The position numbers and the translations under genes were made by a program. This document shows, piece after piece, positions 1 through 64,000 of a stretch of 64,000 nucleotides of DNA (its first letter is position 1; each line of letters starts with the position of its first letter). The notes under the pieces were generated by a model. It was not told the origin of the DNA. It ran no database searches and saw nothing but the letters and a program-made list of their open reading frames with translations. Where the stretch lies: the IMG/VR virus record IMGVR_UViG_649633094_000002; one strand, 5' to 3'. Source of the DNA: an uncultured virus (IMG/VR IMGVR_UViG_649633094_000002). Lineage: Duplodnaviria > Heunggongvirae > Uroviricota > Caudoviricetes.

Positions 1-915
1 TTATTCTAACTCCTTTACATATCTTGCAACTGCATCCTGCCATGTTGGAAGCGGCTTAAATCCTGCTTCAACCAGCTTTGACTTATCAAGTCGGCTGTTG
101 AATGGTCTTGCAGCCTTTGAGAGTCCATACTCGGCTGTAGTAACCGGTATGACTTTAGTGGACATTCCTGCTGCTTTGTATATCTCTTTAGTAAAATCAT
201 ACCAGCTGATATAGCCGCCTTCGTTTGTTGCATGGTAATAGCCATATTTCTCGGTTTCTATCATATCAACGAGCAGCCTTGCAAGATCAAAAGTATATGT
301 AGGTGTACCGATCTGATCGTTTACAACCCTTACTTCATCATGTGTCTTGCCGACATTTATCATAGTCTTGATGAAGTTCTTGCCGTTCTTGCCGAATACC
401 CAGGCAATACGTACAATGAAGTACTTTTCAAGGGTATTTGCAACCGCAAGCTCTCCGTCAAGCTTAGTCTGACCATATACATTCATTGGTGCATAGTCCT
501 TGCAATCCGGAATCCAAGGCTCGGTTCCCTGACCGTTGAACACATAGTCAGTGCTGATGTAGACCATTTTTGCATTGATCTTCTTGCAGATATCAGCGAT
601 ATTCTGCGTACCGTCAACATTTATTGCCTTGACCTTCGGCTTATTCTCCTCGTCCTCAGCAGCATCTACTGCTGTCCATGCAGCACAGTGGATAACAACA
701 TCACACTTGGAGTTGGAGATAACAGTTTCAACCGCATTTTTATCGGTAATATCAAGCTTTACATATTCAGCATTTGTTACAGCACTTCCATCTGCAGCGC
801 CTGAATATACATCAGTGATATCACTGCCGACAGCTTCAATACTTCTTGCAGCCAGTTCGTTCACAACATCATGTCCGAGCTGACCGTTAACGCCAGTTAC
901 AAAAACCTTCATCAT
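1..915 (-). CDS. rfbD: dTDP-4-dehydrorhamnose reductase
   Basis: VTGVNGQLG Rossmann motif, [13 protein letters not shown] (YxxxK), DQIGTPT; adjacent to rfbB. Confidence 0.95.
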
Positions 916-1931
916 CGATTCCCATACATCTTCTCGTAGTAGTTCTGATACTCACCGGAGATGATGTCCTTCCACCATTTTTCGTTGTCGAGATACCACC
1001 TTATCGTCTTCTTGATGCCGTCTGCGAACTTTGTCTCAGGCAACCAACCGAGTTCGTTGTGGATCTTTGTCGGATCAATAGCATAACGCATATCGTGGCC
1101 TTTACGATCGGTAACATATGTGATAAGGCTCTCAGGCTTACCGAGTTCCTTGCAGATAAGTTTAACGATGTCAATATTTCTCATTTCGTTGTGACCGCCG
1201 ACATTGTATACCTCGCCGACTCTGCCTTTGTGTATTATGAGATCGATAGCACGGCAGTGATCCTCGACATACAGCCAGTCACGAACATTCTCACCCTTGC
1301 CGTAAACAGGGAGAGGCTTGTCTGCGAGCGCATTTGCTATCATCAGTGGGATCAGCTTCTCTGGAAAGTGGTAAGGTCCGTAGTTATTGGAGCAGCGCGA
1401 AATTGTCACAGGGAGGCCATAAGTCCTATGGTAAGCCATAACAAGCAGGTCAGCACCAGCTTTTGAAGAACTGTAAGGGCTGCTTGTGTGGATAGGTGTA
1501 GTCTCTGTAAAGAAGAGGTCGGGACGGTCAAGCGGAAGGTCGCCGTAAACCTCGTCGGTACTTACCTGATGATATCTCTGAATACCGTACTTTCTGCAAG
1601 CGTCCATGAGGACCTGTGTACCGAGAATATTAGTCTGGAGGAATATCTCAGGATTCTCGATAGAGCGGTCAACGTGTGACTCTGCTGCGAAGTTTACTAC
1701 GATATCAGGCTTTTCTTCCTCAAAAAGCTTGTAGATAGCCTCTCTGTCACAGATATCAATCTTGCAAAAACGGAAATTCGGGTTATCCATTACACTTTCA
1801 AGTGTGCTGAGATTTCCTGCGTATGTGAGCTTGTCCACGCATACTATCCTGTAATCAGAATATGTGTCAAGCATATGGAATACAAAATTTGAACCTATAA
1901 AGCCGGCTCCGCCTGTTACGATTATAGTCAT
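912..1931 (-). CDS. rfbB: dTDP-glucose 4,6-dehydratase
   Basis: [41 protein letters not shown] motifs; AAGGAG RBS. Confidence 0.97.
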
Positions 1932-2171
1932 ATCTTTTCTCCTTATAAAATTATGGTTTTTTCATATTCTCGACTTTATCCTTTAATACCATTTTTTGCC
2001 CTCATAAATGTGGCATATAATTAAAATTATTCAACAAACAATCTCTCATTGACAAGAATTAATTGCTTTTTGAATGGCAGTAGTTTAGTGGAGACATATA
2101 TAACCATGAGCTTACCAAAACTTTTTAAACTCAAAATTGTTATCTGTAATTTAAATTCAAGCTTAAATAGT

Positions 2172-3254
2172 CTAATTATCTTGCATAAATCCACTTAAAA
2201 CATCTCTAATTGTATTAAGTTTTTCAAACCCTGATATATTATCGGGTTCTAGATAGGCTCCTTCACCCCATTCGTTCCAAGCATCTATAATAAGGAAGCC
2301 TTTCCCAACCGAAACAGACTTCTTAATTTGTGAATATACAAGCTGTTTAAATCGAGGAATACTAAAGTTTTTAAATATAGTACAATTGTGAGAGTGACGA
2401 GGTGAATTATCCCATTCAGCAAACAGTCCCAAATAGTGATTAGGATCATTATCTATTCGCTTTTCTATCAAATCACATACTGAGTCATAATTAAAATAAT
2501 TTGTGACAAATTTGCCTTTCACCAGCTTTTTTATTCCTCTTCTAATCCTATTAATAGTATGCTGAAATTTCATTTCTAAAAACGTTGTGTAAGTGGGTTC
2601 ATAATCAAAACACGCATCAAAATATTTCTTGTTCCATATTAAATGATGCCCACCTAATGTTTGAACTAAAAATATACCATTAAAACCATTTTCTTTTGCT
2701 AATCGATCCCATCCTTCTCTATATATATTAAAATCAGGAATCGCTTCATAATCATAAATAAACAAAACAGGCTTGTTATCTACTTTGATATATCTATCAT
2801 CCATAAAATAAGGGAGATATTCATAAAAATGCTGTTTTACATCTTCAAAACTTGCTGCGTATTCCTGCTTTCTTAGCATTTGTTTGTTGTATGAAAACCA
2901 AGTTCTCATCCAATCATGATTAGCCCATGAAAAGCAGTATTCTATTCTAATATCTTTATTCATTAGCAGAAGTTTTGCAGGTGTCTCAAGCAGTTTTTTT
3001 CCATTCGAATAATATGAGTACATTACAAACCCATTTATTCCATATTTATTTGCAAGATCAACTTGATGTCTTATACTTTCAATTCGAGATAGATCATAAT
3101 AACCTTCAACTGGAATCCTTGGTTGTTTGATGTAACGATTTAACGGTTTTGCTGATTTAACAACATTCCATTCCGTAAAACCTTCTCCCCACCACTCATT
3201 ATTTTCTGGGATCTCATGAAATTGTGGGAGATAAAGTGCTAATATTTTTGGCAT
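2172..3254 (-). CDS. WbsX-like glycosyltransferase / GH99-like domain protein
   Basis: YLPQFHEIPENNEWWGEGFTEW at N-terminus, WDNSPR, AWNEWGEGAYLEPD at C-terminus; start moved to the ATG after a GAGGT RBS. Confidence 0.85.
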   Translation of the reverse strand: MPKILALYLPQFHEIPENNEWWGEGFTEWNVVKSAKPLNRYIKQPRIPVEGYYDLSRIESIRHQVDLANKYGINGFVMYSYYSNGKKLLETPAKLLLMNKDIRIEYCFSWANHDWMRTWFSYNKQMLRKQEYAASFEDVKQHFYEYLPYFMDDRYIKVDNKPVLFIYDYEAIPDFNIYREGWDRLAKENGFNGIFLVQTLGGHHLIWNKKYFDACFDYEPTYTTFLEMKFQHTINRIRRGIKKLVKGKFVTNYFNYDSVCDLIEKRIDNDPNHYLGLFAEWDNSPRHSHNCTIFKNFSIPRFKQLVYSQIKKSVSVGKGFLIIDAWNEWGEGAYLEPDNISGFEKLNTIRDVLSGFMQDN

Positions 3255-3265
3255 ATAAATGTACC

Positions 3266-4153
3266 TCACTGCAATTTTAATATATTAACAGCTATATTTT
3301 TAGCTGTTCCAAGTAATACCAAATAAATAATTCTAAAATAACTCTCTTGGTGTTTAAGCATATCGATAATTCTACTTTTATTCACTTTCCATCCTTGTTT
3401 ACAGGCATATACTAGTTCATTCTCTAATCTGATTCTTAACGCATTTGGATATTTTTCATATAAAAGTGAGTATTTCGACACGAGCATAAGTAATCCGTCT
3501 AATTTTTTTTTCGAATTCAATGATATTGAGTTCTCATTAATTCTATAATAAGAAAGAGCTTCTTCTATATATCCAATTCTCCCGATTTGAATCATTCTAA
3601 TGAATAAATCCTGATCTTGATAAGAGGGCATCTCTTCGTCTAGCATTTTTGAATCTATAAAGCACTGTTTTGTAAAAGATACATTTGAAAACCCACCTAA
3701 ATAATTATTGGATAGCATTAGTTCTAATGCATTTTCATATTCTGGATTCTCACGTTTACTATATCGGTGTTTATTTTTACCGAAGATAATAAAGTCTGAA
3801 TATACAATATCATATCCTTTATGAAACATTTCAACTATTTTAGAGACTCTTGTATTCTCCCAATAATCATCATCATCCAGAAATGATAAATACATCCCGC
3901 TTGATTTCAAAGCACCAAGATTTCTAGAATAATTTGCGCCCATCTGACGCTCATTAATATAATACTGGATTGCTCCTTGATATGAACGAACCATTTTTTC
4001 AATTTGAATATTATATTGATTTGAGGGAGCATCGTTAACTATGATGATCTCTATGTTACTATACGTTTGTTTAATTACGCTTTCAACCGCCTCTCGAAGT
4101 ATTTCAACATCTCGATTACAAGTTGTAATTATCACAGAAAACAATTCTTTCAT
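3266..4153 (-). CDS. Family 2 glycosyltransferase
   Basis: SVIITTCNR, IIIVND, GANYSRNLG, FLDDDD. Confidence 0.9.
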   Translation of the reverse strand: MKELFSVIITTCNRDVEILREAVESVIKQTYSNIEIIIVNDAPSNQYNIQIEKMVRSYQGAIQYYINERQMGANYSRNLGALKSSGMYLSFLDDDDYWENTRVSKIVEMFHKGYDIVYSDFIIFGKNKHRYSKRENPEYENALELMLSNNYLGGFSNVSFTKQCFIDSKMLDEEMPSYQDQDLFIRMIQIGRIGYIEEALSYYRINENSISLNSKKKLDGLLMLVSKYSLLYEKYPNALRIRLENELVYACKQGWKVNKSRIIDMLKHQESYFRIIYLVLLGTAKNIAVNILKLQ

Positions 4154-4785
4154 TTATCCACCTGTACTTTTCGAATGATTTTTGCGGGATTTCCACATAT
4201 AATGCAGTTTTCAGGAAAACTATGAGTGACTACACTATTTGCTCCTATTATTGAGTTTTCACCTATTATTACGCCTGAAAGAATACTCACTTTCTCTCCT
4301 ATCCATACATTTTTACATATATGTATTTCACCATTTGATGATAATAACCTTTGATTCGGAGATATATTCAAATCAGAGAAATCAGATAATCCATGATTAT
4401 GATCTATAATCATAACATCACTTCCAATTAATACATCATCATCAATGATAATCGAATTAATACAGCCAATATGGCAGCGTTTTCCTATCGAAACATTATT
4501 TCCTATAATAATAGATGGGGTGTATTTTTTTCCATTATGTTCACTCCAAGTTTCAAATATCCCATTATAATCAAGTTTAAAATTATCCCCAATTTTGCAG
4601 TTGTTCAAGCCTTTTAAACTAATAGGGAAGATAATTCTCGGATTCTTTCCACACGATTTACATTCCATATGAAAAAGTTTCTTGTAGTAGTAAAGCTTGA
4701 TTTTCAAGCGCAGATTATTCATTTTTTTTATCATTTTAAAAAGGAAGTAAATCATACTGATTCTCCACCATTCTTTAATATTCAT
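4150..4785 (-). CDS. Hexapeptide-repeat O-acyltransferase
   Basis: Left-handed beta-helix repeats (IIIGNNVSIG, VWIGEKVSILSGVIIGENSIIGANSVV), DHNH, GNPAKIIR; start uncertain, placed downstream of the wzy stop. Confidence 0.85.
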   Translation of the reverse strand: MNIKEWWRISMIYFLFKMIKKMNNLRLKIKLYYYKKLFHMECKSCGKNPRIIFPISLKGLNNCKIGDNFKLDYNGIFETWSEHNGKKYTPSIIIGNNVSIGKRCHIGCINSIIIDDDVLIGSDVMIIDHNHGLSDFSDLNISPNQRLLSSNGEIHICKNVWIGEKVSILSGVIIGENSIIGANSVVTHSFPENCIICGNPAKIIRKVQVDK

Positions 4786-4811
4786 AACGATTTTTGCACC
4801 ACAGAACATGT

Positions 4812-6080
4812 TTATTTTAATAATAAATAAATAAATATCCACTTCATTATAAATGGTATTCCTGTCAAAGGGTAATTTTGAATTGTTGTCATCGAAAAAG
4901 ATAACATAAAAATATATTGTCCAAGACTTAAACAATCTCGTTTATTCGTGTAATTTCTTTCAACATAATGTGCGAAACAGCCTAATAACAATCCGCCTAA
5001 AAACGTTCCAACAATTCCAAAATCCAAATAAAACGGGAATAGAGTTGATGCTGTTGCATTTGTTTGTATTTCATAACCGACAAACAAAAAATCCTTTGCT
5101 TGTCCAGACATAGTTTGTTGACCTGTTAAAAAATCATGACCTATCACTCCTAATGTTCTAAGAAAAACAATTGGAATATCAATAATTGAGCTGAAGGTAG
5201 CTTTTCCAAATAAGGTCCACGATTGACTTGTGCCGTTCTTAATCAGTGCGGATAAGTACGGTAAGCCAGAAAAATAGTAAATTGTTCCTTCTATTATAAG
5301 ACCATTATCACGATTGATCCTTTTTGATATAATTTGCACTATAAATATTAATAATACACTACATGGTACAATATACCTTTTATAACCACTTAGTACTTTT
5401 TTTATATTAAACCCATTCTTAATAACAACTGCCCAAAAAACGTATAATATTATTGTTACGAACAAAGATCTTCCAGCAGTTGCTAACACAAGCCATAACG
5501 CATCTAAAATAGACACGATGATCAATTGATATTTAAATTTTTTATTTGATATTTCTTCGGCCATTAATAGTATTGTTGCAACCATCACGGGTCGAATAAT
5601 ATAGTCTACCAGCATCAATTCTGGTGTACTAAATATTGAATACTCTCCGTATGTTCGATATCTCAAGGCGTTCATTCCTTGTGATGGACCATACATTAGT
5701 AGTATTGGGATAGTTTTCTTTAGAATCGGTATTGACACTATCCAGCATAATATAGATGCAGTAATTACTTTTTTTCTTTGCCTATCACTATTGAATTCAA
5801 TTTCACCAGATTGTCCTTGTGTTTCTTCAATCGGTGAAATAAGAAAGACCAAATTATAAGCAACTAAATATGCCATAGCTGCAAAATACACAGTTCCATC
5901 AATTGGATAATATGGAACAACATTTAGCAGATAGATCAAAAATCCTACTAGCCACACCACATTCTGTACTTGTACTGGTCTAACTCGCTTGATTCTGGTT
6001 TTATTGGTTTTATATTGTAAGCACATACAGGTAATACATACCACTATCGCCAAAATATTATATATAAAATCCTGTTTCAT
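4812..6080 (-). CDS. wzy: Polysaccharide repeat-unit polymerase (Wzy-like)
   Basis: Many hydrophobic segments, xxGR motif and PFYLDFGIVG; located among glycosyltransferases. Confidence 0.75.
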   Translation of the reverse strand: MKQDFIYNILAIVVCITCMCLQYKTNKTRIKRVRPVQVQNVVWLVGFLIYLLNVVPYYPIDGTVYFAAMAYLVAYNLVFLISPIEETQGQSGEIEFNSDRQRKKVITASILCWIVSIPILKKTIPILLMYGPSQGMNALRYRTYGEYSIFSTPELMLVDYIIRPVMVATILLMAEEISNKKFKYQLIIVSILDALWLVLATAGRSLFVTIILYVFWAVVIKNGFNIKKVLSGYKRYIVPCSVLLIFIVQIISKRINRDNGLIIEGTIYYFSGLPYLSALIKNGTSQSWTLFGKATFSSIIDIPIVFLRTLGVIGHDFLTGQQTMSGQAKDFLFVGYEIQTNATASTLFPFYLDFGIVGTFLGGLLLGCFAHYVERNYTNKRDCLSLGQYIFMLSFSMTTIQNYPLTGIPFIMKWIFIYLLLK

Positions 6081-6103
6081 TATGCCCTCATATTCATCAT
6101 CAA

Positions 6104-6796
6104 TTATCTTTTGATTAATGCTATTATTATATTTATACGCATTTTCAGTTTCATTCTCAAAGAATACTTACTCTTTTCGCCTGTTTGACTAGCGTTTTTA
6201 CCATGTCGCCTATATTTAATTAATGCGTCATTTATAAATATGCTATTACCGTATTTCTCAGAAATTAGCCCGATCCATACGTCATGCATCGGAATCTCCT
6301 TTGGAAACGGTAATACATACTTTAAGATAGAACGATTGAATGCCATACAGCATCCAATGTAGCTATTTCTTATGATATTTCTCATTAATCCTTTCTTGCA
6401 ATTTCTCAAATTGAAATATGAGGGATTAATAACTATTAAATTCTCATTTACGATTTCTGCATCTGATACTACGCACGTATATTGCTTAAGATACCTTTTC
6501 ATAACAGATACTTTATTTATCTTCCAAACATCATCTTGATCAGATAAAAAAATGAAATCACCCGAAGCGTGCTTTAGAGCATTTTCTAAGTTGAATATAG
6601 GTGAATTAAAGTGATTATCTAATAATAGTTTAATTCTTGGGTCATTAAAAGCTCTAATAATATCAATCGTTGCGTCAGTGGAGGAATCATCGGATATTAT
6701 AATTTCATCATTTTCATCTAATTGTTGTAAGATTGAATCAATCTGTTCTTTGATGTATTTTTCACCATTGTATGTTGGAATACATACTGAAACCAT
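6104..6796 (-). CDS. Family 2 glycosyltransferase (rhamnosyltransferase-like)
   Basis: SVCIPTYNGEKYI, SDDSSTD, FLSDQDDVW, MHDVWI, YRRH; GGAGG RBS before ATG 6796. Confidence 0.9.
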   Translation of the reverse strand: MVSVCIPTYNGEKYIKEQIDSILQQLDENDEIIISDDSSTDATIDIIRAFNDPRIKLLLDNHFNSPIFNLENALKHASGDFIFLSDQDDVWKINKVSVMKRYLKQYTCVVSDAEIVNENLIVINPSYFNLRNCKKGLMRNIIRNSYIGCCMAFNRSILKYVLPFPKEIPMHDVWIGLISEKYGNSIFINDALIKYRRHGKNASQTGEKSKYSLRMKLKMRINIIIALIKR

Positions 6797-6920
6797 TACA
6801 GCGCCTCCCATTACTAAAAGCGTTATCACAATCTAAGGTGAGAGTATGACTATATCTTTAAGAATTTTATAGGCATTAATCACAACAGTTTAAGCTTTTT
6901 ATTATCCTAATCATTTCAGC

Positions 6921-8027
6921 TTATGCTGAATATAGACTTTTCACAACTGTCTCAATTGCCTTATCGATTACAATAGCAGAAAAATTGTTTTCAAAATAAC
7001 GCCTAACTTGCCCATTGTTTATAATAGAAAAGTCAATACCACCCATATAATCAGTACCATAGTTCAATCCAATACGCTTATTTTCAACAATATCCCAGAT
7101 ATCACCCTTAATATTATTAATAATAGGGAGTCCTGCTTCAAAATAATCCATGCTTTTCATCGTTAATCCTACAAAAACAGTGTCCTTCATAATATTCAAT
7201 CCAAAGTGACATCTGTCCATAATCGCCTGTTTTTCCTCTGGATCATATATCTTACCATGATATACTACATTCGCTCCCGCTTGCTTAGCAGTTGAAATCA
7301 GTTCATCACGTTTTTCACCATCACCGATAATATGGAGATCAACAGGTTTTTGATGCTTTATCTGTTGAATTATTCTTCCTATAGTCGGAATATCTATTAT
7401 ATTATTTATTGAACCTAAATAACACAAAGATATTCTGTCATCGGGCGGATTTGGATTTCCAATATAAGGCTTTATTTCTCTTGCAAGATATACTGTTGTC
7501 ATCTTACTTTTCGGTACAAACTCAATTAGTTTTGTTTGAAACAAATCGCACTCTGTCACAACATGATCAGCACAATTAATCCATTTATCACGTAGATTTG
7601 CCCACATTGGAATAACTGGCAAGCTCTTTATTTTTTCAATTGGCATTGTTTCAGGCCACATATCAATGATATCAAATATCAGTTTCACAGTCGGATGGCT
7701 CTTTTTGAAAAGAGCAGCTTGTCGTACCAGTGAATTGGGCGGAACAAGAACCCAGAGTAAATCCACTTTTTGATGCTCTAATCGTTCAAAAACATCTTTA
7801 GCAAATTTTGCATGAGACAGCATCCGGCTTGGTGATATGTTTTTATAATACGGTCTCGCATGAATATATAGGAAATTCTTCTTTATGTCTTTTCGAACGG
7901 ATTTCTCAATATGTCGGAAATCAGAAGTATATACCCTTACCTTATTTCCTTGTTTACTAAAGAAATCATATAATAAGTCAACCCTATGCTCATATGTATC
8001 AAAGCAGTTAACAATAGCTACATTCAT
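6921..8027 (-). CDS. GT-B fold glycosyltransferase (family 4-like)
   Basis: FDIIDMWPE, YLGSI, IIGDGEKR, KSMDYFEAGLPII. Confidence 0.8.
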   Translation of the reverse strand: MNVAIVNCFDTYEHRVDLLYDFFSKQGNKVRVYTSDFRHIEKSVRKDIKKNFLYIHARPYYKNISPSRMLSHAKFAKDVFERLEHQKVDLLWVLVPPNSLVRQAALFKKSHPTVKLIFDIIDMWPETMPIEKIKSLPVIPMWANLRDKWINCADHVVTECDLFQTKLIEFVPKSKMTTVYLAREIKPYIGNPNPPDDRISLCYLGSINNIIDIPTIGRIIQQIKHQKPVDLHIIGDGEKRDELISTAKQAGANVVYHGKIYDPEEKQAIMDRCHFGLNIMKDTVFVGLTMKSMDYFEAGLPIINNIKGDIWDIVENKRIGLNYGTDYMGGIDFSIINNGQVRRYFENNFSAIVIDKAIETVVKSLYSA

Positions 8028-9922
8028 GCAAAATCATTCTCCGTCTTCTCAATAGATTCCTTCAGTCCATTCACTCTGTAATCAATGCCATCATAGTTGC
8101 TAAGTGCCTGATCAATTGTTAGACTGCCGAATGCCTTATGAACTAAGTCGCTCACCTTACCCGGCACTTTGCTACCAATAACAACAAACGGATTCAAAGC
8201 CTTTGTCTCTGTGATATTGCTTTCTACAACATGGCTGATCATTCTGACCATATCACTCGTCTTTGTGTACTCAGCATTCTGTGGAAAGAAAATACCACCA
8301 GAACCTGAAAGCATAATCTGACAGAGAAACTCCGTCAGATTGTCAATATGAAGCATGGAGCGTGCATTGTCAATATTCGGGAACACAGGCAGCTTCTTAG
8401 CGAGTTTAGCCAGAGTTGGATAGTTACCCTTGCTGCCTCTTCCGTAAATCATAGGAGGACGGAGAACTGCGACATTGAAGTCCTCTGAAGCCAGCTTTCT
8501 GATGCCCTTATCAGCCTGCCACTTGCTGTCGCCGTAGAAGTTTGCAGGTGAAGGCACAGTGGTTGCGGTAATCCTCTTGCTCTCACCATATCCAGCCGAA
8601 TCGCCATAGATTATGATAGAGCTCATAAACACAAACTGCTTCACGCCGTCCTTTTTAGCCTTTTCAGCAGTTTCAATGGCAAGATCCGTATTAACTGCAT
8701 AATACTTCTGCTTTGTGGCATCATCAACATGACCAACATCCGCATGAGCAAGACCAGCGACATGGAATACAACATCATAGCCGGAGAAATCCTTTTCTCT
8801 CCATGAACCGTCAATCATGTCAACTGTGTCTATCTCAAGATTAGGATAGTGTTCTGCTGCCCACGCTTCAAAACTTGTGCCAATATAGGAATCAGCACCA
8901 GTGATGAGGATACGAAGAGGCTTGTCCTTATCAATAGAGAAAACCTTCTTGAATCCATAGTCATCAACGCCAGCATCGAAGAGAGCATGATCAGGTATTC
9001 CTGCCTTACTGATTTCTCTTGCAATTGCACCGGTGCCGCCTTCAACAATACCTTTACTATGCAATGTAGCAGAGATAGAACCAAGAAACATCTTGATATC
9101 CATAAGGAAACCCGCAAGACTTGATGATTTTAACGCTTTCGCATATACTCCATCCAGTTTCGCCTTCTCCTCAATCTCAAGCTCATCTCTACCTGAAATC
9201 TGTGCAAGTCCAGTTAGACCGGGCTTGACATCGTTTGCGCCGTACTTGTCACGCTCGGCAGTCAAGTAGTCCTGATTCCAGAGAGCAGGACGTGGACCAA
9301 TCACGCTCATGTTGCCGCAGAAGATGTTCCACAGTTGTGGCAACTCGTCGATACTTGTCTTGCGAATTACCGCACCGACCTTTGTGATACCACCGTCCTT
9401 GAGCATATGAGTCGGGACATCCTTCGGAGTATTTACGGACATCGATCTAAATTTAAGTAACTGGAAATATGATTTGTCCGTGCCGACACGCTTTTGCTTG
9501 AACAGAACAGGACCCGGATCATCTTTCTTAATCGCAATTGCAGTTGCAGCATAGATAGGCGAAAGAACGACAAGACCGCCGAAAGAGAGAACAACGTCAA
9601 AGCCACGCTTGATGTACTTTTCATAAAAGGTTGGGAGGTGTTCAGATTCTCCGACAGCTTCTAGATGACCACACCTGCCGTCAGCATTCGCAGGCTCATT
9701 CTCATTTTCAACAAAAACTACCTTCTTGCCCTCCATCGGATTCTGTTCTTCCGGCTGATTGGCATAGGTAGCCTGTGGCTGCTGTTTCTTTGCAATATGT
9801 CTCATAACTAAGAATGTCGTGCCAAGTACAATACCCGTGGCTGCCGCCGCAGTTTTAAGATTCTTTTTTGTCTTCTCTTCCAACTCTGTATCCTCACTTA
9901 ATCTCATATTCCTTATAATCAT
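8024..9922 (-). CDS. Priming sugar transferase fused to NAD-dependent epimerase/dehydratase
   Basis: [41 protein letters not shown], then [11 protein letters not shown] and YGDSK; exact start uncertain. Confidence 0.9.
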
Positions 9923-9969
9923 TCTTTTACGAACTCTTATCTTTAACCCTTATAAAAGAGATAGCTAAA

Positions 9970-10524
9970 TCACTTTCCCGAAGCCATAGCATACCAGTTA
10001 TCATCATGCACTTCAATCTGCTTAACTTCTTCCCCAGTCTCAACTTCTCCCGTCCAGCTCATATTGCTCTCGACCTTCGTGCCTGCCGGAACTGTAGAAG
10101 CCTTCATAACTGAGCTATTACAGTCGATATGGCAACAATCTTCGAGCACACAGTCATGGTTGACGACCGCACCTGCGGAGATGAAACAGCCGATACCGAC
10201 ATTCGCTCCCGTGTGGACAACAGCCATCGGCTCGACCACACAGCCGGTAGAAACCACTGCACTTGGCGATACATAGGCGTGTGGTGAGATAAGACTCACA
10301 ACTCTGCTCTTATCAATCTTCTCAAGCATCCTTCCACGCACTTCTGCATTACCAATAGCGACGATCACATCGCTCTCGAACTTATCCACATCATCAGGCG
10401 TACCGATTGCTTTATCCGATTTTCCATCCAGGAAGTCGATTTTCTCATATCCAAGTTCCTCTGCGATTTCTTTGGCTATCATTCCGTACTGTCCTGCGCC
10501 AATGATCAATAAGTTGTCACGCAT
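9970..10524 (-). CDS. PglD/NeuD-like sugar acetyltransferase, copy 1
   Basis: LLIIGAGQYG, VAIGN, SPHAYVSPSA, VVNHD hexapeptide repeats; G-rich RBS before ATG 10524. Confidence 0.85.
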   Translation of the reverse strand: MRDNLLIIGAGQYGMIAKEIAEELGYEKIDFLDGKSDKAIGTPDDVDKFESDVIVAIGNAEVRGRMLEKIDKSRVVSLISPHAYVSPSAVVSTGCVVEPMAVVHTGANVGIGCFISAGAVVNHDCVLEDCCHIDCNSSVMKASTVPAGTKVESNMSWTGEVETGEEVKQIEVHDDNWYAMASGK

Positions 10525-10702
10525 TGTGATCCCCCCCTGTCTACAAGCCACAGACCGATGAGTATGTGTGGACAACCACACGCTGGTCTGGGAAATAACG
10601 TTTATATATGCTGATGTTCCTTCAAACAAGCTCATATCAGCCTCTGTGCGGAAAGCATAATCTATCCACTCACAGCAGCTTATATCAGCCTGTTAAAACA
10701 TC

Positions 10703-10955
10703 TCTGCTCTCCCTATGAGTTAGGAAGTGTGTAACTTCTGCTCAACTTCCACACACTCTACTATCTCATATTCTCTTTGAAAACCACGCTAAATCGGCGT
10801 TTTTCACACATTCCCATTTTGTTACACTCTCTATTCTGCTCTCCCTATGACTTACGAGGTGTGTATTTCGTCACAAAAACGCTGTTTTCGGCTCGTTTTA
10901 GCCTATTTTAGCTCCTATTCTATATCTGCTCTACCTACGGATTAGTAGTTGCATA
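10703..10955. repeat. Three ~31-bp direct repeats (TCTGCTCTCCCTATGA.TTA.GA.GTGTGTA)
   Basis: Copies at 10703-10733, 10835-10865 (28/31 identical to the first) and 10925-10955 (22/31), counted by hand. Confidence 0.85.
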
Positions 10956-11003
10956 AATATGTATAATACGCGAAAATGTCGATTTTACGTTGTTTTCGTG
11001 ATG

Positions 11004-11456
11004 TCATGCAACTCCTACATCGAGTAATTTCATCAGCTCAAAGTAACCCTTTGACTGGGCAACGCGCTTCTGCTTGAATATAGCGGGACCCGGATCGTCG
11101 CATTTTATCGCTATCGCTGCAAATGCGTAGAGCGGCGAAAGAACAACCATACCTCCGAATGAAAGCACCACATCAAGTCCGCGCTTTACATACTTCTCAT
11201 AAAAAGTCGGTGTATGATTGCATACTCCGACAGCCTCAAGATGTCCGTTTTTGCCGTCGGCATTAATTGGGTCGTTGTTGTCCTCAACAAATACGACCTT
11301 TTTGCCCTTCATGGGGTTCTGCTCCTCAGGGCGGTCGGCGTATTCGGACTTCGGCTTCTGTTTCTTTGCAATAGCTCGCATAACAACGAAAGCCGCACCA
11401 AGCGCAACACCCGAATATGTAGCTGTCTTTATCAGTTTCTTTTTGAAATCGGACAT
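11004..11456 (-). pseudogene. 5' fragment of a priming sugar transferase, truncated at the KFRSM motif
   Basis: Aligns with the N-terminus of 8024..9922 ([44 protein letters not shown]) but ends YFELMK-LLDVGVA* where the full copy has [10 protein letters not shown]. Confidence 0.85.
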
Positions 11457-11471
11457 TTCTCCACCCACTTT

Positions 11472-11960
11472 TCAGAAAATCTTGCCGTAATCGACCTTTG
11501 TTTTCGGCGGTACCGTCTGATTCGAGCGAACCGTTGCGTTGCAATCGATGTGGCACCCCTCACCGACAACCGAATTGTGATTGACCACAGCGCCGCTCGA
11601 AATGATACAGCACCGATCTACCTTGACTGCGGTGCTTATCACCGACATTGGCTCGATAACGCACCCCTCGGCTATTTTTGCAGATGGGCTAACATAAGCC
11701 TTCGGACTGATGAACGACACAATCTCGTACCCCGCGGCTTTCAGCTTGTCCGTGACCGCAAGGCGGATATCGGCGTCGCCTATCGCCACAATTGCGCACT
11801 GGTACCTGTCGGTGAACTTTGCGCAGTCCGCAAGTGTACCGATTGCCTCTTCACTGTGGTCATCTAGGAAATCTATTTTATCATAAAGATTCAGCGCACG
11901 CGCCGACTCCTTTAGCATAGCGCCGTACTGTCCCGCGCCGATTATCAGTAAATTATTCAT
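11472..11960 (-). CDS. PglD/NeuD-like sugar acetyltransferase, copy 2
   Basis: MNNLLIIGAGQYG, VAIGD, SPKAYVSPSA, VVNHN; start overlaps the upstream stop (TGATG). Confidence 0.85.
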   Translation of the reverse strand: MNNLLIIGAGQYGAMLKESARALNLYDKIDFLDDHSEEAIGTLADCAKFTDRYQCAIVAIGDADIRLAVTDKLKAAGYEIVSFISPKAYVSPSAKIAEGCVIEPMSVISTAVKVDRCCIISSGAVVNHNSVVGEGCHIDCNATVRSNQTVPPKTKVDYGKIF

Positions 11961-12196
11961 CAGAAAAAGTCCGCCTGTTCTTCGCCCGTCCAATTCATAT
12001 CGTTCAGGCGATCATTTTCAACAAGTTTTACAAACACCTTACTGCCCCTCGCAGCCAATGACTCAATGCAAAACAGCTTAGAAAACGTAGTTTCAGCTAA
12101 CGCCTTTCCATCAGCGAATTCCATCTGCTTATCCTCAATCACCGCAACAACCGGTGACTCGATCTTCGCCACAAACCGCTCGACCCTATAAGTCAT
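11960..12196 (-). CDS. Hypothetical protein, 78 aa
   Basis: GGTGAG RBS-like sequence; translationally coupled to the downstream acetyltransferase. Confidence 0.65.
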   Translation of the reverse strand: MTYRVERFVAKIESPVVAVIEDKQMEFADGKALAETTFSKLFCIESLAARGSKVFVKLVENDRLNDMNWTGEEQADFF

Positions 12197-12214
12197 AATA
12201 ATCTCACCAATTTA

Positions 12215-12292
12215 TTTCCCAAACTAATAAAATTTGTCAAAAGCCCCAAAAAAGCACTGTATAATCAACTTTTCAGACACCATTGACGAATA
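12215..12292. other. Third recombinase core-like site plus arm-type motif
   Basis: TTTCCCAAA-C-TAATAAA-A-TTTGTCAAA (12215-12241); TTGACGAATA (12283-12292) is the reverse complement of TATTCGTCAA at 15875-15884. Confidence 0.45.
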
Positions 12293-12305
12293 CCTGATGT
12301 TAGCT

Positions 12306-14528
12306 TTAAAGATCTTTGCAAATATTCATCAGCAGTTCAGCCAACTCATCTGTCAGCTTACCCTGCCGTTTCTTCTGCATCTGAGTACACCGCCACTTAA
12401 CAAGGTCAAGGTCATTATAGCGATCCTTACTCGCTGGGTGTCTGCCGAACTTTTGCAGGTACTCCATGTAACTGTCGTAGTATTTCATAAAGACTTCGTT
12501 TTTGCGTCTCTGACGCAGATTTTCAAGCGGTATGCCAGCCTCTTTAAACCGCTCGACGCGGTGCGCCTGCATATTTCCGGCTAAATACAAAACGACCTGA
12601 CTTTTATACCATTTTCCCAGCTTGTATCCATCAACAACCTCATTGATGCCCGGCAGGCTGCCAAACTCTTTGAAATAGCTTCTAAGCCTATTGAAAGCGT
12701 TCAACCACTCTTCTTCATGTTTGTCCCAGGTAAAACCAATCGAATCAAGCATCGCAATACGTTCTTCCGACAGCTGCCCGCGATACCTTGCGGTACGCTG
12801 AGAGTTCGCCCAAACGTATAGAACCTTTAATTCCGGGTCTAACTTTACATCGGCATAATTCGGGAAACGTCCATGCTGCTTCACGAATTCGCCGAGCCTA
12901 TCACAGTTATCCTGCCAATACTCTGCCATACCCTTAGTGATCTCGCAGCCCAGCGCAATAAGCTTTTGGACTTTGTCTTCCTCAAGCGTACCATTGCGGT
13001 ACTTGTTTTTTTGCGTTGTGACCCATCTGTACAGACTTGTCTTGTCCGAACCGAACTCCGATTTTTTCGGGAAATGCCCGAGCGATTCAGTGATTGATTT
13101 CAGTTCTTCAAAATACATCTGCCAGCTTGCCTCATTGACATTCCACGGAAAACAGATACAGTTGAGCTTGTCAACACGATTCTTTGACAGCTTGCCCTGA
13201 TTGTTCAGAGTTCGCTGCTGATTAGCCCATTTGCCGATCAGAACTCCCTCATAAGAGATATTTCCGTCCGGGAAAGCATGATACTTCTCGGCGTACTCTT
13301 TGAGCAGCTCGAAGTTGAAATCCCAACTGTTGGCGAAAGTGTCATTCAACTCATTGAGTATCTCTCTGATGTCACGAACGTAGTCATACAACTCAAATTC
13401 GATCTCATCATCGTAATCGCCCTCACCTCGGGCTATTTCCATGAAACCGGCGTACTGCTGTGCCGTATCGCCTGTTTCGTAGTTGTTTACAATATCGAAG
13501 ATCAGAGGTTTTTTCTTTGAGTCGGAGCAAGCCAGCGCCCGCCCGAGCTGCTGATAGAAAACGTTTGCAGACTGCGTGGCGCGGAGCATGATGACCCCGT
13601 CCACGTCGTCGAAGTGAACGCCCTCGTTCAGCATATCAATGCAAAACAGCAGCTTTAATACATTACTGTCCTTATCACTCCTGAACTCCTCGAATTGTTT
13701 GTTCGACGCGCTGTTCTGAGCGTAGACCGTGTATTTATGAATATCGCGGTTGACTTTCGTGAACCACGAGTCGCATTCGCTGACCATTCTATGAAGCTGT
13801 TCCACGCTCGGACAGAAGACAATGAACTTGCCCGCCTTGTTGCGGATATGCTTCTCGAATATTTTGTCAATGCCGACATCAAGTTCGGCAATCATCGACT
13901 TTGCTTTTCTAATCTTACCCAGCAAGGCACTTTTCAGTCTCGGATTGCCCGACTGCTCGGCTTTCATTTCAAGCTGTTCTATGTCACCCCTGAAAGAATA
14001 CCATGAGGTAACATATATCGGCAGTGGAAGTATCTTTCTGCGAATTGCCTCAGCCAAACTCATGTTCACGGCATAGACACCGTTAAACAGTTCGTCCGCC
14101 ATGTTCCGTCCGCTGTCGAGATAGCGTATCGGAGTTGCCGACGTTCCGAACACCTTAGCACTCGGGTTGCCGTCAAGCAATCTCTGTACACCCTGCCCCC
14201 ACTCATCAGCACCGCAGCGGTGAAACTCGTCCAGTACGATGTAGTTGTACTCAGAGAACGCTTCGGTCTGCGACAGCTTGGTATATGTGAGAAAATCGGT
14301 GTTATCAAGTGAAATCCTGTTCTCGTCAGCAAGCGACTTCATCTGCTCAAATATGTAAGTCGATGGAGAGCAGACCGCAAAACGCTTATCGGCATTATCC
14401 TCGATGAGCTGCATGATGAGGTAGCTTTTGCCCGTTCCCGTAGGCTGCACCGCAGCGACCCTCTGCTCCGTCTGAAAAAGGCCCACCATGTTTGCATAAG
14501 TTTCACTATTGTGTTTATGCAAAAACAT
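12306..14528 (-). CDS. SF2 (DExH) helicase with C-terminal helicase-associated repeats
   Basis: PTGTGKS, LDEFH, SATP, DMLNEG, QQLGR; repeated W....F..L...G.FP....L..W...QR...G.L...R...L..IGF.W units; AAGGTGAGG RBS. Confidence 0.9.
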   Translation of the reverse strand: MFLHKHNSETYANMVGLFQTEQRVAAVQPTGTGKSYLIMQLIEDNADKRFAVCSPSTYIFEQMKSLADENRISLDNTDFLTYTKLSQTEAFSEYNYIVLDEFHRCGADEWGQGVQRLLDGNPSAKVFGTSATPIRYLDSGRNMADELFNGVYAVNMSLAEAIRRKILPLPIYVTSWYSFRGDIEQLEMKAEQSGNPRLKSALLGKIRKAKSMIAELDVGIDKIFEKHIRNKAGKFIVFCPSVEQLHRMVSECDSWFTKVNRDIHKYTVYAQNSASNKQFEEFRSDKDSNVLKLLFCIDMLNEGVHFDDVDGVIMLRATQSANVFYQQLGRALACSDSKKKPLIFDIVNNYETGDTAQQYAGFMEIARGEGDYDDEIEFELYDYVRDIREILNELNDTFANSWDFNFELLKEYAEKYHAFPDGNISYEGVLIGKWANQQRTLNNQGKLSKNRVDKLNCICFPWNVNEASWQMYFEELKSITESLGHFPKKSEFGSDKTSLYRWVTTQKNKYRNGTLEEDKVQKLIALGCEITKGMAEYWQDNCDRLGEFVKQHGRFPNYADVKLDPELKVLYVWANSQRTARYRGQLSEERIAMLDSIGFTWDKHEEEWLNAFNRLRSYFKEFGSLPGINEVVDGYKLGKWYKSQVVLYLAGNMQAHRVERFKEAGIPLENLRQRRKNEVFMKYYDSYMEYLQKFGRHPASKDRYNDLDLVKWRCTQMQKKRQGKLTDELAELLMNICKDL

Positions 14529-14571
14529 AGTCCTCACCTTCTCAGATATTTAGAAATAATTGGAATTATTT

Positions 14572-14596
14572 TTCTCAAATCAACTTATTTCAAGAA
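14572..14596. repeat. Cassette 1 left recombination site (inverted partner of 15942-15966)
   Basis: TTCTCAAAT-CAACTTA-TTTCAAGAA; 14576-14590 matches the reverse complement of 15948-15962 at 13/15 with an identical central 7-mer. Confidence 0.6.
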
Positions 14597-14599
14597 AAG

Positions 14600-14621
14600 T
14601 TCAATAACAAATGTTATTGAA
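14600..14621. promoter_or_regulatory. Perfect palindrome, possible operator
   Basis: TTCAATAACA-AA-TGTTATTGAA, between the leftward promoter and the left site. Confidence 0.5.
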
Positions 14622-14671
14622 TAGTGGAAACGCTTGGAACTAACGATTTTCAGCCACTTTCATACTTTATG

Positions 14672-14700
14672 ATTATAGCATTTATTTGTTTCATTGTCAA
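14672..14700 (-). promoter_or_regulatory. Consensus sigma-A promoter with extended -10, pointing at the helicase/polysaccharide genes
   Basis: Minus strand TTGACA-17 bp-TATAAT with TGn before the -10. Confidence 0.85.
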
Positions 14701-14787
14701 GAAGAAAGCGATTAATTCGTGAATATGATAGAATTTACATAAGTTTCACGCCATAATTTGATAATATTTGATTTTGGAGGAGTCAAA

Positions 14788-15867
14788 ATGAGTACAGGAA
14801 CCACGTACTTACGAAAGGACGGACGTTGGGAAACAAGGGTTTCCCTTGGAGTTGTTGACGGCAAACGTCAGACAAAGTCATTCTACGGGCGCACAAAAGA
14901 GGAAGCCGAGGGCAAGATGATGGCTGAGGTCATGAACGGTATGAGCTTTCAGATAACGGGACTTACCGTCAAGGCGCTATGTATGGAATGGCTGTCGGTC
15001 AACAGCCACAGGGTCAAGGTATCCACGCAGGCTAATTATATGACAAAATTTGAAAAGCACATTCTACCGTACTTTGGCGATAAAATGTGCTATGAGATCA
15101 CTTCAAAAACAGTCTATGGGTTCATACAGGCGAAACTCGATGAGGGGCTTTCTGCTGGATATGTTTCCAACATTCTGGTGCTGCTGAAAACTGTTTTCAA
15201 GTACGCGCAGAAGGAGTACCACATTCTCAATCCCTTTGACAACGTCATCATGCCCAAAAGTACAAAGTCCGAAACTCGTCTGCTGACGAAGAAGGAGCAG
15301 AAAAAGCTAAAGGAATACCTGAAAAGCAACGTCAATACAGCAACCCTCGGCATTTCACTTGCTATTTCTATGGGGCTGCGCATTGGTGAGATTTGCGGTC
15401 TAACTTGGCAGGATATTGACTTTAAGTGCCGCACTCTGACCGTCAGGCGGACAGTACAGCGTATTCGGGTGAAAGGCGAAGCAAAAAAGACAAAGATCGT
15501 CATTCTGCCGCCTAAAAGTAAAAGTTCCTTCCGCGAGATACCCATTCCCACGAGTGTGTTTGCTATGCTCAAAAACCTGCGGAGCACGCCCGAACACTAC
15601 ATATTGAGCGACAGCACCGAGCCAAAAGAACCGCGAATGATGTACTATGACTACGTCGAGATTCTGAAAGAACTCGGTCTTCCGTCCGTTAAATTCCATA
15701 GCCTTCGTCACGCCGCTGCGAGCAACGCTATCGAAGCCGGATTCGATGTTAAGACGCTTTCCGAGGTATTAGGACACTCGCGGATAGAAATGACAATGAA
15801 TCTTTATGTGCATTCCAACATGGACAGGAAGCGCAAGCTGATGGACAAGCTGGATATAGATACCTAA
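14788..15867 (+). CDS. Tyrosine recombinase 1 with N-terminal arm-binding domain
   Basis: RKDGRWE N-terminus; catalytic GLRIGE, FHSLRH, LGHS, NLYVH; GGAGG RBS. Confidence 0.95.
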   Translation: MSTGTTYLRKDGRWETRVSLGVVDGKRQTKSFYGRTKEEAEGKMMAEVMNGMSFQITGLTVKALCMEWLSVNSHRVKVSTQANYMTKFEKHILPYFGDKMCYEITSKTVYGFIQAKLDEGLSAGYVSNILVLLKTVFKYAQKEYHILNPFDNVIMPKSTKSETRLLTKKEQKKLKEYLKSNVNTATLGISLAISMGLRIGEICGLTWQDIDFKCRTLTVRRTVQRIRVKGEAKKTKIVILPPKSKSSFREIPIPTSVFAMLKNLRSTPEHYILSDSTEPKEPRMMYYDYVEILKELGLPSVKFHSLRHAAASNAIEAGFDVKTLSEVLGHSRIEMTMNLYVHSNMDRKRKLMDKLDIDT

Positions 15868-15941
15868 CGTCAATTATTCGTCAAAAAACCGTCGGGGATA
15901 GCTCCATAAAATGGCGCTATCCCGCGATATTTCGACGTATT

Positions 15942-15966
15942 GCCGCAAATTAAGTTGTTTTGTTAC
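15942..15966. repeat. Cassette 1 right recombination site
   Basis: GCCGCAAAT-TAAGTTG-TTTTGTTAC; preceded by a CGTCA arm-type array at 15868-15893. Confidence 0.6.
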
Positions 15967-15968
15967 AA

Positions 15969-16013
15969 ACCGAGATAGCACTTCCCTGCGCTATTTCGGT
16001 ATTTTCATTTTTT
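15969..16013 (+). terminator. Intrinsic terminator (possibly bidirectional)
   Basis: ACCGAGATAGC...GCTATTTCGGT stem followed by ATTTTCATTTTTT. Confidence 0.75.
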
Positions 16014-16469
16014 AAGCAGATTTATTATCCGTTTTCCACATTTTTCAGCATACTTCATCGCCTTAGCCGCTCCGCCGCCTTTTTCAACAGCACAGATCAC
16101 AAGGTCACTGCGGTCAACCATGCTTTTGTTTCTCTCATAGATAGCCGCCTTCGGATGCGCTGCCGCAGCTTCGGAACAGATCTCGACTTCATCATAATAG
16201 GCTTCGTAGCTTTCACGATTATCACGGTATTCCGCCCGTTCATACGGCAGCACAAGTATCAGCGACGCATTTCCGCAAGCGTAGTCATCGATCGCCTTTC
16301 GTACAGTTGAAGCCGCCAGCTGATCGAAATCGCCGTCCCTGCCTACAAGAAATTCGACGTACTCTTTTGATTTTATCAATTCCCGCAGAATTGTGAGCAG
16401 TCTTTTCTCCAGCGCAAACATATTCGGCAGTTTCCTATGCCCGAAAAACGTCACCGTGTAAATATTCAT
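16005..16469 (-). CDS. SLOG/YpsA (DUF1273)-like nucleotide-binding protein
   Basis: TFFGHR, FLVGRDGDFD, LVLPY, RNKSMVDRSDLVI, GGAAKAMKYA; GAGGCGGT RBS. Confidence 0.7.
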   Translation of the reverse strand: MNIYTVTFFGHRKLPNMFALEKRLLTILRELIKSKEYVEFLVGRDGDFDQLAASTVRKAIDDYACGNASLILVLPYERAEYRDNRESYEAYYDEVEICSEAAAAHPKAAIYERNKSMVDRSDLVICAVEKGGGAAKAMKYAEKCGKRIINLLKK

Positions 16470-16523
16470 ACCGCACCGCCTCAGAATCCGCTTAGGAAAT
16501 CCGACGAAATTTTTACCGTCAAC

Positions 16524-16552
16524 TTGCTTTTTGAAAGTCGATAAAGTATAAT
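16524..16552 (+). promoter_or_regulatory. Sigma-A-like promoter outside cassette 2, pointing into it
   Basis: TTGCTT-17 bp-TATAAT. Confidence 0.6.
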
Positions 16553-16573
16553 AAATACGTGGGGTTTATGACT

Positions 16574-16593
16574 TTTCGCAAAGTCTGTGATTT
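16574..16593. repeat. Cassette 2 left inverted repeat (20 bp)
   Basis: TTTCGCAAAGTCTGTGATTT, exact reverse complement of 17851-17870. Confidence 0.92.
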
Positions 16594-16659
16594 CAGGGCG
16601 AAACTGTTCAGAAGCCCGATTTTACAGGCTATTTATATTTTCCTTGACGGCAAATTACG

Positions 16660-17745
16660 TTAAGCTCCCATCGTCATGAGGTCCATGCAGGACTTCTTGT
16701 GGCTCATTGACGAATGCACATATCGGTCAAGAGTAATCTGGGACGACGAGTGTCCGAGTATCTCAGAGAGCGTCTTAACGTCAAATCCGATCTCAATCGC
16801 TTCTGAAGCCATTTTATGGCGGAGACTATGGTAGGTGAAGCTGCCGAGCCCGAGCCTGTTAAGTATGCTCTTAAATCGGTATTGCAGCGTTCTCGGCTCA
16901 ATAGGCGTACCCGTTCCCGTCAGCACATAGCTGTCGGGCTTTCTTTTTAACTCCGTAAGCATCGGCACAAGGCACTCGGGAATGGGTATCTCACGCTTGG
17001 ATGACTGGCTTTTAGGCTCTGTTATGATGATTTTTGTCTTGCTTTTGCCGTCATAATTCTGTATGCGCTGTATAGTGTGTCTGACGTAAAGCACACGCTT
17101 TTCTATGTCAATATCCTGCCAGCTGAGAGCACAAACCTCGCCTATTCTCATGCCCGTAAAAAGCGACAGCGCCACGGCGAGAGTCGTTTCGTTATGGTTC
17201 GTATTTATGTAGTACACGAGCTTTCTCTTTTCCTCGGCAGTCATAATATTTATCTCGGGCTTCGCTTTCTTGGGCATCACCACGCCCTCGATCACGTTTG
17301 TAATGTTGTACTCGTTCGCTGCATAGCGGTACATCGCCTTCATCACTGTAATTATATCGCCCACATACCTTGCTGAAAGCCCCTGACTCAGCTTTTTCTG
17401 GATAAATTCGGAGATCATCCTTGTCTTGATCGAAGCGCATACTTTAGCCCCAAATTCGGGCAGTATATGGCGTTCTATTTTCATGCGGTAGTTGGAAGCG
17501 GTGGAATCCTTTATCCTGTTTTTCATAACAAAAAGCCATTCCCACGCAAGCTCTCTGACGGTCATTACCGTTATGCTCTCACCGCTTGTGTTCCTGCCGC
17601 CTGTTTCCTCCATCATCTTGTATTCCGCTTCTTCCTGCGTTTTACCGTAGAAGGAGCGGTATTTTTTATGTCCGTCTTTATCTTCAACACGAATGCGGCA
17701 CTCCCAGCGCCCGTCCTTTCTTTTGTACGTTGTTCCCTTATTCAT
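16660..17745 (-). CDS. Tyrosine recombinase 2, paralogue of 14788..15867
   Basis: KRKDGRWE; GMRIGE, YHSLRH, LGHS, DRYVH; GGAGG RBS. Confidence 0.95.
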   Translation of the reverse strand: MNKGTTYKRKDGRWECRIRVEDKDGHKKYRSFYGKTQEEAEYKMMEETGGRNTSGESITVMTVRELAWEWLFVMKNRIKDSTASNYRMKIERHILPEFGAKVCASIKTRMISEFIQKKLSQGLSARYVGDIITVMKAMYRYAANEYNITNVIEGVVMPKKAKPEINIMTAEEKRKLVYYINTNHNETTLAVALSLFTGMRIGEVCALSWQDIDIEKRVLYVRHTIQRIQNYDGKSKTKIIITEPKSQSSKREIPIPECLVPMLTELKRKPDSYVLTGTGTPIEPRTLQYRFKSILNRLGLGSFTYHSLRHKMASEAIEIGFDVKTLSEILGHSSSQITLDRYVHSSMSHKKSCMDLMTMGA

Positions 17746-17785
17746 ATATTCCTCCGTTTAATTCTTACTTTTTACATTTTTTTCA

Positions 17786-17814
17786 TTGACAAACACCGCA
17801 AAATCGTGTATAAT
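17786..17814 (+). promoter_or_regulatory. Consensus sigma-A promoter inside cassette 2, divergent from the recombinase
   Basis: TTGACA-17 bp-TATAAT. Confidence 0.85.
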
Positions 17815-17850
17815 AGTAGTGTTGAGATAGTGCTATGATGGCATTTCTCA

Positions 17851-17870
17851 AAATCACAGACTTTGCGAAA
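17851..17870. repeat. Cassette 2 right inverted repeat (20 bp)
   Basis: AAATCACAGACTTTGCGAAA within the dyad TTCTCAAAA-TCACAGA-CTTTGCGAA. Confidence 0.92.
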
Positions 17871-17915
17871 CCCTTACAGCAAAAAAAGACTTTTGCGCTG
17901 TATAGGGCTTTTTTT
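17871..17915 (+). terminator. Intrinsic terminator immediately outside the right inverted repeat
   Basis: CCCTTACAGC...GCTGTATAGGG stem followed by C and T7. Confidence 0.75.
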
Positions 17916-17964
17916 ATAAAAATTTTTCCGGGGACGATGACGGCACCGCCCCGGATTTTTACCG

Positions 17965-20900
17965 TCAGCGTTTTGGCTTCTTCGCTACCGGCTTTTTCTG
18001 TTCCTCCTGTTCCTGCTTGTGCTCACGTTCGGGAGCCTTGAAGGATCTGAGTTCCTTGAAACCAAAAGTATCCACATAGTAAGCCTTTCCCTTTGCGACA
18101 ACAACATCTGATACAGACAAGCTGTGTCCTTTGAAGTCCGCAGGGTGGTCAACATTGAATTTTGTATAGACGGCTTCAAGCTGCCTGCCTATGGTATCCC
18201 CCGTCTTTTCAAAAGGAGAATAGTCGCCCTCATACACCTTGTCATAGGTCGAAATGTCGGGCTTCTTCCCCTGTTCCGCAAGCCGTTCCAGGCTGATGAA
18301 GCGCATATCGCGGGTATCATCACCGCCTTTGAGCTGATAGATCTCGAATGTAGGCTTGTCCTGTGAGGGAATAGGCTGTGTAGGCGAAGCGATAGCAGCT
18401 TTCAGCGCGTCATTACAAGCGAAGTAGTCGCCATAGCACAATACGCCGGTCTGATTGTAGTTTCCATCGTTATTATCGAGGGTGTACTTCACAAGCATAT
18501 GCGTAGTATCGGGCTTATCGTCGCACTTTTCTATGCGGTACTGATTTGGTGCAAGCCCCTGTGACGGATCATACATACGGGCTGATATTTCGTCGATAGT
18601 CTGCGGGTGCATAAGCTCAACGTGAGCCTCGCCCTTACGCTTTTCATACACTTCCATAAGTGCTTCTTTTGCATCGGGTACTGACGATATGCCGTCCTTT
18701 ACGACAGTTACAATACCGTCAGCAGCAATGCCCACAACAGCATACTTGCCGTTGTTGTTCTGACGTACCCCGTAATACTCGGTCGGAAAATCGGCTGTCC
18801 CAGCGGTGTCTATCCTATGCTCATACGCCGCCTTGAAACGCTCAAATTCCTCCTTGTTTTCGGGGGCGTATGTTTTCTCTGAGAGCATATCATAGACCTC
18901 GGGTGTCATATCGCCTGTCCCTGGCATACCGTTTGCATCAATGTAATGTGCGTTTATCTTAGTGACCTTTTTGTAGAAGTCGGCAGCGGGCAGACCGCTT
19001 TCTTTCTGCTCACGATCGTATGCGTCATTGTCCAGCCAGCCAATGCCCTCAACAAAATATTCATCGGCAGAAGTATTGTAATACTTGGTTTCGGGGATAC
19101 CCCTGAAATCGTCCGAGATAGACACCTTTTCCACCGCAAGCAGGTACTTGTCCTTGAAAAAGTCAGGAAGCTCCTTCTTTTCTTCAACAACAGCGTGTTC
19201 TCTCTGTAAATGGAATTTCTTGTCGATCAATTCCTCAAAAAGATGGTTCATGATGACGGGGTGTGTTTCCGTGAGATATTTCAGCCTTGTTTTGTCGCTG
19301 TCAAACATATACTGCCGCGCCATATCCTTGACCTCATTTGTAAAACGTCCGTCCTGCATTTTTAGCTGTATCGTCGCAGCGACCGTATACATAGCACGTT
19401 CGATACCAAACTTGTCCGTGAGGGTCTGAACGAACCCCGACAGGTTTCTGTTCTCATACGCGGAGTGGATATTCTGCTCAATGTAGTCACGGCAAGCCTG
19501 CGAAGCCTTTATGCTTGCTTGCAGATCTGAGATCCGCCCATTCATTTTCGCATCCATGTAGGACTCCACCACGACAGGAACGGACTTGTAATCAAAAACA
19601 GCATTTGACCGCGGCGGCATATCCGAGAGCGTATCAAAAAGCGCATCGGGAATAGTGCCGCCCTGTCTTGGGATATTATCGAAATCTCCCGTGAATGGAC
19701 GAGCGTTTCCGAAGCCGCCTCTGTCAGCATAAGCCGGTGCGCCGTATGCCGGCTGATTGTTCTGCTGATAATTATTCTGGTTATTGGTGCGGCTGTTCTG
19801 AGAATACATCTGCTTTACCTCAGCGACCGCCGCTTCATAGCGAGGAATATCAGCCTTGTTTATGGTTATCGTGGTCGTATATCCTTTACGCAAACCGCTG
19901 AACCTAACGCCGTACTCATTCAACTTCTGTGCGATATTATCGGCGTGACGATTTTTCAGCTTCGGATAATACTGTAAATCGGTTTTCTGTCCCAACTGGT
20001 CATAGGGTGTGTTGCCGATGACATTCGGATTGCTCTGCTGCGGCTGTGCCGGCTGATTATTGTAGCCATTCTGCTGAAACGCCCCCTGCTGTCTGCCGCT
20101 CGTCATATTACCGAGCCTTTGCAGCAGCACATTAGCTTCACCGGATACCTGTGCATCACCTACAGTGCTTACGACCTTACTCAGAAAAGTATTTATGCTC
20201 TGAACATCGCCATTGGCGATATTATTCGCAACACTTTGTATACCGCGCTCACGGTCGCCTGCAACATTGCGGTATCCGTTTGTGTTGTAGTTATACATAA
20301 ATGCTTCGATGTCACGCGCAAGCATATCGGGACTGTCATTATTCTGCTGATAACCGCCGCCCTGCCTGCTGTTGTTACGCTGATCGTACATCTGCTTGAC
20401 CTTATCGACCGCCGCTTCGTAGCGAGGAATATCCGCTGAATTTATGGTAATCGTAGTAGTGCCGCCCTTTATCACGCCGCTGTATCTGATACCGTCCGCA
20501 TCGAGCTGGCGAGCGATATTCTGAGCGTGTTTATTGTTCAGCCCCTTGTAATACTGGAGCTGTCCCCTGCCGCCAAGCTGATCGTAAGGCGTGTTGCCGA
20601 TAATGTTACTGTTCCTCTGCTGATAGCCGCCCTGCTGCGGAAAATTTCTCTGATTGTAGCTATCATAAAACTGCTGATTTCTCACGTTTCCTAAACCTCC
20701 CTTGTCGAAATCAAGTTCCGCCGAATACTGATACTCGCTTAATGCTATGTTTGCCGTGTCGGGAGCATTACGCACCTCGTCTATGCTTGTCGCCTGTTTT
20801 CCTTCGATGAAAACATCAAGACCCCTGCCCCACATTTCAATAGCTTCCGCTTTCGATACGGGGTACAAATCGGGGTTATCCTCGGCAGCAACAATGCGCT

Positions 20901-22239
20901 TCGGCTCTTTTTCAATACCGTACAGACCGGAGAAGTTTTCAATCTCCTCACGGCTTTCAGCCATGCCCTCTGTACCGTCTGGATACAAAAGATAGACTGC
21001 TTCACCCCTATCATAAGCGGCGAGGGCCTCCTCAGTTGTATCAATAGGGTTCATATACTGAAAGTCGTAGCCGTAGCTATTGCGCTGATTTATCGTGTTG
21101 GCGGTATCATCGATAGTTTTGAACACCGATCCGATATCCGTTTCATTTTCAGCCAGCTCCATGATTTTTGCGGTGTCGCTGTCCTCAAAAACAACTCCGT
21201 TCTGCTGAACTATATCGAGATACATTTCCGCCTTCTGAACATTTGATAATTCGGTATCGTCCATAATTTCGTTGACCGTCAGATCACGCTTTTTGTATTT
21301 CAGAAGTTCCGAGTCAATAGCCGTGAAAAGTGTCTGCGATGTTTTCTGAATTTCATCAAGAAACTTGTTCAGTTGGTCAAGCTGTTTTCCCTCCGACCAT
21401 GAAGCAATATACGGGAAAGAATAGTCCGAAGTGTTAACCCCCAGCTTCTCGCAGACGATAAATGCAATTGATTCCGCCTGCACCTCTTTTTCATTTCGTG
21501 GTGATTTGGTCGTAACGATCTTTTTATCGGGATCGTGCAGCAGACAGTGAGCAGATTCGTGAACGACAGTCTTTAGCACCTGCTCGCCGCTCATACCTGT
21601 CTTTATTATAATACTTTTTGCCGAGGGACTGTAGTATCCTTTTGCGCCTCCGGTTATGGTGCGATACTCAGGTGCAATCCCCGTTGCTTTCTTTATCCCC
21701 TTGAAAATAACGTTCAGCTTTTCTTCGTCTATCTCGCCCACAAGCTCCTGAACAGGGTCAGGGATTGGCTTTCCGTCCGTCTGCGAAAGGTCGAAAACAT
21801 ACTGTTTCTTGAACCGCATTTCAACAATGTTCTTTTCCACCGTTTCCATCTGTTCGGTGCCGTCATCGTTATACAGTTTATTTCCCCACTCGTCCTCCGC
21901 CTGACGTTCTATCTCTACAAACTGATTAGTTTTATGGGGAACGGGCGACATTATGATAATGCCGCTTTCTCCTTTGTTGACAGAGCGACCAAGTTTCTTC
22001 CACAGCCCGAACGAACCCACAAGAGTCGCGTCCGGGCGCTGTAAATTGATAAGCATCGTATTTCTCGCAGAGTAGTCAGTGAACTTCGACACGAATTTCA
22101 GATACTCCTTGTACTTCTCCGATGAAAATACTGCGTGCACACCGTTATCAATACGCTTGAATATATCCTGCATTTCCTGTTGCAGCCTTCGCTGATACTC
22201 GGCACGTTCCTCGGGGGTAAAACTCTTTTTCCAAGCCAT
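17965..22239 (-). CDS. Polyvalent protein: ArdC-like ssDNA-binding domain, HExxH metallopeptidase-like domain, duplicated ~75-aa module, DUF3849-like and YodL-like domains
   Basis: YSARNTMLI..QRPDAT.VGSF..WKKLGRSV.KGE; VVHESAH; EVQAESIAF; C-terminal FEIYQLK...HPADFKGHSLSVSDVV...YYVDTFGF. Confidence 0.85.
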   Translation of the reverse strand: MAWKKSFTPEERAEYQRRLQQEMQDIFKRIDNGVHAVFSSEKYKEYLKFVSKFTDYSARNTMLINLQRPDATLVGSFGLWKKLGRSVNKGESGIIIMSPVPHKTNQFVEIERQAEDEWGNKLYNDDGTEQMETVEKNIVEMRFKKQYVFDLSQTDGKPIPDPVQELVGEIDEEKLNVIFKGIKKATGIAPEYRTITGGAKGYYSPSAKSIIIKTGMSGEQVLKTVVHESAHCLLHDPDKKIVTTKSPRNEKEVQAESIAFIVCEKLGVNTSDYSFPYIASWSEGKQLDQLNKFLDEIQKTSQTLFTAIDSELLKYKKRDLTVNEIMDDTELSNVQKAEMYLDIVQQNGVVFEDSDTAKIMELAENETDIGSVFKTIDDTANTINQRNSYGYDFQYMNPIDTTEEALAAYDRGEAVYLLYPDGTEGMAESREEIENFSGLYGIEKEPKRIVAAEDNPDLYPVSKAEAIEMWGRGLDVFIEGKQATSIDEVRNAPDTANIALSEYQYSAELDFDKGGLGNVRNQQFYDSYNQRNFPQQGGYQQRNSNIIGNTPYDQLGGRGQLQYYKGLNNKHAQNIARQLDADGIRYSGVIKGGTTTITINSADIPRYEAAVDKVKQMYDQRNNSRQGGGYQQNNDSPDMLARDIEAFMYNYNTNGYRNVAGDRERGIQSVANNIANGDVQSINTFLSKVVSTVGDAQVSGEANVLLQRLGNMTSGRQQGAFQQNGYNNQPAQPQQSNPNVIGNTPYDQLGQKTDLQYYPKLKNRHADNIAQKLNEYGVRFSGLRKGYTTTITINKADIPRYEAAVAEVKQMYSQNSRTNNQNNYQQNNQPAYGAPAYADRGGFGNARPFTGDFDNIPRQGGTIPDALFDTLSDMPPRSNAVFDYKSVPVVVESYMDAKMNGRISDLQASIKASQACRDYIEQNIHSAYENRNLSGFVQTLTDKFGIERAMYTVAATIQLKMQDGRFTNEVKDMARQYMFDSDKTRLKYLTETHPVIMNHLFEELIDKKFHLQREHAVVEEKKELPDFFKDKYLLAVEKVSISDDFRGIPETKYYNTSADEYFVEGIGWLDNDAYDREQKESGLPAADFYKKVTKINAHYIDANGMPGTGDMTPEVYDMLSEKTYAPENKEEFERFKAAYEHRIDTAGTADFPTEYYGVRQNNNGKYAVVGIAADGIVTVVKDGISSVPDAKEALMEVYEKRKGEAHVELMHPQTIDEISARMYDPSQGLAPNQYRIEKCDDKPDTTHMLVKYTLDNNDGNYNQTGVLCYGDYFACNDALKAAIASPTQPIPSQDKPTFEIYQLKGGDDTRDMRFISLERLAEQGKKPDISTYDKVYEGDYSPFEKTGDTIGRQLEAVYTKFNVDHPADFKGHSLSVSDVVVAKGKAYYVDTFGFKELRSFKAPEREHKQEQEEQKKPVAKKPKR

Positions 22240-22252
22240 TCTTTACTCCCCC

Positions 22253-22729
22253 TTAAAGCTCGTCATATTCCGATAAATAACTATAATCGGAAATGGTTAT
22301 GCCCTTGCCTTCGATCATGCTTTTCAGCTCATCGGGGGTAATCACCTTATGCGGCTGATCTCCGATAGTTATGACTTCCTCATCAACCGCCGCCATGCGT
22401 TCGTTATAGCGTTCTCTATACTCAGCCCGCCACTGCTGCCGCAGTTCCAGTGCCGCATTGAAAACCTCATAAACGTATCTGCTCGCAAGATCGGCAACGG
22501 TGCATTTGCCCGAAACAAAGTCATTGTCAATTTTATCGAGCAAAATTGTATCATCATGTTTCTTTTGATACATCATGAGCTTGACAACCACTCTGCCACT
22601 GATGTAAAATGTAAGTACGGCGGTATATCCGTGAACAAATACCTTAACCTCGGTGCTCTGATTTTTCACGCTGACAGCGTACTCTTTGAAGCCGCACATA
22701 AGGGCTTCATTCTGCACCAGCGTCATCAC
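22253..22729 (-). CDS. Hypothetical protein
   Basis: 158-aa ORF filling the operon gap on the coding strand. Confidence 0.65.
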   Translation of the reverse strand: MMTLVQNEALMCGFKEYAVSVKNQSTEVKVFVHGYTAVLTFYISGRVVVKLMMYQKKHDDTILLDKIDNDFVSGKCTVADLASRYVYEVFNAALELRQQWRAEYRERYNERMAAVDEEVITIGDQPHKVITPDELKSMIEGKGITISDYSYLSEYDEL

Positions 22730-22772
22730 GCTTTTCTGAAAATCACGGTATAGATCTATTTTCTTGATATTA

Positions 22773-23888
22773 TCATCTCCCTCTGTGTTTTGCAGGCTTT
22801 GGTATTCCGGGCTTGTCTGCGATGACCTTGCTTTCGGAAAGCTCCTGCTTCTGTTTCTGTTCCATCATCTGCTTTACCGCCTGCGCCGTTCTAAGCCTGT
22901 ATGCCGTGTCCTCAATAGCAGTATCTATCTCGGCAACTCCGTGAAGCTGGGTCATCGTGTCCCACTCCTGGTAAATTTCATCAAGAACGTTATCCGTATC
23001 AAGCAAAACTTGCAAATCATCGGGGCTTAATGAAGTCATATTAGTGTTGCAAAAATCAACAATATAGTCCTTGTTGTAGATCTCATACGCCGACTTGATT
23101 ATCCTATCCGGGTCGCCCTGCTTCAGTTCAGCTATATATTTTTCATACTCCCCCGCCACCTTATCCGCAAGTTTTGACATTCCTTTATTTACCTGAAAAT
23201 CGGAATACTTCTGGTCGAGGATATACGGTGTGAGCTTTTCTATGTTTTCACCCATACTGCTTTTCAGGTATTCGCTGAACTGTAACCAGTCGGGCTGCTC
23301 GATTATCTTGAATATTGCCGCCGCCAGCCGATGATCGTCAAATCTCATGCGGTCGCCCTCGGCAAGTGCAGCATCAATATCTTTGAAGGTGGATAAATGC
23401 TCTCCCGAATATTCAGAGGTCAGCGTCATACCAAGTGCCGCCATTTCACGGGCAAGTCCGGGGTCAAGAAATAACCCCTTATCGCCAGCGTAATATGCTC
23501 CCGATTTTACAAACTCCGCAAGCTCACGGTAGGTCTTTTGAGTATCATTTTCCGCTACAAAAAGATTTACCGCAGTTCTTCTCGGAAGCTCTCTGTCAAT
23601 GGATTCGAGAAAGGCACCGAGGTCACGCTCATTGCGGTTGGAATTGACCGAGCTGTGCGCTATCTGCATCACATCAAAATTATCTATCAGCCTTGTGTCG
23701 CAGGCGTGTATCAGCTCATCAACTGTTCTGGGGCTGTACCGTGTGCTCGCAAAAACAACGGCGGTCGGGGCATAGGAAGAAATAAAGTCGAGCGTTCTGT
23801 CGGAATAATTCATCTCTAAGACTTTTGCGAACATATACGGATCAAGCAGGTTGGAAAGCTGTTTCAGATTGTCATCTCTGCTGTTCAT
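22773..23888 (-). CDS. Tandem paralogue 4, C-terminal DUF3848-like domain
   Basis: KSGAY motif; KVAGEYEKYIAEL...IIKSAYEI...LLDTDNVLDEIYQEW. Confidence 0.75.
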   Translation of the reverse strand: MNSRDDNLKQLSNLLDPYMFAKVLEMNYSDRTLDFISSYAPTAVVFASTRYSPRTVDELIHACDTRLIDNFDVMQIAHSSVNSNRNERDLGAFLESIDRELPRRTAVNLFVAENDTQKTYRELAEFVKSGAYYAGDKGLFLDPGLAREMAALGMTLTSEYSGEHLSTFKDIDAALAEGDRMRFDDHRLAAAIFKIIEQPDWLQFSEYLKSSMGENIEKLTPYILDQKYSDFQVNKGMSKLADKVAGEYEKYIAELKQGDPDRIIKSAYEIYNKDYIVDFCNTNMTSLSPDDLQVLLDTDNVLDEIYQEWDTMTQLHGVAEIDTAIEDTAYRLRTAQAVKQMMEQKQKQELSESKVIADKPGIPKPAKHRGR

Positions 23889-24979
23889 CTTGCTCCCCCT
23901 TTCTTTTTCGGCAGCTGCGGTTTATCCGCAAGTATATCTTCGTTTTTGGATTTTGACCTTTTCTGCTGTTCCAGAATACTGTCTGCCGCATACTCCATAG
24001 CTTTCGGAATATCGTCATAGGTTTTGAGATACTCGCGTTTCAGCCAAGCGGAATATATCTCATCAAGAGGGTTCTCGGCTGACATCAGCGCACCATACTG
24101 CTCCTCGGTAATATCCGCAGGCTCGGATTCAATATATGACTGAATGTTGGTTTTTACAGTGATCTCGTAACTGCACTTTATGGCTTCATCGACACCCTGC
24201 TCACGAATACCGTGGATAAAGGCTTCAAAGTTTCTGTCAACCTTACGGCTGAGTTCAATGTTCAGCTCCTCCACACGGTACTCCTGATAAGCTTCCACCA
24301 GTCCGTCAACGGTCATGTGTTCAATGTCCTCCATATCTTCCGCTATGTAATTACGAAAATCTTCCCAATCGGGATTGCTCCGCATTTCGTTTATCTTCAC
24401 AGCAAGTGCCGACCTTGAAAAAGTGATGCTGTCACCATCCGCAATGGTCTGCTCGATGTCTTTTACAAGATAAAAATCGTTGCTCTTGTCGTATGCGAAA
24501 AGCTCTATGCCCAGCTTGTTGATCTCACGGGCTACATCGGGATCGAGAGCAACAAAAGTGTTGTCGCCAACCTGATACGCACCCGATTTCACCATCGAAT
24601 ATATCTCATTATAGCTCCAGTCCTCGAACTTCGCCGCTACCAAAATGCGTGAAGCGGTCTGTGTGTCCAGCCCTGCGGCAATAGAAGAAAAATAGTCGTT
24701 AAAATACTTCTCACTGCCGCCGGAAACCAAGCTGTAATTTGTGATATGGAGAAGATCGCCCATAGTTATTATATTGCTGTCAAAAGCCTTGACAAGACGC
24801 TCCACACCCTCATTACTAAGTTTTGTATGCGCCAGCCTGTCGGCAAGCTCGCGGCTGTTGTTCGCCATGACCTCTAACACATAGTCGGGAAAATGATGAC
24901 TAACGATCTTTGCGTATTCCGCATTATCGACCATGTTGCACAGCTTCTCCATGCTTTCTGCTCGTGTAATATTGCTCAC
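23885..24979 (-). CDS. Tandem paralogue 3, C-terminal DUF3848-like domain
   Basis: KSGAY motif; AIKCSYEITVK...ALMSAENPLDEIYSAW. Confidence 0.75.
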   Translation of the reverse strand: MSNITRAESMEKLCNMVDNAEYAKIVSHHFPDYVLEVMANNSRELADRLAHTKLSNEGVERLVKAFDSNIITMGDLLHITNYSLVSGGSEKYFNDYFSSIAAGLDTQTASRILVAAKFEDWSYNEIYSMVKSGAYQVGDNTFVALDPDVAREINKLGIELFAYDKSNDFYLVKDIEQTIADGDSITFSRSALAVKINEMRSNPDWEDFRNYIAEDMEDIEHMTVDGLVEAYQEYRVEELNIELSRKVDRNFEAFIHGIREQGVDEAIKCSYEITVKTNIQSYIESEPADITEEQYGALMSAENPLDEIYSAWLKREYLKTYDDIPKAMEYAADSILEQQKRSKSKNEDILADKPQLPKKKGGAR

Positions 24980-26109
24980 CTCCTGAATTTCTTTCCCGGC
25001 TTGAAATGCGGCTTGTCCTGCAAATCATCAGCCATAGTTTTCTTTGCAAGCTCCGCCGCCAGCTTCCGTTCACGTTCCCGGGCAGCTATCAGCTTATCGG
25101 CGGTGTTTTCAATAATGACCTCAATATCCGTATCGGCAAAATCATCGTCGCTGCGCCACTGCTCATAGATAGCGTTCAGAGCGTTATTACTTGACATGAG
25201 TGCATCCGTTTTCTGTTCGGGTATCAGCTGCGGAACTTCCGTCATAAACATTTTTATCTGTTCCTTGATGACGATCTCATACGCCGAACCTATGATCTGT
25301 TCGGGCGGTCGTTTCTTGATATCTTCCATGAAAGCAGTATGCTCAGCCGCTACCTTGTCCACCAGCTTGTCAGCATAACGCTCCATAGAAAAATATCGGT
25401 ACTGCGCTCTGAGTTCATCGCCAGTAAGTTGTGTCCTGTCTATGCCCAGATGCTTCTGAAACCACGCTTTGAAATCGTGCCAATCGGGGTACGCCATCAT
25501 TTCATTGACAGCGACCGCCAGCTTCGGAAACTTGACAAGTTTTATTCTGTCTCCCTTTTTGACTGCTTCATCAAAATCCGATTTTTGTGTGAGATCGTAG
25601 TATGTGCCTTCTTTTCGCATAGCGGTCAAAGGCACACCGAGGTCACGAAGCTCGGCTGCCACTCCCGTATTCAGACCAATGCTTGCGAACTGCGTCGGAT
25701 AATATGCGCCGCTTTTTATAAGTGCCATAAGACCGTGATAGGTGTCAGGCTCATAGGAAGTTGCGGTGAGAATCCGTGCGGCGGTGGTATGATTTATCTC
25801 CTTCGCCCTGAGCGAGCGGATAAAATCATCAATATATTCCTCACACCCGAAATCATAGCAAGAGTATTCCATAATGTGCAGAAGATCCTTCCAGTCGAAC
25901 AGCTTATCGTCATAAGCGATTATCAGCTTTTCGATGCTCTCAACGTCAAATTTTGATTCTGCAAAACGCTCGACATAACCCCTATCAAATTCAGCCATGA
26001 CCGCAATTGCTTGGTCGGAATAATCACAAGCGATTATCCTCGCCATCTGTTCCTTTGACAGCACCTCCGCAAGACTTGCAAGGTTATCATCACGATTTGT
26101 TTGTATCAT
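24976..26109 (-). CDS. Tandem paralogue 2, C-terminal DUF3848-like domain
   Basis: KSGAY motif; KVAAEHTAF...PPEQIIGSAYEIVIKE...NALNAIYEQW. Confidence 0.75.
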   Translation of the reverse strand: MIQTNRDDNLASLAEVLSKEQMARIIACDYSDQAIAVMAEFDRGYVERFAESKFDVESIEKLIIAYDDKLFDWKDLLHIMEYSCYDFGCEEYIDDFIRSLRAKEINHTTAARILTATSYEPDTYHGLMALIKSGAYYPTQFASIGLNTGVAAELRDLGVPLTAMRKEGTYYDLTQKSDFDEAVKKGDRIKLVKFPKLAVAVNEMMAYPDWHDFKAWFQKHLGIDRTQLTGDELRAQYRYFSMERYADKLVDKVAAEHTAFMEDIKKRPPEQIIGSAYEIVIKEQIKMFMTEVPQLIPEQKTDALMSSNNALNAIYEQWRSDDDFADTDIEVIIENTADKLIAARERERKLAAELAKKTMADDLQDKPHFKPGKKFRR

Positions 26110-26112
26110 ACG

Positions 26113-26835
26113 TCACCTCTTTTTCGAGCGCACGGGCGCAGCCTTGTATTCGGAATAATATTTCTCCATATCATCGGCAGAAATATCTTCTGTTTCTCTT
26201 GAAAGCAGATACTTGTAAAAGCTGTCCCAGTCGTCTTTACTCATGTACTCACAGATAGTCTGCACCAACTTAGTGCTGCCGCCCCGGATACAATCGCCGT
26301 ACTTGATACTGTCCTCGACATTTATTACTCCGCTCGGGATATGCCCCTTTCGGCTCGCCCTCAGCGGTACTTTCAGTTTGAAAAGCACTCTTGCGACCTC
26401 ATAAGACAGCGACAGCGTTCCGTATTTCGTCGGGAAATATGCACCCGACTTCACCTTGCCTACAAGGGTATCGTAGTCCTCCTGCTCATAGTTATCCGCA
26501 ACAAAAATATTAGTCGCTGTCTTACGGCTCATGCCGCCGCCCTTTATGCACTCGATATATTTCTTCACATCGACCTCGTTGCCGTTGCGAAAGGTGGAAT
26601 ACCTCATGACGTGCAGCAGGTCGGCACCGTCGATTATCTTTTCGGAATACGCTTTTGTAAGGGTATCCACCGTTTCCGCAGAATACATTGTATCGGTGAA
26701 CACCTTTGCTTTCTTTTTATCCGCCGCCGCTATGACCGAAAGGGTATTATCATCATACCCTTTCGCGATCACAGCAGCGAGAGCCTGACCGCCGAGATTG
26801 GCGGCTATCTGCTCAATCGCTTCATCTCTTGTCAT
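26113..26835 (-). CDS. Tandem paralogue 1 (shared N-terminal region only)
   Basis: DLLHVMRYS, KSGAYFP; AGGAG RBS before ATG 26835. Confidence 0.7.
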   Translation of the reverse strand: MTRDEAIEQIAANLGGQALAAVIAKGYDDNTLSVIAAADKKKAKVFTDTMYSAETVDTLTKAYSEKIIDGADLLHVMRYSTFRNGNEVDVKKYIECIKGGGMSRKTATNIFVADNYEQEDYDTLVGKVKSGAYFPTKYGTLSLSYEVARVLFKLKVPLRASRKGHIPSGVINVEDSIKYGDCIRGGSTKLVQTICEYMSKDDWDSFYKYLLSRETEDISADDMEKYYSEYKAAPVRSKKR

Positions 26836-26839
26836 TTCA

Positions 26840-29800
26840 TCATCTCCTATTCGATTTTGTAGGTGTACTAACATTTGTTGGCGGATTTAACACTGTGACC
26901 TTCGGCTTGTAGTTCGGCATATCCGCTACCTCCTCGACTACCGACGGGATAGCGTCATCACCCTTGCCGCTGCTGAGTGCCTCATTCACTACATCGAGCC
27001 TTGCCAGCTTTTCGGCAAGTTCATCGGCTCTGTCAAAGGGCTTTGTCAAGTTCTCTTTTGCTTCGGCAAGGTTAGCCTTAGCCTTTTCAATGTCATTCTT
27101 ATACTGCACAATACGTTTTGCTATCTCGTTCGCCGCAAGGTTTTCTATACGGCGCATATTGCCCTGTTTGTTCTCAAGATTGACATCACAGGTATATTTC
27201 AACGAACCGCAAAGAGATATGACGCACGGTGCGCCCTGGTCGAAGAAAGTTAGATTTTGCGGGTTCTTTTCAAGCAGAAGATCGAAGCCGAAATAGCTGC
27301 CGACTCTCATGCTTTCTCCCGTAGTTGAAACCTTGATGATAGCCTTTTCAAGAGCTTCTCCGGCTTCATCACGAACGTGTTCACTTGTCGCTTCGGAATA
27401 AACCTTTCCGTCAATTTCTATCTGGAAAGCGGTTCCATCGGGATGATTTACGCTAAACTGTGCTATGTCGGCAGAAGCCTTTTCAAGATAAGTAGAATAC
27501 TGTTCGATACGCTGCGGCAAAGTGCGCTCCGCCTGCTCCTGATACCGATACAACGATTTCTTGTACTCCGCTTCAAGCATTTTGAGCGTTGCAACATCGT
27601 TGTCAAGCTGAATTTTCTCCTTTATCATGGGATTGCCCGAAGCGATAGCCTGCATTTCGGAGTATGTCAGCACCATCTCGTCAACGTCCTCGGATACACG
27701 AACAGGGTCTTTTGAGGTCATTATCTGATTTATGAACTTCGCCTTGTTGGTAATAATGCCCATCATGTAGGCATCGAACGTATTTTCGGTTAAATAATGA
27801 TAGATACCGACCTCCTTGAACATATTGCCCTGACGTACTCCACGACCGTCCTGCTGAGTAAGATCCGCAGGCTTCCACGGAATATCCAAGTGGTGAATAG
27901 CGCATATCCTGTCCTGAATATTTGCACCCGTGCCGAGTTTCGAGGTCGAAGCCAATATGAAACGCTTTTCGCCCTGCCGCAGCTGCTCGAACATTTCTGC
28001 TCTTGCTTTGTCGTTCTTTGCATCGCCCGCAAAACAAATCTCATCACGGGGAATGCCGCGCTTTACAAGATCGTCCTTTATAGCTTCATAAATTGAGAAA
28101 TGCTCTGCGTCCTCGTTGATAGCTATATCACAAAAGACTATCTGAACGCCCCTCTCCGCCATTGTGTTGTTATAATTCTCCACCAAAATATCCAACAGCT
28201 TATTCACCTTGCTGTCAGGTGCCGGAACTGCTTCCGGGTTCATACAGCGGCAGTCAAGACCTAAAAGACGTGCTTCGTGCGTGATGCGGAGCATATTATC
28301 CTCACGGGGATCCACGCCGCCGCAGTGTATCATTTCGGCTCGCTGTGCAAGCTGTTCCATGTACTCCTTTTGATACTCGTCGGGTTTCGCAGAAATAACG
28401 ATAGGCTTTCCGGTTTTAAGATCGGGTACAGGCAGCTTTATCATGTCGGGGGTCTGAATATCTGCAAATTCTTTGTACATCAACATCAATTCGGGGATAT
28501 TCACAAACTTTGAAAAACGGTTTTTCATCTGAAATCCGTTGCCCGCAGGCTTGATCTCCAACTGCGATACGACCTCACCGAATGTTGATGCCCAGTCATC
28601 GAATGTTTCAAGACCTGCCTTTTCTAAGAGATCGGGACGCAGGTATCTTTGCATAACATAGAACTCGACCATACTGTTCGTGCAAGGTGTTCCCGTGGCG
28701 TACAAAATGTTGTTACAGCCGTACTTGTCGTTCAGATACTGCGTTTTCATCAACATATCCTCCGACTTCTGCGCGGCAGTCGTCTGAACGCCTGCAACAT
28801 TCGACATTTTTGTTGCGACAAAGCAGTTTTTGTAGTAATGCGCCTCATCGCAGACAAGATAATCGAAACCGAGCTTTTCAAAACACAGGCTGTTATCCTT
28901 TTTAGATGACATCAGCTTTTCAAGATGCTCCTCCAGCTTCTTTTTCTGACGCTCCAGTGCCTTAACGGAAATTCTGTCAGAACTATCCACTTCTTCAAGC
29001 GCAGCCATCAGTTCATCAAGCTCGCGCTCCATAAACTGCTGCCGGTACTCGGTGGACATAGGTATTCTTTCAAACTGATTGAACGACATAATGACAGCAT
29101 CATAGTCGCCCGTGACACACCTTGCAATAAACCGCTGTCGGTTTTCCTTTGTGAAATCCTCGGGTCGGGCAACAAGCAGTTTTGCGTTAGGATACAAACG
29201 TATCCATTCGCTCGCCATCTGTAAAGTCAAGTGCTTCGGCACTACCACGCAGGCTTTTGAGATAAGACCAAGCCTTTTCTTTTCCATAGTGATAGCGACC
29301 ATTTCAAAGCTCTTTCCGGCACCAACACAGTGAGCCAAAAGCGTATTGCCGCCCAGCTTACCACGCATAATAGCATTGTTCTGATGCGGACGCATCTGTA
29401 TCGCGGGGTTCTTTCCGGGGTAGGTCTGATGTGAACCATCATACTCTCTGCCCCTGATAGCGTTGAAAAGATTATTGTATCGCTCAACATATTTTTCACG
29501 CCTATCCATATTCTCCCAAAGCCAAGTTCTGAACGCTTCCTTGATGACACGAGCCTTGTCCTTTGCAAGCTGTGTTTCCTTCGCATTGATCTCATACCAG
29601 ACTCGCCCGTCCTCCTCTCGCTTATCACGGACAACAATATCGCGCTGATTGAGCAAGTTCTCCAGAATATGATAACTGCTCATACGGCTTGTACCGTAAG
29701 TCTGCGTTGCCGCTACCGACCTGTCCTGATACCTGCCGTCGATCTTGTATTCGCCCATTCGGGTTCGGGTGATCGGGTGCGAATAAATATCTCCTTTGAG

Positions 29801-32800
29801 GACCTCCCGCATAAAACGGTTATAGTCCTCAACATCGACCCAGTTTGCACCGATCCTTACGGATATTTCCGACGCTTCGAGGTCTTTTGGAACAACCGCT
29901 TTCAGGGCTTCTACATTACGCTCAAAGCTGCTGTCGATATGCTTTGAATATTCCTCGGCAATCCTCAGCTTTTCACGGACGTTACCCGAAAGATACTCGC
30001 TTGCGTCTTCGTATCCCGAAAGAGGATCATTGTCCTTTACCTTTTGAGGATTTCTGTAAATATCCGTTCCAAGTTCCGAAATTATCTCGTCAGGCTCAAC
30101 GCCTACAAGTTCAGCCATAAATGCAATATCCACTTTACCCTTTCGGTCAATGGATATTTGCAATGCCTCCTGCGGTGTTTCGCACGATACGATTTCCACC
30201 TCCGGCATTATCGTGCGCTTTGAAAATATCTCCGCTTTCTCCACCGTCTTTTTCTCGGTGTCCACTATTTCAAGAGCCGCCAAAGTATTGTAATCATCAT
30301 CATGCTGAAATACTCTTTCGTTGGCACGGTCTGTAATTGCTCCGTATGCTCTCTTGAAGCGGTCATAGGTATAGTTGAGTTCCGCTTGCAGCTTTTTCAG
30401 TTCAGCATCATCGCAGCCCCTTGCCTGTGCATCAATTACCGCCATAGCCTTTTGACGTATCTGGTGCATACCCATCATTCTGTCGAGGGTCTTGCCGGTT
30501 TCCTGCACAGCGATCATAATCTCGTTTTCTCTGAAAAACAGCTTGCCGTTGACAACAGTGTGGGTGTAATTTCTTACGGTCGGGTCGGCGGGAATAATTT
30601 CAATATCCTTCTTGCCTTCCTCGACGATTTTCACCGTTTCGATCTTACCCTTGATTTTTGATATAGCCGCCTGTAACTGCTCGGACAGGGGCTTGCTATC
30701 GTCCGGAATACAAGTAGTGACACGGCTGTCATCGCCGTACTTACCCTTCATGCGCTCGTCCCAAGCCATAGTTCCGAGCACCATGTCAGGGTTATCGACA
30801 AAATACTGATTGCAGGGTATGCCGTCCGCTGTTTGTCCGAAATGTACCCATGAGGGTATCTCTACCGTCAGCGTTTCACGCTTCTGGAAGAACAGAATAT
30901 CCGTTGTGGTCTCCGTGCCTGCGTTCTTTTTGAAAGCATTGTTCGGCAGTCGCACTGCGCCTAAAAGGTCACAGCGTTCTGCAAGATGACGGCGAGCTTT
31001 ATCGTTTATCTTGTCCATTGTGAACTTCGATGTTACGATAGCGACCACGCCGCCGGGTTTTACTTTGTCAATGCTCTTTACGGCAAAATAGTCATGTATC
31101 TTCAAGCCGAGTTTGTCATAAGCCTTGTCAGATACCCTATAATCACCGAACGGGACGTTACCAATAACAACGTCAAATGAATTGTTATTAAATCGGGTCT
31201 TTTCAAATCCGGTGATCTGTATTCTGTCCTCGGGGTTCAGAAGCTGTGCTATTCGACCCGAAATGCTGTCCAGCTCCACACCGTACAGCTTAGAACTATC
31301 TCTTATGTCATCGGGCATTTTAGCAAAGAAATTGCCGACACCCATTGACGGTTCAAGGATATTGCCACCCTCGAAGCCGAGCTGTCTGAGAGCCTGAAAT
31401 ACGCCGTCCGTCACTTCCGGGGGCGTGTAAAAGCTTGTAAGCGTTGACTCCCTCGCCGCCTTGTATTCATCATCCGAAAGCAGCGACCGCAGCTCCTGCT
31501 GTTCCTCCTCCCAGCCCGTCGGTGCGGCATCGCCCAGGTTGCCACCGATACTGTCCGCAGCAAGATCGGTCACGAACGCTTGTGGAATACCGCCCCAGCC
31601 GACGTATCCGGCAAGTATAGACTGTTCCTCGGGCGTTGCATAGCGGTTCTCGGCTTCTATCTTTTGAAGCGTTTTTATAGCTTCGATATTTGCCTTGAAT
31701 TTCGATTTTGCGCCACCCTGAACAATATCGCCCTCGTTGAAATGGTAAGTGATAGGTGTGCCGCTTTTAGGAACTACGGGGACAGCGGTTATTCTTTCGG
31801 GCGCATTTACAGCCACCTTTTTTGGCTCTGTTTCTGTCGGTGTTTCTTCTGCTCTTTCTGCCACAGGTGCTTCATCGACCTCGGTGTAGTCAACGTCAAT
31901 AACCTCAGCGGCTTCATTAGGAAGATTTGCGAAAATATCCGCTTTCAGCTGTGCCAGTTCCCGAGGAATATCAAGGCTCACGTCCATATCGACCAGCGCC
32001 ATGAAGTGGTTGTAGTCCTCCACCTCGGCAAGTGCGTTGCTTGTTGTAGCCAGTATCTCCGCCGCAGCGGTCAGCAGGCTCATGCTTTCTTCCATCTCCC
32101 ATACGCCGCCGTCGGTAAGCGTGAGATCGGGGGCATAAACAGAATACGAAATACCCTCATCGGTCTGGTGCAGTTCTATGAATGATTCATCACGAATATC
32201 CATATATACTGCCTGCTCCTGCTCTGCCGCCTGTCCAGTTATCTCGACCGGGATACCCATATCCTGCGCCCGCTGTATGAGCTTTTCTACGGGCTTCTGC
32301 TCAACGGCAGTAACGCCCTCAGCAACGATACCCTGTTCACCAAGAAATTGAAGTGCTTCATGATAACGTCTGCGCTCGTATTCCTTTTCAAAGCTATCGT
32401 AGCTGTCCGGGTCATAGTCCTGAACTATGCGCTTGCAGTCATGAATTTTACTGTCAATATCCTTTTGAGTAATATATTTACCCTCGGATACAAGCCGTGA
32501 AATGCGCTCTACGACTTCATTCCACTTCATAAGGGTCTTAGCGTCCGGTGTGCCTATTTTTTCGCCGCGCACATAAGCGATACCCTTAGAATCGTGCCAT
32601 TCATCACCTCCGCGCCTCGAACCGCCGCCCGTGCCGTACTCATTTTTGAGGAACTTAATCTGCTCGGGCAGGGTGTGAGACTCCTTGAAGTATTTTTGTA
32701 TCCTGAACTTACCGTCCGAATAGCCACTGCCAAGTCCAAGCAGAGCGTCTTTCTCTCTTTCGGAAATGAAATAGTGACCCTTGAAAGCAAAATCGGGTTT

Positions 32801-35650
32801 TGTGACAAACTGCCTGCGCTCTATTTGTAAGTCTTTCAGACGATACAAAAGTTCTTTCGGCTTATGGAAGTGGAAACGCAGAATATCCCTGTTTTGCTCA
32901 TAATCGTTCACAAGCTGTGTAAGCCCGTCTATGTATGATTGCAGGGTATCCTTGTCCAGCAGTGCGATTTTTATTCTCTCGGTGCTTTCAGGGAAACCGC
33001 CCTTGAACATATCTTTCGGAATAAAATACTCGTAATTGTCGTAATCAATATCCTGATGCAGATACCAAAGCCTGTCGGCTATATCCTTTATCTCCTTTTC
33101 GGCTGCACCGTCAATAATATCCTGCGAACAGAACTCGCCGTTTTCAAGAAGATCATTTATACGCCTTGCGGCTATGAGCCAGGGTATCTTTGAGTTCGGG
33201 ATACCGTTTTCATCAACATTATCCCCAAGAGTTATCTTAATTCCGAAATCATCGAACCACGATGATATATGTGCTGTCTTTGAAAAATCGGGCGTATTGT
33301 AGATATATCCGCGCCCATCATTACCGAACTCCTTACGCAAAAATTCGGAGTTTTCCTCGTCCGTCTTTCCCTTTTGGAACTGTGCCACTATCCTTGAAAG
33401 CGATCCACGCTCAGGACTGCCGCAGCGAAGAACATAATATATCATGTCATTGCTTATAGCCCTGATCGACGTGTCAACATTGAGCAATTTCTTCGGTTCT
33501 TTTTCCTGCGACTTCTTCTTGGCAGTCTTTACTGGCTCCGGCTCCCCGAAGAACGAAAGCTGCTCCGCACCTTCGTTATCATCTCTGTCAAAATCATTGA
33601 CGGGCGCAGGAGTATCTATATCTTCATCGGATATTTCTTCCTCTGTTTCGTCCTCAGCTTCAAATTCCTCTGTCAGTTCCTCGAAATCGTCAATATCTTC
33701 CTCGGGCTCGGGATATTTCTTTTCTTCGGTCGGCTCTGCAAAAATCGGCTCATCTATCTCCGATACAGCGGTATTAATCAGCAGCCCGCGCTCAACCATA
33801 TCAGCATAAAAGCTCTGTACCAGATCCCAGCTAAAGCCTGACTCCATAGTGCGGGTGAGAAAACTGCCTTTCCAGATGTGGATACCCTCGTCATACGTCT
33901 TGTAGCCATAGCGAGTATCTTCGTTATCGCCCAGTAACAGTTCCGAGTAGTCGGAATTGAATATCTGCTTAACAAAAGCCACACGCTCATCATGGTCGGT
34001 GTTGTTCTCGAAAAATGCCGCTATCTGATCTCTTTTTATAGCAAAGAACTGGTCATTCCGCAGTATCCCGAAGATTATATTTTCATCGGTAATGGGCGGC
34101 AATTCAGTTGTAATAACAGCTTCGTTCTTGACGATAACTGTATCGTCCTGCGGTTGATTATCGATTATGCTTTCGACTTCTTCCTCAGTCGGTTCGGATA
34201 AATCTACTTCGGGAACTTCCTCCGGAGGGGTTATATCCTCGACTATCTCTGTCGGGAATACCGGCTCCATATTGGTCGGTATCTCTATGCCCGCATAAGG
34301 ACTTGTAGCAGGCTCGGCAACCGTCACTTCGGGCGGCTGCTCTGTTTTGACCTGCTCCTGCTCACGCATACGGAGTGCGTTTTCAATGAGGAGAATTATC
34401 TCCGCCTGCTGTCTTTCGGAATACTTGTATGCTTCGTGTTTCCTGAAAAACTCTACAATATTTACATCGGTATCAAGGAAATCCGCAAGAAAACGCCCTG
34501 CTATTTCATAGCTATCAGGGCGGCGGTTGAAGTCGCTCTGAAGATAACGCTGGATAAGGGCATCGGCTGTCAGCTTCTCAGCTGATACACTATCTCCTCC
34601 ATTATCCGGTGTTCTATCGTCAGAAGTCTTGTTTTCTCCCACGCCTGCATTTCGCTGAATGTCACGGGGCGAGGGTTCTCTTTTCGGTAGAGTGCGTCCA
34701 GCTCTTTGAAGCGGCTCTCTGCCAGTCTGTCTATCTCCCTCGGAATTATGTTCCACCTGCCCGTTACTATCAGCACCGTCACCTCGGTCGGGTACTCCGT
34801 GCGCACCCAATCCTGCCACATTCTGCCCCACCTGCCTATCGGGGTTTTCAGCAGTTCTATCTCCTGCGGATTGCCGCTGTATGCTACCTCTGCTAACATC
34901 TGTCCGGTCGGGCTTTGTCTGTAATTCATGCTCTTTTTCTCTCCTTCGTCTTAAAATCTGTATGACCTCGCGCTCTATTTCAAGCAGGCTGTCCTTAGCC
35001 GACCTCTGCACCAAATCGCAGAAGCGGATAACGTCACGGGTGTCCTTGAAATAATCAGCGGCATTGAGGTTTATGTTCCCCGAAAGCGGCATACCGCCGT
35101 TCTGCTCGCAGCGATTTGCAATTACGAAGCGAACTGCCGACACGACAGAACGCTGATAATCTGCAACAGCTTCCTGCGGCATATCTATCTGCGAAATAGT
35201 GTACTGCATTTCCGAGTTATGAGCCTTGATGTTATCCACGGCAACAGCGGCAAGAGCTTCATGAATATCTCTGCACTCCCTGCCGTATTTTTCCGAGATA
35301 ACATCAACAAGCTCTCCTGCTACATCTTCTGTCAACTGCCAGCCGTTCGGAACAGGCTTGCCGTTAGTCTGTGAGATGTCAAACAGGTGTCTGCACCTAT
35401 CACCCTCGCCGAATACTGCAATACTGTGTGCGCCCCTGTTTACAAATCTGCCGAGCTTGTTCCATGTTTCAAGCTCCGCGACTTTTGTGGCGTTAGGGTC
35501 ATGGTAGAACACAAGTGCCGCGTCGGGAAATCCCATCTTATAGAGAGAAGCCGAAAAACGCAGGAAACGAGCTAAAGTCTGCTTGTCCCGTCTTAGCCTT
35601 TCGGTCACTTCCGACCAGTTGTAGCATACGCTTTGATACCGATTATTCAA
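26840..35650 (-). CDS. Giant DNA methylase / SNF2-type helicase fusion (DarB-like), 2936 aa
   Basis: ILEPSMGVGNF SAM-binding motif, IGNVPF, LLAHCVGAGKS, DEAH, ATGTP, QQDGRGVRQGN; ArdC-like N-terminus; AAAGGAG RBS with TTG start. Confidence 0.92.
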   Translation of the reverse strand: MNNRYQSVCYNWSEVTERLRRDKQTLARFLRFSASLYKMGFPDAALVFYHDPNATKVAELETWNKLGRFVNRGAHSIAVFGEGDRCRHLFDISQTNGKPVPNGWQLTEDVAGELVDVISEKYGRECRDIHEALAAVAVDNIKAHNSEMQYTISQIDMPQEAVADYQRSVVSAVRFVIANRCEQNGGMPLSGNINLNAADYFKDTRDVIRFCDLVQRSAKDSLLEIEREVIQILRRRREKEHELQTKPDRTDVSRGSIQRQSAGDRTAENPDRQVGQNVAGLGAHGVPDRGDGADSNGQVEHNSEGDRQTGREPLQRAGRTLPKREPSPRDIQRNAGVGENKTSDDRTPDNGGDSVSAEKLTADALIQRYLQSDFNRRPDSYEIAGRFLADFLDTDVNIVEFFRKHEAYKYSERQQAEIILLIENALRMREQEQVKTEQPPEVTVAEPATSPYAGIEIPTNMEPVFPTEIVEDITPPEEVPEVDLSEPTEEEVESIIDNQPQDDTVIVKNEAVITTELPPITDENIIFGILRNDQFFAIKRDQIAAFFENNTDHDERVAFVKQIFNSDYSELLLGDNEDTRYGYKTYDEGIHIWKGSFLTRTMESGFSWDLVQSFYADMVERGLLINTAVSEIDEPIFAEPTEEKKYPEPEEDIDDFEELTEEFEAEDETEEEISDEDIDTPAPVNDFDRDDNEGAEQLSFFGEPEPVKTAKKKSQEKEPKKLLNVDTSIRAISNDMIYYVLRCGSPERGSLSRIVAQFQKGKTDEENSEFLRKEFGNDGRGYIYNTPDFSKTAHISSWFDDFGIKITLGDNVDENGIPNSKIPWLIAARRINDLLENGEFCSQDIIDGAAEKEIKDIADRLWYLHQDIDYDNYEYFIPKDMFKGGFPESTERIKIALLDKDTLQSYIDGLTQLVNDYEQNRDILRFHFHKPKELLYRLKDLQIERRQFVTKPDFAFKGHYFISEREKDALLGLGSGYSDGKFRIQKYFKESHTLPEQIKFLKNEYGTGGGSRRGGDEWHDSKGIAYVRGEKIGTPDAKTLMKWNEVVERISRLVSEGKYITQKDIDSKIHDCKRIVQDYDPDSYDSFEKEYERRRYHEALQFLGEQGIVAEGVTAVEQKPVEKLIQRAQDMGIPVEITGQAAEQEQAVYMDIRDESFIELHQTDEGISYSVYAPDLTLTDGGVWEMEESMSLLTAAAEILATTSNALAEVEDYNHFMALVDMDVSLDIPRELAQLKADIFANLPNEAAEVIDVDYTEVDEAPVAERAEETPTETEPKKVAVNAPERITAVPVVPKSGTPITYHFNEGDIVQGGAKSKFKANIEAIKTLQKIEAENRYATPEEQSILAGYVGWGGIPQAFVTDLAADSIGGNLGDAAPTGWEEEQQELRSLLSDDEYKAARESTLTSFYTPPEVTDGVFQALRQLGFEGGNILEPSMGVGNFFAKMPDDIRDSSKLYGVELDSISGRIAQLLNPEDRIQITGFEKTRFNNNSFDVVIGNVPFGDYRVSDKAYDKLGLKIHDYFAVKSIDKVKPGGVVAIVTSKFTMDKINDKARRHLAERCDLLGAVRLPNNAFKKNAGTETTTDILFFQKRETLTVEIPSWVHFGQTADGIPCNQYFVDNPDMVLGTMAWDERMKGKYGDDSRVTTCIPDDSKPLSEQLQAAISKIKGKIETVKIVEEGKKDIEIIPADPTVRNYTHTVVNGKLFFRENEIMIAVQETGKTLDRMMGMHQIRQKAMAVIDAQARGCDDAELKKLQAELNYTYDRFKRAYGAITDRANERVFQHDDDYNTLAALEIVDTEKKTVEKAEIFSKRTIMPEVEIVSCETPQEALQISIDRKGKVDIAFMAELVGVEPDEIISELGTDIYRNPQKVKDNDPLSGYEDASEYLSGNVREKLRIAEEYSKHIDSSFERNVEALKAVVPKDLEASEISVRIGANWVDVEDYNRFMREVLKGDIYSHPITRTRMGEYKIDGRYQDRSVAATQTYGTSRMSSYHILENLLNQRDIVVRDKREEDGRVWYEINAKETQLAKDKARVIKEAFRTWLWENMDRREKYVERYNNLFNAIRGREYDGSHQTYPGKNPAIQMRPHQNNAIMRGKLGGNTLLAHCVGAGKSFEMVAITMEKKRLGLISKACVVVPKHLTLQMASEWIRLYPNAKLLVARPEDFTKENRQRFIARCVTGDYDAVIMSFNQFERIPMSTEYRQQFMERELDELMAALEEVDSSDRISVKALERQKKKLEEHLEKLMSSKKDNSLCFEKLGFDYLVCDEAHYYKNCFVATKMSNVAGVQTTAAQKSEDMLMKTQYLNDKYGCNNILYATGTPCTNSMVEFYVMQRYLRPDLLEKAGLETFDDWASTFGEVVSQLEIKPAGNGFQMKNRFSKFVNIPELMLMYKEFADIQTPDMIKLPVPDLKTGKPIVISAKPDEYQKEYMEQLAQRAEMIHCGGVDPREDNMLRITHEARLLGLDCRCMNPEAVPAPDSKVNKLLDILVENYNNTMAERGVQIVFCDIAINEDAEHFSIYEAIKDDLVKRGIPRDEICFAGDAKNDKARAEMFEQLRQGEKRFILASTSKLGTGANIQDRICAIHHLDIPWKPADLTQQDGRGVRQGNMFKEVGIYHYLTENTFDAYMMGIITNKAKFINQIMTSKDPVRVSEDVDEMVLTYSEMQAIASGNPMIKEKIQLDNDVATLKMLEAEYKKSLYRYQEQAERTLPQRIEQYSTYLEKASADIAQFSVNHPDGTAFQIEIDGKVYSEATSEHVRDEAGEALEKAIIKVSTTGESMRVGSYFGFDLLLEKNPQNLTFFDQGAPCVISLCGSLKYTCDVNLENKQGNMRRIENLAANEIAKRIVQYKNDIEKAKANLAEAKENLTKPFDRADELAEKLARLDVVNEALSSGKGDDAIPSVVEEVADMPNYKPKVTVLNPPTNVSTPTKSNRR
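34570..34929 (-). CDS. TnpV-like protein nested in a different frame inside the giant helicase gene
   Basis: PIGRWGRMWQDWVRTEYP...L..TGRW.....EID..A..R...L.......M.AW......EEIVY resembles the TnpV family pattern; AAGGAG upstream of the ATG; 721 nt from the host start, so out of frame. Confidence 0.65.
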   Translation of the reverse strand: MNYRQSPTGQMLAEVAYSGNPQEIELLKTPIGRWGRMWQDWVRTEYPTEVTVLIVTGRWNIIPREIDRLAESRFKELDALYRKENPRPVTFSEMQAWEKTRLLTIEHRIMEEIVYQLRS

Positions 35651-35695
35651 TATTAGTTGTCTCCTTTCTCGCTCCTGCGCTTATATTTCAGTTAA

Positions 35696-35902
35696 TCAGG
35701 AATATATCCTGTCAAAATCGGGAATGTCGGCGCAAGTATCGCTGTCCTCATCGTACATGACACAGCGCTTGCAGCCGCCCGCCATCTCCCCGTCATTCCA
35801 GCCGTCATCGTAGCCACTGTTCTTGCCAAGCTTATAGGCTATAGTGAGCGCAGCCGTGTTTACTGCTATACAAATAAGTGTTTTTATGACATTCTTTCTC
35901 AT
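35696..35902 (-). CDS. Small membrane-anchored protein with CxxC motif
   Basis: GAGGAGG RBS, hydrophobic N-terminus, GYDDGWNDG, CKRC. Confidence 0.7.
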   Translation of the reverse strand: MRKNVIKTLICIAVNTAALTIAYKLGKNSGYDDGWNDGEMAGGCKRCVMYDEDSDTCADIPDFDRIYS

Positions 35903-35975
35903 AATATCGTCCTCCTCGAATTTTTGGTTCCCTGTATGATTTTATTATTTTCGCTGTATGATTTCCGAATACCTA

Positions 35976-36004
35976 TTGACTTAAAAAGCCTGATGAGGTA
36001 AAAT
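35976..36004 (+). promoter_or_regulatory. Promoter antisense to topB and the transfer operon
   Basis: TTGACT-17 bp-TAAAAT in an intergenic gap; CTGTATGATTT occurs twice just upstream. Confidence 0.55.
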
Positions 36005-36041
36005 AGATATGTGGGATAACGTACCCGAAGGTACATCATCA

Positions 36042-38132
36042 TCACTCCTCCTTTGGCTTGCGTCTGCGCGTCTTTGCGTACTCCACAAACTTGAGGTTGA
36101 CATACTCACCGCTGTCATCAAGCTCAAACACAGCAGCATACTTGTTGCCCTTGCTTGAAGTACAATTACGGAGCGTCACCTTGCCGTTAGCAAGCAGCTC
36201 GCTTATCTCGGCAGCCTTGTAATTTCTGCCGATACGCTTGTCATGCTTGTAAATGAAGAAATCGCAGTCCTCACCATTGGAGCAGAAAAACGCCTTCTTA
36301 CCCTCACGGATAGGGCTGCCGCACCACGGACACTTGCCGATCTCGACAGGCTGTTCTGCCGCAGTATCTGCATCCTCCATATCTTCGGCAGCGGTATCCA
36401 CCGTCACCTCTTCGCTTTCGATCACATCATTCACATTCTTGATTATTTCACCCATAAAGTCCTCCTCTCCGCACTTGCCCGATTCTATGTCAGAGAGCAT
36501 CTGTTCCCAGTGTGCAGTAAGCTCCGGTGACTTGATATTTTCGGGAAGCGCATTCACATAATTTTTACCGAAATCGGTAATGTATAACTGCTTTTTCTTG
36601 CGGTAAATGTACTTTGCAGAAATAAGACCTTCGATAATAGAAGCTCTTGTCGCAGGCGTCCCAAGACCGCGCTCTTTAACAAAAGGCTTTAAATCCTTAT
36701 CGTCGATGCGGCGGTCAATGTTCTCCATAACAGCAAGCAAACTTGCTTCGGTGAAGTGTGCAGGCGGCTTTGTCGAGCATTCGCGCACCTCAGCACTGTT
36801 TACAAGAACAGCCTGCCCCTTGTCATAAGAGATCATCGCCCCGGTGTCCCTGCAATTGTTGTATGCTCTCCACCCAAGCTCGATAGGCAGCTTGGTCGTG
36901 AGCTTAAATATCTCACCCTCGACCTCGAACTCATAACGCTTTTCAAGATAGGTGTAGGGCATATCAAGCGCCGACAAAAAACGGTTAATGACAAGAAGAA
37001 CTACCTTCTTTTCCTCCTCGTTAAGGTCAGATGAATCCAGCCAACCTATAAGGTTTGTAGGGATAATAGCATGGTGGTCGGTTATCTTCTCATTGTTCAC
37101 GACCCGCTTATCAAGGTTAAGCCCCTGAGAAAGCAGTTTGTCCGTCCTCTCCTTATCGTAGCTTGCAAGGCATTTCACAACACTTTCGGCATAAGGCTTC
37201 ATATCCTCGGAAATACAACAACTGTCTGTCCTCGGATATGTCAGCAGCTTCTTTTCGTATAAGCTTTGTGCCGCTTTCAAAGTAGCCGCCGCTGTCATGC
37301 CGTATATGTCATTTGCTTCTCTCTGTAATGATGTCAGGCTGTGAAGTAATGGGCGGTTCTCTTTCTTTTCCTCTCCGACCGCAAAGCATACAACAGCCTC
37401 CTTGCCGCTGCATTTGTTTGCAACAGCTTCGGCTTCCTCTCTTGTGTCAAAAGTACGGGAACACTCTGCACCGTTATCAAGAACCACCTTGAAATACGGC
37501 TTTTTCTCGAATGCCGCTATCTGCGCTTCACGCTCGGCAATGATGTTGAGAACAGTATTCTTGACCCTGCCGGACTTGTGGTGCTGATCTGTTTTAAGGC
37601 TGTAATATCGGGACAGATTCATACCGAATATCCAGTCGGATTTTGCTCTGGCGTATCCCGCACGATACATATTATCGAAAACAGATGAATCCATAAGATT
37701 ATCCATACCGTCTTTTATCGCTTCATCTGTAAGAGAGCTTATCCACAGCCGCTTGACGGGCTTTGTGCAGCCAATATACTGATAAATATATCTGAATATG
37801 CACTCGCCTTCGCGCCCCGCGTCACAGGCATTTATGATCTCGGTCACATCGTTACGGAGAAACAGATTTTTAAGAAAAGCTATCTGCGAACCGTAACCAT
37901 TTATAGGAAACAGTTTGAAATCGGGTATCATGGGCAGGTCTTTCAGCGACCACTTTTTGTAGCCGTAGTCCTCCGGATAGCCGATACTCACCAAATGACC
38001 TATTGCATTGGTGACGATATATCCGTTACCATGCCAGTAGAAACGCTTGCCCTCGGAAATCTTTTCGGTTGCTCCCACGCAATAGGCGGTCGTCAACGCG
38101 ACGGAGGGCTTCTCACAAAGTATCAGGCGCAA
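36042..38132 (-). CDS. topB: DNA topoisomerase III (type IA)
   Basis: LCEKPSVA, GHL, NACDAGREGE, RLWISS, TYPRTDS, DHHAIIP, GLGTPATRASII, C-terminal Zn ribbon. Confidence 0.93.
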   Translation of the reverse strand: MRLILCEKPSVALTTAYCVGATEKISEGKRFYWHGNGYIVTNAIGHLVSIGYPEDYGYKKWSLKDLPMIPDFKLFPINGYGSQIAFLKNLFLRNDVTEIINACDAGREGECIFRYIYQYIGCTKPVKRLWISSLTDEAIKDGMDNLMDSSVFDNMYRAGYARAKSDWIFGMNLSRYYSLKTDQHHKSGRVKNTVLNIIAEREAQIAAFEKKPYFKVVLDNGAECSRTFDTREEAEAVANKCSGKEAVVCFAVGEEKKENRPLLHSLTSLQREANDIYGMTAAATLKAAQSLYEKKLLTYPRTDSCCISEDMKPYAESVVKCLASYDKERTDKLLSQGLNLDKRVVNNEKITDHHAIIPTNLIGWLDSSDLNEEEKKVVLLVINRFLSALDMPYTYLEKRYEFEVEGEIFKLTTKLPIELGWRAYNNCRDTGAMISYDKGQAVLVNSAEVRECSTKPPAHFTEASLLAVMENIDRRIDDKDLKPFVKERGLGTPATRASIIEGLISAKYIYRKKKQLYITDFGKNYVNALPENIKSPELTAHWEQMLSDIESGKCGEEDFMGEIIKNVNDVIESEEVTVDTAAEDMEDADTAAEQPVEIGKCPWCGSPIREGKKAFFCSNGEDCDFFIYKHDKRIGRNYKAAEISELLANGKVTLRNCTSSKGNKYAAVFELDDSGEYVNLKFVEYAKTRRRKPKEE

Positions 38133-38674
38133 GGGAAATCACACACCTTTCCGAGAAACTCCCTTGCGTTCCTGAGCCTGTCCGCAAGCTGAACGCCGAG
38201 AGCGATCATAAAGTCTATCGTGCAAAAGTCCTCTATGTAGTCACACTCTACACGATAAACGGAAGTCATATCACGGTCGGAAACAGTAACAGAATACACG
38301 GGGATCACCATGTCGGCATTGACGTCATAGATAATATCATAACCGCGCTCGATGAGCTTTTCACCATCATCGGTTGCAGAAATATCTGTCTGAATGGTCG
38401 CAAGGTGTACCGCCTCGCAGCTTATAACACTGTTGTTTACGGCGTCATCCGGCATATAATTCTTTTCGCACTCGCCCTTGATCGTCAGATCGTATCTGTT
38501 TATACAGGTAACGGGCAGAACGCCGTTTCTGATGCCGCGAAGCTGGGCGAAAACCGTGTCAAGCATATTTCTCACTTCCTCGTCCATATACTCATACTGG
38601 CACTCGTCCTGCTCCATGCAGAAGTTGAAAACCGCGTCCATCAGCTTGTTGGTCATAGTTATAAATCTCATCAT
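38123..38674 (-). CDS. Hypothetical acidic protein
   Basis: AAAGGA RBS; overlaps the topB start. Confidence 0.7.
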   Translation of the reverse strand: MMRFITMTNKLMDAVFNFCMEQDECQYEYMDEEVRNMLDTVFAQLRGIRNGVLPVTCINRYDLTIKGECEKNYMPDDAVNNSVISCEAVHLATIQTDISATDDGEKLIERGYDIIYDVNADMVIPVYSVTVSDRDMTSVYRVECDYIEDFCTIDFMIALGVQLADRLRNAREFLGKVCDFPCA

Positions 38675-38697
38675 ATATTATTCCTTTCAAAATAGGT

Positions 38698-38731
38698 GAT
38701 AGCTCCCTGCGGAGAGCTCCGCAGGGCTATC
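38698..38731. terminator. Strong GC-rich stem-loop after the adhesin gene
   Basis: CCCTGCGGAG-AG-CTCCGCAGGG core extended by GATAG/CTATC; no clean U-tract on the coding strand. Confidence 0.55.
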
Positions 38732-38743
38732 CGTTTTAAGTTC

Positions 38744-41700
38744 TTAAAGGTTAGAATAATAGTCCTCGTTCTCGTCGTCCTTATCCCTGCGAATAAGCAT
38801 ACTAACTAAAAGCAGTGCGCCAGCACAAGCAAGGATAATTGCCGCCTTGTTGGAAACTTCGGGCGATCCGGTGTGAGGATTAATTGTGGTCGTACCGCCG
38901 CTTGGAGTGTTGGAATGAGGTGTGTCGCTGTGAGGAGTGTCCTCGTGAGGGGTATCTCCGTGAGAGCTGTCATCGCCGTGCGAGTCGTCGTGAGGAGTAT
39001 CATCATGGGGAGTATCCTCGGTGGGAGTGTACTCGTCATACATAATGACTTCGGTAACGCTGCCGTCCTCGTTGACCTTGAAGGTAATGTCCTGTGCTAT
39101 CTCATAGCCTTCGGGAGCGATTGTTTCGCGCAGAGTGTATTCTTTGCCGACTATCAGCTTACCCTCGATGATATGTTCCTCGTCGGTAGATACCCATTCC
39201 TCAATGATCTCATCGCCGTCAAGTATCTGTAAGGTAGCACCGGGCAGCTCCTCGCCGGTGGTTATATCACGCTTGGAAATATGAACCTTTGTGGTATCGT
39301 CATACATAACGACCTCGGTAACAGTGCCGTCCTCGTTTACGGTAAACTCAACGTCATTGGCGATAACATAGCCGTCCGCAGGAACAGTCTCATGCAGAGT
39401 GTATGTCGAGCCTGCAATCAGAACAGCCTCGATATAATGAGCTTCATTTGTAGAAACCCATTCCTCTATAACTGTGCCGTCCTTGATTATCTGTAATGTA
39501 GCACCCGCAAGCTCTTCATCATTGGTGATGTCACGCTTGGAAATGCGTACCTTTGTGGTATCGTCGTACATAGTCACCTTGTCGATCTCGCCGTTGTCGG
39601 AAACCGTAAAGGTAACATCACTCGCAACTACATATCCATCGGGAGAAACTTCTTCATGCAGCGTGTAAGTGCCGCCCGAAATAAGCTGTCCCTCGATGAC
39701 GTGAGCTTCATTTGTGCTTGTCCACTTGTCGATAACATTACCCTCGCTGTTGATAAGCTGAAGCTCCGCGCCCGCTATCTCCTTTTCTCCGGTAATATCG
39801 ACCTTTGTGATATGGACCTTAGTGGTATCGTCATACATAACCGCCTTATCAATGGTGCCGTTGTCGGAAACCGTAAAGGTCACATCGTTTGCTACCACAT
39901 ATCCATTGGGAGCATATTCCTCATGCAGAGTATAAGTGCCGCCTGCGGTTAGAACGCCCTCGATGATGTGTGCTTCGTTGGTGCTTGTCCACTCATCAAC
40001 GGTATTGCCCTCGCTGTCAACTATTCTGAGCTTTGCACCCACAACTTCCTTAGTTCCGGTAATATCGAGCTTGGTGATATGCACCTTTGTTGTATCGTCC
40101 ACCATAGTAATGGTAGAATTGCCGTTCTCGTCGGTGGAAAGCGCGTCAACATTTTCCACAGTCACTACATTGTTTTCATCAATGCTGAAATTGATTGTTG
40201 TTGCGATAACAAATCCGGCAGGGCTGGCTGTTTCTTTCAGAACATAGCTGCCGGCAGGAATATTTGTCACGGTATGGATAGTTCCGTCAGACACCCACTC
40301 GGTAAAGATATTGCCCTCGCTGTCAAGTATCTGCATTGAAGCACCTTTCAGCTCGTTTCCGTAAATATCCTTCTTGGATACGTTCAGATGTGTTGCCGAA
40401 TTTATTGCGGTTATCTCAACAATCTGCTCATTTTCCGAAATAGTAACATCGTATTTCTTATCGCTGAAAACATATCCGGCAGGCGGTGCGATCTCGGTAA
40501 CGATATATTTTCCGTAGGGAATTTCATCAAAACCGAAATTGCCGTTTTCATCGGAAATCGCAGTAACTATTGCACTTGCCGAATCAAAGGTTTCCGCATC
40601 AGCCTTGAACAGACCAAATACAGCGTTAGCAAGCGGCTCGTCATGCTCATTGACCTTAACGCCCTTGACCGACCCTCGCTTTATTTCGTTTACAAAAGTA
40701 CCGCCGTCAATATCGACTACCTTGGTATCCTGACCTGCATACTCAAAAGTCACGATATGCTTTTCACCGCTGATGACATACTTGTCATCGGTGCTTATCT
40801 CCTGAATGTAGTATCTGCCGAAAGGCAGCTTCTGACCAAATCTTACGGTCATATCCTCGCCAACGCTTGCGTAATCCACAAGACCGTCCTTCGGGATTGA
40901 AGAACCGTTTTCAGCCACCAGCGGCTCATCGGCATACAGACCGAAAACAACATTTGCAGCATCGGAATTATCTCCAACACCATAAGTATCGTCATGCTCC
41001 ATGAACTTAGTGAGATGAATTGAAACACCCTGATAATCATTGCTGAAATCAGTATTTACTGTATCTCTGATTGCAACTTCCTGTCCTGCATAGGTCAACT
41101 CAACAGTCTGCGGCTCATGATTGTTCACATAGCCGAAAGCCGCCTTTTTCTCGGTCACGGTATATTTTCCGAGATACAGCAGCGGAGTTTCCGCATAGCC
41201 CTTATTATCGGTGGTGATAGTTGCCACAACATCGCCCTTGTTCGCTCTTACAGTTCCGTCAGCGGTGATAATATCCTCTGCCGCAGTCACCTCGAACTCT
41301 GCACCCGCGAGAAACCCGCTTGCAAAATGAGGAGTGAAGATGTTGTAGCCTGCTTCATGAACAGTGCCGTCCTCGTCTATGGATATAGCAGAACCCAGCG
41401 CAGTAACAGCGCTGAAAATCTCGCCCGTCTTGTGAACGGAAATTTTGCCCTGCTGTGAAGTATTGTCAAAGTCGATACCGAGCTTTGTATACTCAAACTC
41501 GTTACCTGCGAAGTTGAATGTAAATGTCTTACTATCGGAATTGAGTGTGTAGCCCTCGGGAGCGTTAATCTCGGTAAGGGTATATTCAGCTCCGATATAC
41601 ATTTCAGCGTCACCCGAATCGGCATGACCGTCAGCACCCGTAGTCATGGTGCAGATAAGGTCTCCTGCCTTGTGAAGCTGCTTTGACCCGATAGAGAAAT

Positions 41701-44700
41701 CCTTAGCGGCTCTCACCTCGAAAACAGCGTTAGCCAGCGGCTTTTTTGTGCCGTTGTCCATCTTGTAAACATCAAGCACACCTGTCTGAACATCATCGCT
41801 GATCGTCACCTCATGAGGGATAGTCAGCGTGTCAGCTTTCTCGGAAACCGCCGTGAACTTTGTTACATTATTCTTGGGAACAATGTACGGCTCGGGCGCG
41901 GAAGTCTCGGTTATAGCGTACTCAAAATTTGGATAGATAGGCATAACCTTTTCATAGCCCTGAGTGCCGTCGCTTGCATATTCTATATACTTTGAAGAAG
42001 CAATACCATTTGCGTCGGTCTTAATAGTGCCGATGACCTCGCCTGCCTTCTGAACCACCTTGCCGTTGAACGAAATATCCTCGGTGGGCGCAATATCGAA
42101 AGTAACGCCCTTTACGGAATTGTCGAAAACGTCCTTCTTGTGGACTTTCAGGTCAACAAGCTGTAAGGTGTTCGGAATGTCGGCGGTGTAGGTGATTACG
42201 GGATTCGTCTTGCTCTCGATGTCGTCAAGAGTGGTGACGATCTTAATCTCCCTTGAAGCGTTGCCGTTCTCATCAAGCATGATGTACTTGTCGTTCTCAC
42301 GCTCGGTTACGGTGTAAACGTTGGAGAAAGTATCTCCGTTCAGCTTGCCCAGCGGCAGCTCGGAAGCACTTGCATAACCGTTCTTGTCGGTCGTAATAGA
42401 AGTGATCGGCTTGCCGTCAAGGGTAATGTCGAAGATGATGCCCTCGATAGAAATATCATTTATTATGTCGTACTTGTTGAGTTCGATTTTCAGCTCATAA
42501 GGCTTATCCTTGACCTCATAACCGAAGTCACTGAGCTTCGAGTTCTGGAAAGTATCAAGATCGTTTCCGACAGCATTTTCACGGTTGATCTTGTAATACT
42601 CAGTGTCCTGAACATAGCCTGCCGGTGCGGTAATTTCATGCACATAGTAGTCGGTGTTCGGGATAAGGTTGTAGCTGAACTTCGCCTTACCGTCTGCGCC
42701 GGTTGTCGCGGTTTTCAGCAGTTTCTTATTGCTGTTGTAAAGACCATAGGTCGCACCCGAAAGCACGGTATCGCTATCGTCTTTCTTGGTGAGAACAAGC
42801 TCGTAGTTCACAAGTTCGTTTACGATCTCTGCGTCAGAGTGCAGCTTGTTGCTCTCCAGCTTATTACCAGAAATGGGATAATACTTGCCCGAAGAAATAA
42901 CGTACTTGCCGCCCTTGCTATCGGTAACGGTATAGCTGCTTGCGGTATCATTCTTCATCACACCGCTGATGTTTCTCTTATCGGAAACAGAGCCGAGAGT
43001 GCTGAGATTTACAGCCTTTGATACGTCAATATCATCGTCATAGCCGTAGCCCTTTGCACCGTTCACCTCGATGAAAACTACCTCCTGCGAAACACCTGAA
43101 CTGTTCAGTGGCAGCAGGTTCAGATACACCTGACCAAAATAGTCGCAAGTATCGGAGCCGGAATAGTTATATCCTGCATCAAACACATAAGCCTTAGAAA
43201 TATCGGTTGAAGTTCTGCTCATGTCAAAAGTGACATTATGGCTGCTGTCCAGCTTAGTGGGAGCATAATACATTCCGTCCCCTGACTTGTATGCGGTATC
43301 ATTGAAGTTATTCAGATCATCAAGGTTTCCGCTGAAAGCGTCCTTGGCGGACAGATAGCCGTTAGTCAGGTAACGCATGGTGCTTCCGTCCCAGTAGCCG
43401 ATGATGAACTTTGTGGTCTTGTAAATGTCAGCAAGTGTCTTAATATCATCGGCATTGTCGGTGGACAGTGCCTTTCCATCACCGTTGTGAACTACCTTAT
43501 CAAGCGTTGCTGTCCCGACCTTTGCGTCATAGCCCTCCTCATTGTTATTCAGCTTTACTGTTCCCGTGCCTGCATTTGTTGTAAAATCACTTGTAGGAGA
43601 GGGCAGGCTTACCGACTTGGAGAGTTTTTCATAGCGGTCATTGTCGGGAACGCTGTACTCGGTGACGGTGTAAGTCCTGCCGCTTGACATTGAAGTAGGC
43701 AGGTCGCATACAGTGAACGTACCCTTGTTGTTGGTCTTGCTCAGCGTCTTGAACTTTGTAGCGTTCACGATATTGTTGGTGTAATGGGAAAAGTAATATC
43801 CCGTTCCTGCGCTGTTCAGATCTGCTACAACATAATACTTCGTTCCGTTTATCGTAGTCGATACAACGAACGTTGTCTTGTCAAGCAGATCGGACAGCGC
43901 AGTTGCCGTGATAGCGTTATTTCCACTGTCGGTGTAGGTCTTTTCGACTGTAAGATTTGGTTCGTTATAGCATCCTATCGCAGTATAACCCTTAACGCTG
44001 TCTATTTTGGTTGACAGCAGACAGGTCTGGTAATTGCTGCTTGCAAAAAGCGACTCACTCTCTGTCAAACCACTCATAAGCTGCATTTCGATAGCCGAAG
44101 TGCTGTAAACGCCTCCGCTTGAAGTGCTTGTGAAAGGACGCTCCTTTGACCATACCACGAACACCGAATAATCGCCGTCAGCAGAAGTATCTATGCCGTA
44201 GTCTGTGCCGTATGTGCCGCTGAAACGTTCCTTTACCATTTCGGTCAGCTTCGACTTGAAGGTGCTGTAATTATGCTCCAGCGCGTCCTTCTTGATGAAA
44301 GCGGTCTTGATCTTGAAAGTAGCCTCATAGCGCATTTTATCGGTCTTGAACTTCATAATGCGAGGGTCTTCTTTTGCAAGTGCCGCACTCTTTTCCATTA
44401 TGCCGGGGAGTGTGTAATGGGACTTTACATCTGCAACTATCGCATTGTACGCCGTTTCAACTCCCGACTTTGAGCACCAGCCGCCCGAAGGATAAGTAAA
44501 GTCGTTCCACAGAATATCGCTGCACGTTCCGAACGTTTCGGGAGTATGCCCACGATAGCCGAGTATCAGCTCCCAGATAAGGAGCTGTGTTGCCGCGTAG
44601 TAGTTGCCGTTCTTGTGGCTCGAATAGCCGTAATACTGCACCAGCCCCATGTACTTGGCAATATCGCCGTCCGTACCGCCGAGGGAATTCCAGTAGGCAG

Positions 44701-45073
44701 TCGAATCAGCCTTGAACTTGTCCGAGAGATCGAAAGTATCATACTCGGTAAAGCCATACTGCGTGTACCATGTGCCGGAGGGCGTACCCTGCATTGACTT
44801 CGCAGGCTCGATACAAAACGCCCAATCGTTACCCGATGAAGGAACAAAGCGGCATAACTGCTCGCCGTACTTCACAAACTGCCCCGATACGCCGTTTGAA
44901 TTGGCGTACTTGCTTGTGTAAATAGTCGGATTCACGCTGCTGTCCCATGTGTACCCGATACTGATACCGGAGCTTGCAGCCGACACAGATGTTGCAAGGG
45001 TCGATAATCCCATAGCCGCAGCCAGCGCACCGGACACGCCCCTTTTAAAGAGTTTGTTGATCTTAATATTCAA
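38744..45073 (-). CDS. Sortase-anchored adhesin: thioester-like domain plus SpaA/CnaB repeats, 2109 aa
   Basis: Signal peptide; AFCIEP and ATQLLIW; many K.D...L.GA.F...Y...E..AP.GY repeats; NPHTG followed by a hydrophobic segment and RRDK. Confidence 0.9.
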   Translation of the reverse strand: MNIKINKLFKRGVSGALAAAMGLSTLATSVSAASSGISIGYTWDSSVNPTIYTSKYANSNGVSGQFVKYGEQLCRFVPSSGNDWAFCIEPAKSMQGTPSGTWYTQYGFTEYDTFDLSDKFKADSTAYWNSLGGTDGDIAKYMGLVQYYGYSSHKNGNYYAATQLLIWELILGYRGHTPETFGTCSDILWNDFTYPSGGWCSKSGVETAYNAIVADVKSHYTLPGIMEKSAALAKEDPRIMKFKTDKMRYEATFKIKTAFIKKDALEHNYSTFKSKLTEMVKERFSGTYGTDYGIDTSADGDYSVFVVWSKERPFTSTSSGGVYSTSAIEMQLMSGLTESESLFASSNYQTCLLSTKIDSVKGYTAIGCYNEPNLTVEKTYTDSGNNAITATALSDLLDKTTFVVSTTINGTKYYVVADLNSAGTGYYFSHYTNNIVNATKFKTLSKTNNKGTFTVCDLPTSMSSGRTYTVTEYSVPDNDRYEKLSKSVSLPSPTSDFTTNAGTGTVKLNNNEEGYDAKVGTATLDKVVHNGDGKALSTDNADDIKTLADIYKTTKFIIGYWDGSTMRYLTNGYLSAKDAFSGNLDDLNNFNDTAYKSGDGMYYAPTKLDSSHNVTFDMSRTSTDISKAYVFDAGYNYSGSDTCDYFGQVYLNLLPLNSSGVSQEVVFIEVNGAKGYGYDDDIDVSKAVNLSTLGSVSDKRNISGVMKNDTASSYTVTDSKGGKYVISSGKYYPISGNKLESNKLHSDAEIVNELVNYELVLTKKDDSDTVLSGATYGLYNSNKKLLKTATTGADGKAKFSYNLIPNTDYYVHEITAPAGYVQDTEYYKINRENAVGNDLDTFQNSKLSDFGYEVKDKPYELKIELNKYDIINDISIEGIIFDITLDGKPITSITTDKNGYASASELPLGKLNGDTFSNVYTVTERENDKYIMLDENGNASREIKIVTTLDDIESKTNPVITYTADIPNTLQLVDLKVHKKDVFDNSVKGVTFDIAPTEDISFNGKVVQKAGEVIGTIKTDANGIASSKYIEYASDGTQGYEKVMPIYPNFEYAITETSAPEPYIVPKNNVTKFTAVSEKADTLTIPHEVTISDDVQTGVLDVYKMDNGTKKPLANAVFEVRAAKDFSIGSKQLHKAGDLICTMTTGADGHADSGDAEMYIGAEYTLTEINAPEGYTLNSDSKTFTFNFAGNEFEYTKLGIDFDNTSQQGKISVHKTGEIFSAVTALGSAISIDEDGTVHEAGYNIFTPHFASGFLAGAEFEVTAAEDIITADGTVRANKGDVVATITTDNKGYAETPLLYLGKYTVTEKKAAFGYVNNHEPQTVELTYAGQEVAIRDTVNTDFSNDYQGVSIHLTKFMEHDDTYGVGDNSDAANVVFGLYADEPLVAENGSSIPKDGLVDYASVGEDMTVRFGQKLPFGRYYIQEISTDDKYVISGEKHIVTFEYAGQDTKVVDIDGGTFVNEIKRGSVKGVKVNEHDEPLANAVFGLFKADAETFDSASAIVTAISDENGNFGFDEIPYGKYIVTEIAPPAGYVFSDKKYDVTISENEQIVEITAINSATHLNVSKKDIYGNELKGASMQILDSEGNIFTEWVSDGTIHTVTNIPAGSYVLKETASPAGFVIATTINFSIDENNVVTVENVDALSTDENGNSTITMVDDTTKVHITKLDITGTKEVVGAKLRIVDSEGNTVDEWTSTNEAHIIEGVLTAGGTYTLHEEYAPNGYVVANDVTFTVSDNGTIDKAVMYDDTTKVHITKVDITGEKEIAGAELQLINSEGNVIDKWTSTNEAHVIEGQLISGGTYTLHEEVSPDGYVVASDVTFTVSDNGEIDKVTMYDDTTKVRISKRDITNDEELAGATLQIIKDGTVIEEWVSTNEAHYIEAVLIAGSTYTLHETVPADGYVIANDVEFTVNEDGTVTEVVMYDDTTKVHISKRDITTGEELPGATLQILDGDEIIEEWVSTDEEHIIEGKLIVGKEYTLRETIAPEGYEIAQDITFKVNEDGSVTEVIMYDEYTPTEDTPHDDTPHDDSHGDDSSHGDTPHEDTPHSDTPHSNTPSGGTTTINPHTGSPEVSNKAAIILACAGALLLVSMLIRRDKDDENEDYYSNL
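39036..40400 (-). repeat. Tandem ~88-89-aa CnaB/SpaA repeats (four close copies, one diverged)
   Basis: Recurring DDTTKV.I.K.DIT...E..GA.L. Confidence 0.85.
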
Positions 45074-45420
45074 TGCTTATCCTCCTGTGATTTATTATCA
45101 TGGACAGCGGCAGCCGCAGGAACATCTTCCGGCTTTTCCGTTTCGGTGTCCATTTCTTTAGGTGTAGTTTCAGCCGAAAAATCTCCCTTTTCTATCGCAG
45201 CATTTAGAGCCGATATATCGCAGCCCTTGTCACGGACTGCCTTGTACAGATCGGCAAACTGCTCTCGCTCCAGCTTTTCTTCAAGCTCCGCTTCTTTTTT
45301 GCGGTAGATCTTCAGCATTTTCTTGTGGTACGCTATCAGCCTTACGGTGTTCTCCGTATTTTTTCTTGCACTCGCGAGCTTGGCTGATAGCTTCTCCACC
45401 CTCGCCGCTTTATCTGTCAT
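45070..45420 (-). CDS. Hypothetical coiled-coil protein
   Basis: ATGA overlap with the upstream gene; GAGGT RBS. Confidence 0.7.
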   Translation of the reverse strand: MTDKAARVEKLSAKLASARKNTENTVRLIAYHKKMLKIYRKKEAELEEKLEREQFADLYKAVRDKGCDISALNAAIEKGDFSAETTPKEMDTETEKPEDVPAAAAVHDNKSQEDKH

Positions 45421-45677
45421 TTCTTACCTCTTTTCGTAATATAATAGTAGCCGCACGCAGAGCCTGCAAGCATGATGCCGTCAAGGACGCTGAATTTCAG
45501 CGTATGCAGCTGTGAAGCTATCTCCGGGTCGAATAGTCCTCTGATGACCGTTAAAAGAATAGCCGCCGCGAATACGATAATTACAATGATAAAACGCTTG
45601 TCCTTCTTTGGCTCGCTTTCCCTTTCGGAGCTGTCCGTGAACGGAAAGAAATTATTTCTCTTAAAAAATCCGAACAT
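45417..45677 (-). CDS. Small protein with two transmembrane segments
   Basis: Two hydrophobic segments; AGGGGGT RBS; coupled on both sides. Confidence 0.7.
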   Translation of the reverse strand: MFGFFKRNNFFPFTDSSERESEPKKDKRFIIVIIVFAAAILLTVIRGLFDPEIASQLHTLKFSVLDGIMLAGSACGYYYITKRGKK

Positions 45678-47425
45678 CAGATACCCCCTTGTTCAAGCGC
45701 GTAATAGTAAGTCCAAAATAGATTTGTTTCATCTTCCGTAAATCCGAACTTGCCGAGCGCCGTTTCAACATCGTAATTCGTGACCTCGCCCTTGTATATC
45801 GTGTGGTCGGGGTTGTCGCAGTAAACGGTAGTCGTTTTTATGGTAATATCGTCCCAGTCGATCTTGTTAAAGCCGTCGCTGTCGATATTATATGTTACCT
45901 CCCAGTCGGAACCGCTGACGCCCGCGTCACAGGAGCCGGTTATCGTTCCTCCGTCAGTAGTGGCGATAGTAAGGTCTGTCCACACTGATGATGTATGCTC
46001 ATAGCAAGTGCCGCGGAAGGAAACAGCATACTCATTTGAACTTGCGATATATGCCGTATTAGATACATAAAAATCACCGTTTGCCGCAGTAAGCTCGGTA
46101 TCCTCGTCCTTCATGCAGTCGCAGTTGGGACAATATCCCGTTTCGGTGTCCTGCCAGTATTCATAGAATTTCTCTATAACGTCGGCAATGGTTTCATCGG
46201 AGATATTGTCGTTTCCGTTTTTATACTCGATAAGAGCCGCCGCAGCAATAACGCCGTTTTCATCGACCGAGATCGAAGTGCTGCCATATTGATTCAGAGA
46301 AGTTATCTCACTGCCATCATAGCGGTATTCGGGAGTATAAGTAAACACGCCGTCAAGCTCGGTCTGCTTTGCAGCCTCTATCGCCTGCACCTGTTCGTGA
46401 TAGCCTTGCAGAAAGATAGTCTTGTCTACGTTCGGGTCTTTCGGATCCATCCATGAAAACATTGAACTGATCGCTGTAATAATCATCGAAAGAAATCCCG
46501 ACAATAGATTTACGCAAAGCAGTATCAGCAAAGCACCAAGCGCTACGACTATAAATCCCTTTGACGTTATAAGTTTGCCAATAACGCTCGCGGATTTTTT
46601 AACAACCTCACCTGCTGCCTTGCCGCCTGCTTTTGCACCGCTTTTTGCAGCCCTCTTTGCATGATTTTTACGGATAATGTTCTCCCGTATCTTACGGATC
46701 TTCTGCACGTCCTGCTTGACAGCCTTCGGCGTTTCCTTTATATTTCGTGCAGTCTTTATACCTCCCTGAGCGGCATTGTAAATACCTCGTCCGGCATTCT
46801 CGATATATCTGACATCGGTCAGCCCCTGCTTTACAGCTTCCGTTCCGGTATCGGTCGTTGTGGACTTGTCGATCTTGGTTTGCAGGAGTGACTTGCCGCC
46901 CTCCCTGACAGCGTTAGATACAGCGCCTTTGGCTGCCGTTCCGATACTGCTAAAAGTCTTGCCCACATCTTTGACCGAACCGACCCTCACACCATTCCTG
47001 ACCGCTGTTTGTATGCGCCCCACGGTATTTCGAGTGCCGCCCACAGCAGTACGGATAGCACCGCCGCTTTGTATGACACCGCCTGCCGCTTCAAGAGTGC
47101 TCTGAACGGTAGTAATATTATTTGGGCTTTCTTCCTCGCCCTTTGCGGTGATATATTTCTTCCGAGCCAGTTTCATCTTTCGACTCTTGAAATAGTCCTT
47201 TCTGCGGTCAATATCCCGTAGCTGCCGCAGGCGTTCCTCACGGTTGACGTTCGGATTTTTCAGCACCAGATCTTTACCGCCCCACGCCGTCTGAATGTTG
47301 CCATGTTTGACGGATTTAATATGATACCGATTAGCCACGCCAACCGTAGATTTCTTCGTTTCTATACCATCGCGCAAGATACTCTTTTCGGGAGTATCAC
47401 GCGCCTTCTGCGTTCTTATCTCTAT
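45677..47425 (-). CDS. Conjugation membrane protein in the VirB1-like position, no recognisable hydrolase domain
   Basis: Basic K/A/G-rich N-terminus, one hydrophobic segment, acidic external domain; the track start is TTG 47377, but ATA 47425 has the RBS. Confidence 0.65.
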   Translation of the reverse strand: MEIRTQKARDTPEKSILRDGIETKKSTVGVANRYHIKSVKHGNIQTAWGGKDLVLKNPNVNREERLRQLRDIDRRKDYFKSRKMKLARKKYITAKGEEESPNNITTVQSTLEAAGGVIQSGGAIRTAVGGTRNTVGRIQTAVRNGVRVGSVKDVGKTFSSIGTAAKGAVSNAVREGGKSLLQTKIDKSTTTDTGTEAVKQGLTDVRYIENAGRGIYNAAQGGIKTARNIKETPKAVKQDVQKIRKIRENIIRKNHAKRAAKSGAKAGGKAAGEVVKKSASVIGKLITSKGFIVVALGALLILLCVNLLSGFLSMIITAISSMFSWMDPKDPNVDKTIFLQGYHEQVQAIEAAKQTELDGVFTYTPEYRYDGSEITSLNQYGSTSISVDENGVIAAAALIEYKNGNDNISDETIADVIEKFYEYWQDTETGYCPNCDCMKDEDTELTAANGDFYVSNTAYIASSNEYAVSFRGTCYEHTSSVWTDLTIATTDGGTITGSCDAGVSGSDWEVTYNIDSDGFNKIDWDDITIKTTTVYCDNPDHTIYKGEVTNYDVETALGKFGFTEDETNLFWTYYYALEQGGI

Positions 47426-47430
47426 TCAGA

Positions 47431-50355
47431 TCACCCCTTGTTATGGTTGTATTCCGATACCTCATTGAAACTACTGGTCATCAAGCGGTACAAATTGTTC
47501 TTCGGGAACTTATCCCTGAACGGAATAATAGAACCGCCGCAGCATATAAGTCCCTGTCCCGAATCGCTGTTTGTAACATATGACAGCAGGTTGTCCGAGA
47601 TATTGAGTATCTTTGCAAGCTGCACTCTGTCACTTGTCGCCTGATTGAGCATCATAACAAAATCGGTATTGGAAAGCATAGAACGAGCTGTTTCCGATTT
47701 CAGCAAGTCCTCAACATTCTGAGTAATGCCCGTAGGAACGCCGCCCCATTTACGCGCTCTCTTGTAAAGCTCATAAAGGAAATTTGCGGAATATTCGTTA
47801 GCAAAAAGCAAATATATCTCATCCATATATATCCATGTGCGCTTGCCCTGCGCTCTGTTGACAGTAATTCTGTTCCAAACGTAGTCCAGAACTATAAGCA
47901 TACCCAGCGTTTTCAGCTGCTTGCCCAAGTCCTTTATATCGTAGGAAACAACACGGTTTTTAACGTCAACATTTGTCTTGTGAGCGAATACGTTCAGATT
48001 GCCCTTAATGTAAAGTTCAAACGACAGCGCCAGTCCCTTTGCTTCCTTTTCCGGCTGCGCTTTGAGGTTCTCATAGAACTCCATGAGAGTCGGTATCTTG
48101 TCCGGGTCGAACTTGATGAGATACTCGCCATAGGTCATTGTAAGGCAGCGGTCAATAATAGCCTTTTCTTTGGCTGTAAGTCCCTGCTTGCCGACCAGAC
48201 ACTCGCAGAACGAGAGTATGAAATCCGACTTCATTACAAGCGGTGATTCATCATCGGAATAATCTTTCGACATATCCAGCGGATTGATGAAATTGTTGCT
48301 CGCAGGGGAAACAAATATCGTTTCTCCGTTTAGCGCCGCAACAAGGTTTGTGTACTCTCTTTCGGGGTCGATGATGATTATATCATCATCGGTAGCTAGA
48401 AATACATTCAGCATCTCACGCTTGGCGCTGAAACTCTTGCCCGAGCCGGGGGAACCGAGAATAAAGCCATTCGGGTTTTTAAGCTGTAAGCGGTCAAAAA
48501 GTATCATATTATTCGACAGCGCATTCAAGCCGTAGTATTTTCCGTTCTTATGGTTTATTTCTTTTCCGCTAAAGGGCATCAGTACTGCCGTGCTTTCGGT
48601 TGTCAGCGTCCTGCGGATTTTGAGCGTACAGTTACCCAGCGGCAGAACGCTTTGCAAGCCTTTCTCCTGCTGGAATTTCAATGTGGAGAGCGAACAAATA
48701 TGCTTACGCACCACAGCTTCTATTGCTTCGGTGTTGCTTTCAAGCTCCTCCATGTCCTTTGCCGTCACCATTATGATGATATTGTCAAGGAACATTTTCT
48801 GGTTTTTAGAACGAAGGTCATCCAAAAGCTCCTCGGCTTCGATAAGACTGTGTTTCAAGTCCTCGTTAATAACGTCCGAAGTGTACCCCGACTGTATCGC
48901 CTTTTTCTCAGCTTGCAGCTTGTTCGCCCTCATGGAAGTCAGCTGATGATTTACTATTTTCAGCGCCTTGTACGGGTCAACGGGTGCAATGTTCACAGTG
49001 ACCATGACATCAAGATTGGTATTCGCAATATCCGTCAGCAGATTGTCTTTCAGACTTGCGGGCATATCCTTGATGAACATGGTGCGGGCATATTTATCGC
49101 CCCACATGAAGTAGTGTTTTTTGAACTCCAGATAATCGGGACAGCAGTAGCCGCGCTCCGCCTGCCGCTTGAAATGCTTTGCTGTAAGCTCCGGAATTTC
49201 TTCATCAACGTTGCGGAAAATATCCTTGAGTAAACAAATACGCTCATTAGAGGTCAGTGCCTTTATGTTAGAGCCAACCTTCTTGAAAGCGTTCAGCAGT
49301 TCAAGATCAATGGTGTTGAACTTGGTCTGCGCATTTTCAAGGTCGGCAGCCTGCAAGGTGACGGTAATATACTTGTTTCTGATGATACCGTTCTGCCCCT
49401 GCTCCATTTTCTCGATGAGCATATCGTTATACTCATCGCGGTAGTTATCGTAACCGTCGCCCTTGTGACCGATAAGCACCATGCGCTCGAAATCGGCACG
49501 ATTGACGCGGTTATTATGTACCGTTATCTGAATGTCGGCGTTAGTATCGAAGCTGTTGAGCACCGAGCAATAGCCTAAGAAAATGCTCTCCTGCTCGTCC
49601 TGCTTGGCGATCTGATAATTTATATCCTCAAACTTATATGTTTTGGAATATCGGTTATCGTCCACTTTGAAGATATAGTCGTCGCACACCCTCTGGTATG
49701 GCAGAGTTTTCTGCACCGTTTTGGGTACGACACGCTTTTTCTTGATCTTCTTCTGCTTAGGCTTCTTCTTGTTTTCCTCACGAAGCCTGATCTCGTCGCG
49801 CTCCTTTGCCGTAAGCGCCGATAATTCGGATTCTTCTTTCTTTTTCTTACCGCGCACCTTTACCATGATTACCGCCGCAGCGATCACCACTCCGAAAGCC
49901 CCGGCAAGCAGAGTAAAAGCCTGCGCCTGCTTTGCGTTGAGCGTTATAACGGGCTGCTCCGTAACTGAAGAAACCTCTGTCTCGCTCGCCGTACCCGATG
50001 AAAGAACCGTTTCCGCACTCACTTCTCCTTCTGATGAAACTGTCTCGGATATATCTTCTTCCGACGTGTATCCGCTCTCATAAGGTGAAGCTTCGGAATG
50101 ACCGGAATACGTTGTCTGCGGATAATAGGTCGTGGTCTGCTGTACTCCGGTCTGTGCATAGCTGTCAACTCCCTCATATATGTTATCGGCTGAACTCTGC
50201 GGAGAGGTATATGTAACCGGCGCAGCAGTTGTGACCGTTGTGTTTGTAGTAATAGTTTCGGGCGCAGACGCTTCTGACATTGAAGCAGTGGTTACAGTAG
50301 TTGTCGCCGTCTTTCGCGTCGTTTCCGCCCTCGAACTGTCATTGTTAGTAGGAAT
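47431..50355 (-). CDS. VirB4-like conjugation ATPase with Thr/Ser-rich N-terminal extension
   Basis: YYGLNALSNN, GSPGSGKS, IIIDPEREY, YMDEIY, KRARKWGG..TGITQN; the track start is ATG 50280, proposed start ATT 50355. Confidence 0.92.
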   Translation of the reverse strand: MPTNNDSSRAETTRKTATTTVTTASMSEASAPETITTNTTVTTAAPVTYTSPQSSADNIYEGVDSYAQTGVQQTTTYYPQTTYSGHSEASPYESGYTSEEDISETVSSEGEVSAETVLSSGTASETEVSSVTEQPVITLNAKQAQAFTLLAGAFGVVIAAAVIMVKVRGKKKKEESELSALTAKERDEIRLREENKKKPKQKKIKKKRVVPKTVQKTLPYQRVCDDYIFKVDDNRYSKTYKFEDINYQIAKQDEQESIFLGYCSVLNSFDTNADIQITVHNNRVNRADFERMVLIGHKGDGYDNYRDEYNDMLIEKMEQGQNGIIRNKYITVTLQAADLENAQTKFNTIDLELLNAFKKVGSNIKALTSNERICLLKDIFRNVDEEIPELTAKHFKRQAERGYCCPDYLEFKKHYFMWGDKYARTMFIKDMPASLKDNLLTDIANTNLDVMVTVNIAPVDPYKALKIVNHQLTSMRANKLQAEKKAIQSGYTSDVINEDLKHSLIEAEELLDDLRSKNQKMFLDNIIIMVTAKDMEELESNTEAIEAVVRKHICSLSTLKFQQEKGLQSVLPLGNCTLKIRRTLTTESTAVLMPFSGKEINHKNGKYYGLNALSNNMILFDRLQLKNPNGFILGSPGSGKSFSAKREMLNVFLATDDDIIIIDPEREYTNLVAALNGETIFVSPASNNFINPLDMSKDYSDDESPLVMKSDFILSFCECLVGKQGLTAKEKAIIDRCLTMTYGEYLIKFDPDKIPTLMEFYENLKAQPEKEAKGLALSFELYIKGNLNVFAHKTNVDVKNRVVSYDIKDLGKQLKTLGMLIVLDYVWNRITVNRAQGKRTWIYMDEIYLLFANEYSANFLYELYKRARKWGGVPTGITQNVEDLLKSETARSMLSNTDFVMMLNQATSDRVQLAKILNISDNLLSYVTNSDSGQGLICCGGSIIPFRDKFPKNNLYRLMTSSFNEVSEYNHNKG

Positions 50356-50370
50356 CTCTATCGCCCCCTA

Positions 50371-51258
50371 TTAGTATTCGACAGGCTCACCATAATTGAT
50401 CTTCTTGATACTCTGTATGTTGCTGCTCAGATCAAGACCGTACCAATTATAGTAGCCCCATGAACCGCTGTAAGCCACACACCCCGGCAGGCTTGCGTCG
50501 TCATAGATAAATTCTATGATACATTTTCCGTTGCCCTCGCCGCCGAACCAGTGCCACTTGCCTTCGCCGTCATCTGCCCAGCCCTTGCTGTCGCACTGTT
50601 TGACGGTGAACTGTGTCCCGTCCTCCATACAAACGAGATAACGATCCCCGTCAAGCCCGAAGTGCAGACCCATAGCAACACAGTAATCTCCGTATTCATC
50701 ACGGCGGATACCGGTATGCGTCACGGGGTCGGGGATAGAGCCGTAAATAGCTCCCGACGCAGGTTGTGCCGTCAAGCCGCTGGCTCTCTCGCCCGCCATT
50801 GCCGAGGTCCAGCCGTCTATATGCTCAAATTCCCATATAACCTCAACGGTTTCAGTTTCAGCCTTTACGGTCTGACCCTTCAGCTTGGTTGACTTATCTT
50901 CGTTTTCTTTCAGTTCGGGGGTCACAGTTATCTCATACTCAGTGCCTTCTCGGAGCCCGTTTATGTAGCACATATCGTTGCCCCGGAACTCGAAGTACAT
51001 ATTATCGGCGTACTCGCCGGCGGTCTCGGTGCTGCACTCAACATAATAGTCGCGGTCTTTCTCGGCGTTCCATGTCACCTTGATGGTGGACACGGAAATG
51101 TTGCTTGCTTTCAGATCGGTAACAGCAACTATTGGCGTAGGCTCCTTTATGGGCTTGGGTTCTGCCTTCGGCACATCTGCCGCCTGTGAGGACACCGCCA
51201 CTGCTCCTGCCATTATCATTCGTATAATGTGATTTACGAGCGGTTCAATACTTAACAT
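50371..51258 (-). CDS. Secreted FN3-domain protein with putative 3D/DPBB-like cell-wall-active domain
   Basis: Signal-like N-terminus; IKVTW...INGLREGTEYEITV (FN3); TGIRR...YCVAMG...GDRYLV...DG......DSKG...IIEFIYD. Confidence 0.6.
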   Translation of the reverse strand: MLSIEPLVNHIIRMIMAGAVAVSSQAADVPKAEPKPIKEPTPIVAVTDLKASNISVSTIKVTWNAEKDRDYYVECSTETAGEYADNMYFEFRGNDMCYINGLREGTEYEITVTPELKENEDKSTKLKGQTVKAETETVEVIWEFEHIDGWTSAMAGERASGLTAQPASGAIYGSIPDPVTHTGIRRDEYGDYCVAMGLHFGLDGDRYLVCMEDGTQFTVKQCDSKGWADDGEGKWHWFGGEGNGKCIIEFIYDDASLPGCVAYSGSWGYYNWYGLDLSSNIQSIKKINYGEPVEY

Positions 51259-51267
51259 TTTGCCTCC

Positions 51268-51663
51268 TTACTTTTTCCTGAAAAGCCGCTTCTTCCGGGA
51301 CTTCTTTTCCTCTGTTTCAGTGATAAGCTCCTCGGTCATGTATCCGTTTCTCAGCTCCATAAAGGGCGGTTCATACGAATATATCCTTTGCTGCGGAGAG
51401 GTATAGAATCTTATGATCTCCAGTGCGAACTGCTCAAACGCCATATCGTTATACCGGAAAAATCCCGTAAACATTAGCGGAACAGCTATGAGGATAACGA
51501 CCCACGAAACAGCCTCCTGCGGCAGAAATCTGTTGCCGAAAATGTATATCGGCACACAGATGAGCAGCGCTATTGCCGTACAAATACACTGCCGCAGCGT
51601 CAGTCCGAAAAACAGCTTTTCACGATAGTTCTTTATTTCTTTAGGAATACGGATCTCTATCAT
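51268..51663 (-). CDS. prgI: PrgI family protein
   Basis: IPKEIKNYREKLFFGLTLRQ followed by two hydrophobic segments; GAGGTG RBS before ATG 51663. Confidence 0.88.
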   Translation of the reverse strand: MIEIRIPKEIKNYREKLFFGLTLRQCICTAIALLICVPIYIFGNRFLPQEAVSWVVILIAVPLMFTGFFRYNDMAFEQFALEIIRFYTSPQQRIYSYEPPFMELRNGYMTEELITETEEKKSRKKRLFRKK

Positions 51664-51769
51664 AGGCATACACCTCGTAGAAATAGTCATTCAGCCGCAC
51701 AAGTACGCAGATGGTGTATATTATCCCCGCAGCACCCGCGAACACGGCAGCCCAACTCATGAACTGCAT
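51641..51769 (-). CDS. 42-aa single-TM peptide (not in the ORF track)
   Basis: MQFMSWAAVFAGAAGIIYTICVLVRLNDYFYEVYAYDRDPYS; GGGGGAG RBS. Confidence 0.55.
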   Translation of the reverse strand: MQFMSWAAVFAGAAGIIYTICVLVRLNDYFYEVYAYDRDPYS

Positions 51770-51772
51770 CTC

Positions 51773-51859
51773 TTATCTCCCCCTTACCCTGCGCACGATA
51801 AATGCGCCTACTGTCCCGACAGCGATGACCGCTGCGGAAACAATTATCTTCTTGACCAT
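51773..51859 (-). CDS. 28-aa single-TM peptide (not in the ORF track)
   Basis: MVKKIIVSAAVIAVGTVGAFIVRRVRGR; AGGTGA RBS. Confidence 0.55.
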   Translation of the reverse strand: MVKKIIVSAAVIAVGTVGAFIVRRVRGR

Positions 51860-51880
51860 TCACATCACCTACCCTCTGTA

Positions 51881-52678
51881 CTAACCACATCCGATAGCTT
51901 GACGCGCCCATTGCCCCGATTTCGCAACACCCAGAGCCAATGACAGCGCTACTATTGTTATTCCTACCTTGTCCGAGCCTCCCATCAGGTCAATGACCTG
52001 CGAGAAGGAATAGAACATCAGCACCACTACTAACCCTTGCAGGCAGACAGCGGCATAGTACTTCAGGAAAGCCTTTGCGCTGTCGTGCCAGCCCTCTGCC
52101 GCGAATGTAGCAAGCGGTATAGGGGAAACGGCGGTGTAGACAACTATCTCGAAAATACGCCCGATAAGTATAAGGTTTATCACCCAGCAGGCACCCATGA
52201 GAATGAGAAAGGTAGGCATGACCTCTAAGTATTTTACAAGGTAGTTCAGATTCATGAACCCCTCCTCGGCGGGCTCGCTGAGGATAGCATCCGTTTCAAA
52301 GCTTGATAAGAAACCATAGCTTTCTTCAACGAGCCCTGCCGCAAGTCCATTGAAACTGTTGTAGATTATCCCCATCAAAGCGCTCGCATTCTGTACGATG
52401 ACCTTAGCGAGAATAAATCTGAAAAATACCTTGAAGACCTGTTCGTATGATTGTAACTTCAAAAGCATAGCCTCGTTGCAAAGCTGCATTGCGAAAAACA
52501 GCGATACAAGCACAAGAGCCACGCCCTCAACAGCCGACATCGCCGTGCTTACGGCGGTTATCGAGCTGTTAAAAGGAGATATCGTGAGGGTCTCCATTGC
52601 GGTGTCGAAGGCGTTGTTTATCATGCAAAGCCAGTCGTACACCCAATCCTCGACGGTTTCCCATTCAATAAAACTCAT
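51881..52678 (-). CDS. VirB6/TrbL-like polytopic membrane protein
   Basis: Multiple TM segments, GRIFEIVVY...SPIPLATF...FLKYYAAVCLQG. Confidence 0.85.
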   Translation of the reverse strand: MSFIEWETVEDWVYDWLCMINNAFDTAMETLTISPFNSSITAVSTAMSAVEGVALVLVSLFFAMQLCNEAMLLKLQSYEQVFKVFFRFILAKVIVQNASALMGIIYNSFNGLAAGLVEESYGFLSSFETDAILSEPAEEGFMNLNYLVKYLEVMPTFLILMGACWVINLILIGRIFEIVVYTAVSPIPLATFAAEGWHDSAKAFLKYYAAVCLQGLVVVLMFYSFSQVIDLMGGSDKVGITIVALSLALGVAKSGQWARQAIGCG

Positions 52679-52713
52679 GTGTCACCACCCCATTTCGACA
52701 AGAGAAAGGGAGC

Positions 52714-53136
52714 TTACATGGTGAACATATCGTAAGCCTTAGCGACCGCGAACACGATGAAGCCTGATGCCAGACACATAAGACCTCTTGTCTTGCCGTC
52801 TGCCGAATCGTCCTTGAAGCCGAGTGCAAACTGGATAGCACCGATAAAGCCGATAACAAGACCGATACGGGCTACCCAGTCAACGATGAACTGAACGACC
52901 GTGTTAAAAGTCTCAACACCGTCACCGCCGCCTCCTTCGCCCTCAGCAAATGCTGTGATACCGAAAAGCGAAGTCATCATCATGACCGCCATAAAGCCCA
53001 TAGAGATCCTGCGCACAGCTCGCTCACGCTTTCTGTCACGCTGCTCGACTGTCAGTTCACTGTTTCTTGTAAAATCCTCTTTGAAGGCGGTCTTTATCTC
53101 AGCCGCCTTGTTACGAATCCACTTCGTAGTAACCAT
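52714..53136 (-). CDS. VirB2/pilin-like membrane protein
   Basis: Leader ending TAFA, then two hydrophobic helices around GAIQFALGFKDDSADGK; lies between virD4 and virB6-like; AAGGAG RBS. Confidence 0.7.
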   Translation of the reverse strand: MVTTKWIRNKAAEIKTAFKEDFTRNSELTVEQRDRKRERAVRRISMGFMAVMMMTSLFGITAFAEGEGGGGDGVETFNTVVQFIVDWVARIGLVIGFIGAIQFALGFKDDSADGKTRGLMCLASGFIVFAVAKAYDMFTM

Positions 53137-53140
53137 CTCC

Positions 53141-55411
53141 TTAAAATTCATCATAATTATCAAGGTAATCATTTGCATTCACACAAATGTAGTCCTTATC
53201 ATTTTCCATTTCCGGCTCTGTTGTCACAACAGTATCCTCGTCATCAAGGCTTGCCGGCTCCGGTTTTCCGTTCTTCGGCTTTTTCGGGATATTTGCAAGC
53301 CTTTTGGCTGCTTCCATTTCGGCTATCCTGCTGTGAGGCTGCTCCGAATCGACCGATATATCCTCGACATGACAATCAAGCTCTTTTTCTTCATTATTAT
53401 TTTCGGGGGCTGATTCATGTTCGGTATTATCATCGGCTTCATTATCTTCCGCAGGCTCACTGTGCAAGTCCTCATCATCGGTTTCCGCCGCCTGACCGAA
53501 TTTCACGGTCATGACATCTTTTACAAGATAAGCGTTATCGCCGTTGAAATCCTCCAGCAGCTTGTAATTCGGGTGCTTTTCGATCTTGAACTTATTGCAG
53601 AAAAACGGGAAAATACCTCTGACGAACAGGATACATTCGTTATCCTTCATCGTTTTCAGCTCATCAACTGTCATAAGCTCGCGTCCGAGAATACCGTCAT
53701 TTTCCGATGTCGAACCCTGCCGTCCGCGTGTGCGGTTATGCGACCTTGTATCTATTGTTTCTTTTCCGAGTGTCTTTGAAATATGCTCTAATGTAGTCGG
53801 CTCCTGACCGCCCAAAAACAGCAGGCTGTCGCAGTTACCAAGTACATTCTCCCAGCTGTCCTTGTACATCTTTTTGAGCTGAGAAAGGTTCTGGATTATG
53901 ACGTTAGCGGATATTTCCATAGAACGCATAGTTGCCAAAAGCTCCTCAAAGCGCGGAATTTGACCAAGATTTGCGAACTCATCGAGCAGACAGCGCACAT
54001 GAACGGGCAGCCGCCCGCCGTACTTGAAATTCGCTCTGTCGTACAGCACATCAAAAAGCTGAGTGTACATCATAGCCGCCAGAAAATTGAACGTATCGTC
54101 CGAGCTTGGTATAATGATAAACATCGCCACGGGCTTATCGCCTATCGTTTCAAGGTGGATATTATCGCAGCTCGTTAAGTCCATTACTTCGGGGATATTG
54201 AATGCCTGCAAGCGCACCGCCGTCGATATTAGAATCGACTTTGCCGTATCTCCCGCCGCCTTTTTGAAATCCTTGTAGTATTTGATACACATATACTCAT
54301 GGGGCTGCTTGTCTTTTTTGGCAAGATCAATAAGGTTTAAATCCTTGACCCTCTTATCAATTTTTCCTGCCTCCTCGGTATATTTATCGGGATTTTCAAG
54401 CGCGTCGAAGATCAGATCGAGATCGGACATATATGCATCATCGCCCTCTTTGACTTCAGCCTTTTTCAGCAGCTTCATGACTTCGGAAAAGTTTTGGCGG
54501 CTTTTGTCCTCGCATTCTACAAGGTAGAAGCAAAGTGCAGCCAGCAGGGCTTTTGTGCTGTCATCCCAGAACTGGTCGCCCCCGCTATTTTCCTTAGATG
54601 TGTTCTTCATCAGCACGTTTACCATTTTAATAACGGCGGTAGCGCTGTAATGCCCGTCCACATCATAGATGTACTCAAAGGGATTGTAGTTATTGGAGTG
54701 CGCCATATCTATCAGATTAAAAACTCTGATGTCATATCCGTAATGCTCCAACATCTTTCCGGTTGACCGCAGCAGCTCACCCTTCGGGTCGGTACAGACA
54801 TAAGAGGTGTTTGCCTGCATGAGATTTGGCTTGACGTAGAATCGGGACTTACCGCTGCCCGAACCGCCTATGACCATCACATTCAGGTTTTTCCTCGTCT
54901 GCCTTGTGTTCAGCGACATTTTTACTTCGTTTGTCAGAACCACGTTATTATCAATGGTGTAGGTCTTATCTTTCTTTTTCCAGAATTTCAAACGCTCGAA
55001 GAAATTATGCACCTTGACCTTGAACGGCAGCTTTTGTTTCTTGGGCTTGTCCAGCAGGCTCTTGACCTCTTTCGAGTTTGCCCACCTTGCCGAGCCGTGT
55101 TCCTCACCTTTGCGGTGAAACTTCTTTTTGCTTGTGTACTTATTCAGCGCATACAGACCTATCCCAAAAGCTGCAAACATAGGTATCTTTGCAGCATAAC
55201 CGCCAGCCTTCACAAGCTCGAAAACAAGGTGAGTATCCTTCAATGTACTATCCAAAGATTTGGACAGCATATCTAAATCTACCTTTTCCCTATCATCAGC
55301 AGCTATATCCATACAGGCACCTACCGCTGCCAACATATACACCGTAAATCCCGCAAGAGCCGAATAGATACTGACCGTTAAAAAATCAAGTTTCTTAGGC
55401 TCGCGGCTTAT
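53141..55411 (-). CDS. VirD4-like type IV coupling protein
   Basis: EHGSARW, IGGSGSGKSR, TDPKGE, YNPF, LLDEFAN; the track start is GTG 55342, proposed start ATA 55411. Confidence 0.93.
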   Translation of the reverse strand: MSREPKKLDFLTVSIYSALAGFTVYMLAAVGACMDIAADDREKVDLDMLSKSLDSTLKDTHLVFELVKAGGYAAKIPMFAAFGIGLYALNKYTSKKKFHRKGEEHGSARWANSKEVKSLLDKPKKQKLPFKVKVHNFFERLKFWKKKDKTYTIDNNVVLTNEVKMSLNTRQTRKNLNVMVIGGSGSGKSRFYVKPNLMQANTSYVCTDPKGELLRSTGKMLEHYGYDIRVFNLIDMAHSNNYNPFEYIYDVDGHYSATAVIKMVNVLMKNTSKENSGGDQFWDDSTKALLAALCFYLVECEDKSRQNFSEVMKLLKKAEVKEGDDAYMSDLDLIFDALENPDKYTEEAGKIDKRVKDLNLIDLAKKDKQPHEYMCIKYYKDFKKAAGDTAKSILISTAVRLQAFNIPEVMDLTSCDNIHLETIGDKPVAMFIIIPSSDDTFNFLAAMMYTQLFDVLYDRANFKYGGRLPVHVRCLLDEFANLGQIPRFEELLATMRSMEISANVIIQNLSQLKKMYKDSWENVLGNCDSLLFLGGQEPTTLEHISKTLGKETIDTRSHNRTRGRQGSTSENDGILGRELMTVDELKTMKDNECILFVRGIFPFFCNKFKIEKHPNYKLLEDFNGDNAYLVKDVMTVKFGQAAETDDEDLHSEPAEDNEADDNTEHESAPENNNEEKELDCHVEDISVDSEQPHSRIAEMEAAKRLANIPKKPKNGKPEPASLDDEDTVVTTEPEMENDKDYICVNANDYLDNYDEF

Positions 55412-56775
55412 TTTCTCGACCCCCTGTTCTTTGTCTTGTTTGTAAGCGGGTTGGTAGGCTTTGGCAATTTTGCCTTGACCCTCTGGAGCGTGTTCATCGA
55501 AACGCTCTGTTTCTTTGCTTTGTTGAAGATCTTTTCAGCCTTGCTCCTGCTTATTCCGAACTTGTCCGTCAGCTGTTTTATTGCCGAATCCTTATCCGTC
55601 AGATCAAGCCGCAGCACAGTATTTCCGCCCGTGACCGTAAAGCTGTTCTGAGATTCACGCTCTATGACGAAATTCTTGAAATTCAGCATTACAGCCTTTT
55701 CTGCAAATCCGAGCTTTTCAGCCTTTGCCAAAATAGCGGCAATGGTCTCGTTATCATTGACCTTCAAGTAATCGCGGATATTCCGTTCCACGTCCTCGCG
55801 CCTGATACTTGCCGCTGACAGCACGACAAAATTGCCCTCGCTGTCGGTAATAGTAAGATGCGGCGCTTTCTCGTTTTTGAACTTCATTCTCGCAAAGGAA
55901 AACTTCTCAGTGAGGATATTGTCATCATCAAGCTTTATATCCTTTTCAAAGTAATCCATTTGCTCGACCGTTCGGGAGCTGCTGTAATAGAACTTCTTCT
56001 GTTCATCGGTCAGCCTGCCCGCAAGGACATTTGCGACCTCCGCTGCCTTGAACGGCTCGAAGCCCATACGCTCATTCAGCATTCGTTCCAGCCTTGCTTT
56101 CGTACAGAAGTTCATGGTCAGCTTTTTACCGTCGTTCATATCGGTAATGACGATCTTAGGCTTGCCCTTTTCCTTTACGACCTCCACCGATATTTTCGAT
56201 AGTTCCGCCTGCATTTTTCTGTAATTCACAAGCGCCCGGTCTATCTGCTTTTCGTAAGCCGCATTGAAGATACACTTAACACCGTCCTGCGATTCCATGA
56301 AATTCACGGGAATATCGTGGTCGGCGCAGTACATCTGAAAGCCCTCGACATTAGCCTTATCAAAGGTTATCATCTTTTCGGCTTGCTCCGGCGGTCCCTG
56401 CGCCTTCATAGCATGGATATCCTTTACGATATTATCAAGCGTAGGCTTGTCCTTTAGGTTGAAGAACACGGACAAGGTGTTTTCCTTGCCCTTTTCTTGA
56501 ATACCGGCAACAGGTATCCCAAGCTTCTTGGCTCTTTTTGCAAGTTCCTTGAAGTCCTCCTTGCTGTACGACGGCAGCATACCTATCTCGCCGCCCGATT
56601 TCAGCTTCTTCAAACTGACATCGCCGCGATACTCCTTGGCTTTCTTGACCTTCGGTCCCTTCTGCCGTTCTTTGTCGATGTTTATCTTGATTATTTCCAG
56701 AATTATCTCGTTAGCCTTCGAGATAAGATCCGTTGTAACAGTAACACCGGCACTTGCGACGTCATCTCCGTGCAT
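55408..56775 (-). CDS. PcfB/DUF3801-like protein, first gene of the transfer operon
   Basis: G.VSLKKL...F...AKKLGI..A......VFF..KD pattern; directly upstream of virD4; AAGGAG RBS. Confidence 0.55.
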   Translation of the reverse strand: MHGDDVASAGVTVTTDLISKANEIILEIIKINIDKERQKGPKVKKAKEYRGDVSLKKLKSGGEIGMLPSYSKEDFKELAKRAKKLGIPVAGIQEKGKENTLSVFFNLKDKPTLDNIVKDIHAMKAQGPPEQAEKMITFDKANVEGFQMYCADHDIPVNFMESQDGVKCIFNAAYEKQIDRALVNYRKMQAELSKISVEVVKEKGKPKIVITDMNDGKKLTMNFCTKARLERMLNERMGFEPFKAAEVANVLAGRLTDEQKKFYYSSSRTVEQMDYFEKDIKLDDDNILTEKFSFARMKFKNEKAPHLTITDSEGNFVVLSAASIRREDVERNIRDYLKVNDNETIAAILAKAEKLGFAEKAVMLNFKNFVIERESQNSFTVTGGNTVLRLDLTDKDSAIKQLTDKFGISRSKAEKIFNKAKKQSVSMNTLQRVKAKLPKPTNPLTNKTKNRGSRK

Positions 56776-56911
56776 ATTTTCACCACTCCTTTCATGATAG
56801 GATGATCGCTGTTAAGAGTGACTTGCCTGTCTTGCCCTCTCATAAGTTAGGGGTCGGGAAGCCGTTTTTTTGAGGTCGGACAGAGCAAGTTCTCTTTTTT
56901 GCACAAACGAA

Positions 56912-57640
56912 TTACAGTCCGAAGTATTCTCTGCCGGCATTTTTGACAATAGACTTGATCTTTTCGACCGACTCCCATGCGGAGTGAGTGCTTATGCCCT
57001 CGTGCTTTGCAATCATGGTCGGGGTCTGTGCATAGCAGAGATACATCACGGCTCTGTTGGTCAGTATCTCGCCGTAGGGCTTGAACAGTTCTCTGACGGT
57101 GATGAGCAGTTCGATCTTTCTGGTATTATCCTCCTGATACATACCGTTCATCTCACCTCTCGCCACTTCCTCGAAGCCCTTTCCGTCACGCTTTTTTCTC
57201 AGCTTTTCCTTTTCGTAATTATCCTCGCTTCTGTATTTTGCAAGCTGCATACAGATCTTGTTGGATACCTCAATAAAATCGGGACAGTCTCTGTAATCCT
57301 CCATAAGATCACAGAGCTTTACAAGCACCGTCTTGCGGCTGTTTACATGGTTGAGCTGGCTTACATACGTTTCGGGAGTAACATACACCCATGTTTCTTT
57401 CTTGCACAGGTGCGGATAAAATCTCCTGATGTCCATCTTTACCGCATCATCACTCTCGCTCACAAGCGAAGACATAAGCTCCTTGTAGCGGCAGAGGTCA
57501 TTATACGCCTCCAGACCCACGTCAAAATACTCCACGCCCGAAATGTCCTCGGGGAAGTATTCCTTAACAGCGATCCTCATGGTCACGCTGCTCTTGCTGC
57601 CGTTTTCCTTATTGCCGATAACCTTTACATTCTTATTCAT
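56912..57640 (-). CDS. Sigma-70 region 4-like transcription regulator
   Basis: C-terminal HTH-like TPTMIAKHEGISTHSAWESVEKIKSIVK; GGAGG RBS before ATG 57640; immediately upstream of the transfer operon. Confidence 0.65.
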   Translation of the reverse strand: MNKNVKVIGNKENGSKSSVTMRIAVKEYFPEDISGVEYFDVGLEAYNDLCRYKELMSSLVSESDDAVKMDIRRFYPHLCKKETWVYVTPETYVSQLNHVNSRKTVLVKLCDLMEDYRDCPDFIEVSNKICMQLAKYRSEDNYEKEKLRKKRDGKGFEEVARGEMNGMYQEDNTRKIELLITVRELFKPYGEILTNRAVMYLCYAQTPTMIAKHEGISTHSAWESVEKIKSIVKNAGREYFGL

Positions 57641-57748
57641 GATAAAATTCCTCCGTTTTGATAATTGTTTTGATTGATTTTTGTTAAATTCAAATTCAAA
57701 ACGGAGATCATGGATATTTAGCTGTAAGGCACAGCCATTTTGCCGATA

Positions 57749-57795
57749 AAAACACGAAAAGCCCCTTTCCCGCACACAAATGCCGGAAAGGGGCT
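57749..57795 (-). terminator. Intrinsic terminator upstream of the sigma-like gene
   Basis: AGCCCCTTTCC/GGAAAGGGGCT stem followed by TTTCGTGTTTTT on the minus strand. Confidence 0.8.
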
Positions 57796-57821
57796 ATCTA
57801 ACACAGTACAAAATCGAGCAC

Positions 57822-57915
57822 AAAAAAAGCGCTGCACAAAACGACCGAATAAGCCTGCGTACATGAGTACAGATATACTCATATACCGGTTTTTCGGTCA
57901 GATTTTGTACGGCGC
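57822..57915 (-). terminator. Long multi-stem terminator/attenuator
   Basis: GCGC..GTACAAAA..GACCGAA..ATGAGTA/TACTCAT..TTCGGTC.TTTTGTGC.GCGC followed by T7. Confidence 0.65.
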
Positions 57916-58035
57916 TTGGTAGTCCGCAGTTTTTAAGCTGCGCCTCCGCTAAGACGGGTTTCTCTCCCGCCCCAATTATGCACGATTAGAAATCTTAGTC
58001 TATATCCAATTGTAATTATTGATTATGTGGTATTC

Positions 58036-58254
58036 TCAGAAATACCTCTTTGCTGTCCTGAAATACGCAAGATTTATCGCAAAAATGCGCTTGCACTTGG
58101 GACACTTTATATTCATATGTCCGGTGCAGTCGGAATAAACGCTCTGCACCTTGTAATTGCACTTTGGGCATTTGATGAACCTCTCGTTCAGCCCTGCCGC
58201 GTCTATTTCCATAGAGGAAATAGAAAGATATTTATACATAGCCTCAGTGGTCAC
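58036..58254 (-). CDS. Small zinc-ribbon protein
   Basis: Two IKCPKC motifs; GGAGGT RBS before GTG. Confidence 0.75.
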   Translation of the reverse strand: MTTEAMYKYLSISSMEIDAAGLNERFIKCPKCNYKVQSVYSDCTGHMNIKCPKCKRIFAINLAYFRTAKRYF

Positions 58255-58966
58255 TCGCAGCACCTCCGAGGAAAAAGCCTCCCGTAAGCTCTTTTATGTT
58301 ATGCTTTTCGAGCATATTCAGATGCTTCAGACGGATAATAAGTGCGCTCATGGATACCTGCATGAAATCGGCGATCTCACGGAGCTTGTTCTGCGTTTCT
58401 CTGTCAAAGGTATCATTACCGTAAACACATATAGGCTGATCCTCCATTACCGAGCGGCAGGTGTTTCTCACAAGTCTTCTCGGCATGAGGAGCGCGGCAG
58501 CACCTCTGTCTGCCTGAAGCTCCCTTTTATCCATGAGAGTTTTGAGTTCTGCGACAGAACACTTCTTTTCCATGCTGAACTCGGTACGGTATGCCGCAAT
58601 AGGGGTTCCGTTATTAAAAACGGTTTCAAGATGATGATACACCTCATGAGCCAGCGTAAAGCGACGTTTATGTTTCTTTTCGTCTACCTTAAGTTCATCA
58701 GCGATAAGAATGTTAAATGCAGGGAAGGTCACGCTCCTCGGTCCTTCTTTAGTCATAACGTTTACCGGAGTTTCTCCGTCGGAATAGAAACCGAGCCTTT
58801 TTTCATCTTCCTCATTACAGAAGGAAACATATCTGAGCGTCAGTCCGATAGACCTTGCAAAGCCTGCAATGTCAACGGGCTGGTACGAATAGTAAAGTCC
58901 CGCAAAATCCTTGATAAGCTGTTCGCAGATCTCGTCCTGCGCTCTCGGTGATAAATAGTAGTTCAT
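58244..58966 (-). CDS. ImmA/IrrE family metallopeptidase (left operon)
   Basis: RRFTLAHEVYH, ELQADRGAAALLMP. Confidence 0.88.
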   Translation of the reverse strand: MNYYLSPRAQDEICEQLIKDFAGLYYSYQPVDIAGFARSIGLTLRYVSFCNEEDEKRLGFYSDGETPVNVMTKEGPRSVTFPAFNILIADELKVDEKKHKRRFTLAHEVYHHLETVFNNGTPIAAYRTEFSMEKKCSVAELKTLMDKRELQADRGAAALLMPRRLVRNTCRSVMEDQPICVYGNDTFDRETQNKLREIADFMQVSMSALIIRLKHLNMLEKHNIKELTGGFFLGGAASDH

Positions 58967-59054
58967 GTTTCTTTACTCCTTTCACTTTACCTGATACGTT
59001 GATATATTTTCATCAGCTCCCGCGACCGGGGCTTGCACGTTTGCTGTGATATGA

Positions 59055-59083
59055 ATTATATCACTTCAAAAGCACAATGTCAA
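59055..59083 (-). promoter_or_regulatory. Consensus promoter of the leftward regulatory/transfer transcript
   Basis: TTGACA-17 bp-TATAAT on the minus strand. Confidence 0.85.
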
Positions 59084-59322
59084 GCGCATTTCAACAAATT
59101 TTGAAATTTTGTAAGTTTGCACCGAAAAGCGCATTTCAAATGCGTAAAAGTCACAAAAATAGATAAATCGTCGCATTTACTCGGATTTGCTATTGACAAA
59201 TGCACTTTTTTGTGTTATCTTAAATATACCAAAGTGCGCTTTATAACATTTTGGTTGAGCGCAAATAAACGGAGGTAATATTATGACTTTTGGTGAAAAA
59301 TTAAAAAATCTGCGCATTTCAA
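59084..59322. promoter_or_regulatory. Putative repressor operators, GCGCATTTCAA x3 plus variants
   Basis: Exact copies at 59084-59094, 59129-59139 and 59312-59322; the first abuts the -35 of the leftward promoter. Confidence 0.65.
59193..59221 (+). promoter_or_regulatory. Promoter of the XRE repressor operon
   Basis: TTGACA-17 bp-TATCTT with TGn extension. Confidence 0.7.
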
Positions 59323-59681
59323 TAGATAAGACGCAGGGAGAAGCAGCAGACGGAATAGGCATTTCAAGGAGAGCTTTGCAGCAGTATGAAATGGGCGAAA
59401 CTATCCCGAGATTTGACAGGATCTATGAACAGGCAGCAAAATACTATAATGTCCCCGTAGAGTTTTTAAAGAACGAATCCGAAGATGATTTTAAGAAGTG
59501 CGCAGAATACGGTTACGGTGCCAAAGGAAAAAAGCAGGCTGAGGAGCTTGCAAACGAGATTGCCGGACTTTTTGCGGGCGGCGAGCTTTCCGAGGAAGAT
59601 GCCGACAAGATCATGAAGGTCATGGAAGAAGCATACTGGGAAATAAAGATAAGAAAAAAGAATAAAGACAACAATACATGA
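59283..59681 (+). CDS. XRE-family HTH repressor (ImmR-like)
   Basis: FGEKLKNLR...TQGEAA..IGISRRALQQYE.G...P; GGAGGT RBS. Confidence 0.9.
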   Translation: MTFGEKLKNLRISIDKTQGEAADGIGISRRALQQYEMGETIPRFDRIYEQAAKYYNVPVEFLKNESEDDFKKCAEYGYGAKGKKQAEELANEIAGLFAGGELSEEDADKIMKVMEEAYWEIKIRKKNKDNNT

Positions 59682-59702
59682 TGTTCCGGAGGTATTCAAA
59701 CA

Positions 59703-60200
59703 TTGGAAAGTATCTATGCTCTTGTTATGCAAATTATTTTGACATATATGACGAGAGACCCCTTTGAGATAGCAGAAAGTCTGGGGATACTCGTAAAAGA
59801 AGCAGACATGGGTAATCAGCAGGGCTTTTTCAGATATATTGATGGTGTTCCCTGCATTTTCATTTCATCACGATTAAATGTTTTTCAGCGGCTGATAGTG
59901 TGTGCTCATGAGCTTGGACACTATTATCTTCATTCGGAAATAGCAAAGGAAAAAGTGCTCCGGGAGTTTGGATTGTTCAACATGAAAAACATAGTTGAAA
60001 ATGAAGCTAACGTTTTCGCCGCGGAGCTGCTCATTGACGAAGATGAGTTACTGGAAAAGTTTGAAGAAGGCTATACCATATTTCAAGCTGCAAGTGCTTT
60101 GGGCTACAGCAGCAATCTCATATATATAAAGCTAAGAGAAATGAACAGACGAGGCTATAATTTCGATTTATCATGGGGAAATCGTGAACTGTTCAATTGA
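59703..60200 (+). CDS. ImmA/IrrE family metallopeptidase (anti-repressor-like)
   Basis: TRDPFEIA, CAHELGH, ENEANVFAAELL; directly after the XRE gene. Confidence 0.9.
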   Translation: MESIYALVMQIILTYMTRDPFEIAESLGILVKEADMGNQQGFFRYIDGVPCIFISSRLNVFQRLIVCAHELGHYYLHSEIAKEKVLREFGLFNMKNIVENEANVFAAELLIDEDELLEKFEEGYTIFQAASALGYSSNLIYIKLREMNRRGYNFDLSWGNRELFN

Positions 60201-60232
60201 TGATAGTTTGATCTATGAAGGGAGGGAGTGCA

Positions 60233-61493
60233 ATGGCAGAACAATGCTATATGTGCGTGGATCTGTCGAAGTTTTTTCGCAAGTGCAGAATGTGTAGCCA
60301 GGAATCTTGACCCGAATACGACCGACCTTGTAGTTGCCGACGAATCGAGAGGCAAGGGCGCTATCTGCCTTGCTGTATCTCCCGCTATTCATAAAAAGGG
60401 TGTTAAGAACCGCTGCCGCCTTTATGAGATACCCGACAACCTCGACTACATCATTGCAAAGCCACGAATGAGAATGTACATGAACATCTCGGCTCATATC
60501 TACGGCATTTACAAGAAGTTCGTAGCCCCCGAGGACGTTTATCCTTATTCCATCGACGAGGTTTTTCTGAATGCCGGTCCATATCTTTCGTTATACAAGA
60601 TGACCCCGAAAGAGTTTGCTAATGCGATAATGGACAAGATAATGGAAGAAACGGGCATCACCGCGACCGCAGGTATCGGCACGAATATGTTTCTTGCGAA
60701 AGTTGCGCTTGACATAACGGCGAAGCACGTTCCCAATCACATAGGCGTTCTTGACGAGGACACCTTTATTGCGACTGTTCAGAAGCACCGCCCCATAACC
60801 GACATCTGGGGTATAGGCAGAGGAACAGCGCAGCGGCTGGAGCGTTTCGGAGTATTTGACCTTGAAGGGATAACCCATATTCCCGAAGCAACCATGTACC
60901 GAACCTTCGGTAAGAACGCCGAAATATTGATAGACCACGCATACGGTCGGGAGCCATGTACACTTGCCGACGTTCAGAATTATCAGTCAAAAACACGTTC
61001 TTTGTCAAACAGTCAGGTACTTTTCAAAGATTATTCACATTCAGGTGCTCGGCTCATACTGAAAGAAATGGTGGACAGCCTTACGAACGAGCTTGTGGGA
61101 CAGGCTATGTACACTAATCACGTTTCACTGTATATTCGTTACAGTAATGACGTTATAGCCCCTACGGGTGGCTCAAAGAAACTGGAACAGCACACCAATT
61201 CCTACAAGGATATTTCAGAGATGATGCTGAAAATATACGACAGCACCACAAACAAAGGATACAGTATCCGTCAGATCGGTATCAGCTATGGTGATCTCGT
61301 TTACGAGCACTGTGAGCAGCTGTCGTTTTTCAAGGACGACGTTAAGGCACAAAAGGAGCAACAGCTTCTTCATGCGGTTTCGGTCTTAAAGGACAGGTTC
61401 GGCAAAAACTCCGTTCTGCGAGGAATGAGCTTGCAGGAGGACGCTACGGCAATGATACGAAATACACTTGTAGGAGGTCACAGCGGTGGATAG
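60233..61493 (+). pseudogene. Y-family DNA polymerase (UmuC/ImpB-like) with a one-base frameshift near codon 12
   Basis: The GGAGG-7nt-ATG frame reads MAEQCYMCVDL, while SFFASAEC...YSIDE...AGIGTNMFLAKVA continues in the +1 frame. Confidence 0.75.
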
Positions 61494-61821
61494 AGCAGAA
61501 CGAGCGAAGATTTTTATGCCTTTCGCCAGTCTGAAAGGCTACTATGACCTTATCCTCGCACAAGAGGACGGACAAGAGGTCAAACGGCAGGTGGACGATG
61601 AAACCGCCGCAAAGATCTCCGACAAGCTGAACCGTATCAATAAAGGCAGCAGCATCAAGGTCGAGTATTTTGAGTGCGGCAACTACATCACAGAAAAAGG
61701 CAAGGTCAGCCGTATTGATTACTCGTACAAGTTCCTTGTGGTGAACGAACAGAAGATATGGTTTGATGATATTATGGATATTGATGACTATGTTCCCTAT
61801 GGACGGGAAACGTGGCTGTAG
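61486..61821 (+). CDS. YolD-like protein
   Basis: RAKIFMPFASLKG...I.V.YF..G.Y....G.V..ID; coupled to the polymerase. Confidence 0.85.
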   Translation: MDRAERAKIFMPFASLKGYYDLILAQEDGQEVKRQVDDETAAKISDKLNRINKGSSIKVEYFECGNYITEKGKVSRIDYSYKFLVVNEQKIWFDDIMDIDDYVPYGRETWL

Positions 61822-61838
61822 AAAGGAAGGAATACAAC

Positions 61839-62648
61839 ATGGGTTATTTATTTACAACAAGCAAGGATATTAATGATCTGGATATATACAAGTTCGATAC
61901 CATTATGGCAACAGACGAGGAGGTCGAAATAGCAAGACTGTTTCTTCTCTCCGAATTTGATGATGACTTTGTCAGAATGGAGAAGAATTATTCCGAAGAA
62001 GCGGCGTCCTATGTATATAGGAGAACGCTTGTAACATTTCTAAGATATGTTCAGGAGTGGATGAACATAGCCGTGTATCCCGGCTTAATGGGGCAGGAGC
62101 ACAGACCCTCTGCCGGGGAGGAAGCCGTAATGGTTATAGTTACAAGGTCTATTTTACCGGAAATGGTATCGGATTATTTAGAGGGAAAAAGTTCCTCACA
62201 GGGCTACACTATATATCAGATGTCCGACGAAGATGTTTTAAGCATTCGTGAAGAGTTTACAGGGAAAGAAGCTACGATCAATGAAGATGATCTGATAGCC
62301 ATCGGCTCCGACGCATTTCATGTCATTGACTACGAAAGCGTCCTCCCTGTCAAAGTAACCGACCGCAAAGGATTTCTATTCTTCTGCGAAGATAGTGAGG
62401 GAGAAGACTATGTTGTACCTTTCCACCGGCTCTTCCGAACCGAGGAAGAAGCTGACAGACTGGTTGCGGAAAGGAATGAACGCCGTAATAGTGCGATTGA
62501 ACAATATCATCTTCTTGATTTTACCGATGATAAGAAATTACAGCATGATCGGAAAATAGCGCTTGAATGGCTGCATTATAACCATGATATACCCGAGTTG
62601 CTGGCTTATAGGCTCAACAAAGGTATTAAACTGACAACAGCCGTATAA
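61839..62648 (+). CDS. Hypothetical protein
   Basis: Long acidic ORF; AAGGA RBS before ATG 61839. Confidence 0.7.
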   Translation: MGYLFTTSKDINDLDIYKFDTIMATDEEVEIARLFLLSEFDDDFVRMEKNYSEEAASYVYRRTLVTFLRYVQEWMNIAVYPGLMGQEHRPSAGEEAVMVIVTRSILPEMVSDYLEGKSSSQGYTIYQMSDEDVLSIREEFTGKEATINEDDLIAIGSDAFHVIDYESVLPVKVTDRKGFLFFCEDSEGEDYVVPFHRLFRTEEEADRLVAERNERRNSAIEQYHLLDFTDDKKLQHDRKIALEWLHYNHDIPELLAYRLNKGIKLTTAV

Positions 62649-62761
62649 GAATAAGAACCGACATCTGAGTTCACTGATTAGGCTTGATTATATATTGGAT
62701 GCCGGTGACTACGTTCCAAATGGTCTGAAAAGCGGATATAAAGCCTGCTTCTAAAATGGAC

Positions 62762-62790
62762 TTGCATTATGAGATAAACTATGGTATAAT
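62762..62790 (+). promoter_or_regulatory. Sigma-A-like promoter
   Basis: TTGCAT-17 bp-TATAAT with TGn extension. Confidence 0.65.
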
Positions 62791-62832
62791 CTATATAACG
62801 GTTGTTACTATAAAAACGAGGAGACTTCATCA

Positions 62833-63195
62833 ATGGACGACAGCAATAATATTGGAATCAGAATCGTAACGCTATTTGATATACTTGTATCAATATTTGT
62901 CGGAATAAAGTGCATACCCTCCGGCGTTCATATCCTGCTGAGAATACTCATTATTTTCGCCATATTCTTTGCAGCTTTCTTTATAATGAACATAAAAAAG
63001 TTCGGCATCGGCTTGATTGCCATTGTCGCCCTAAGCTTATTGTTCACATGGGTCGCAAACGGGATCATTATTGCACCTAAAGTGGAAGATACGGTATGGA
63101 AATGGGTACTAAGAGCCTGCGCTTTTCTGATCTGCTTTCTCGGACACATTAAGCTTACTGTTTGGGACGAGGAGATCAAGGACAGATTTTTTTGA
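62833..63195 (+). CDS. Hypothetical membrane protein with four TM segments
   Basis: GAGGAG RBS, four hydrophobic segments, own promoter and a downstream hairpin at about 63200-63247. Confidence 0.75.
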   Translation: MDDSNNIGIRIVTLFDILVSIFVGIKCIPSGVHILLRILIIFAIFFAAFFIMNIKKFGIGLIAIVALSLLFTWVANGIIIAPKVEDTVWKWVLRACAFLICFLGHIKLTVWDEEIKDRFF

Positions 63196-63279
63196 TTAAA
63201 AAACCTGCCTCAGCATCTGCGATGATGTTGGGATAGGTTTTCCTTTCGTTTACTATATATACCAACATAATGGAGATAA

Positions 63280-64000
63280 ATGTGGCTTATATTATTTTGC
63301 CATGATAATCACATCATGGCATTATGTTTGTTGGCAAGCTCCTTTGTCAATGAACTTCCAATGGCAAATTCATATTATGATAGTTTGCATTATGAGAAGT
63401 TCCCCGATGGTTCGGTGAAGTGCATCGAAGATGAGATACCGTTTGAGCTGCCGGAGGGGTGGCGTTGGGATAGGCTTGGTAATGTATCAATCATTGCAAG
63501 AGGTGGTTCACCACGTCCAATAGAATCGTATATAACAGACGATGAAAACGGTATAAATTGGATTAAAATCGGTGATACAGAAAAGGACGGAAAATATATA
63601 TTTAAGACGAAAGAAAAAATAAAACCTGAAGGATTATCCAAATCACGTTATGTTGAATCAGGCGATTTTCTTCTTACTAACTCCATGAGTTTTGGCAGAC
63701 CATATATATTGAGAACTGATGGCTGTATTCATGACGGTTGGCTTGTAATCGGAAATATAGATACCGTATTTAATCAGGATTTCCTCTACTATGCACTTAG
63801 TTCGGATTTTATGTATCAAACTCTATCGTTGTTAGCAGCAGGATCTACCGTGAAAAATTTGAAATCTGATACTGTTAAATCGGTTCTATTCCCTATACCA
63901 CCTATGCGGGAACAAAAACGGATAGCAGAAAAACTTGATTCTTTAATATCATTCGTTATCAAAATAGAATCTGACAAAACAGACCTCCAAACCACCATAC
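63280..64000 (+). CDS. hsdS: Type I restriction-modification specificity subunit segment (runs off the window; absent from the ORF track)
   Basis: Hand translation: HYEKFPDGSVKCIEDEIPFELPEGWRWDRLG...RGGSPRP...WIKIGD...GDFLLTNSMSFGRP...FPIPPMREQKRIAEKL; start uncertain. Confidence 0.88.
   Translation, partial: MWLILFCHDNHIMALCLLASSFVNELPMANSYYDSLHYEKFPDGSVKCIEDEIPFELPEGWRWDRLGNVSIIARGGSPRPIESYITDDENGINWIKIGDTEKDGKYIFKTKEKIKPEGLSKSRYVESGDFLLTNSMSFGRPYILRTDGCIHDGWLVIGNIDTVFNQDFLYYALSSDFMYQTLSLLAAGSTVKNLKSDTVKSVLFPIPPMREQKRIAEKLDSLISFVIKIESDKTDLQTTI

Follow-up and report, generated by a model that had tools for sequence, protein, structure and literature searches.

Two adjacent recombinase-promoter cassettes that are probably invertible switches, and their relatives in gut Clostridia

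Two tyrosine recombinase genes lie close together in the stretch of DNA analysed here (64 kb in all, hereafter 'the window'), each enclosed by a pair of inverted sites and accompanied by a promoter that points away from it. This arrangement raises the question of whether each segment is a genetic switch that is turned over by the enzyme it encodes, and whether the two are switched independently. Phase variation by promoter inversion has been studied in depth in Bacteroidales, enterobacteria and Clostridioides difficile, and is to our knowledge much less known in the Ruminococcus and Oscillospiraceae groups, the dominant fibre degraders of rumen and gut.

Anatomy of the two cassettes

The first-pass annotation had described two adjacent cassettes of a single layout, and each element that it named was found where it had been placed (Table 1). 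Each cassette is 1.3-1.4 kb in size and comprises, in order, a site, a perfect outward sigma-70 promoter, a tyrosine recombinase gene, direct repeats of CGTCA type and an inverted site, with recombinase, promoter and site pair all its own. Each cassette is flanked by a gene to one side and by a terminator on the side that has no target, which agrees with the ON/OFF function that had been proposed for them. The same genome harbors four paralogous cassettes of this one layout, with four different 7-bp centres and recombinases that are only 43-49% identical (49% for the left and right enzymes of the window).

Table 1. Positions of the cassette elements and neighbouring genes within the window
Feature	Position	Strand	Description
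Helicase gene	12306..14537	-	743 aa; ResIII, Helicase_C and five HA domains; present target of left cassette
S1	14572-14596		promoter-side site, left cassette; TTCTCAAAT-CAACTTA-TTTCAAGAA; 9-bp arm, 7-bp centre, 9-bp arm; 17.9 bits
Left outward promoter	14672..14700	- (14700->14672)	TTGACA-17-TATAAT with TG extension, 12/12; faces helicase gene
Left recombinase	14788..15867	+	359 aa, tyrosine recombinase; Phage_integrase and SAM-like domains
Left direct repeats	15868..15894	+	CGTCA, CGTCA, CGTCG, 11 bp apart, straight after stop codon; candidate arm-type sites
Hairpin inside left cassette	15891..15928	+	after repeats, without U run; -24.9 kcal/mol, z -4.2
S2	15942-15966		3'-side site, left cassette; reverse complement GTAACAAAA-CAACTTA-ATTTGCGGC; 10.8 bits
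Terminator-like hairpin and U run	15969..16013	+	just outside S2; -17.7 kcal/mol, z -7.1
SLOG/YpsA-like gene	16005..16469	-	154 aa; candidate target of right cassette after flip
S3	16575-16599		3'-side site, right cassette; reverse complement GCCCTGAAA-TCACAGA-CTTTGCGAA; 14.2 bits
Right direct repeats	16645..16659	-	CGTAA, CGTCA, 10 bp apart, after recombinase stop; candidate arm-type sites
Right recombinase	16660..17745	-	361 aa, tyrosine recombinase; Phage_integrase and SAM-like domains
Right outward promoter	17786..17814	+	TTGACA-17-TATAAT, 12/12; currently faces terminators
S4	17845-17869		promoter-side site, right cassette; TTCTCAAAA-TCACAGA-CTTTGCGAA; 21.2 bits, best in window
Two terminator-like hairpins with U runs	17871..17960	+	outside S4; -14.8 kcal/mol, z -3.1; -16.9 kcal/mol, z -1.6

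The alignment that had been claimed for the four sites, with one centre shared by the left pair and another by the right, was reproduced; on the plus strand the centre of S2 reads TAAGTTG (CAACTTA inverted) and that of S3 reads TCTGTGA. The right pair forms an inverted repeat of 20 nt that is 100% complementary (16574-16593 / 17851-17870), and the left pair one of 22 nt that is 77% complementary (14569-14590 / 15948-15969). A site model built from 111 distinct sites that belong to other members of the family, with the window's own sites excluded, reached at least 12 bits at three places only in the whole window (S4, S1 and S3), and gave 0-4 matches, with a maximum of 14.7 bits, in five shuffles. 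S2 fits the family arms weakly; its distance downstream of the stop codon is the one usual in the family, and its 7-mer is exactly that of S1. The left pair was not picked out by a generic inverted-repeat scan, and is thus recognized by way of the site model and the shared 7-mer; given the poor arm match of S2, the left cassette may flip rarely or be locked ON.

Both recombinases match PF00589 (E 1.6e-25 and 1.6e-27), and a family alignment of 34 sequences shows R200, K245, R309, H332 and Y342 to be invariant and H306 nearly so. The best sequence matches are to Tn1549, Tn916 and lambda integrases and the best fold matches to Tn1549 Int and full-length lambda Int, the latter aligning with the recombinase model over 363 columns. 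In the AlphaFold model (pLDDT 87.6), the N-terminal region is predicted to form strands at residues 5-8, 14-21 and 27-34 and a helix at 37-52 (block pLDDT 75-90); by sequence the arm-binding domain is weakly indicated (Pfam AP2, E 0.0012, below the cut-off), and a PDB profile search with the recombinase returned nothing significant. These enzymes are integrases of lambda/Tn1549 type, and their earlier assignment as arm-binding integrases of phage/ICE type is supported by that modelled three-strand-plus-helix domain and by the fold matches. The left recombinase is 60% identical to that of locus L065, which has the same helicase flank.

Each outward promoter is directed away from its recombinase gene, and a scan of 3.9 kb found 8 promoter-like sites versus 6.7 expected, only these two being perfect. 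The left promoter lies upstream of the helicase gene, whose start codon is 35 bp outside S1; the helicase weakly resembles the models for type IV restriction and PbeA, and a search past the 3' end of its gene revealed no strong terminator. The hairpins outside S4 separate the right cassette from the 3' end of a convergent gene of 1424 aa. The 154-aa SLOG-like protein has no Pfam match, and shares 27% identity (E 1e-11) with a YpsA-matching ORF of locus L022. The two switches had been placed where a polysaccharide locus meets an ICE; that location looks incidental, the immediate targets being the helicase and SLOG-like genes. In relatives, a single cassette serves both genes, which make up one operon; in L095 and L097, the SLOG-like gene directly precedes the helicase gene, the left cassette is absent, and a single site-like sequence is found at exactly its position between them.

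Conservation across the cassette family

Among 84 copies of the family that were collected, 8 were without enough flank and 76 were examined. In this check, which had been suggested for homologues, a significant flanking inverted repeat was present in 68 of the 76, a level reached by none of 60 shuffles, with arms located 79-332 bp before the start codon (mostly 90-260) and 9-187 bp after the stop (mostly 50-105). Many of these loci are near-duplicates (L028-L031, L042-L050 and L061/L062), and the counts given here therefore overstate the number of independent cases. The arms of the sites are conserved throughout the family (TTCGCAAA / TTTGCGAA) and the 7-bp centres are nearly free across cassettes, with 57 distinct ones among 68; within a cassette, the centre is identical and inverted in 65 of 68. 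The cassette-specific centres of the original proposal hold for the four in this genome, all of which differ; they are not universal, since L045 and L048 are two cassettes in one MAG with the same centre.

With the left window cassette, placed by hand, added to the 68 with significant repeats, 69 cassettes were available for further comparison. The location and direction of the outward promoter are conserved across the family: on the strand opposite the recombinase it matches at 10 or more of 12 positions in 58 of the 69, at 11 or more in 36, and perfectly in 21, and on the recombinase strand the counts were 10 and 1. A promoter of the recombinase gene's own (at least 10/12) was not found in 59 of the 69, including all but one of this genome's four. 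The motif SGTCA occurs at least twice on the recombinase strand in 28 of the 69 3' stretches, versus a shuffle mean of 0.36, with a spacing of 10-13 bp in 25 of 32 cases; no repeated SGTCA was found on the opposite strand of those stretches. The N-terminal domain would probably bind such CGTCA-type repeats, beside the 3'-side site, as arm-type sites.

The genes that flank family members encode Wzz/CpsB capsule proteins, a pilin, LRR, Sel1 and dockerin surface proteins and LytTR regulators, as well as restriction and helicase, patatin and SLOG proteins, all of which is typical phase-variable cargo. At the 61 loci with both flanks, a gene lay on the promoter side only in 13, on the other side only in 32, on both in 15 and on neither in 1. 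The family looks widespread: a public genome collection holds at least 581 relatives, and 46 of 400 sampled genomes of the class contain one at E 1e-70 or better (by homology only, with repeats unchecked).

Inversion and its alternatives

Inversion itself is visible among the relatives, as had been anticipated. The 1368-bp cassette of L029 is 100% identical, on the same strand, to those of L030 and L031, and the two flanks (98.4-99.9% identical) have changed places and direction, the breakpoints falling within the 25-bp repeats. Between L086 and L089 (flanks 98.2% and 95.5% identical) and between L061 and L062 (87% and 91%), the flanks are likewise swapped and reversed. Three locus sets, drawn from different assemblies, with the same flanks (86-100% identical) and the cassette in opposite orientations indicate that the family inverts in nature. 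At L065, both ends of the cassette adjoin the same outer flank and centre, which also speaks for inversion; it may instead reflect a real inverted duplication of the 5' end of the helicase gene, since the repeat reaches the end of the contig.

Each cassette of the window is therefore likely to be a self-contained invertible promoter switch, with its own recombinase acting upon its own dyad sites. The enzyme would bind the two sites that bracket its cassette, and strand exchange within their shared 7-bp centre would invert a segment that includes the recombinase gene and a presumably strong promoter reading outward through one site; the CGTCA-type repeats may help to pair both sites of one cassette. 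In one orientation the promoter would drive the gene outside that site, and in the other it would run into a terminator. The left cassette would now be ON for the helicase gene, and its promoter would be stopped after a flip by the terminator outside S2; the right cassette would now be OFF, and its flip would drive the SLOG-like gene. As the two 7-bp centres are unrelated, cross-recombination is not expected, and the cassettes would constitute two independent bits (four states).

For the window copies, a single orientation was seen: no flipped form was found in Logan contigs of three isolate runs (possibly of the source strain) or in the close relatives L013, L093 and L094, all of which are colinear with the window. 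Contigs drop rare variants, so this single orientation neither counts against flipping nor supports it. It would also be seen if the family were invertible and both window copies were locked, as fixed promoter modules (left ON, right OFF) with relic recombinase genes. We regard that as unlikely, since both recombinase genes are intact and retain all conserved catalytic residues, the right site pair is a perfect 20-nt repeat, the centres are intact in both pairs, and minority orientations are invisible in consensus assemblies; the points in its favour are the uniform orientation across those three isolate assemblies and three relatives, the degenerate arms of S2, and the failure to find a clear promoter for either recombinase gene.

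It is decidedly improbable that the cassettes are small mobile elements (recombinase genes with inverted repeats at either end, capable of insertion and excision), the promoter being a side effect as in some insertion sequences. The solo site-like sequence at exactly the left cassette's position in L095 and L097, and the several copies per genome in varied contexts, would fit such elements; the inverted centres of 65 of 68 cassettes do not, since a tyrosine recombinase would then invert rather than excise, nor do the cassettes that stand both ways between identical flanks in three locus sets, or the promoter that is conserved in place and direction. The low identity and different centres of this genome's paralogues further argue against recent transpositions. 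Chance matches, or substrates of general homologous recombination in which the neighbouring recombinase has no role, are a very improbable source of the repeats despite the weakness of the left one and its absence from the generic scan, because arms are conserved family-wide at fixed distances from the gene, the site model finds the window sites and nowhere else in 64 kb, and 20-27 bp is very short for RecA-type recombination.

Relation to known systems, and implications

The likely self-contained switches of the window resemble several characterized systems in part. The invertible segments of Hin (the Salmonella H segment, with hixL/hixR and the fljBA promoter) and of Gin, Cin and Pin encode their own recombinase and include an outward promoter; Hin belongs to the serine recombinases and works with an enhancer bound by Fis. 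The window cassettes likewise hold both elements between inverted sites, such that one orientation would drive a neighbour, but their enzymes are tyrosine recombinases of lambda/Tn1549 type with dyad 9-7-9 sites. A serine invertase segment was rejected because the domain search of these enzymes gave only Phage_integrase and SAM-like domains, and no Resolvase domain.

In fimS of E. coli (FimB/FimE), and in the invertons of gut Bacteroidales and Clostridioides difficile (RecV), a tyrosine recombinase similarly inverts a promoter segment, bounded by short inverted repeats, between ON and OFF. The segments there are a few hundred bp long and do not include the recombinase gene, whose product often serves several switches; in the window cassettes that gene lies inside, and each cassette has a private centre. 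A DNA invertase of FimB/FimE type was also rejected (NCBIfam NF007370 and NF007371 score 19-27 bits versus cut-offs of 221-222). For Clostridia, one account links an 'inverton group 139' to 'invertase group 35', a nearby tyrosine recombinase/integrase family (PMC11892184). Its examples span approximately 250 bp (for instance 3525576-3525832; PMC11892184), which would place the recombinase outside the segment, unlike here; this distinction is drawn from the span of the examples in that source.

The integrases of Tn1549, Tn916 and lambda share with the window enzymes a three-domain build (N-terminal three-strand-plus-helix, core-binding and catalytic domains), and in the window, too, candidate arm-type repeats adjoin a core site. 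Those integrases, however, use core sites in direct repeat, flanked on either side by arm sites, to integrate and excise elements with the aid of helper proteins, whereas the core sites of the window are inverted, bracket only the integrase gene and promoter, and have repeats mainly on one side. Integration or excision on direct core sites was rejected, both for the inverted centres (in both window cassettes as in 65 of 68 family members) and because relatives differ by inversion. No description of such a cassette family was found in the literature searched, in keeping with the novelty first claimed for the architecture. Standard searches concentrate on short invertons, and the larger size of these cassettes could be why the family has gone unreported.

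A broader idea, tentative and rather doubtful at present, is that the cassettes are portable, modular one-bit switches, in which a heterobivalent integrase has become a dedicated invertase, addressed by nothing but a 7-bp centre that can evolve freely. If so, many cassettes could coexist in one genome without cross-talk, the two adjacent bits seen here would split the single operon of relatives, and the solo site in those relatives would mark, as footprint or landing pad, where a cassette was lost or can be gained; the family would then bring phase variation to operons new to it, including those of defence systems, capsules, pili and regulators. The combination of conserved arms and free centres also suggests natural, mutually insulated pairs of recombinase and site, of possible use in genetic memory devices.

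The two cassettes of the window belong to a large family of such probable switches in gut Clostridia, and each can probably flip on its own. Members of this family precede capsule, pilus, surface-protein, regulator and restriction/defence genes, and could thus account for heterogeneity at strain level in phage resistance and in surface structure.

Anatomy of the cassettes

The layout that the first-pass annotation had claimed for both cassettes, with sites, promoters, genes, repeats and terminator-like hairpins in the order it had given, was confirmed (see table), and the recombinases that it had called paralogous were found to share 49% identity over their full length, in a sequence comparison, as well as the same domains. 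All four sites in the window are 25 bp in length, with a 7-bp centre between two 9-bp arms, and within each pair the centres are mutually inverted; the right pair forms a perfect 20-nt inverted repeat, and the left pair a 22-nt inverted repeat at 77%. The promoters, each located between promoter-side site and start codon, run opposite to their recombinase genes, and are the only two perfect TTGACA-17-TATAAT matches in the region. CGTCA-type direct repeats spaced 10-11 bp apart were found immediately 3' of both recombinase stop codons, and stable hairpins with U-runs lie outside S4 and outside S2.

Coordinates of the cassettes, their parts and related features
Feature	Position	Strand	Details
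Two-cassette region	14572-17967		
S1	14572-14596		left pair, centre CAACTTA
Left outward promoter	14700->14672	-	TTGACA-17-TATAAT, 12/12
Left recombinase gene	14788-15867	+	Phage_integrase and SAM-like N-terminal domains
S2	15942-15966		left pair, centre CAACTTA, inverted relative to S1
S3	16575-16599		right pair, centre TCACAGA
Right recombinase gene	16660-17745	-	Phage_integrase and SAM-like N-terminal domains
Right outward promoter	17786-17814	+	TTGACA-17-TATAAT, 12/12
S4	17845-17869		right pair, centre TCACAGA, inverted relative to S3
Third cassette with neighbouring genes	L173:6353-13628, contig C3		own genome
Fourth cassette with neighbouring genes	L174:167-6690, contig C1		own genome
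Solo site-like sequence	L097:5497-5530 and L095:2190-2225		GCCGTGAAA-TAGCATA-TTTCGAGAG

The left pair was placed by hand from the sites of the earlier annotation, and was then checked with a site model that had been trained on the sites of other family members and run over the 64-kb window; a generic inverted-repeat scan had chosen a chance 10-mer for that cassette, which is not the pair. At 12 bits or more the model returned S4, S1 and S3 only. S2 scored a weak 10.8 bits, at the position expected and with a centre identical to that of S1.

The genome that holds the window encodes four paralogous recombinases (43-49% identity), and all four cassettes display flanking inverted sites, an outward promoter matching at 11-12 of 12 positions, and four different centres. 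The promoter of the third points at two further, distant genes for tyrosine recombinases (305 and 314 aa), after which come four ORFs without a Pfam match; on the other side of this cassette are three genes for large serine recombinases. L041 and L100 carry this module with the cassette reversed. The promoter of the fourth points at genes for a 1051-aa PLD-nuclease/SNF2 helicase and a 1093-aa methyltransferase with a Type ISP specificity domain, targets that resemble a phase-variable restriction system, and its other side is occupied by a relaxase/MobC module.

The cassette family and its recombinase

Relatives were searched in one genome per species, yielding at least 581 among 602 candidate stretches, and the best 80 of these, together with the four copies of the own genome, were studied more closely. 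Those 80 derive mainly from MAGs of Ruminococcus, Oscillospiraceae and other Clostridia that were obtained from rumen or from rabbit, mouse and human gut. The question of whether homologues carry flanking inverted sites was answered in the affirmative: among 76 copies with enough flank (L013, L016, L023, L039, L051, L055, L077 and L080 being too short), 68 carry a significant inverted repeat, matched in none of 60 shuffles, while the test failed or was weak in eight (the left cassette, L027, L053, L056, L073, L075, L078 and L085); several of the loci are near-duplicates, so that these and the following counts are partly non-independent. An outward promoter matching at 10 or more of 12 positions and pointing away from the recombinase gene was found in 58 of 69 cassettes, 21 of them perfect, and a match at 10 or more of 12 positions on the gene's own strand in 10 of 69.

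Once registered, the site arms are conserved family-wide (TTCGCAAA ... TTTGCGAA), with 0.03-0.3 bits at the central positions. Both sites share one centre in 65 of 68 cassettes, and 57 distinct centres occur among the 68. At least two SGTCA repeats, spaced mainly 11-12 bp apart, follow the stop codon on the recombinase strand in 28 of 69 cassettes (shuffle mean 0.36, maximum 2), and in 0 of 69 on the opposite strand of the same 3' stretches. The cassette design is a family trait. A further conserved motif, CTTGAAAATTGAATA, separates the CGTCA repeats from the 3'-side site in about 10 cassettes (L004, L015, L017, L021, L046, L047, L049, L068 and L079 among them), and is absent from both cassettes of the window.

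The catalytic residues are conserved in the family recombinases, and the closest solved sequences and folds are those of Tn1549 integrase and then of full-length lambda integrase. The predicted structure (pLDDT 87.6) displays an N-terminal three-strand-plus-helix domain, a flexible linker, and core-binding and catalytic domains; by this model the recombinase has the build of arm-binding integrases, in agreement with the earlier assignment to a phage/ICE type. The N-terminal fold became apparent from the structure model only: a profile search of PDB sequences with the first 65 residues yielded nothing significant (the top match, at E 0.061, being to an unrelated terpene synthase), and Pfam gave a weak AP2 match only. 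Scores stayed below the cut-off for every NCBIfam model, and far below it for the invertase models of FimB/FimE type; the enzymes of the window are of the integrase type rather than the FimB/FimE type.

The closest layout is that of the Salmonella H segment, in which, as here, recombinase and outward promoter both lie inside the segment; the enzymes here differ in being tyrosine recombinases of the integrase type. Small invertons with a nearby tyrosine recombinase have been published for Clostridia, with examples of approximately 250 bp and the recombinase outside (PMC11892184), and the cassettes described here, with the recombinase inside, are set apart from them as far as that paper describes its examples. 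The first-pass annotation had recognized no described system of such architecture, and full-text literature searches turned up no account of Clostridia promoter cassettes that have the recombinase inside.

Inversion among related loci

Every locus was turned so that its recombinase gene reads in the same direction, and an inversion thus appears as flanks that are swapped and reversed. L029 and L031 share a 1368-bp cassette at 100% identity in this register, and its flanks are swapped and reversed: the right flank in one matches the reversed left flank in the other at 99.9% over 1494 bp, and the reciprocal comparison gives 98.4% over 247 bp, with breakpoints within the 25-bp repeats; L030 is oriented as L031, and L028 as L029. 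Flanks are likewise exchanged between L086 and L089 (98.2% and 95.5%) and between L061 and L062 (87% and 91%), the opposite orientations compared stemming from different MAGs. Helicase homologues occupy the promoter side of the cassette in the window and L065, and the opposite side in L036 and L052. The cassette family inverts in nature.

In L065, whose recombinase is 60% identical to the left recombinase of the window and whose helicase flank is 76% identical, one outer flank and the centre are joined to both ends of the cassette, the identity ending exactly after the centre, and a 136-bp perfect inverted duplication (2176-2311 and 3664-3799), comprising the 5' end of the helicase gene and its leader, reaches the contig end. 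This pattern matches the output of an assembler given a sample with both orientations, or possibly a real duplication, given that the repeat extends to the contig end; the latter would correspond to a toggle between two helicase copies.

The inversion claimed for the window copies was seen in related cassettes, which occur in both orientations between the same flanks; the window copies themselves were seen in the window orientation only. At 13500-19000, no joints appeared in Logan contigs from three isolate runs and from a bovine gut metagenome, in which rare orientations would be invisible. The three isolate assemblies are colinear with the window, and so are L013, L093 and L094. Separately, short contigs with one-letter variants (depths 3.9 and 35.8) at 14028-14109, overlapping the helicase gene, were present in isolate run X2 (depth about 390), which suggests a minority variant in the culture.

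Target genes and proposed switch logic

For the window cassettes we infer promoter activity, arm binding, independence of the switches and phenotype. Through S1, the left promoter points at a gene that begins 35 bp beyond that site and encodes a 743-aa helicase with ResIII, Helicase_C and HA domains, which also matches models for type IV restriction and PbeA below threshold. Since no strong terminator was found 3' of this gene, transcription may run on into sugar-transferase and acetyltransferase genes; a flip of the left cassette would bring its promoter against the terminator outside S2. The right promoter presently reads through S4 into two predicted terminators, and a flip would direct it through S3 into a gene for a 154-aa SLOG/YpsA-like protein. 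Neither PADLOC nor NCBIfam assigned the latter to a family, and for the 743-aa gene they returned sub-threshold helicase/restriction matches only.

On one side of the cassettes, an ORF of 154 aa at 11004-11468, in the polysaccharide locus, matches only the first 54 of 179 positions of the Bac_transf sugar-transferase model, and may be truncated. On the other, a 1424-aa protein with ArdC-N, DUF3849 and YodL domains (17965-22239, minus strand) and, beyond it to about 56000 on the same strand, very large ORFs (2936 and 2109 aa) are consistent with an adjoining conjugative element.

Genes flanking the family include those for capsule, pilus, surface proteins, LytTR regulators, restriction, patatin and NRPS; a gene 3' of one cassette (L014:2224-3651) carries a Cas12f1-like TNB (TnpB-type) domain. 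Among 61 loci with both flanks, 32 look OFF (gene only on the side away from the promoter), 13 look ON (gene only on the promoter side), 15 have genes on both sides and one has neither.

A metagenome scan anchored on the 154-aa gene produced 80 loci, and near most of its homologues (54-60% identity) there is no family recombinase; a window-like cassette lies upstream in four (L093, L094, L095 and L097), all colinear with the window, and a family recombinase lies downstream in L100 and L134. L095 and L097 lack the left cassette: a single cassette lies ahead of the SLOG-like gene, which is followed directly by the helicase gene, and a solo site-like sequence between the terminator of the former gene and the start of the latter occupies exactly the position of the left cassette in the window. 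This sequence was rejected as a third site of the upstream cassette on the basis of its centre (TAGCATA versus ATCAATC), and could be a footprint or landing site of cassette loss or gain. Given this single-cassette operon, it appears that in the own genome what was one operon under a switch has become two units, each switched separately.

Follow-up and report, generated by a model that had tools for sequence, protein, structure and literature searches.

A 119-codon gene of the TnpV family lies wholly inside a 2936-codon gene, on the same strand and in another reading frame, in the 64,000-nucleotide stretch of uncultured-virus DNA analysed here (the window). Judged from open frames and substitution patterns among relatives, both frames are maintained by selection, that of TnpV for its amino acid sequence and that of the host gene only for staying open. 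We consider it probable, at roughly 85%, that this is a true dual-coding stretch, in which a single giant-gene mRNA carries 360 bases that are translated in both frames. Frame 0 would yield a disordered spacer of roughly 120 residues, tying the ArdC-like, DNA-binding head of a polyvalent protein to its remaining part with the methylase-like and SNF2 helicase domains. Other ribosomes would start in frame +1 at an internal Shine-Dalgarno/ATG and make a separate 14-kDa helical protein of the TnpV family.

Coding and selection in the two overlapping frames

The ORF list and the sequence place the ATG of the small ORF at 34929..34927 and its TGA stop at 34572..34570 on the minus strand (Table 1). 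Since 35650 − 34929 = 721, the small ORF is in frame +1 relative to the large one. Coordinates and sequence agree with the sequence-only reading, which had described a same-strand ORF of 119 aa with AAGGAG upstream inside the 2936-aa ORF. That reading had also considered that reads might split the host ORF here. Positions 33500-36200 are covered by single contigs from four runs of four studies, with 0 differences and 0 indels; the identity of the sequence in independent runs rules out an assembly slip.

Table 1. Features of the giant gene and the nested tnpV-like gene, in positions of the window
Feature	Position	Strand	Description or basis
Giant host gene	26840..35650	-	2936 codons, TTG start; ArdC-like head, linker, methylase-like and SNF2 helicase domains
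ArdC-like N-terminal domain, host aa 1-240	34931..35650	-	BLASTP to ArdcN neighbour; start and length conserved in relatives
Shine-Dalgarno-like AAGGAG	34941..34946	-	11 nt 5' of the tnpV ATG; in the host frame part of RRRRE
Nested tnpV-like gene	34570..34929	-	119 codons, ATG start, TGA stop, +1 frame of the giant gene
Host-frame linker, aa 241-361, double-read stretch	34568..34930	-	Composition, low pLDDT, open frame
Small helical host domain, ~aa 362-436, DFNRR...YE.AG motif	34343..34567	-	Invariant columns 365-425; pLDDT 83-88
Eco57I-type N6-adenine methylase-like stretch, aa 1480-1566	30953..31213	-	Pfam 24.9 bits, just under cut-off 25.3
SNF2/ResIII helicase core and Helicase_C, aa 2084-2608	27827..29401	-	Pfam

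Over the overlap, pN/pS was 0.28 for TnpV codons and 1.25 for host codons, with 1.15 for the third frame (66 pairs); the value for the ArdC-like domain was 0.13 (66 pairs). Entropy at positions 1, 2 and 3 of the TnpV codons was 0.61, 0.50 and 1.04, with the peak at TnpV position 3, which is position 1 of the host codons. At 0.22, pS for TnpV was below the 0.39 of the ArdC-like part, a difference for which stop avoidance alone could account.

All 37 unique close relatives are free of host-frame stops over the length of TnpV, against 11.2 stops in the third frame. Redrawing synonymous codons in this close set gave 7.3 expected host-frame stops and a probability of an open frame of about 0.000; permuting codons within the ORF gave P 0.087. 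In the distant set the host frame was likewise free of stops (62/62), with 6.35 stops expected on redrawing (P 0.0012). Stand-alone TnpV genes, read in the host-equivalent frame, carry 3-20 stops (n = 8) and, in 23 more, 3-13 stops. A host frame that is open in all relatives, where random synonymous codons would give about 7 stops, is more than chance would produce. Four of the 45 close relatives (L009, L019, L022 and L045) have a truncated TnpV frame; these may be decayed copies or MAG errors. Every intact relative examined has a TnpV frame under purifying selection and a host frame kept open; the earlier proposal of a true nested gene is thus borne out by ORF conservation and by the frame-specific rates.

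Translated in the host frame, the bases of tnpV give RRRREKEHELQTKPDRTDVSRG..., in which G, R, D, Q and S abound (G 13%, R 12%, D 11%). Disorder is predicted exactly over the overlap, with a pLDDT below 50 (about 30) at host residues 250-354 and folded flanks. Composition and low pLDDT both fit the R/G/D/Q-rich low-complexity linker that had been read from the letters. The linker alignment has no indels and its position is fixed. Because purifying selection on the host-frame peptide is absent, the linker role is argued from openness and not from the residues.

A Shine-Dalgarno-like purine motif and a conserved ATG are present in all the nested close relatives listed, and the region around them in the window is predicted to be unpaired. 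In distant nested loci, the motif was located in 55 of 62 and a simple Shine-Dalgarno rule was satisfied in only 34 of 62, start picking being rough there. The spacing of 11 nt between motif and ATG is long. A scan for promoter consensus sequences returned 3 promoter-like sites versus 2.5 expected, none of them convincingly placed 5' of tnpV. The RNA-library data consist of contigs of 37-67 kb, possibly with DNA carry-over, from which transcription and transcript ends are not visible. We infer that TnpV would be initiated independently from its internal start, and that nesting would guarantee its co-transcription with the giant establishment/anti-restriction gene.

The predicted TnpV product and its giant host

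The 119-aa product matches Pfam PF14198 (TnpV) with 31.6 bits, above the gathering cut-off of 27 (E 1.7e-7), over profile positions 20-107 of 111, leaving the N-terminal 19 positions of the profile unmatched; no NCBIfam model matches it. We found 31 homologues (identity 58-89%, mostly 117-121 aa), 28 of which carry PF14198, and the TnpV alignment has 33 invariant columns; relatives occur in rumen and gut Clostridia genomes. The length of 119 aa and the conjugative-element neighbours agree with the size (~110-125 aa) and setting (mobile elements of Bacillota) of PF14198 proteins. The AF2 model is confident (pLDDT 89.5, pTM 0.74) and, together with the profile match, upholds the initial impression of a folded helical protein resembling TnpV.

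Searches beyond the family gave little. Foldseek of the TnpV model against the PDB returned nothing at E<=0.001, a wide VIA-align search reached a best Z of 5.2 with generic helical hairpins only, and the TnpV profile found nothing meaningful among PDB sequences. PHROGs yielded only a family of unknown function and the protein atlas only TnpV-like clusters; Pfam and PHROGs showed no nuclease or recombinase domain. An Xis-like fold was not seen in the fold searches, the generic helical matches neither showing nor excluding one. It is possible, as a guess, that TnpV is a mildly acidic accessory protein for the processing or establishment of mobile-element DNA, perhaps acting with the ArdC-like head.

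In the host protein, Helicase_C (29.6 bits) and SNF2-rel_dom (26.8 bits) score above their Pfam cut-offs, and LPD16 falls just under its own (24.0 bits, cut-off 27). Methylase-helicase polyvalent proteins form a class named DarB-like. Its defining pair is a helicase and an N6-adenine methylase in one polypeptide; here the helicase lies above its cut-off and the Eco57I methylase slightly below. The small helical domain has no Pfam match. The description of the N-terminus as ArdC-like needs a correction, as it draws on BLASTP similarity and not on a Pfam match. BLASTP aligns the head with an ArdcN-bearing neighbour, the protein encoded at 17965..22239 (E 4e-9, 25% identity, 133 columns), whose own N-terminus scores 36 bits on PF08401; Pfam gave the head no family at E<=0.01, PF08401 (ArdC-N) included. 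The model of the head has helices, four strands and a helical part, with the strand region E56-90 at a pLDDT of only 38-54; for an ArdC-N fold there was no PDB sequence match and no Foldseek match with a 450-residue model. The other neighbours include a VirB4-like ATPase, a SpaA/thioester adhesin and topoisomerase III, and the ArdcN-bearing protein is itself a second polyvalent protein; by its gene content, the genomic setting is a conjugative element.

The sequence-only reading had expected annotation pipelines to discard tnpV. This expectation is not supported, as NCBI names some of the relatives "TnpV protein" and one RefSeq-derived plasmid table lists TnpV. In the same table, the ORF containing the CDS for an "SNF2-related protein" is already open 5' of TnpV, but the CDS is given a start some 3.1 kb (roughly 1030 codons) inside it, a late start that is one example and not a rate, since PLSDB tables omit pseudogenes. 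Gene callers are forced to pick TnpV or the giant gene, and such annotation may distort surveys of polyvalent anti-restriction domains as well as counts of TnpV.

Distribution, origin and alternative explanations

Among the giant-gene loci examined in the order, TnpV was present in 62 of 69 and nested in all 62; a sample taken across the phylum had 17 nested genes among its 40 TnpV genes, and any account of TnpV function must explain this tie to giant genes. Identities of TnpV and of the ArdC-like domain are correlated across 98 loci (Mantel r 0.92; 0 of 999 permutations as high). The TnpV of the window is from a divergent clade of the rumen that shares about 17% identity with the canonical nested TnpVs, and the ATG, Shine-Dalgarno motif and full length are retained down to 17% identity between clades. 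Viral contigs account for 7 loci, of which only 2 are close relatives of the window's clade. These comparisons of sequence show the pair to be co-inherited, old and widespread.

A probable capture of TnpV had been proposed, by read-through as the domains on either side fused. That origin is not supported: in 4 of the 62 distant loci (L078, L084, L102 and L053), an ArdC-like ORF continues across TnpV and stops only 8-143 codons beyond it, the remaining giant part lying in a separate ORF. Read-through in these unfused loci places the overlap in the tail of the ArdC-like gene, independent of fusion. A further step, which we regard as rather unlikely, is that the ArdC-like head and the out-of-frame TnpV form an ancient two-in-one module, in which TnpV is the dedicated partner of the head (a chaperone, adaptor or regulator, for example) and its synthesis is set by ribosome traffic in the host frame. 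If true, this would provide built-in control of ratio or timing while incoming mobile DNA establishes; the pair would be among the largest and oldest fully embedded bacterial gene families, and the overlap itself would be functional.

Another way to express TnpV would be a +1 ribosomal frameshift near AAGGAG, which would yield a fusion of ArdC and TnpV, alone or alongside free TnpV. The Shine-Dalgarno-like motif with a run of Arg codons (AGA CGA AGG AGA) just upstream would suit such an event, and the TnpV frame is open for 7-47 codons 5' of the ATG in close relatives. However, the ATG and N-terminal residues are conserved, whereas the upstream residues of the TnpV frame vary and stops occur at varying distances; stand-alone TnpV genes are of about equal length and, as weak evidence, no in-frame TnpV fusion longer than 210 aa occurred among 137 longer candidates. 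We therefore find frameshifting very improbable. Much the same can be said of a selfish origin, in which the TnpV stretch is a mobile insertion and preserves an open host frame so as to spare the host gene. A published analogue is the out-of-frame HNH insert ShiLan of phage methylase genes (PMC11855218), TnpV genes also stand alone in other mobile elements, and 7 of the 69 related giant-gene loci have no TnpV match. Two of those 7, however, are cut by contig ends (L054 and L097) and one (L052) has a different nested ORF at that place, and close giant genes with flanks over 90% identical that differ cleanly in having or lacking the 360 bases were not seen among L001-L041. The lack of a nuclease or recombinase domain, the fixed position without linker indels and the joint divergence of TnpV and the ArdC-like domain, part of which linkage alone would give, also make a selfish insert very unlikely.

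TnpV could be a fossil, overrun by the giant gene and silent, its conservation a by-product of constraint on the host frame; the 4 broken TnpV frames among 45 close relatives would be expected of such a relic. Variation nevertheless peaks at the third position of TnpV codons, the pN/pS contrast runs in favour of TnpV, and start, Shine-Dalgarno motif and length persist between clades that are as little as 17% identical. The frame-specific substitution pattern contradicts the fossil reading, which we consider scarcely credible. Alternatively, there could be three separate genes (ArdC-like, tnpV and methylase-helicase), with the long ORF open by chance or sequencing error, and some annotation tables do list just TnpV and a shortened downstream gene. 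Although the chance of an open frame is near 0.001 for each sequence, all 99 of the unique nested ORFs are open. With four independent runs identical and the stand-alone TnpVs closed in the host-equivalent frame, this reading is contradicted as well, and we give it next to no credence.

Comparison with known systems

Out-of-frame genes embedded in other genes include Rz1 in Rz of phage lambda and comS in srfA-B of Bacillus subtilis. The TnpV/giant pair resembles them in that a whole small gene lies on the same strand in another frame, with both genes expected to be expressed; like Rz1 in Rz, the small ORF is wholly inside the larger one in another frame, here +1, and both frames are maintained by selection. 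Unlike in these pairs, the host here is a giant gene for a polyvalent protein, in which the shared bases serve only as a predicted disordered spacer, and the pair is conserved across many genera. Well-supported long, same-strand, fully embedded bacterial genes are rare. The support here is unusually clean, comprising about 100 independent sequences with both frames, stand-alone controls and opposite substitution patterns. A mutation can be silent in one frame while abolishing the product of the other, which makes the question directly testable.

The predicted nested product is like clostridial Tn4451 TnpV and PF14198 in sequence family, in size and in its occurrence in mobile elements of Bacillota. 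The Tn4451-type gene stands alone beside a large serine recombinase, whereas the TnpV of the window is nested in another gene; for the Tn4451-type protein a role in excision is only postulated, from a likeness to lambda Xis (PMC3158075).

Polyvalent proteins that carry ArdC-N at the N-terminus are described from conjugative elements (PMC5512222), and the host fits this class by its ArdC-like head, LPD16-like and methylase-like regions and SNF2 helicase. The words "TnpV" and "overlapping" are absent from that paper, which places the nested gene outside the description published there. In the literature outside subscription journals, we found no published account of a TnpV nested in a giant gene.

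A further parallel is ShiLan, described as an insert with a hidden, out-of-frame HNH endonuclease in phage DNA methylase genes (PMC11855218). In both cases the host frame is open over a protein of another frame, and the hosts are genes for DNA modification on mobile elements. The ShiLan insert, as presented there, is actively homing and has a nuclease, whereas TnpV has no nuclease signature and diverges together with its host.

The nested ORF and its host gene

Reading the sequence alone had suggested that the 119-codon ORF inside the giant gene encodes a TnpV-like protein, and its product does exceed the Pfam TnpV cut-off (PF14198; 31.6 bits against 27); a search of NCBIfam with the same ORF returned no matches. 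The AAGGAG noted upstream of the ORF is likewise present (table). Over the same bases the host frame reads RRRREKEHELQTKPDRTDVSRG..., which is G/R/D-rich in composition. In the host ORF, the Helicase_C and SNF2 domains exceed their Pfam cut-offs, and an Eco57I-type methylase and LPD16 score slightly under theirs. Host residues 1-240 have no Pfam match and align with the N-terminus of the neighbouring polyvalent protein (BLASTP E 4e-9), which scores on Pfam ArdcN, so that "ArdC-like" is a fair, if unproven, label for this head. Contigs from four runs in four studies cover 33500-36200 with no differences and no indels, which rules out assembly error as the source of the long ORF.

The neighbours of the giant gene, a VirB4-like ATPase, a SpaA/thioester adhesin, topoisomerase III and three DUF3848 paralogues, mark a conjugative element. 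Two antisense ORFs also cross the dual-coding stretch, and relatives average only 0.73 stops in one antisense frame. This probably just follows from the codon constraints that two sense frames impose.

Features of the window and of relative loci (L-numbers)
Feature	Location	Strand	Basis or remark
Nested TnpV ORF, 119 codons, ATG start, TGA stop	34570..34929	-	+1 frame of host
Giant host ORF, 2936 codons	26840..35650	-	ORF listing; encloses entire TnpV ORF
AAGGAG	34946..34941	-	Sequence; 11 nt ahead of TnpV ATG
Antisense ORF, 95 aa	34609..34896	+	ORF listing
Antisense ORF, 72 aa	34706..34924	+	ORF listing
Three tandem paralogous genes, 364-377 aa, each ending with a DUF3848 domain	22773..26109	-	Directly downstream of giant gene
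ArdcN+DUF3849+YodL protein, 1424 aa, ArdC-like polyvalent	17965..22239	-	Pfam; no TnpV match
Nested +1-frame ORF, 144 aa, at usual TnpV position	L052 (G123:C44) 942-1373	-	Pfam search; no match
Second giant gene of window's own genome, 3388 codons, ArdC-like polyvalent	L086, C1:3625429-3628429		No TnpV match
Monoglobus plasmid	L120 (NZ_OY725736.1) 3199..>8373		TnpV listed; "SNF2-related protein" starts ~3.1 kb late; annotation omits pseudogenes
Cohnella plasmid	L121 (NZ_CP051681.1) 3133..8349		TnpV listed, no giant gene; annotation omits pseudogenes

Two frames among close and distant relatives

Scanning for close relatives, with each species represented by a single genome, yielded 47 loci. 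The host-type frame was open over the TnpV match in 42 of these, in most cases beginning ~750 nt ahead of the match and continuing for thousands of bases beyond it; the five exceptions were three stand-alone copies (L042-L044, 47% identity), a weak match (L047) and a broken locus (L045). Leaving out these five, three further loci with the TnpV frame cut short, as in L045 (L009, L019, L022), and the partial L046, frame counts cover 38 loci and the window, or 37 unique ORFs. None of the 37 has a host-frame stop, and the third frame averages 11.2. Synonymous redraws with the codon usage of the host genes predict 7.3 stops and a frame that is essentially never open, and permuting each ORF's own synonymous codons left the host frame open in 8.7%.

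Entropy at TnpV codon positions 1, 2 and 3 is 0.61, 0.50 and 1.04, position 3 being host position 1. Across 66 pairs with ArdC-like parts at least 80% identical, pN/pS comes to 0.28 when the stretch is read in the TnpV frame, against 1.25 for the host frame and 1.15 for the third; the ArdC-like domain gives 0.13. Among the closest pairs, pS is lower in TnpV (0.22) than in the ArdC-like part (0.39), which stop avoidance alone can explain. The linker shows no indels among close relatives. We read this pattern as selection acting on TnpV for protein sequence and on the host frame only for openness, as expected of a disordered spacer. The initial description of the host frame as a low-complexity linker also agrees with a 450-residue host-frame model, in which aa 250-354, exactly the overlap, have pLDDT <50 and no secondary structure, between folded flanks (pLDDT 83-93).

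Searching 401 genomes of the order with the ArdC-like head gave 73 matches in 52 genomes, most of them at 25-40% identity and within ORFs of 2000-3400 codons. Of the 72 places besides the window, 69 were examined; the other three were a contig edge and a pair of short ORFs. Directly behind the head, 28 of 29 loci (L051-L079) carry a +1-frame nested ORF, with a Pfam TnpV match in 27 (E 1e-18 to 1e-44), and a profile made from these 27 matched in 35 of 40 others (L080-L119). In each of the 62 TnpV-bearing loci, the host-type frame stays open over TnpV and beyond its stop, with at least 50 open codons ahead of it. The third frame of these 62 ORFs, all unique, has 13.4 stops and the host frame none; synonymous redraws gave the host frame 6.35 stops and a P(open) of 0.0012.

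Seven loci had no TnpV match (L052, L054, L086, L097, L114, L116, L119), two of them (L054, L097) cut by contig ends. The nested ORF of L052 is a highly diverged TnpV or else another embedded gene. Since L086 and the neighbouring polyvalent gene of the window are also without a match, nesting is not common to every ArdC-headed gene. At four loci (L078, L084, L102, L053) the host ORF stops 8-143 codons past TnpV, leaving head and linker as a separate protein of ~450-540 aa that still wholly overlaps TnpV; such split genes may have arisen by recent breakage or may be a natural variant with two genes. Beyond the host ORF's stop, an ORF follows in the same frame in L102 (G273:C10, around 1588-1590) and in another frame in L084.

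TnpV and head identities correlate over 98 loci (Mantel r 0.92; none of 999 permutations as high), to which linkage alone contributes. Between the window's clade and the canonical set, identity is ~17% for TnpV and ~23% for the head, which indicates that the two-frame layout is old.

Probable dual coding and its rivals

Stand-alone TnpV copies provide a natural control. Among 40 near-full-length places fetched after a Pfam TnpV search of 401 genomes of the phylum, 17 are nested in the identical relative frame with no stops, 23 are stand-alone with 3-13 stops in that frame, and none is intermediate. Eight further stand-alone copies, accompanied by a Rep3 initiator, a serine recombinase, tet(O)-type genes and others, have 3-20 stops. 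The stand-alone copies closest to the window's clade, L042-L044, lie on small contigs directly behind a Rep3-type replication initiator and have 19-20. The window's own genome also holds a second TnpV-like ORF (L049, C2:191808-195107; 196 aa, 38% identical). A G/S/R/E-rich ORF of 247 aa overlaps it in another frame, the pair lying at 1185..1928 and 1234..1824. Its surroundings hold neither an ArdC-like head nor a helicase, and it may be what is left of the two-frame module or an orphan from it.

We favour dual coding of the shared stretch, with a probability of about 0.85. Frame 0 of the giant-gene mRNA would encode a spacer joining the ArdC-like head to the remaining protein, and frame +1, from an internal SD/ATG start, would yield free TnpV. 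All nested close relatives have a purine-rich SD-like motif and an ATG, in a stretch predicted to be unpaired; ahead of the ATG, TnpV-frame residues are variable and stops lie 7-47 codons away. A frameshift that fuses the host head with TnpV is unlikely, because the ATG is conserved and because of the size of stand-alone TnpV relatives. The frame-specific pattern of substitutions contradicts the reading of TnpV as a fossil, and the openness statistics contradict three separate genes. A homing insert is also unlikely, given that TnpV co-diverges with the head and comes without a nuclease.

In the annotated Monoglobus and Cohnella plasmids, the host-type frame is open for >5 kb with no stops, and their annotations look like systematic mis-annotation of giant-gene loci.

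TnpV and known systems

A clustered protein collection yielded 31 TnpV homologues (58-89% identity, nearly all 117-121 aa), of which 28 carry PF14198 and three go under the NCBI name "TnpV protein". When 18 sequences are aligned, 33 columns are invariant, and the AlphaFold2 model from this alignment is helical and confident (pLDDT 89.5, pTM 0.74). The median pI, ~5.9 in both clades, gives no hint of a classic basic DNA-binding protein. Its companions, recombinases, replication initiators and giant genes, suggest a putative accessory function in processing or establishing mobile DNA. The sole printed functional idea that we encountered is the Xis-like role postulated for Tn4451 TnpV in PMC3158075, and fold searches with the model gave no match favouring or excluding it.

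The words "TnpV" and "overlapping" are absent from a polyvalent-protein survey (PMC5512222), and searches of literature outside subscription journals on TnpV, TnpV with helicase and related topics turned up no account of the nesting. The embedded out-of-frame gene as a kind and TnpV as a family are already known; the conserved pairing of TnpV with giant anti-restriction-type genes is new, and the window contributes a divergent rumen clade of nested TnpV. Nested TnpV differs from the homing insert ShiLan (PMC11855218) in having no nuclease and in its co-divergence with the host head.
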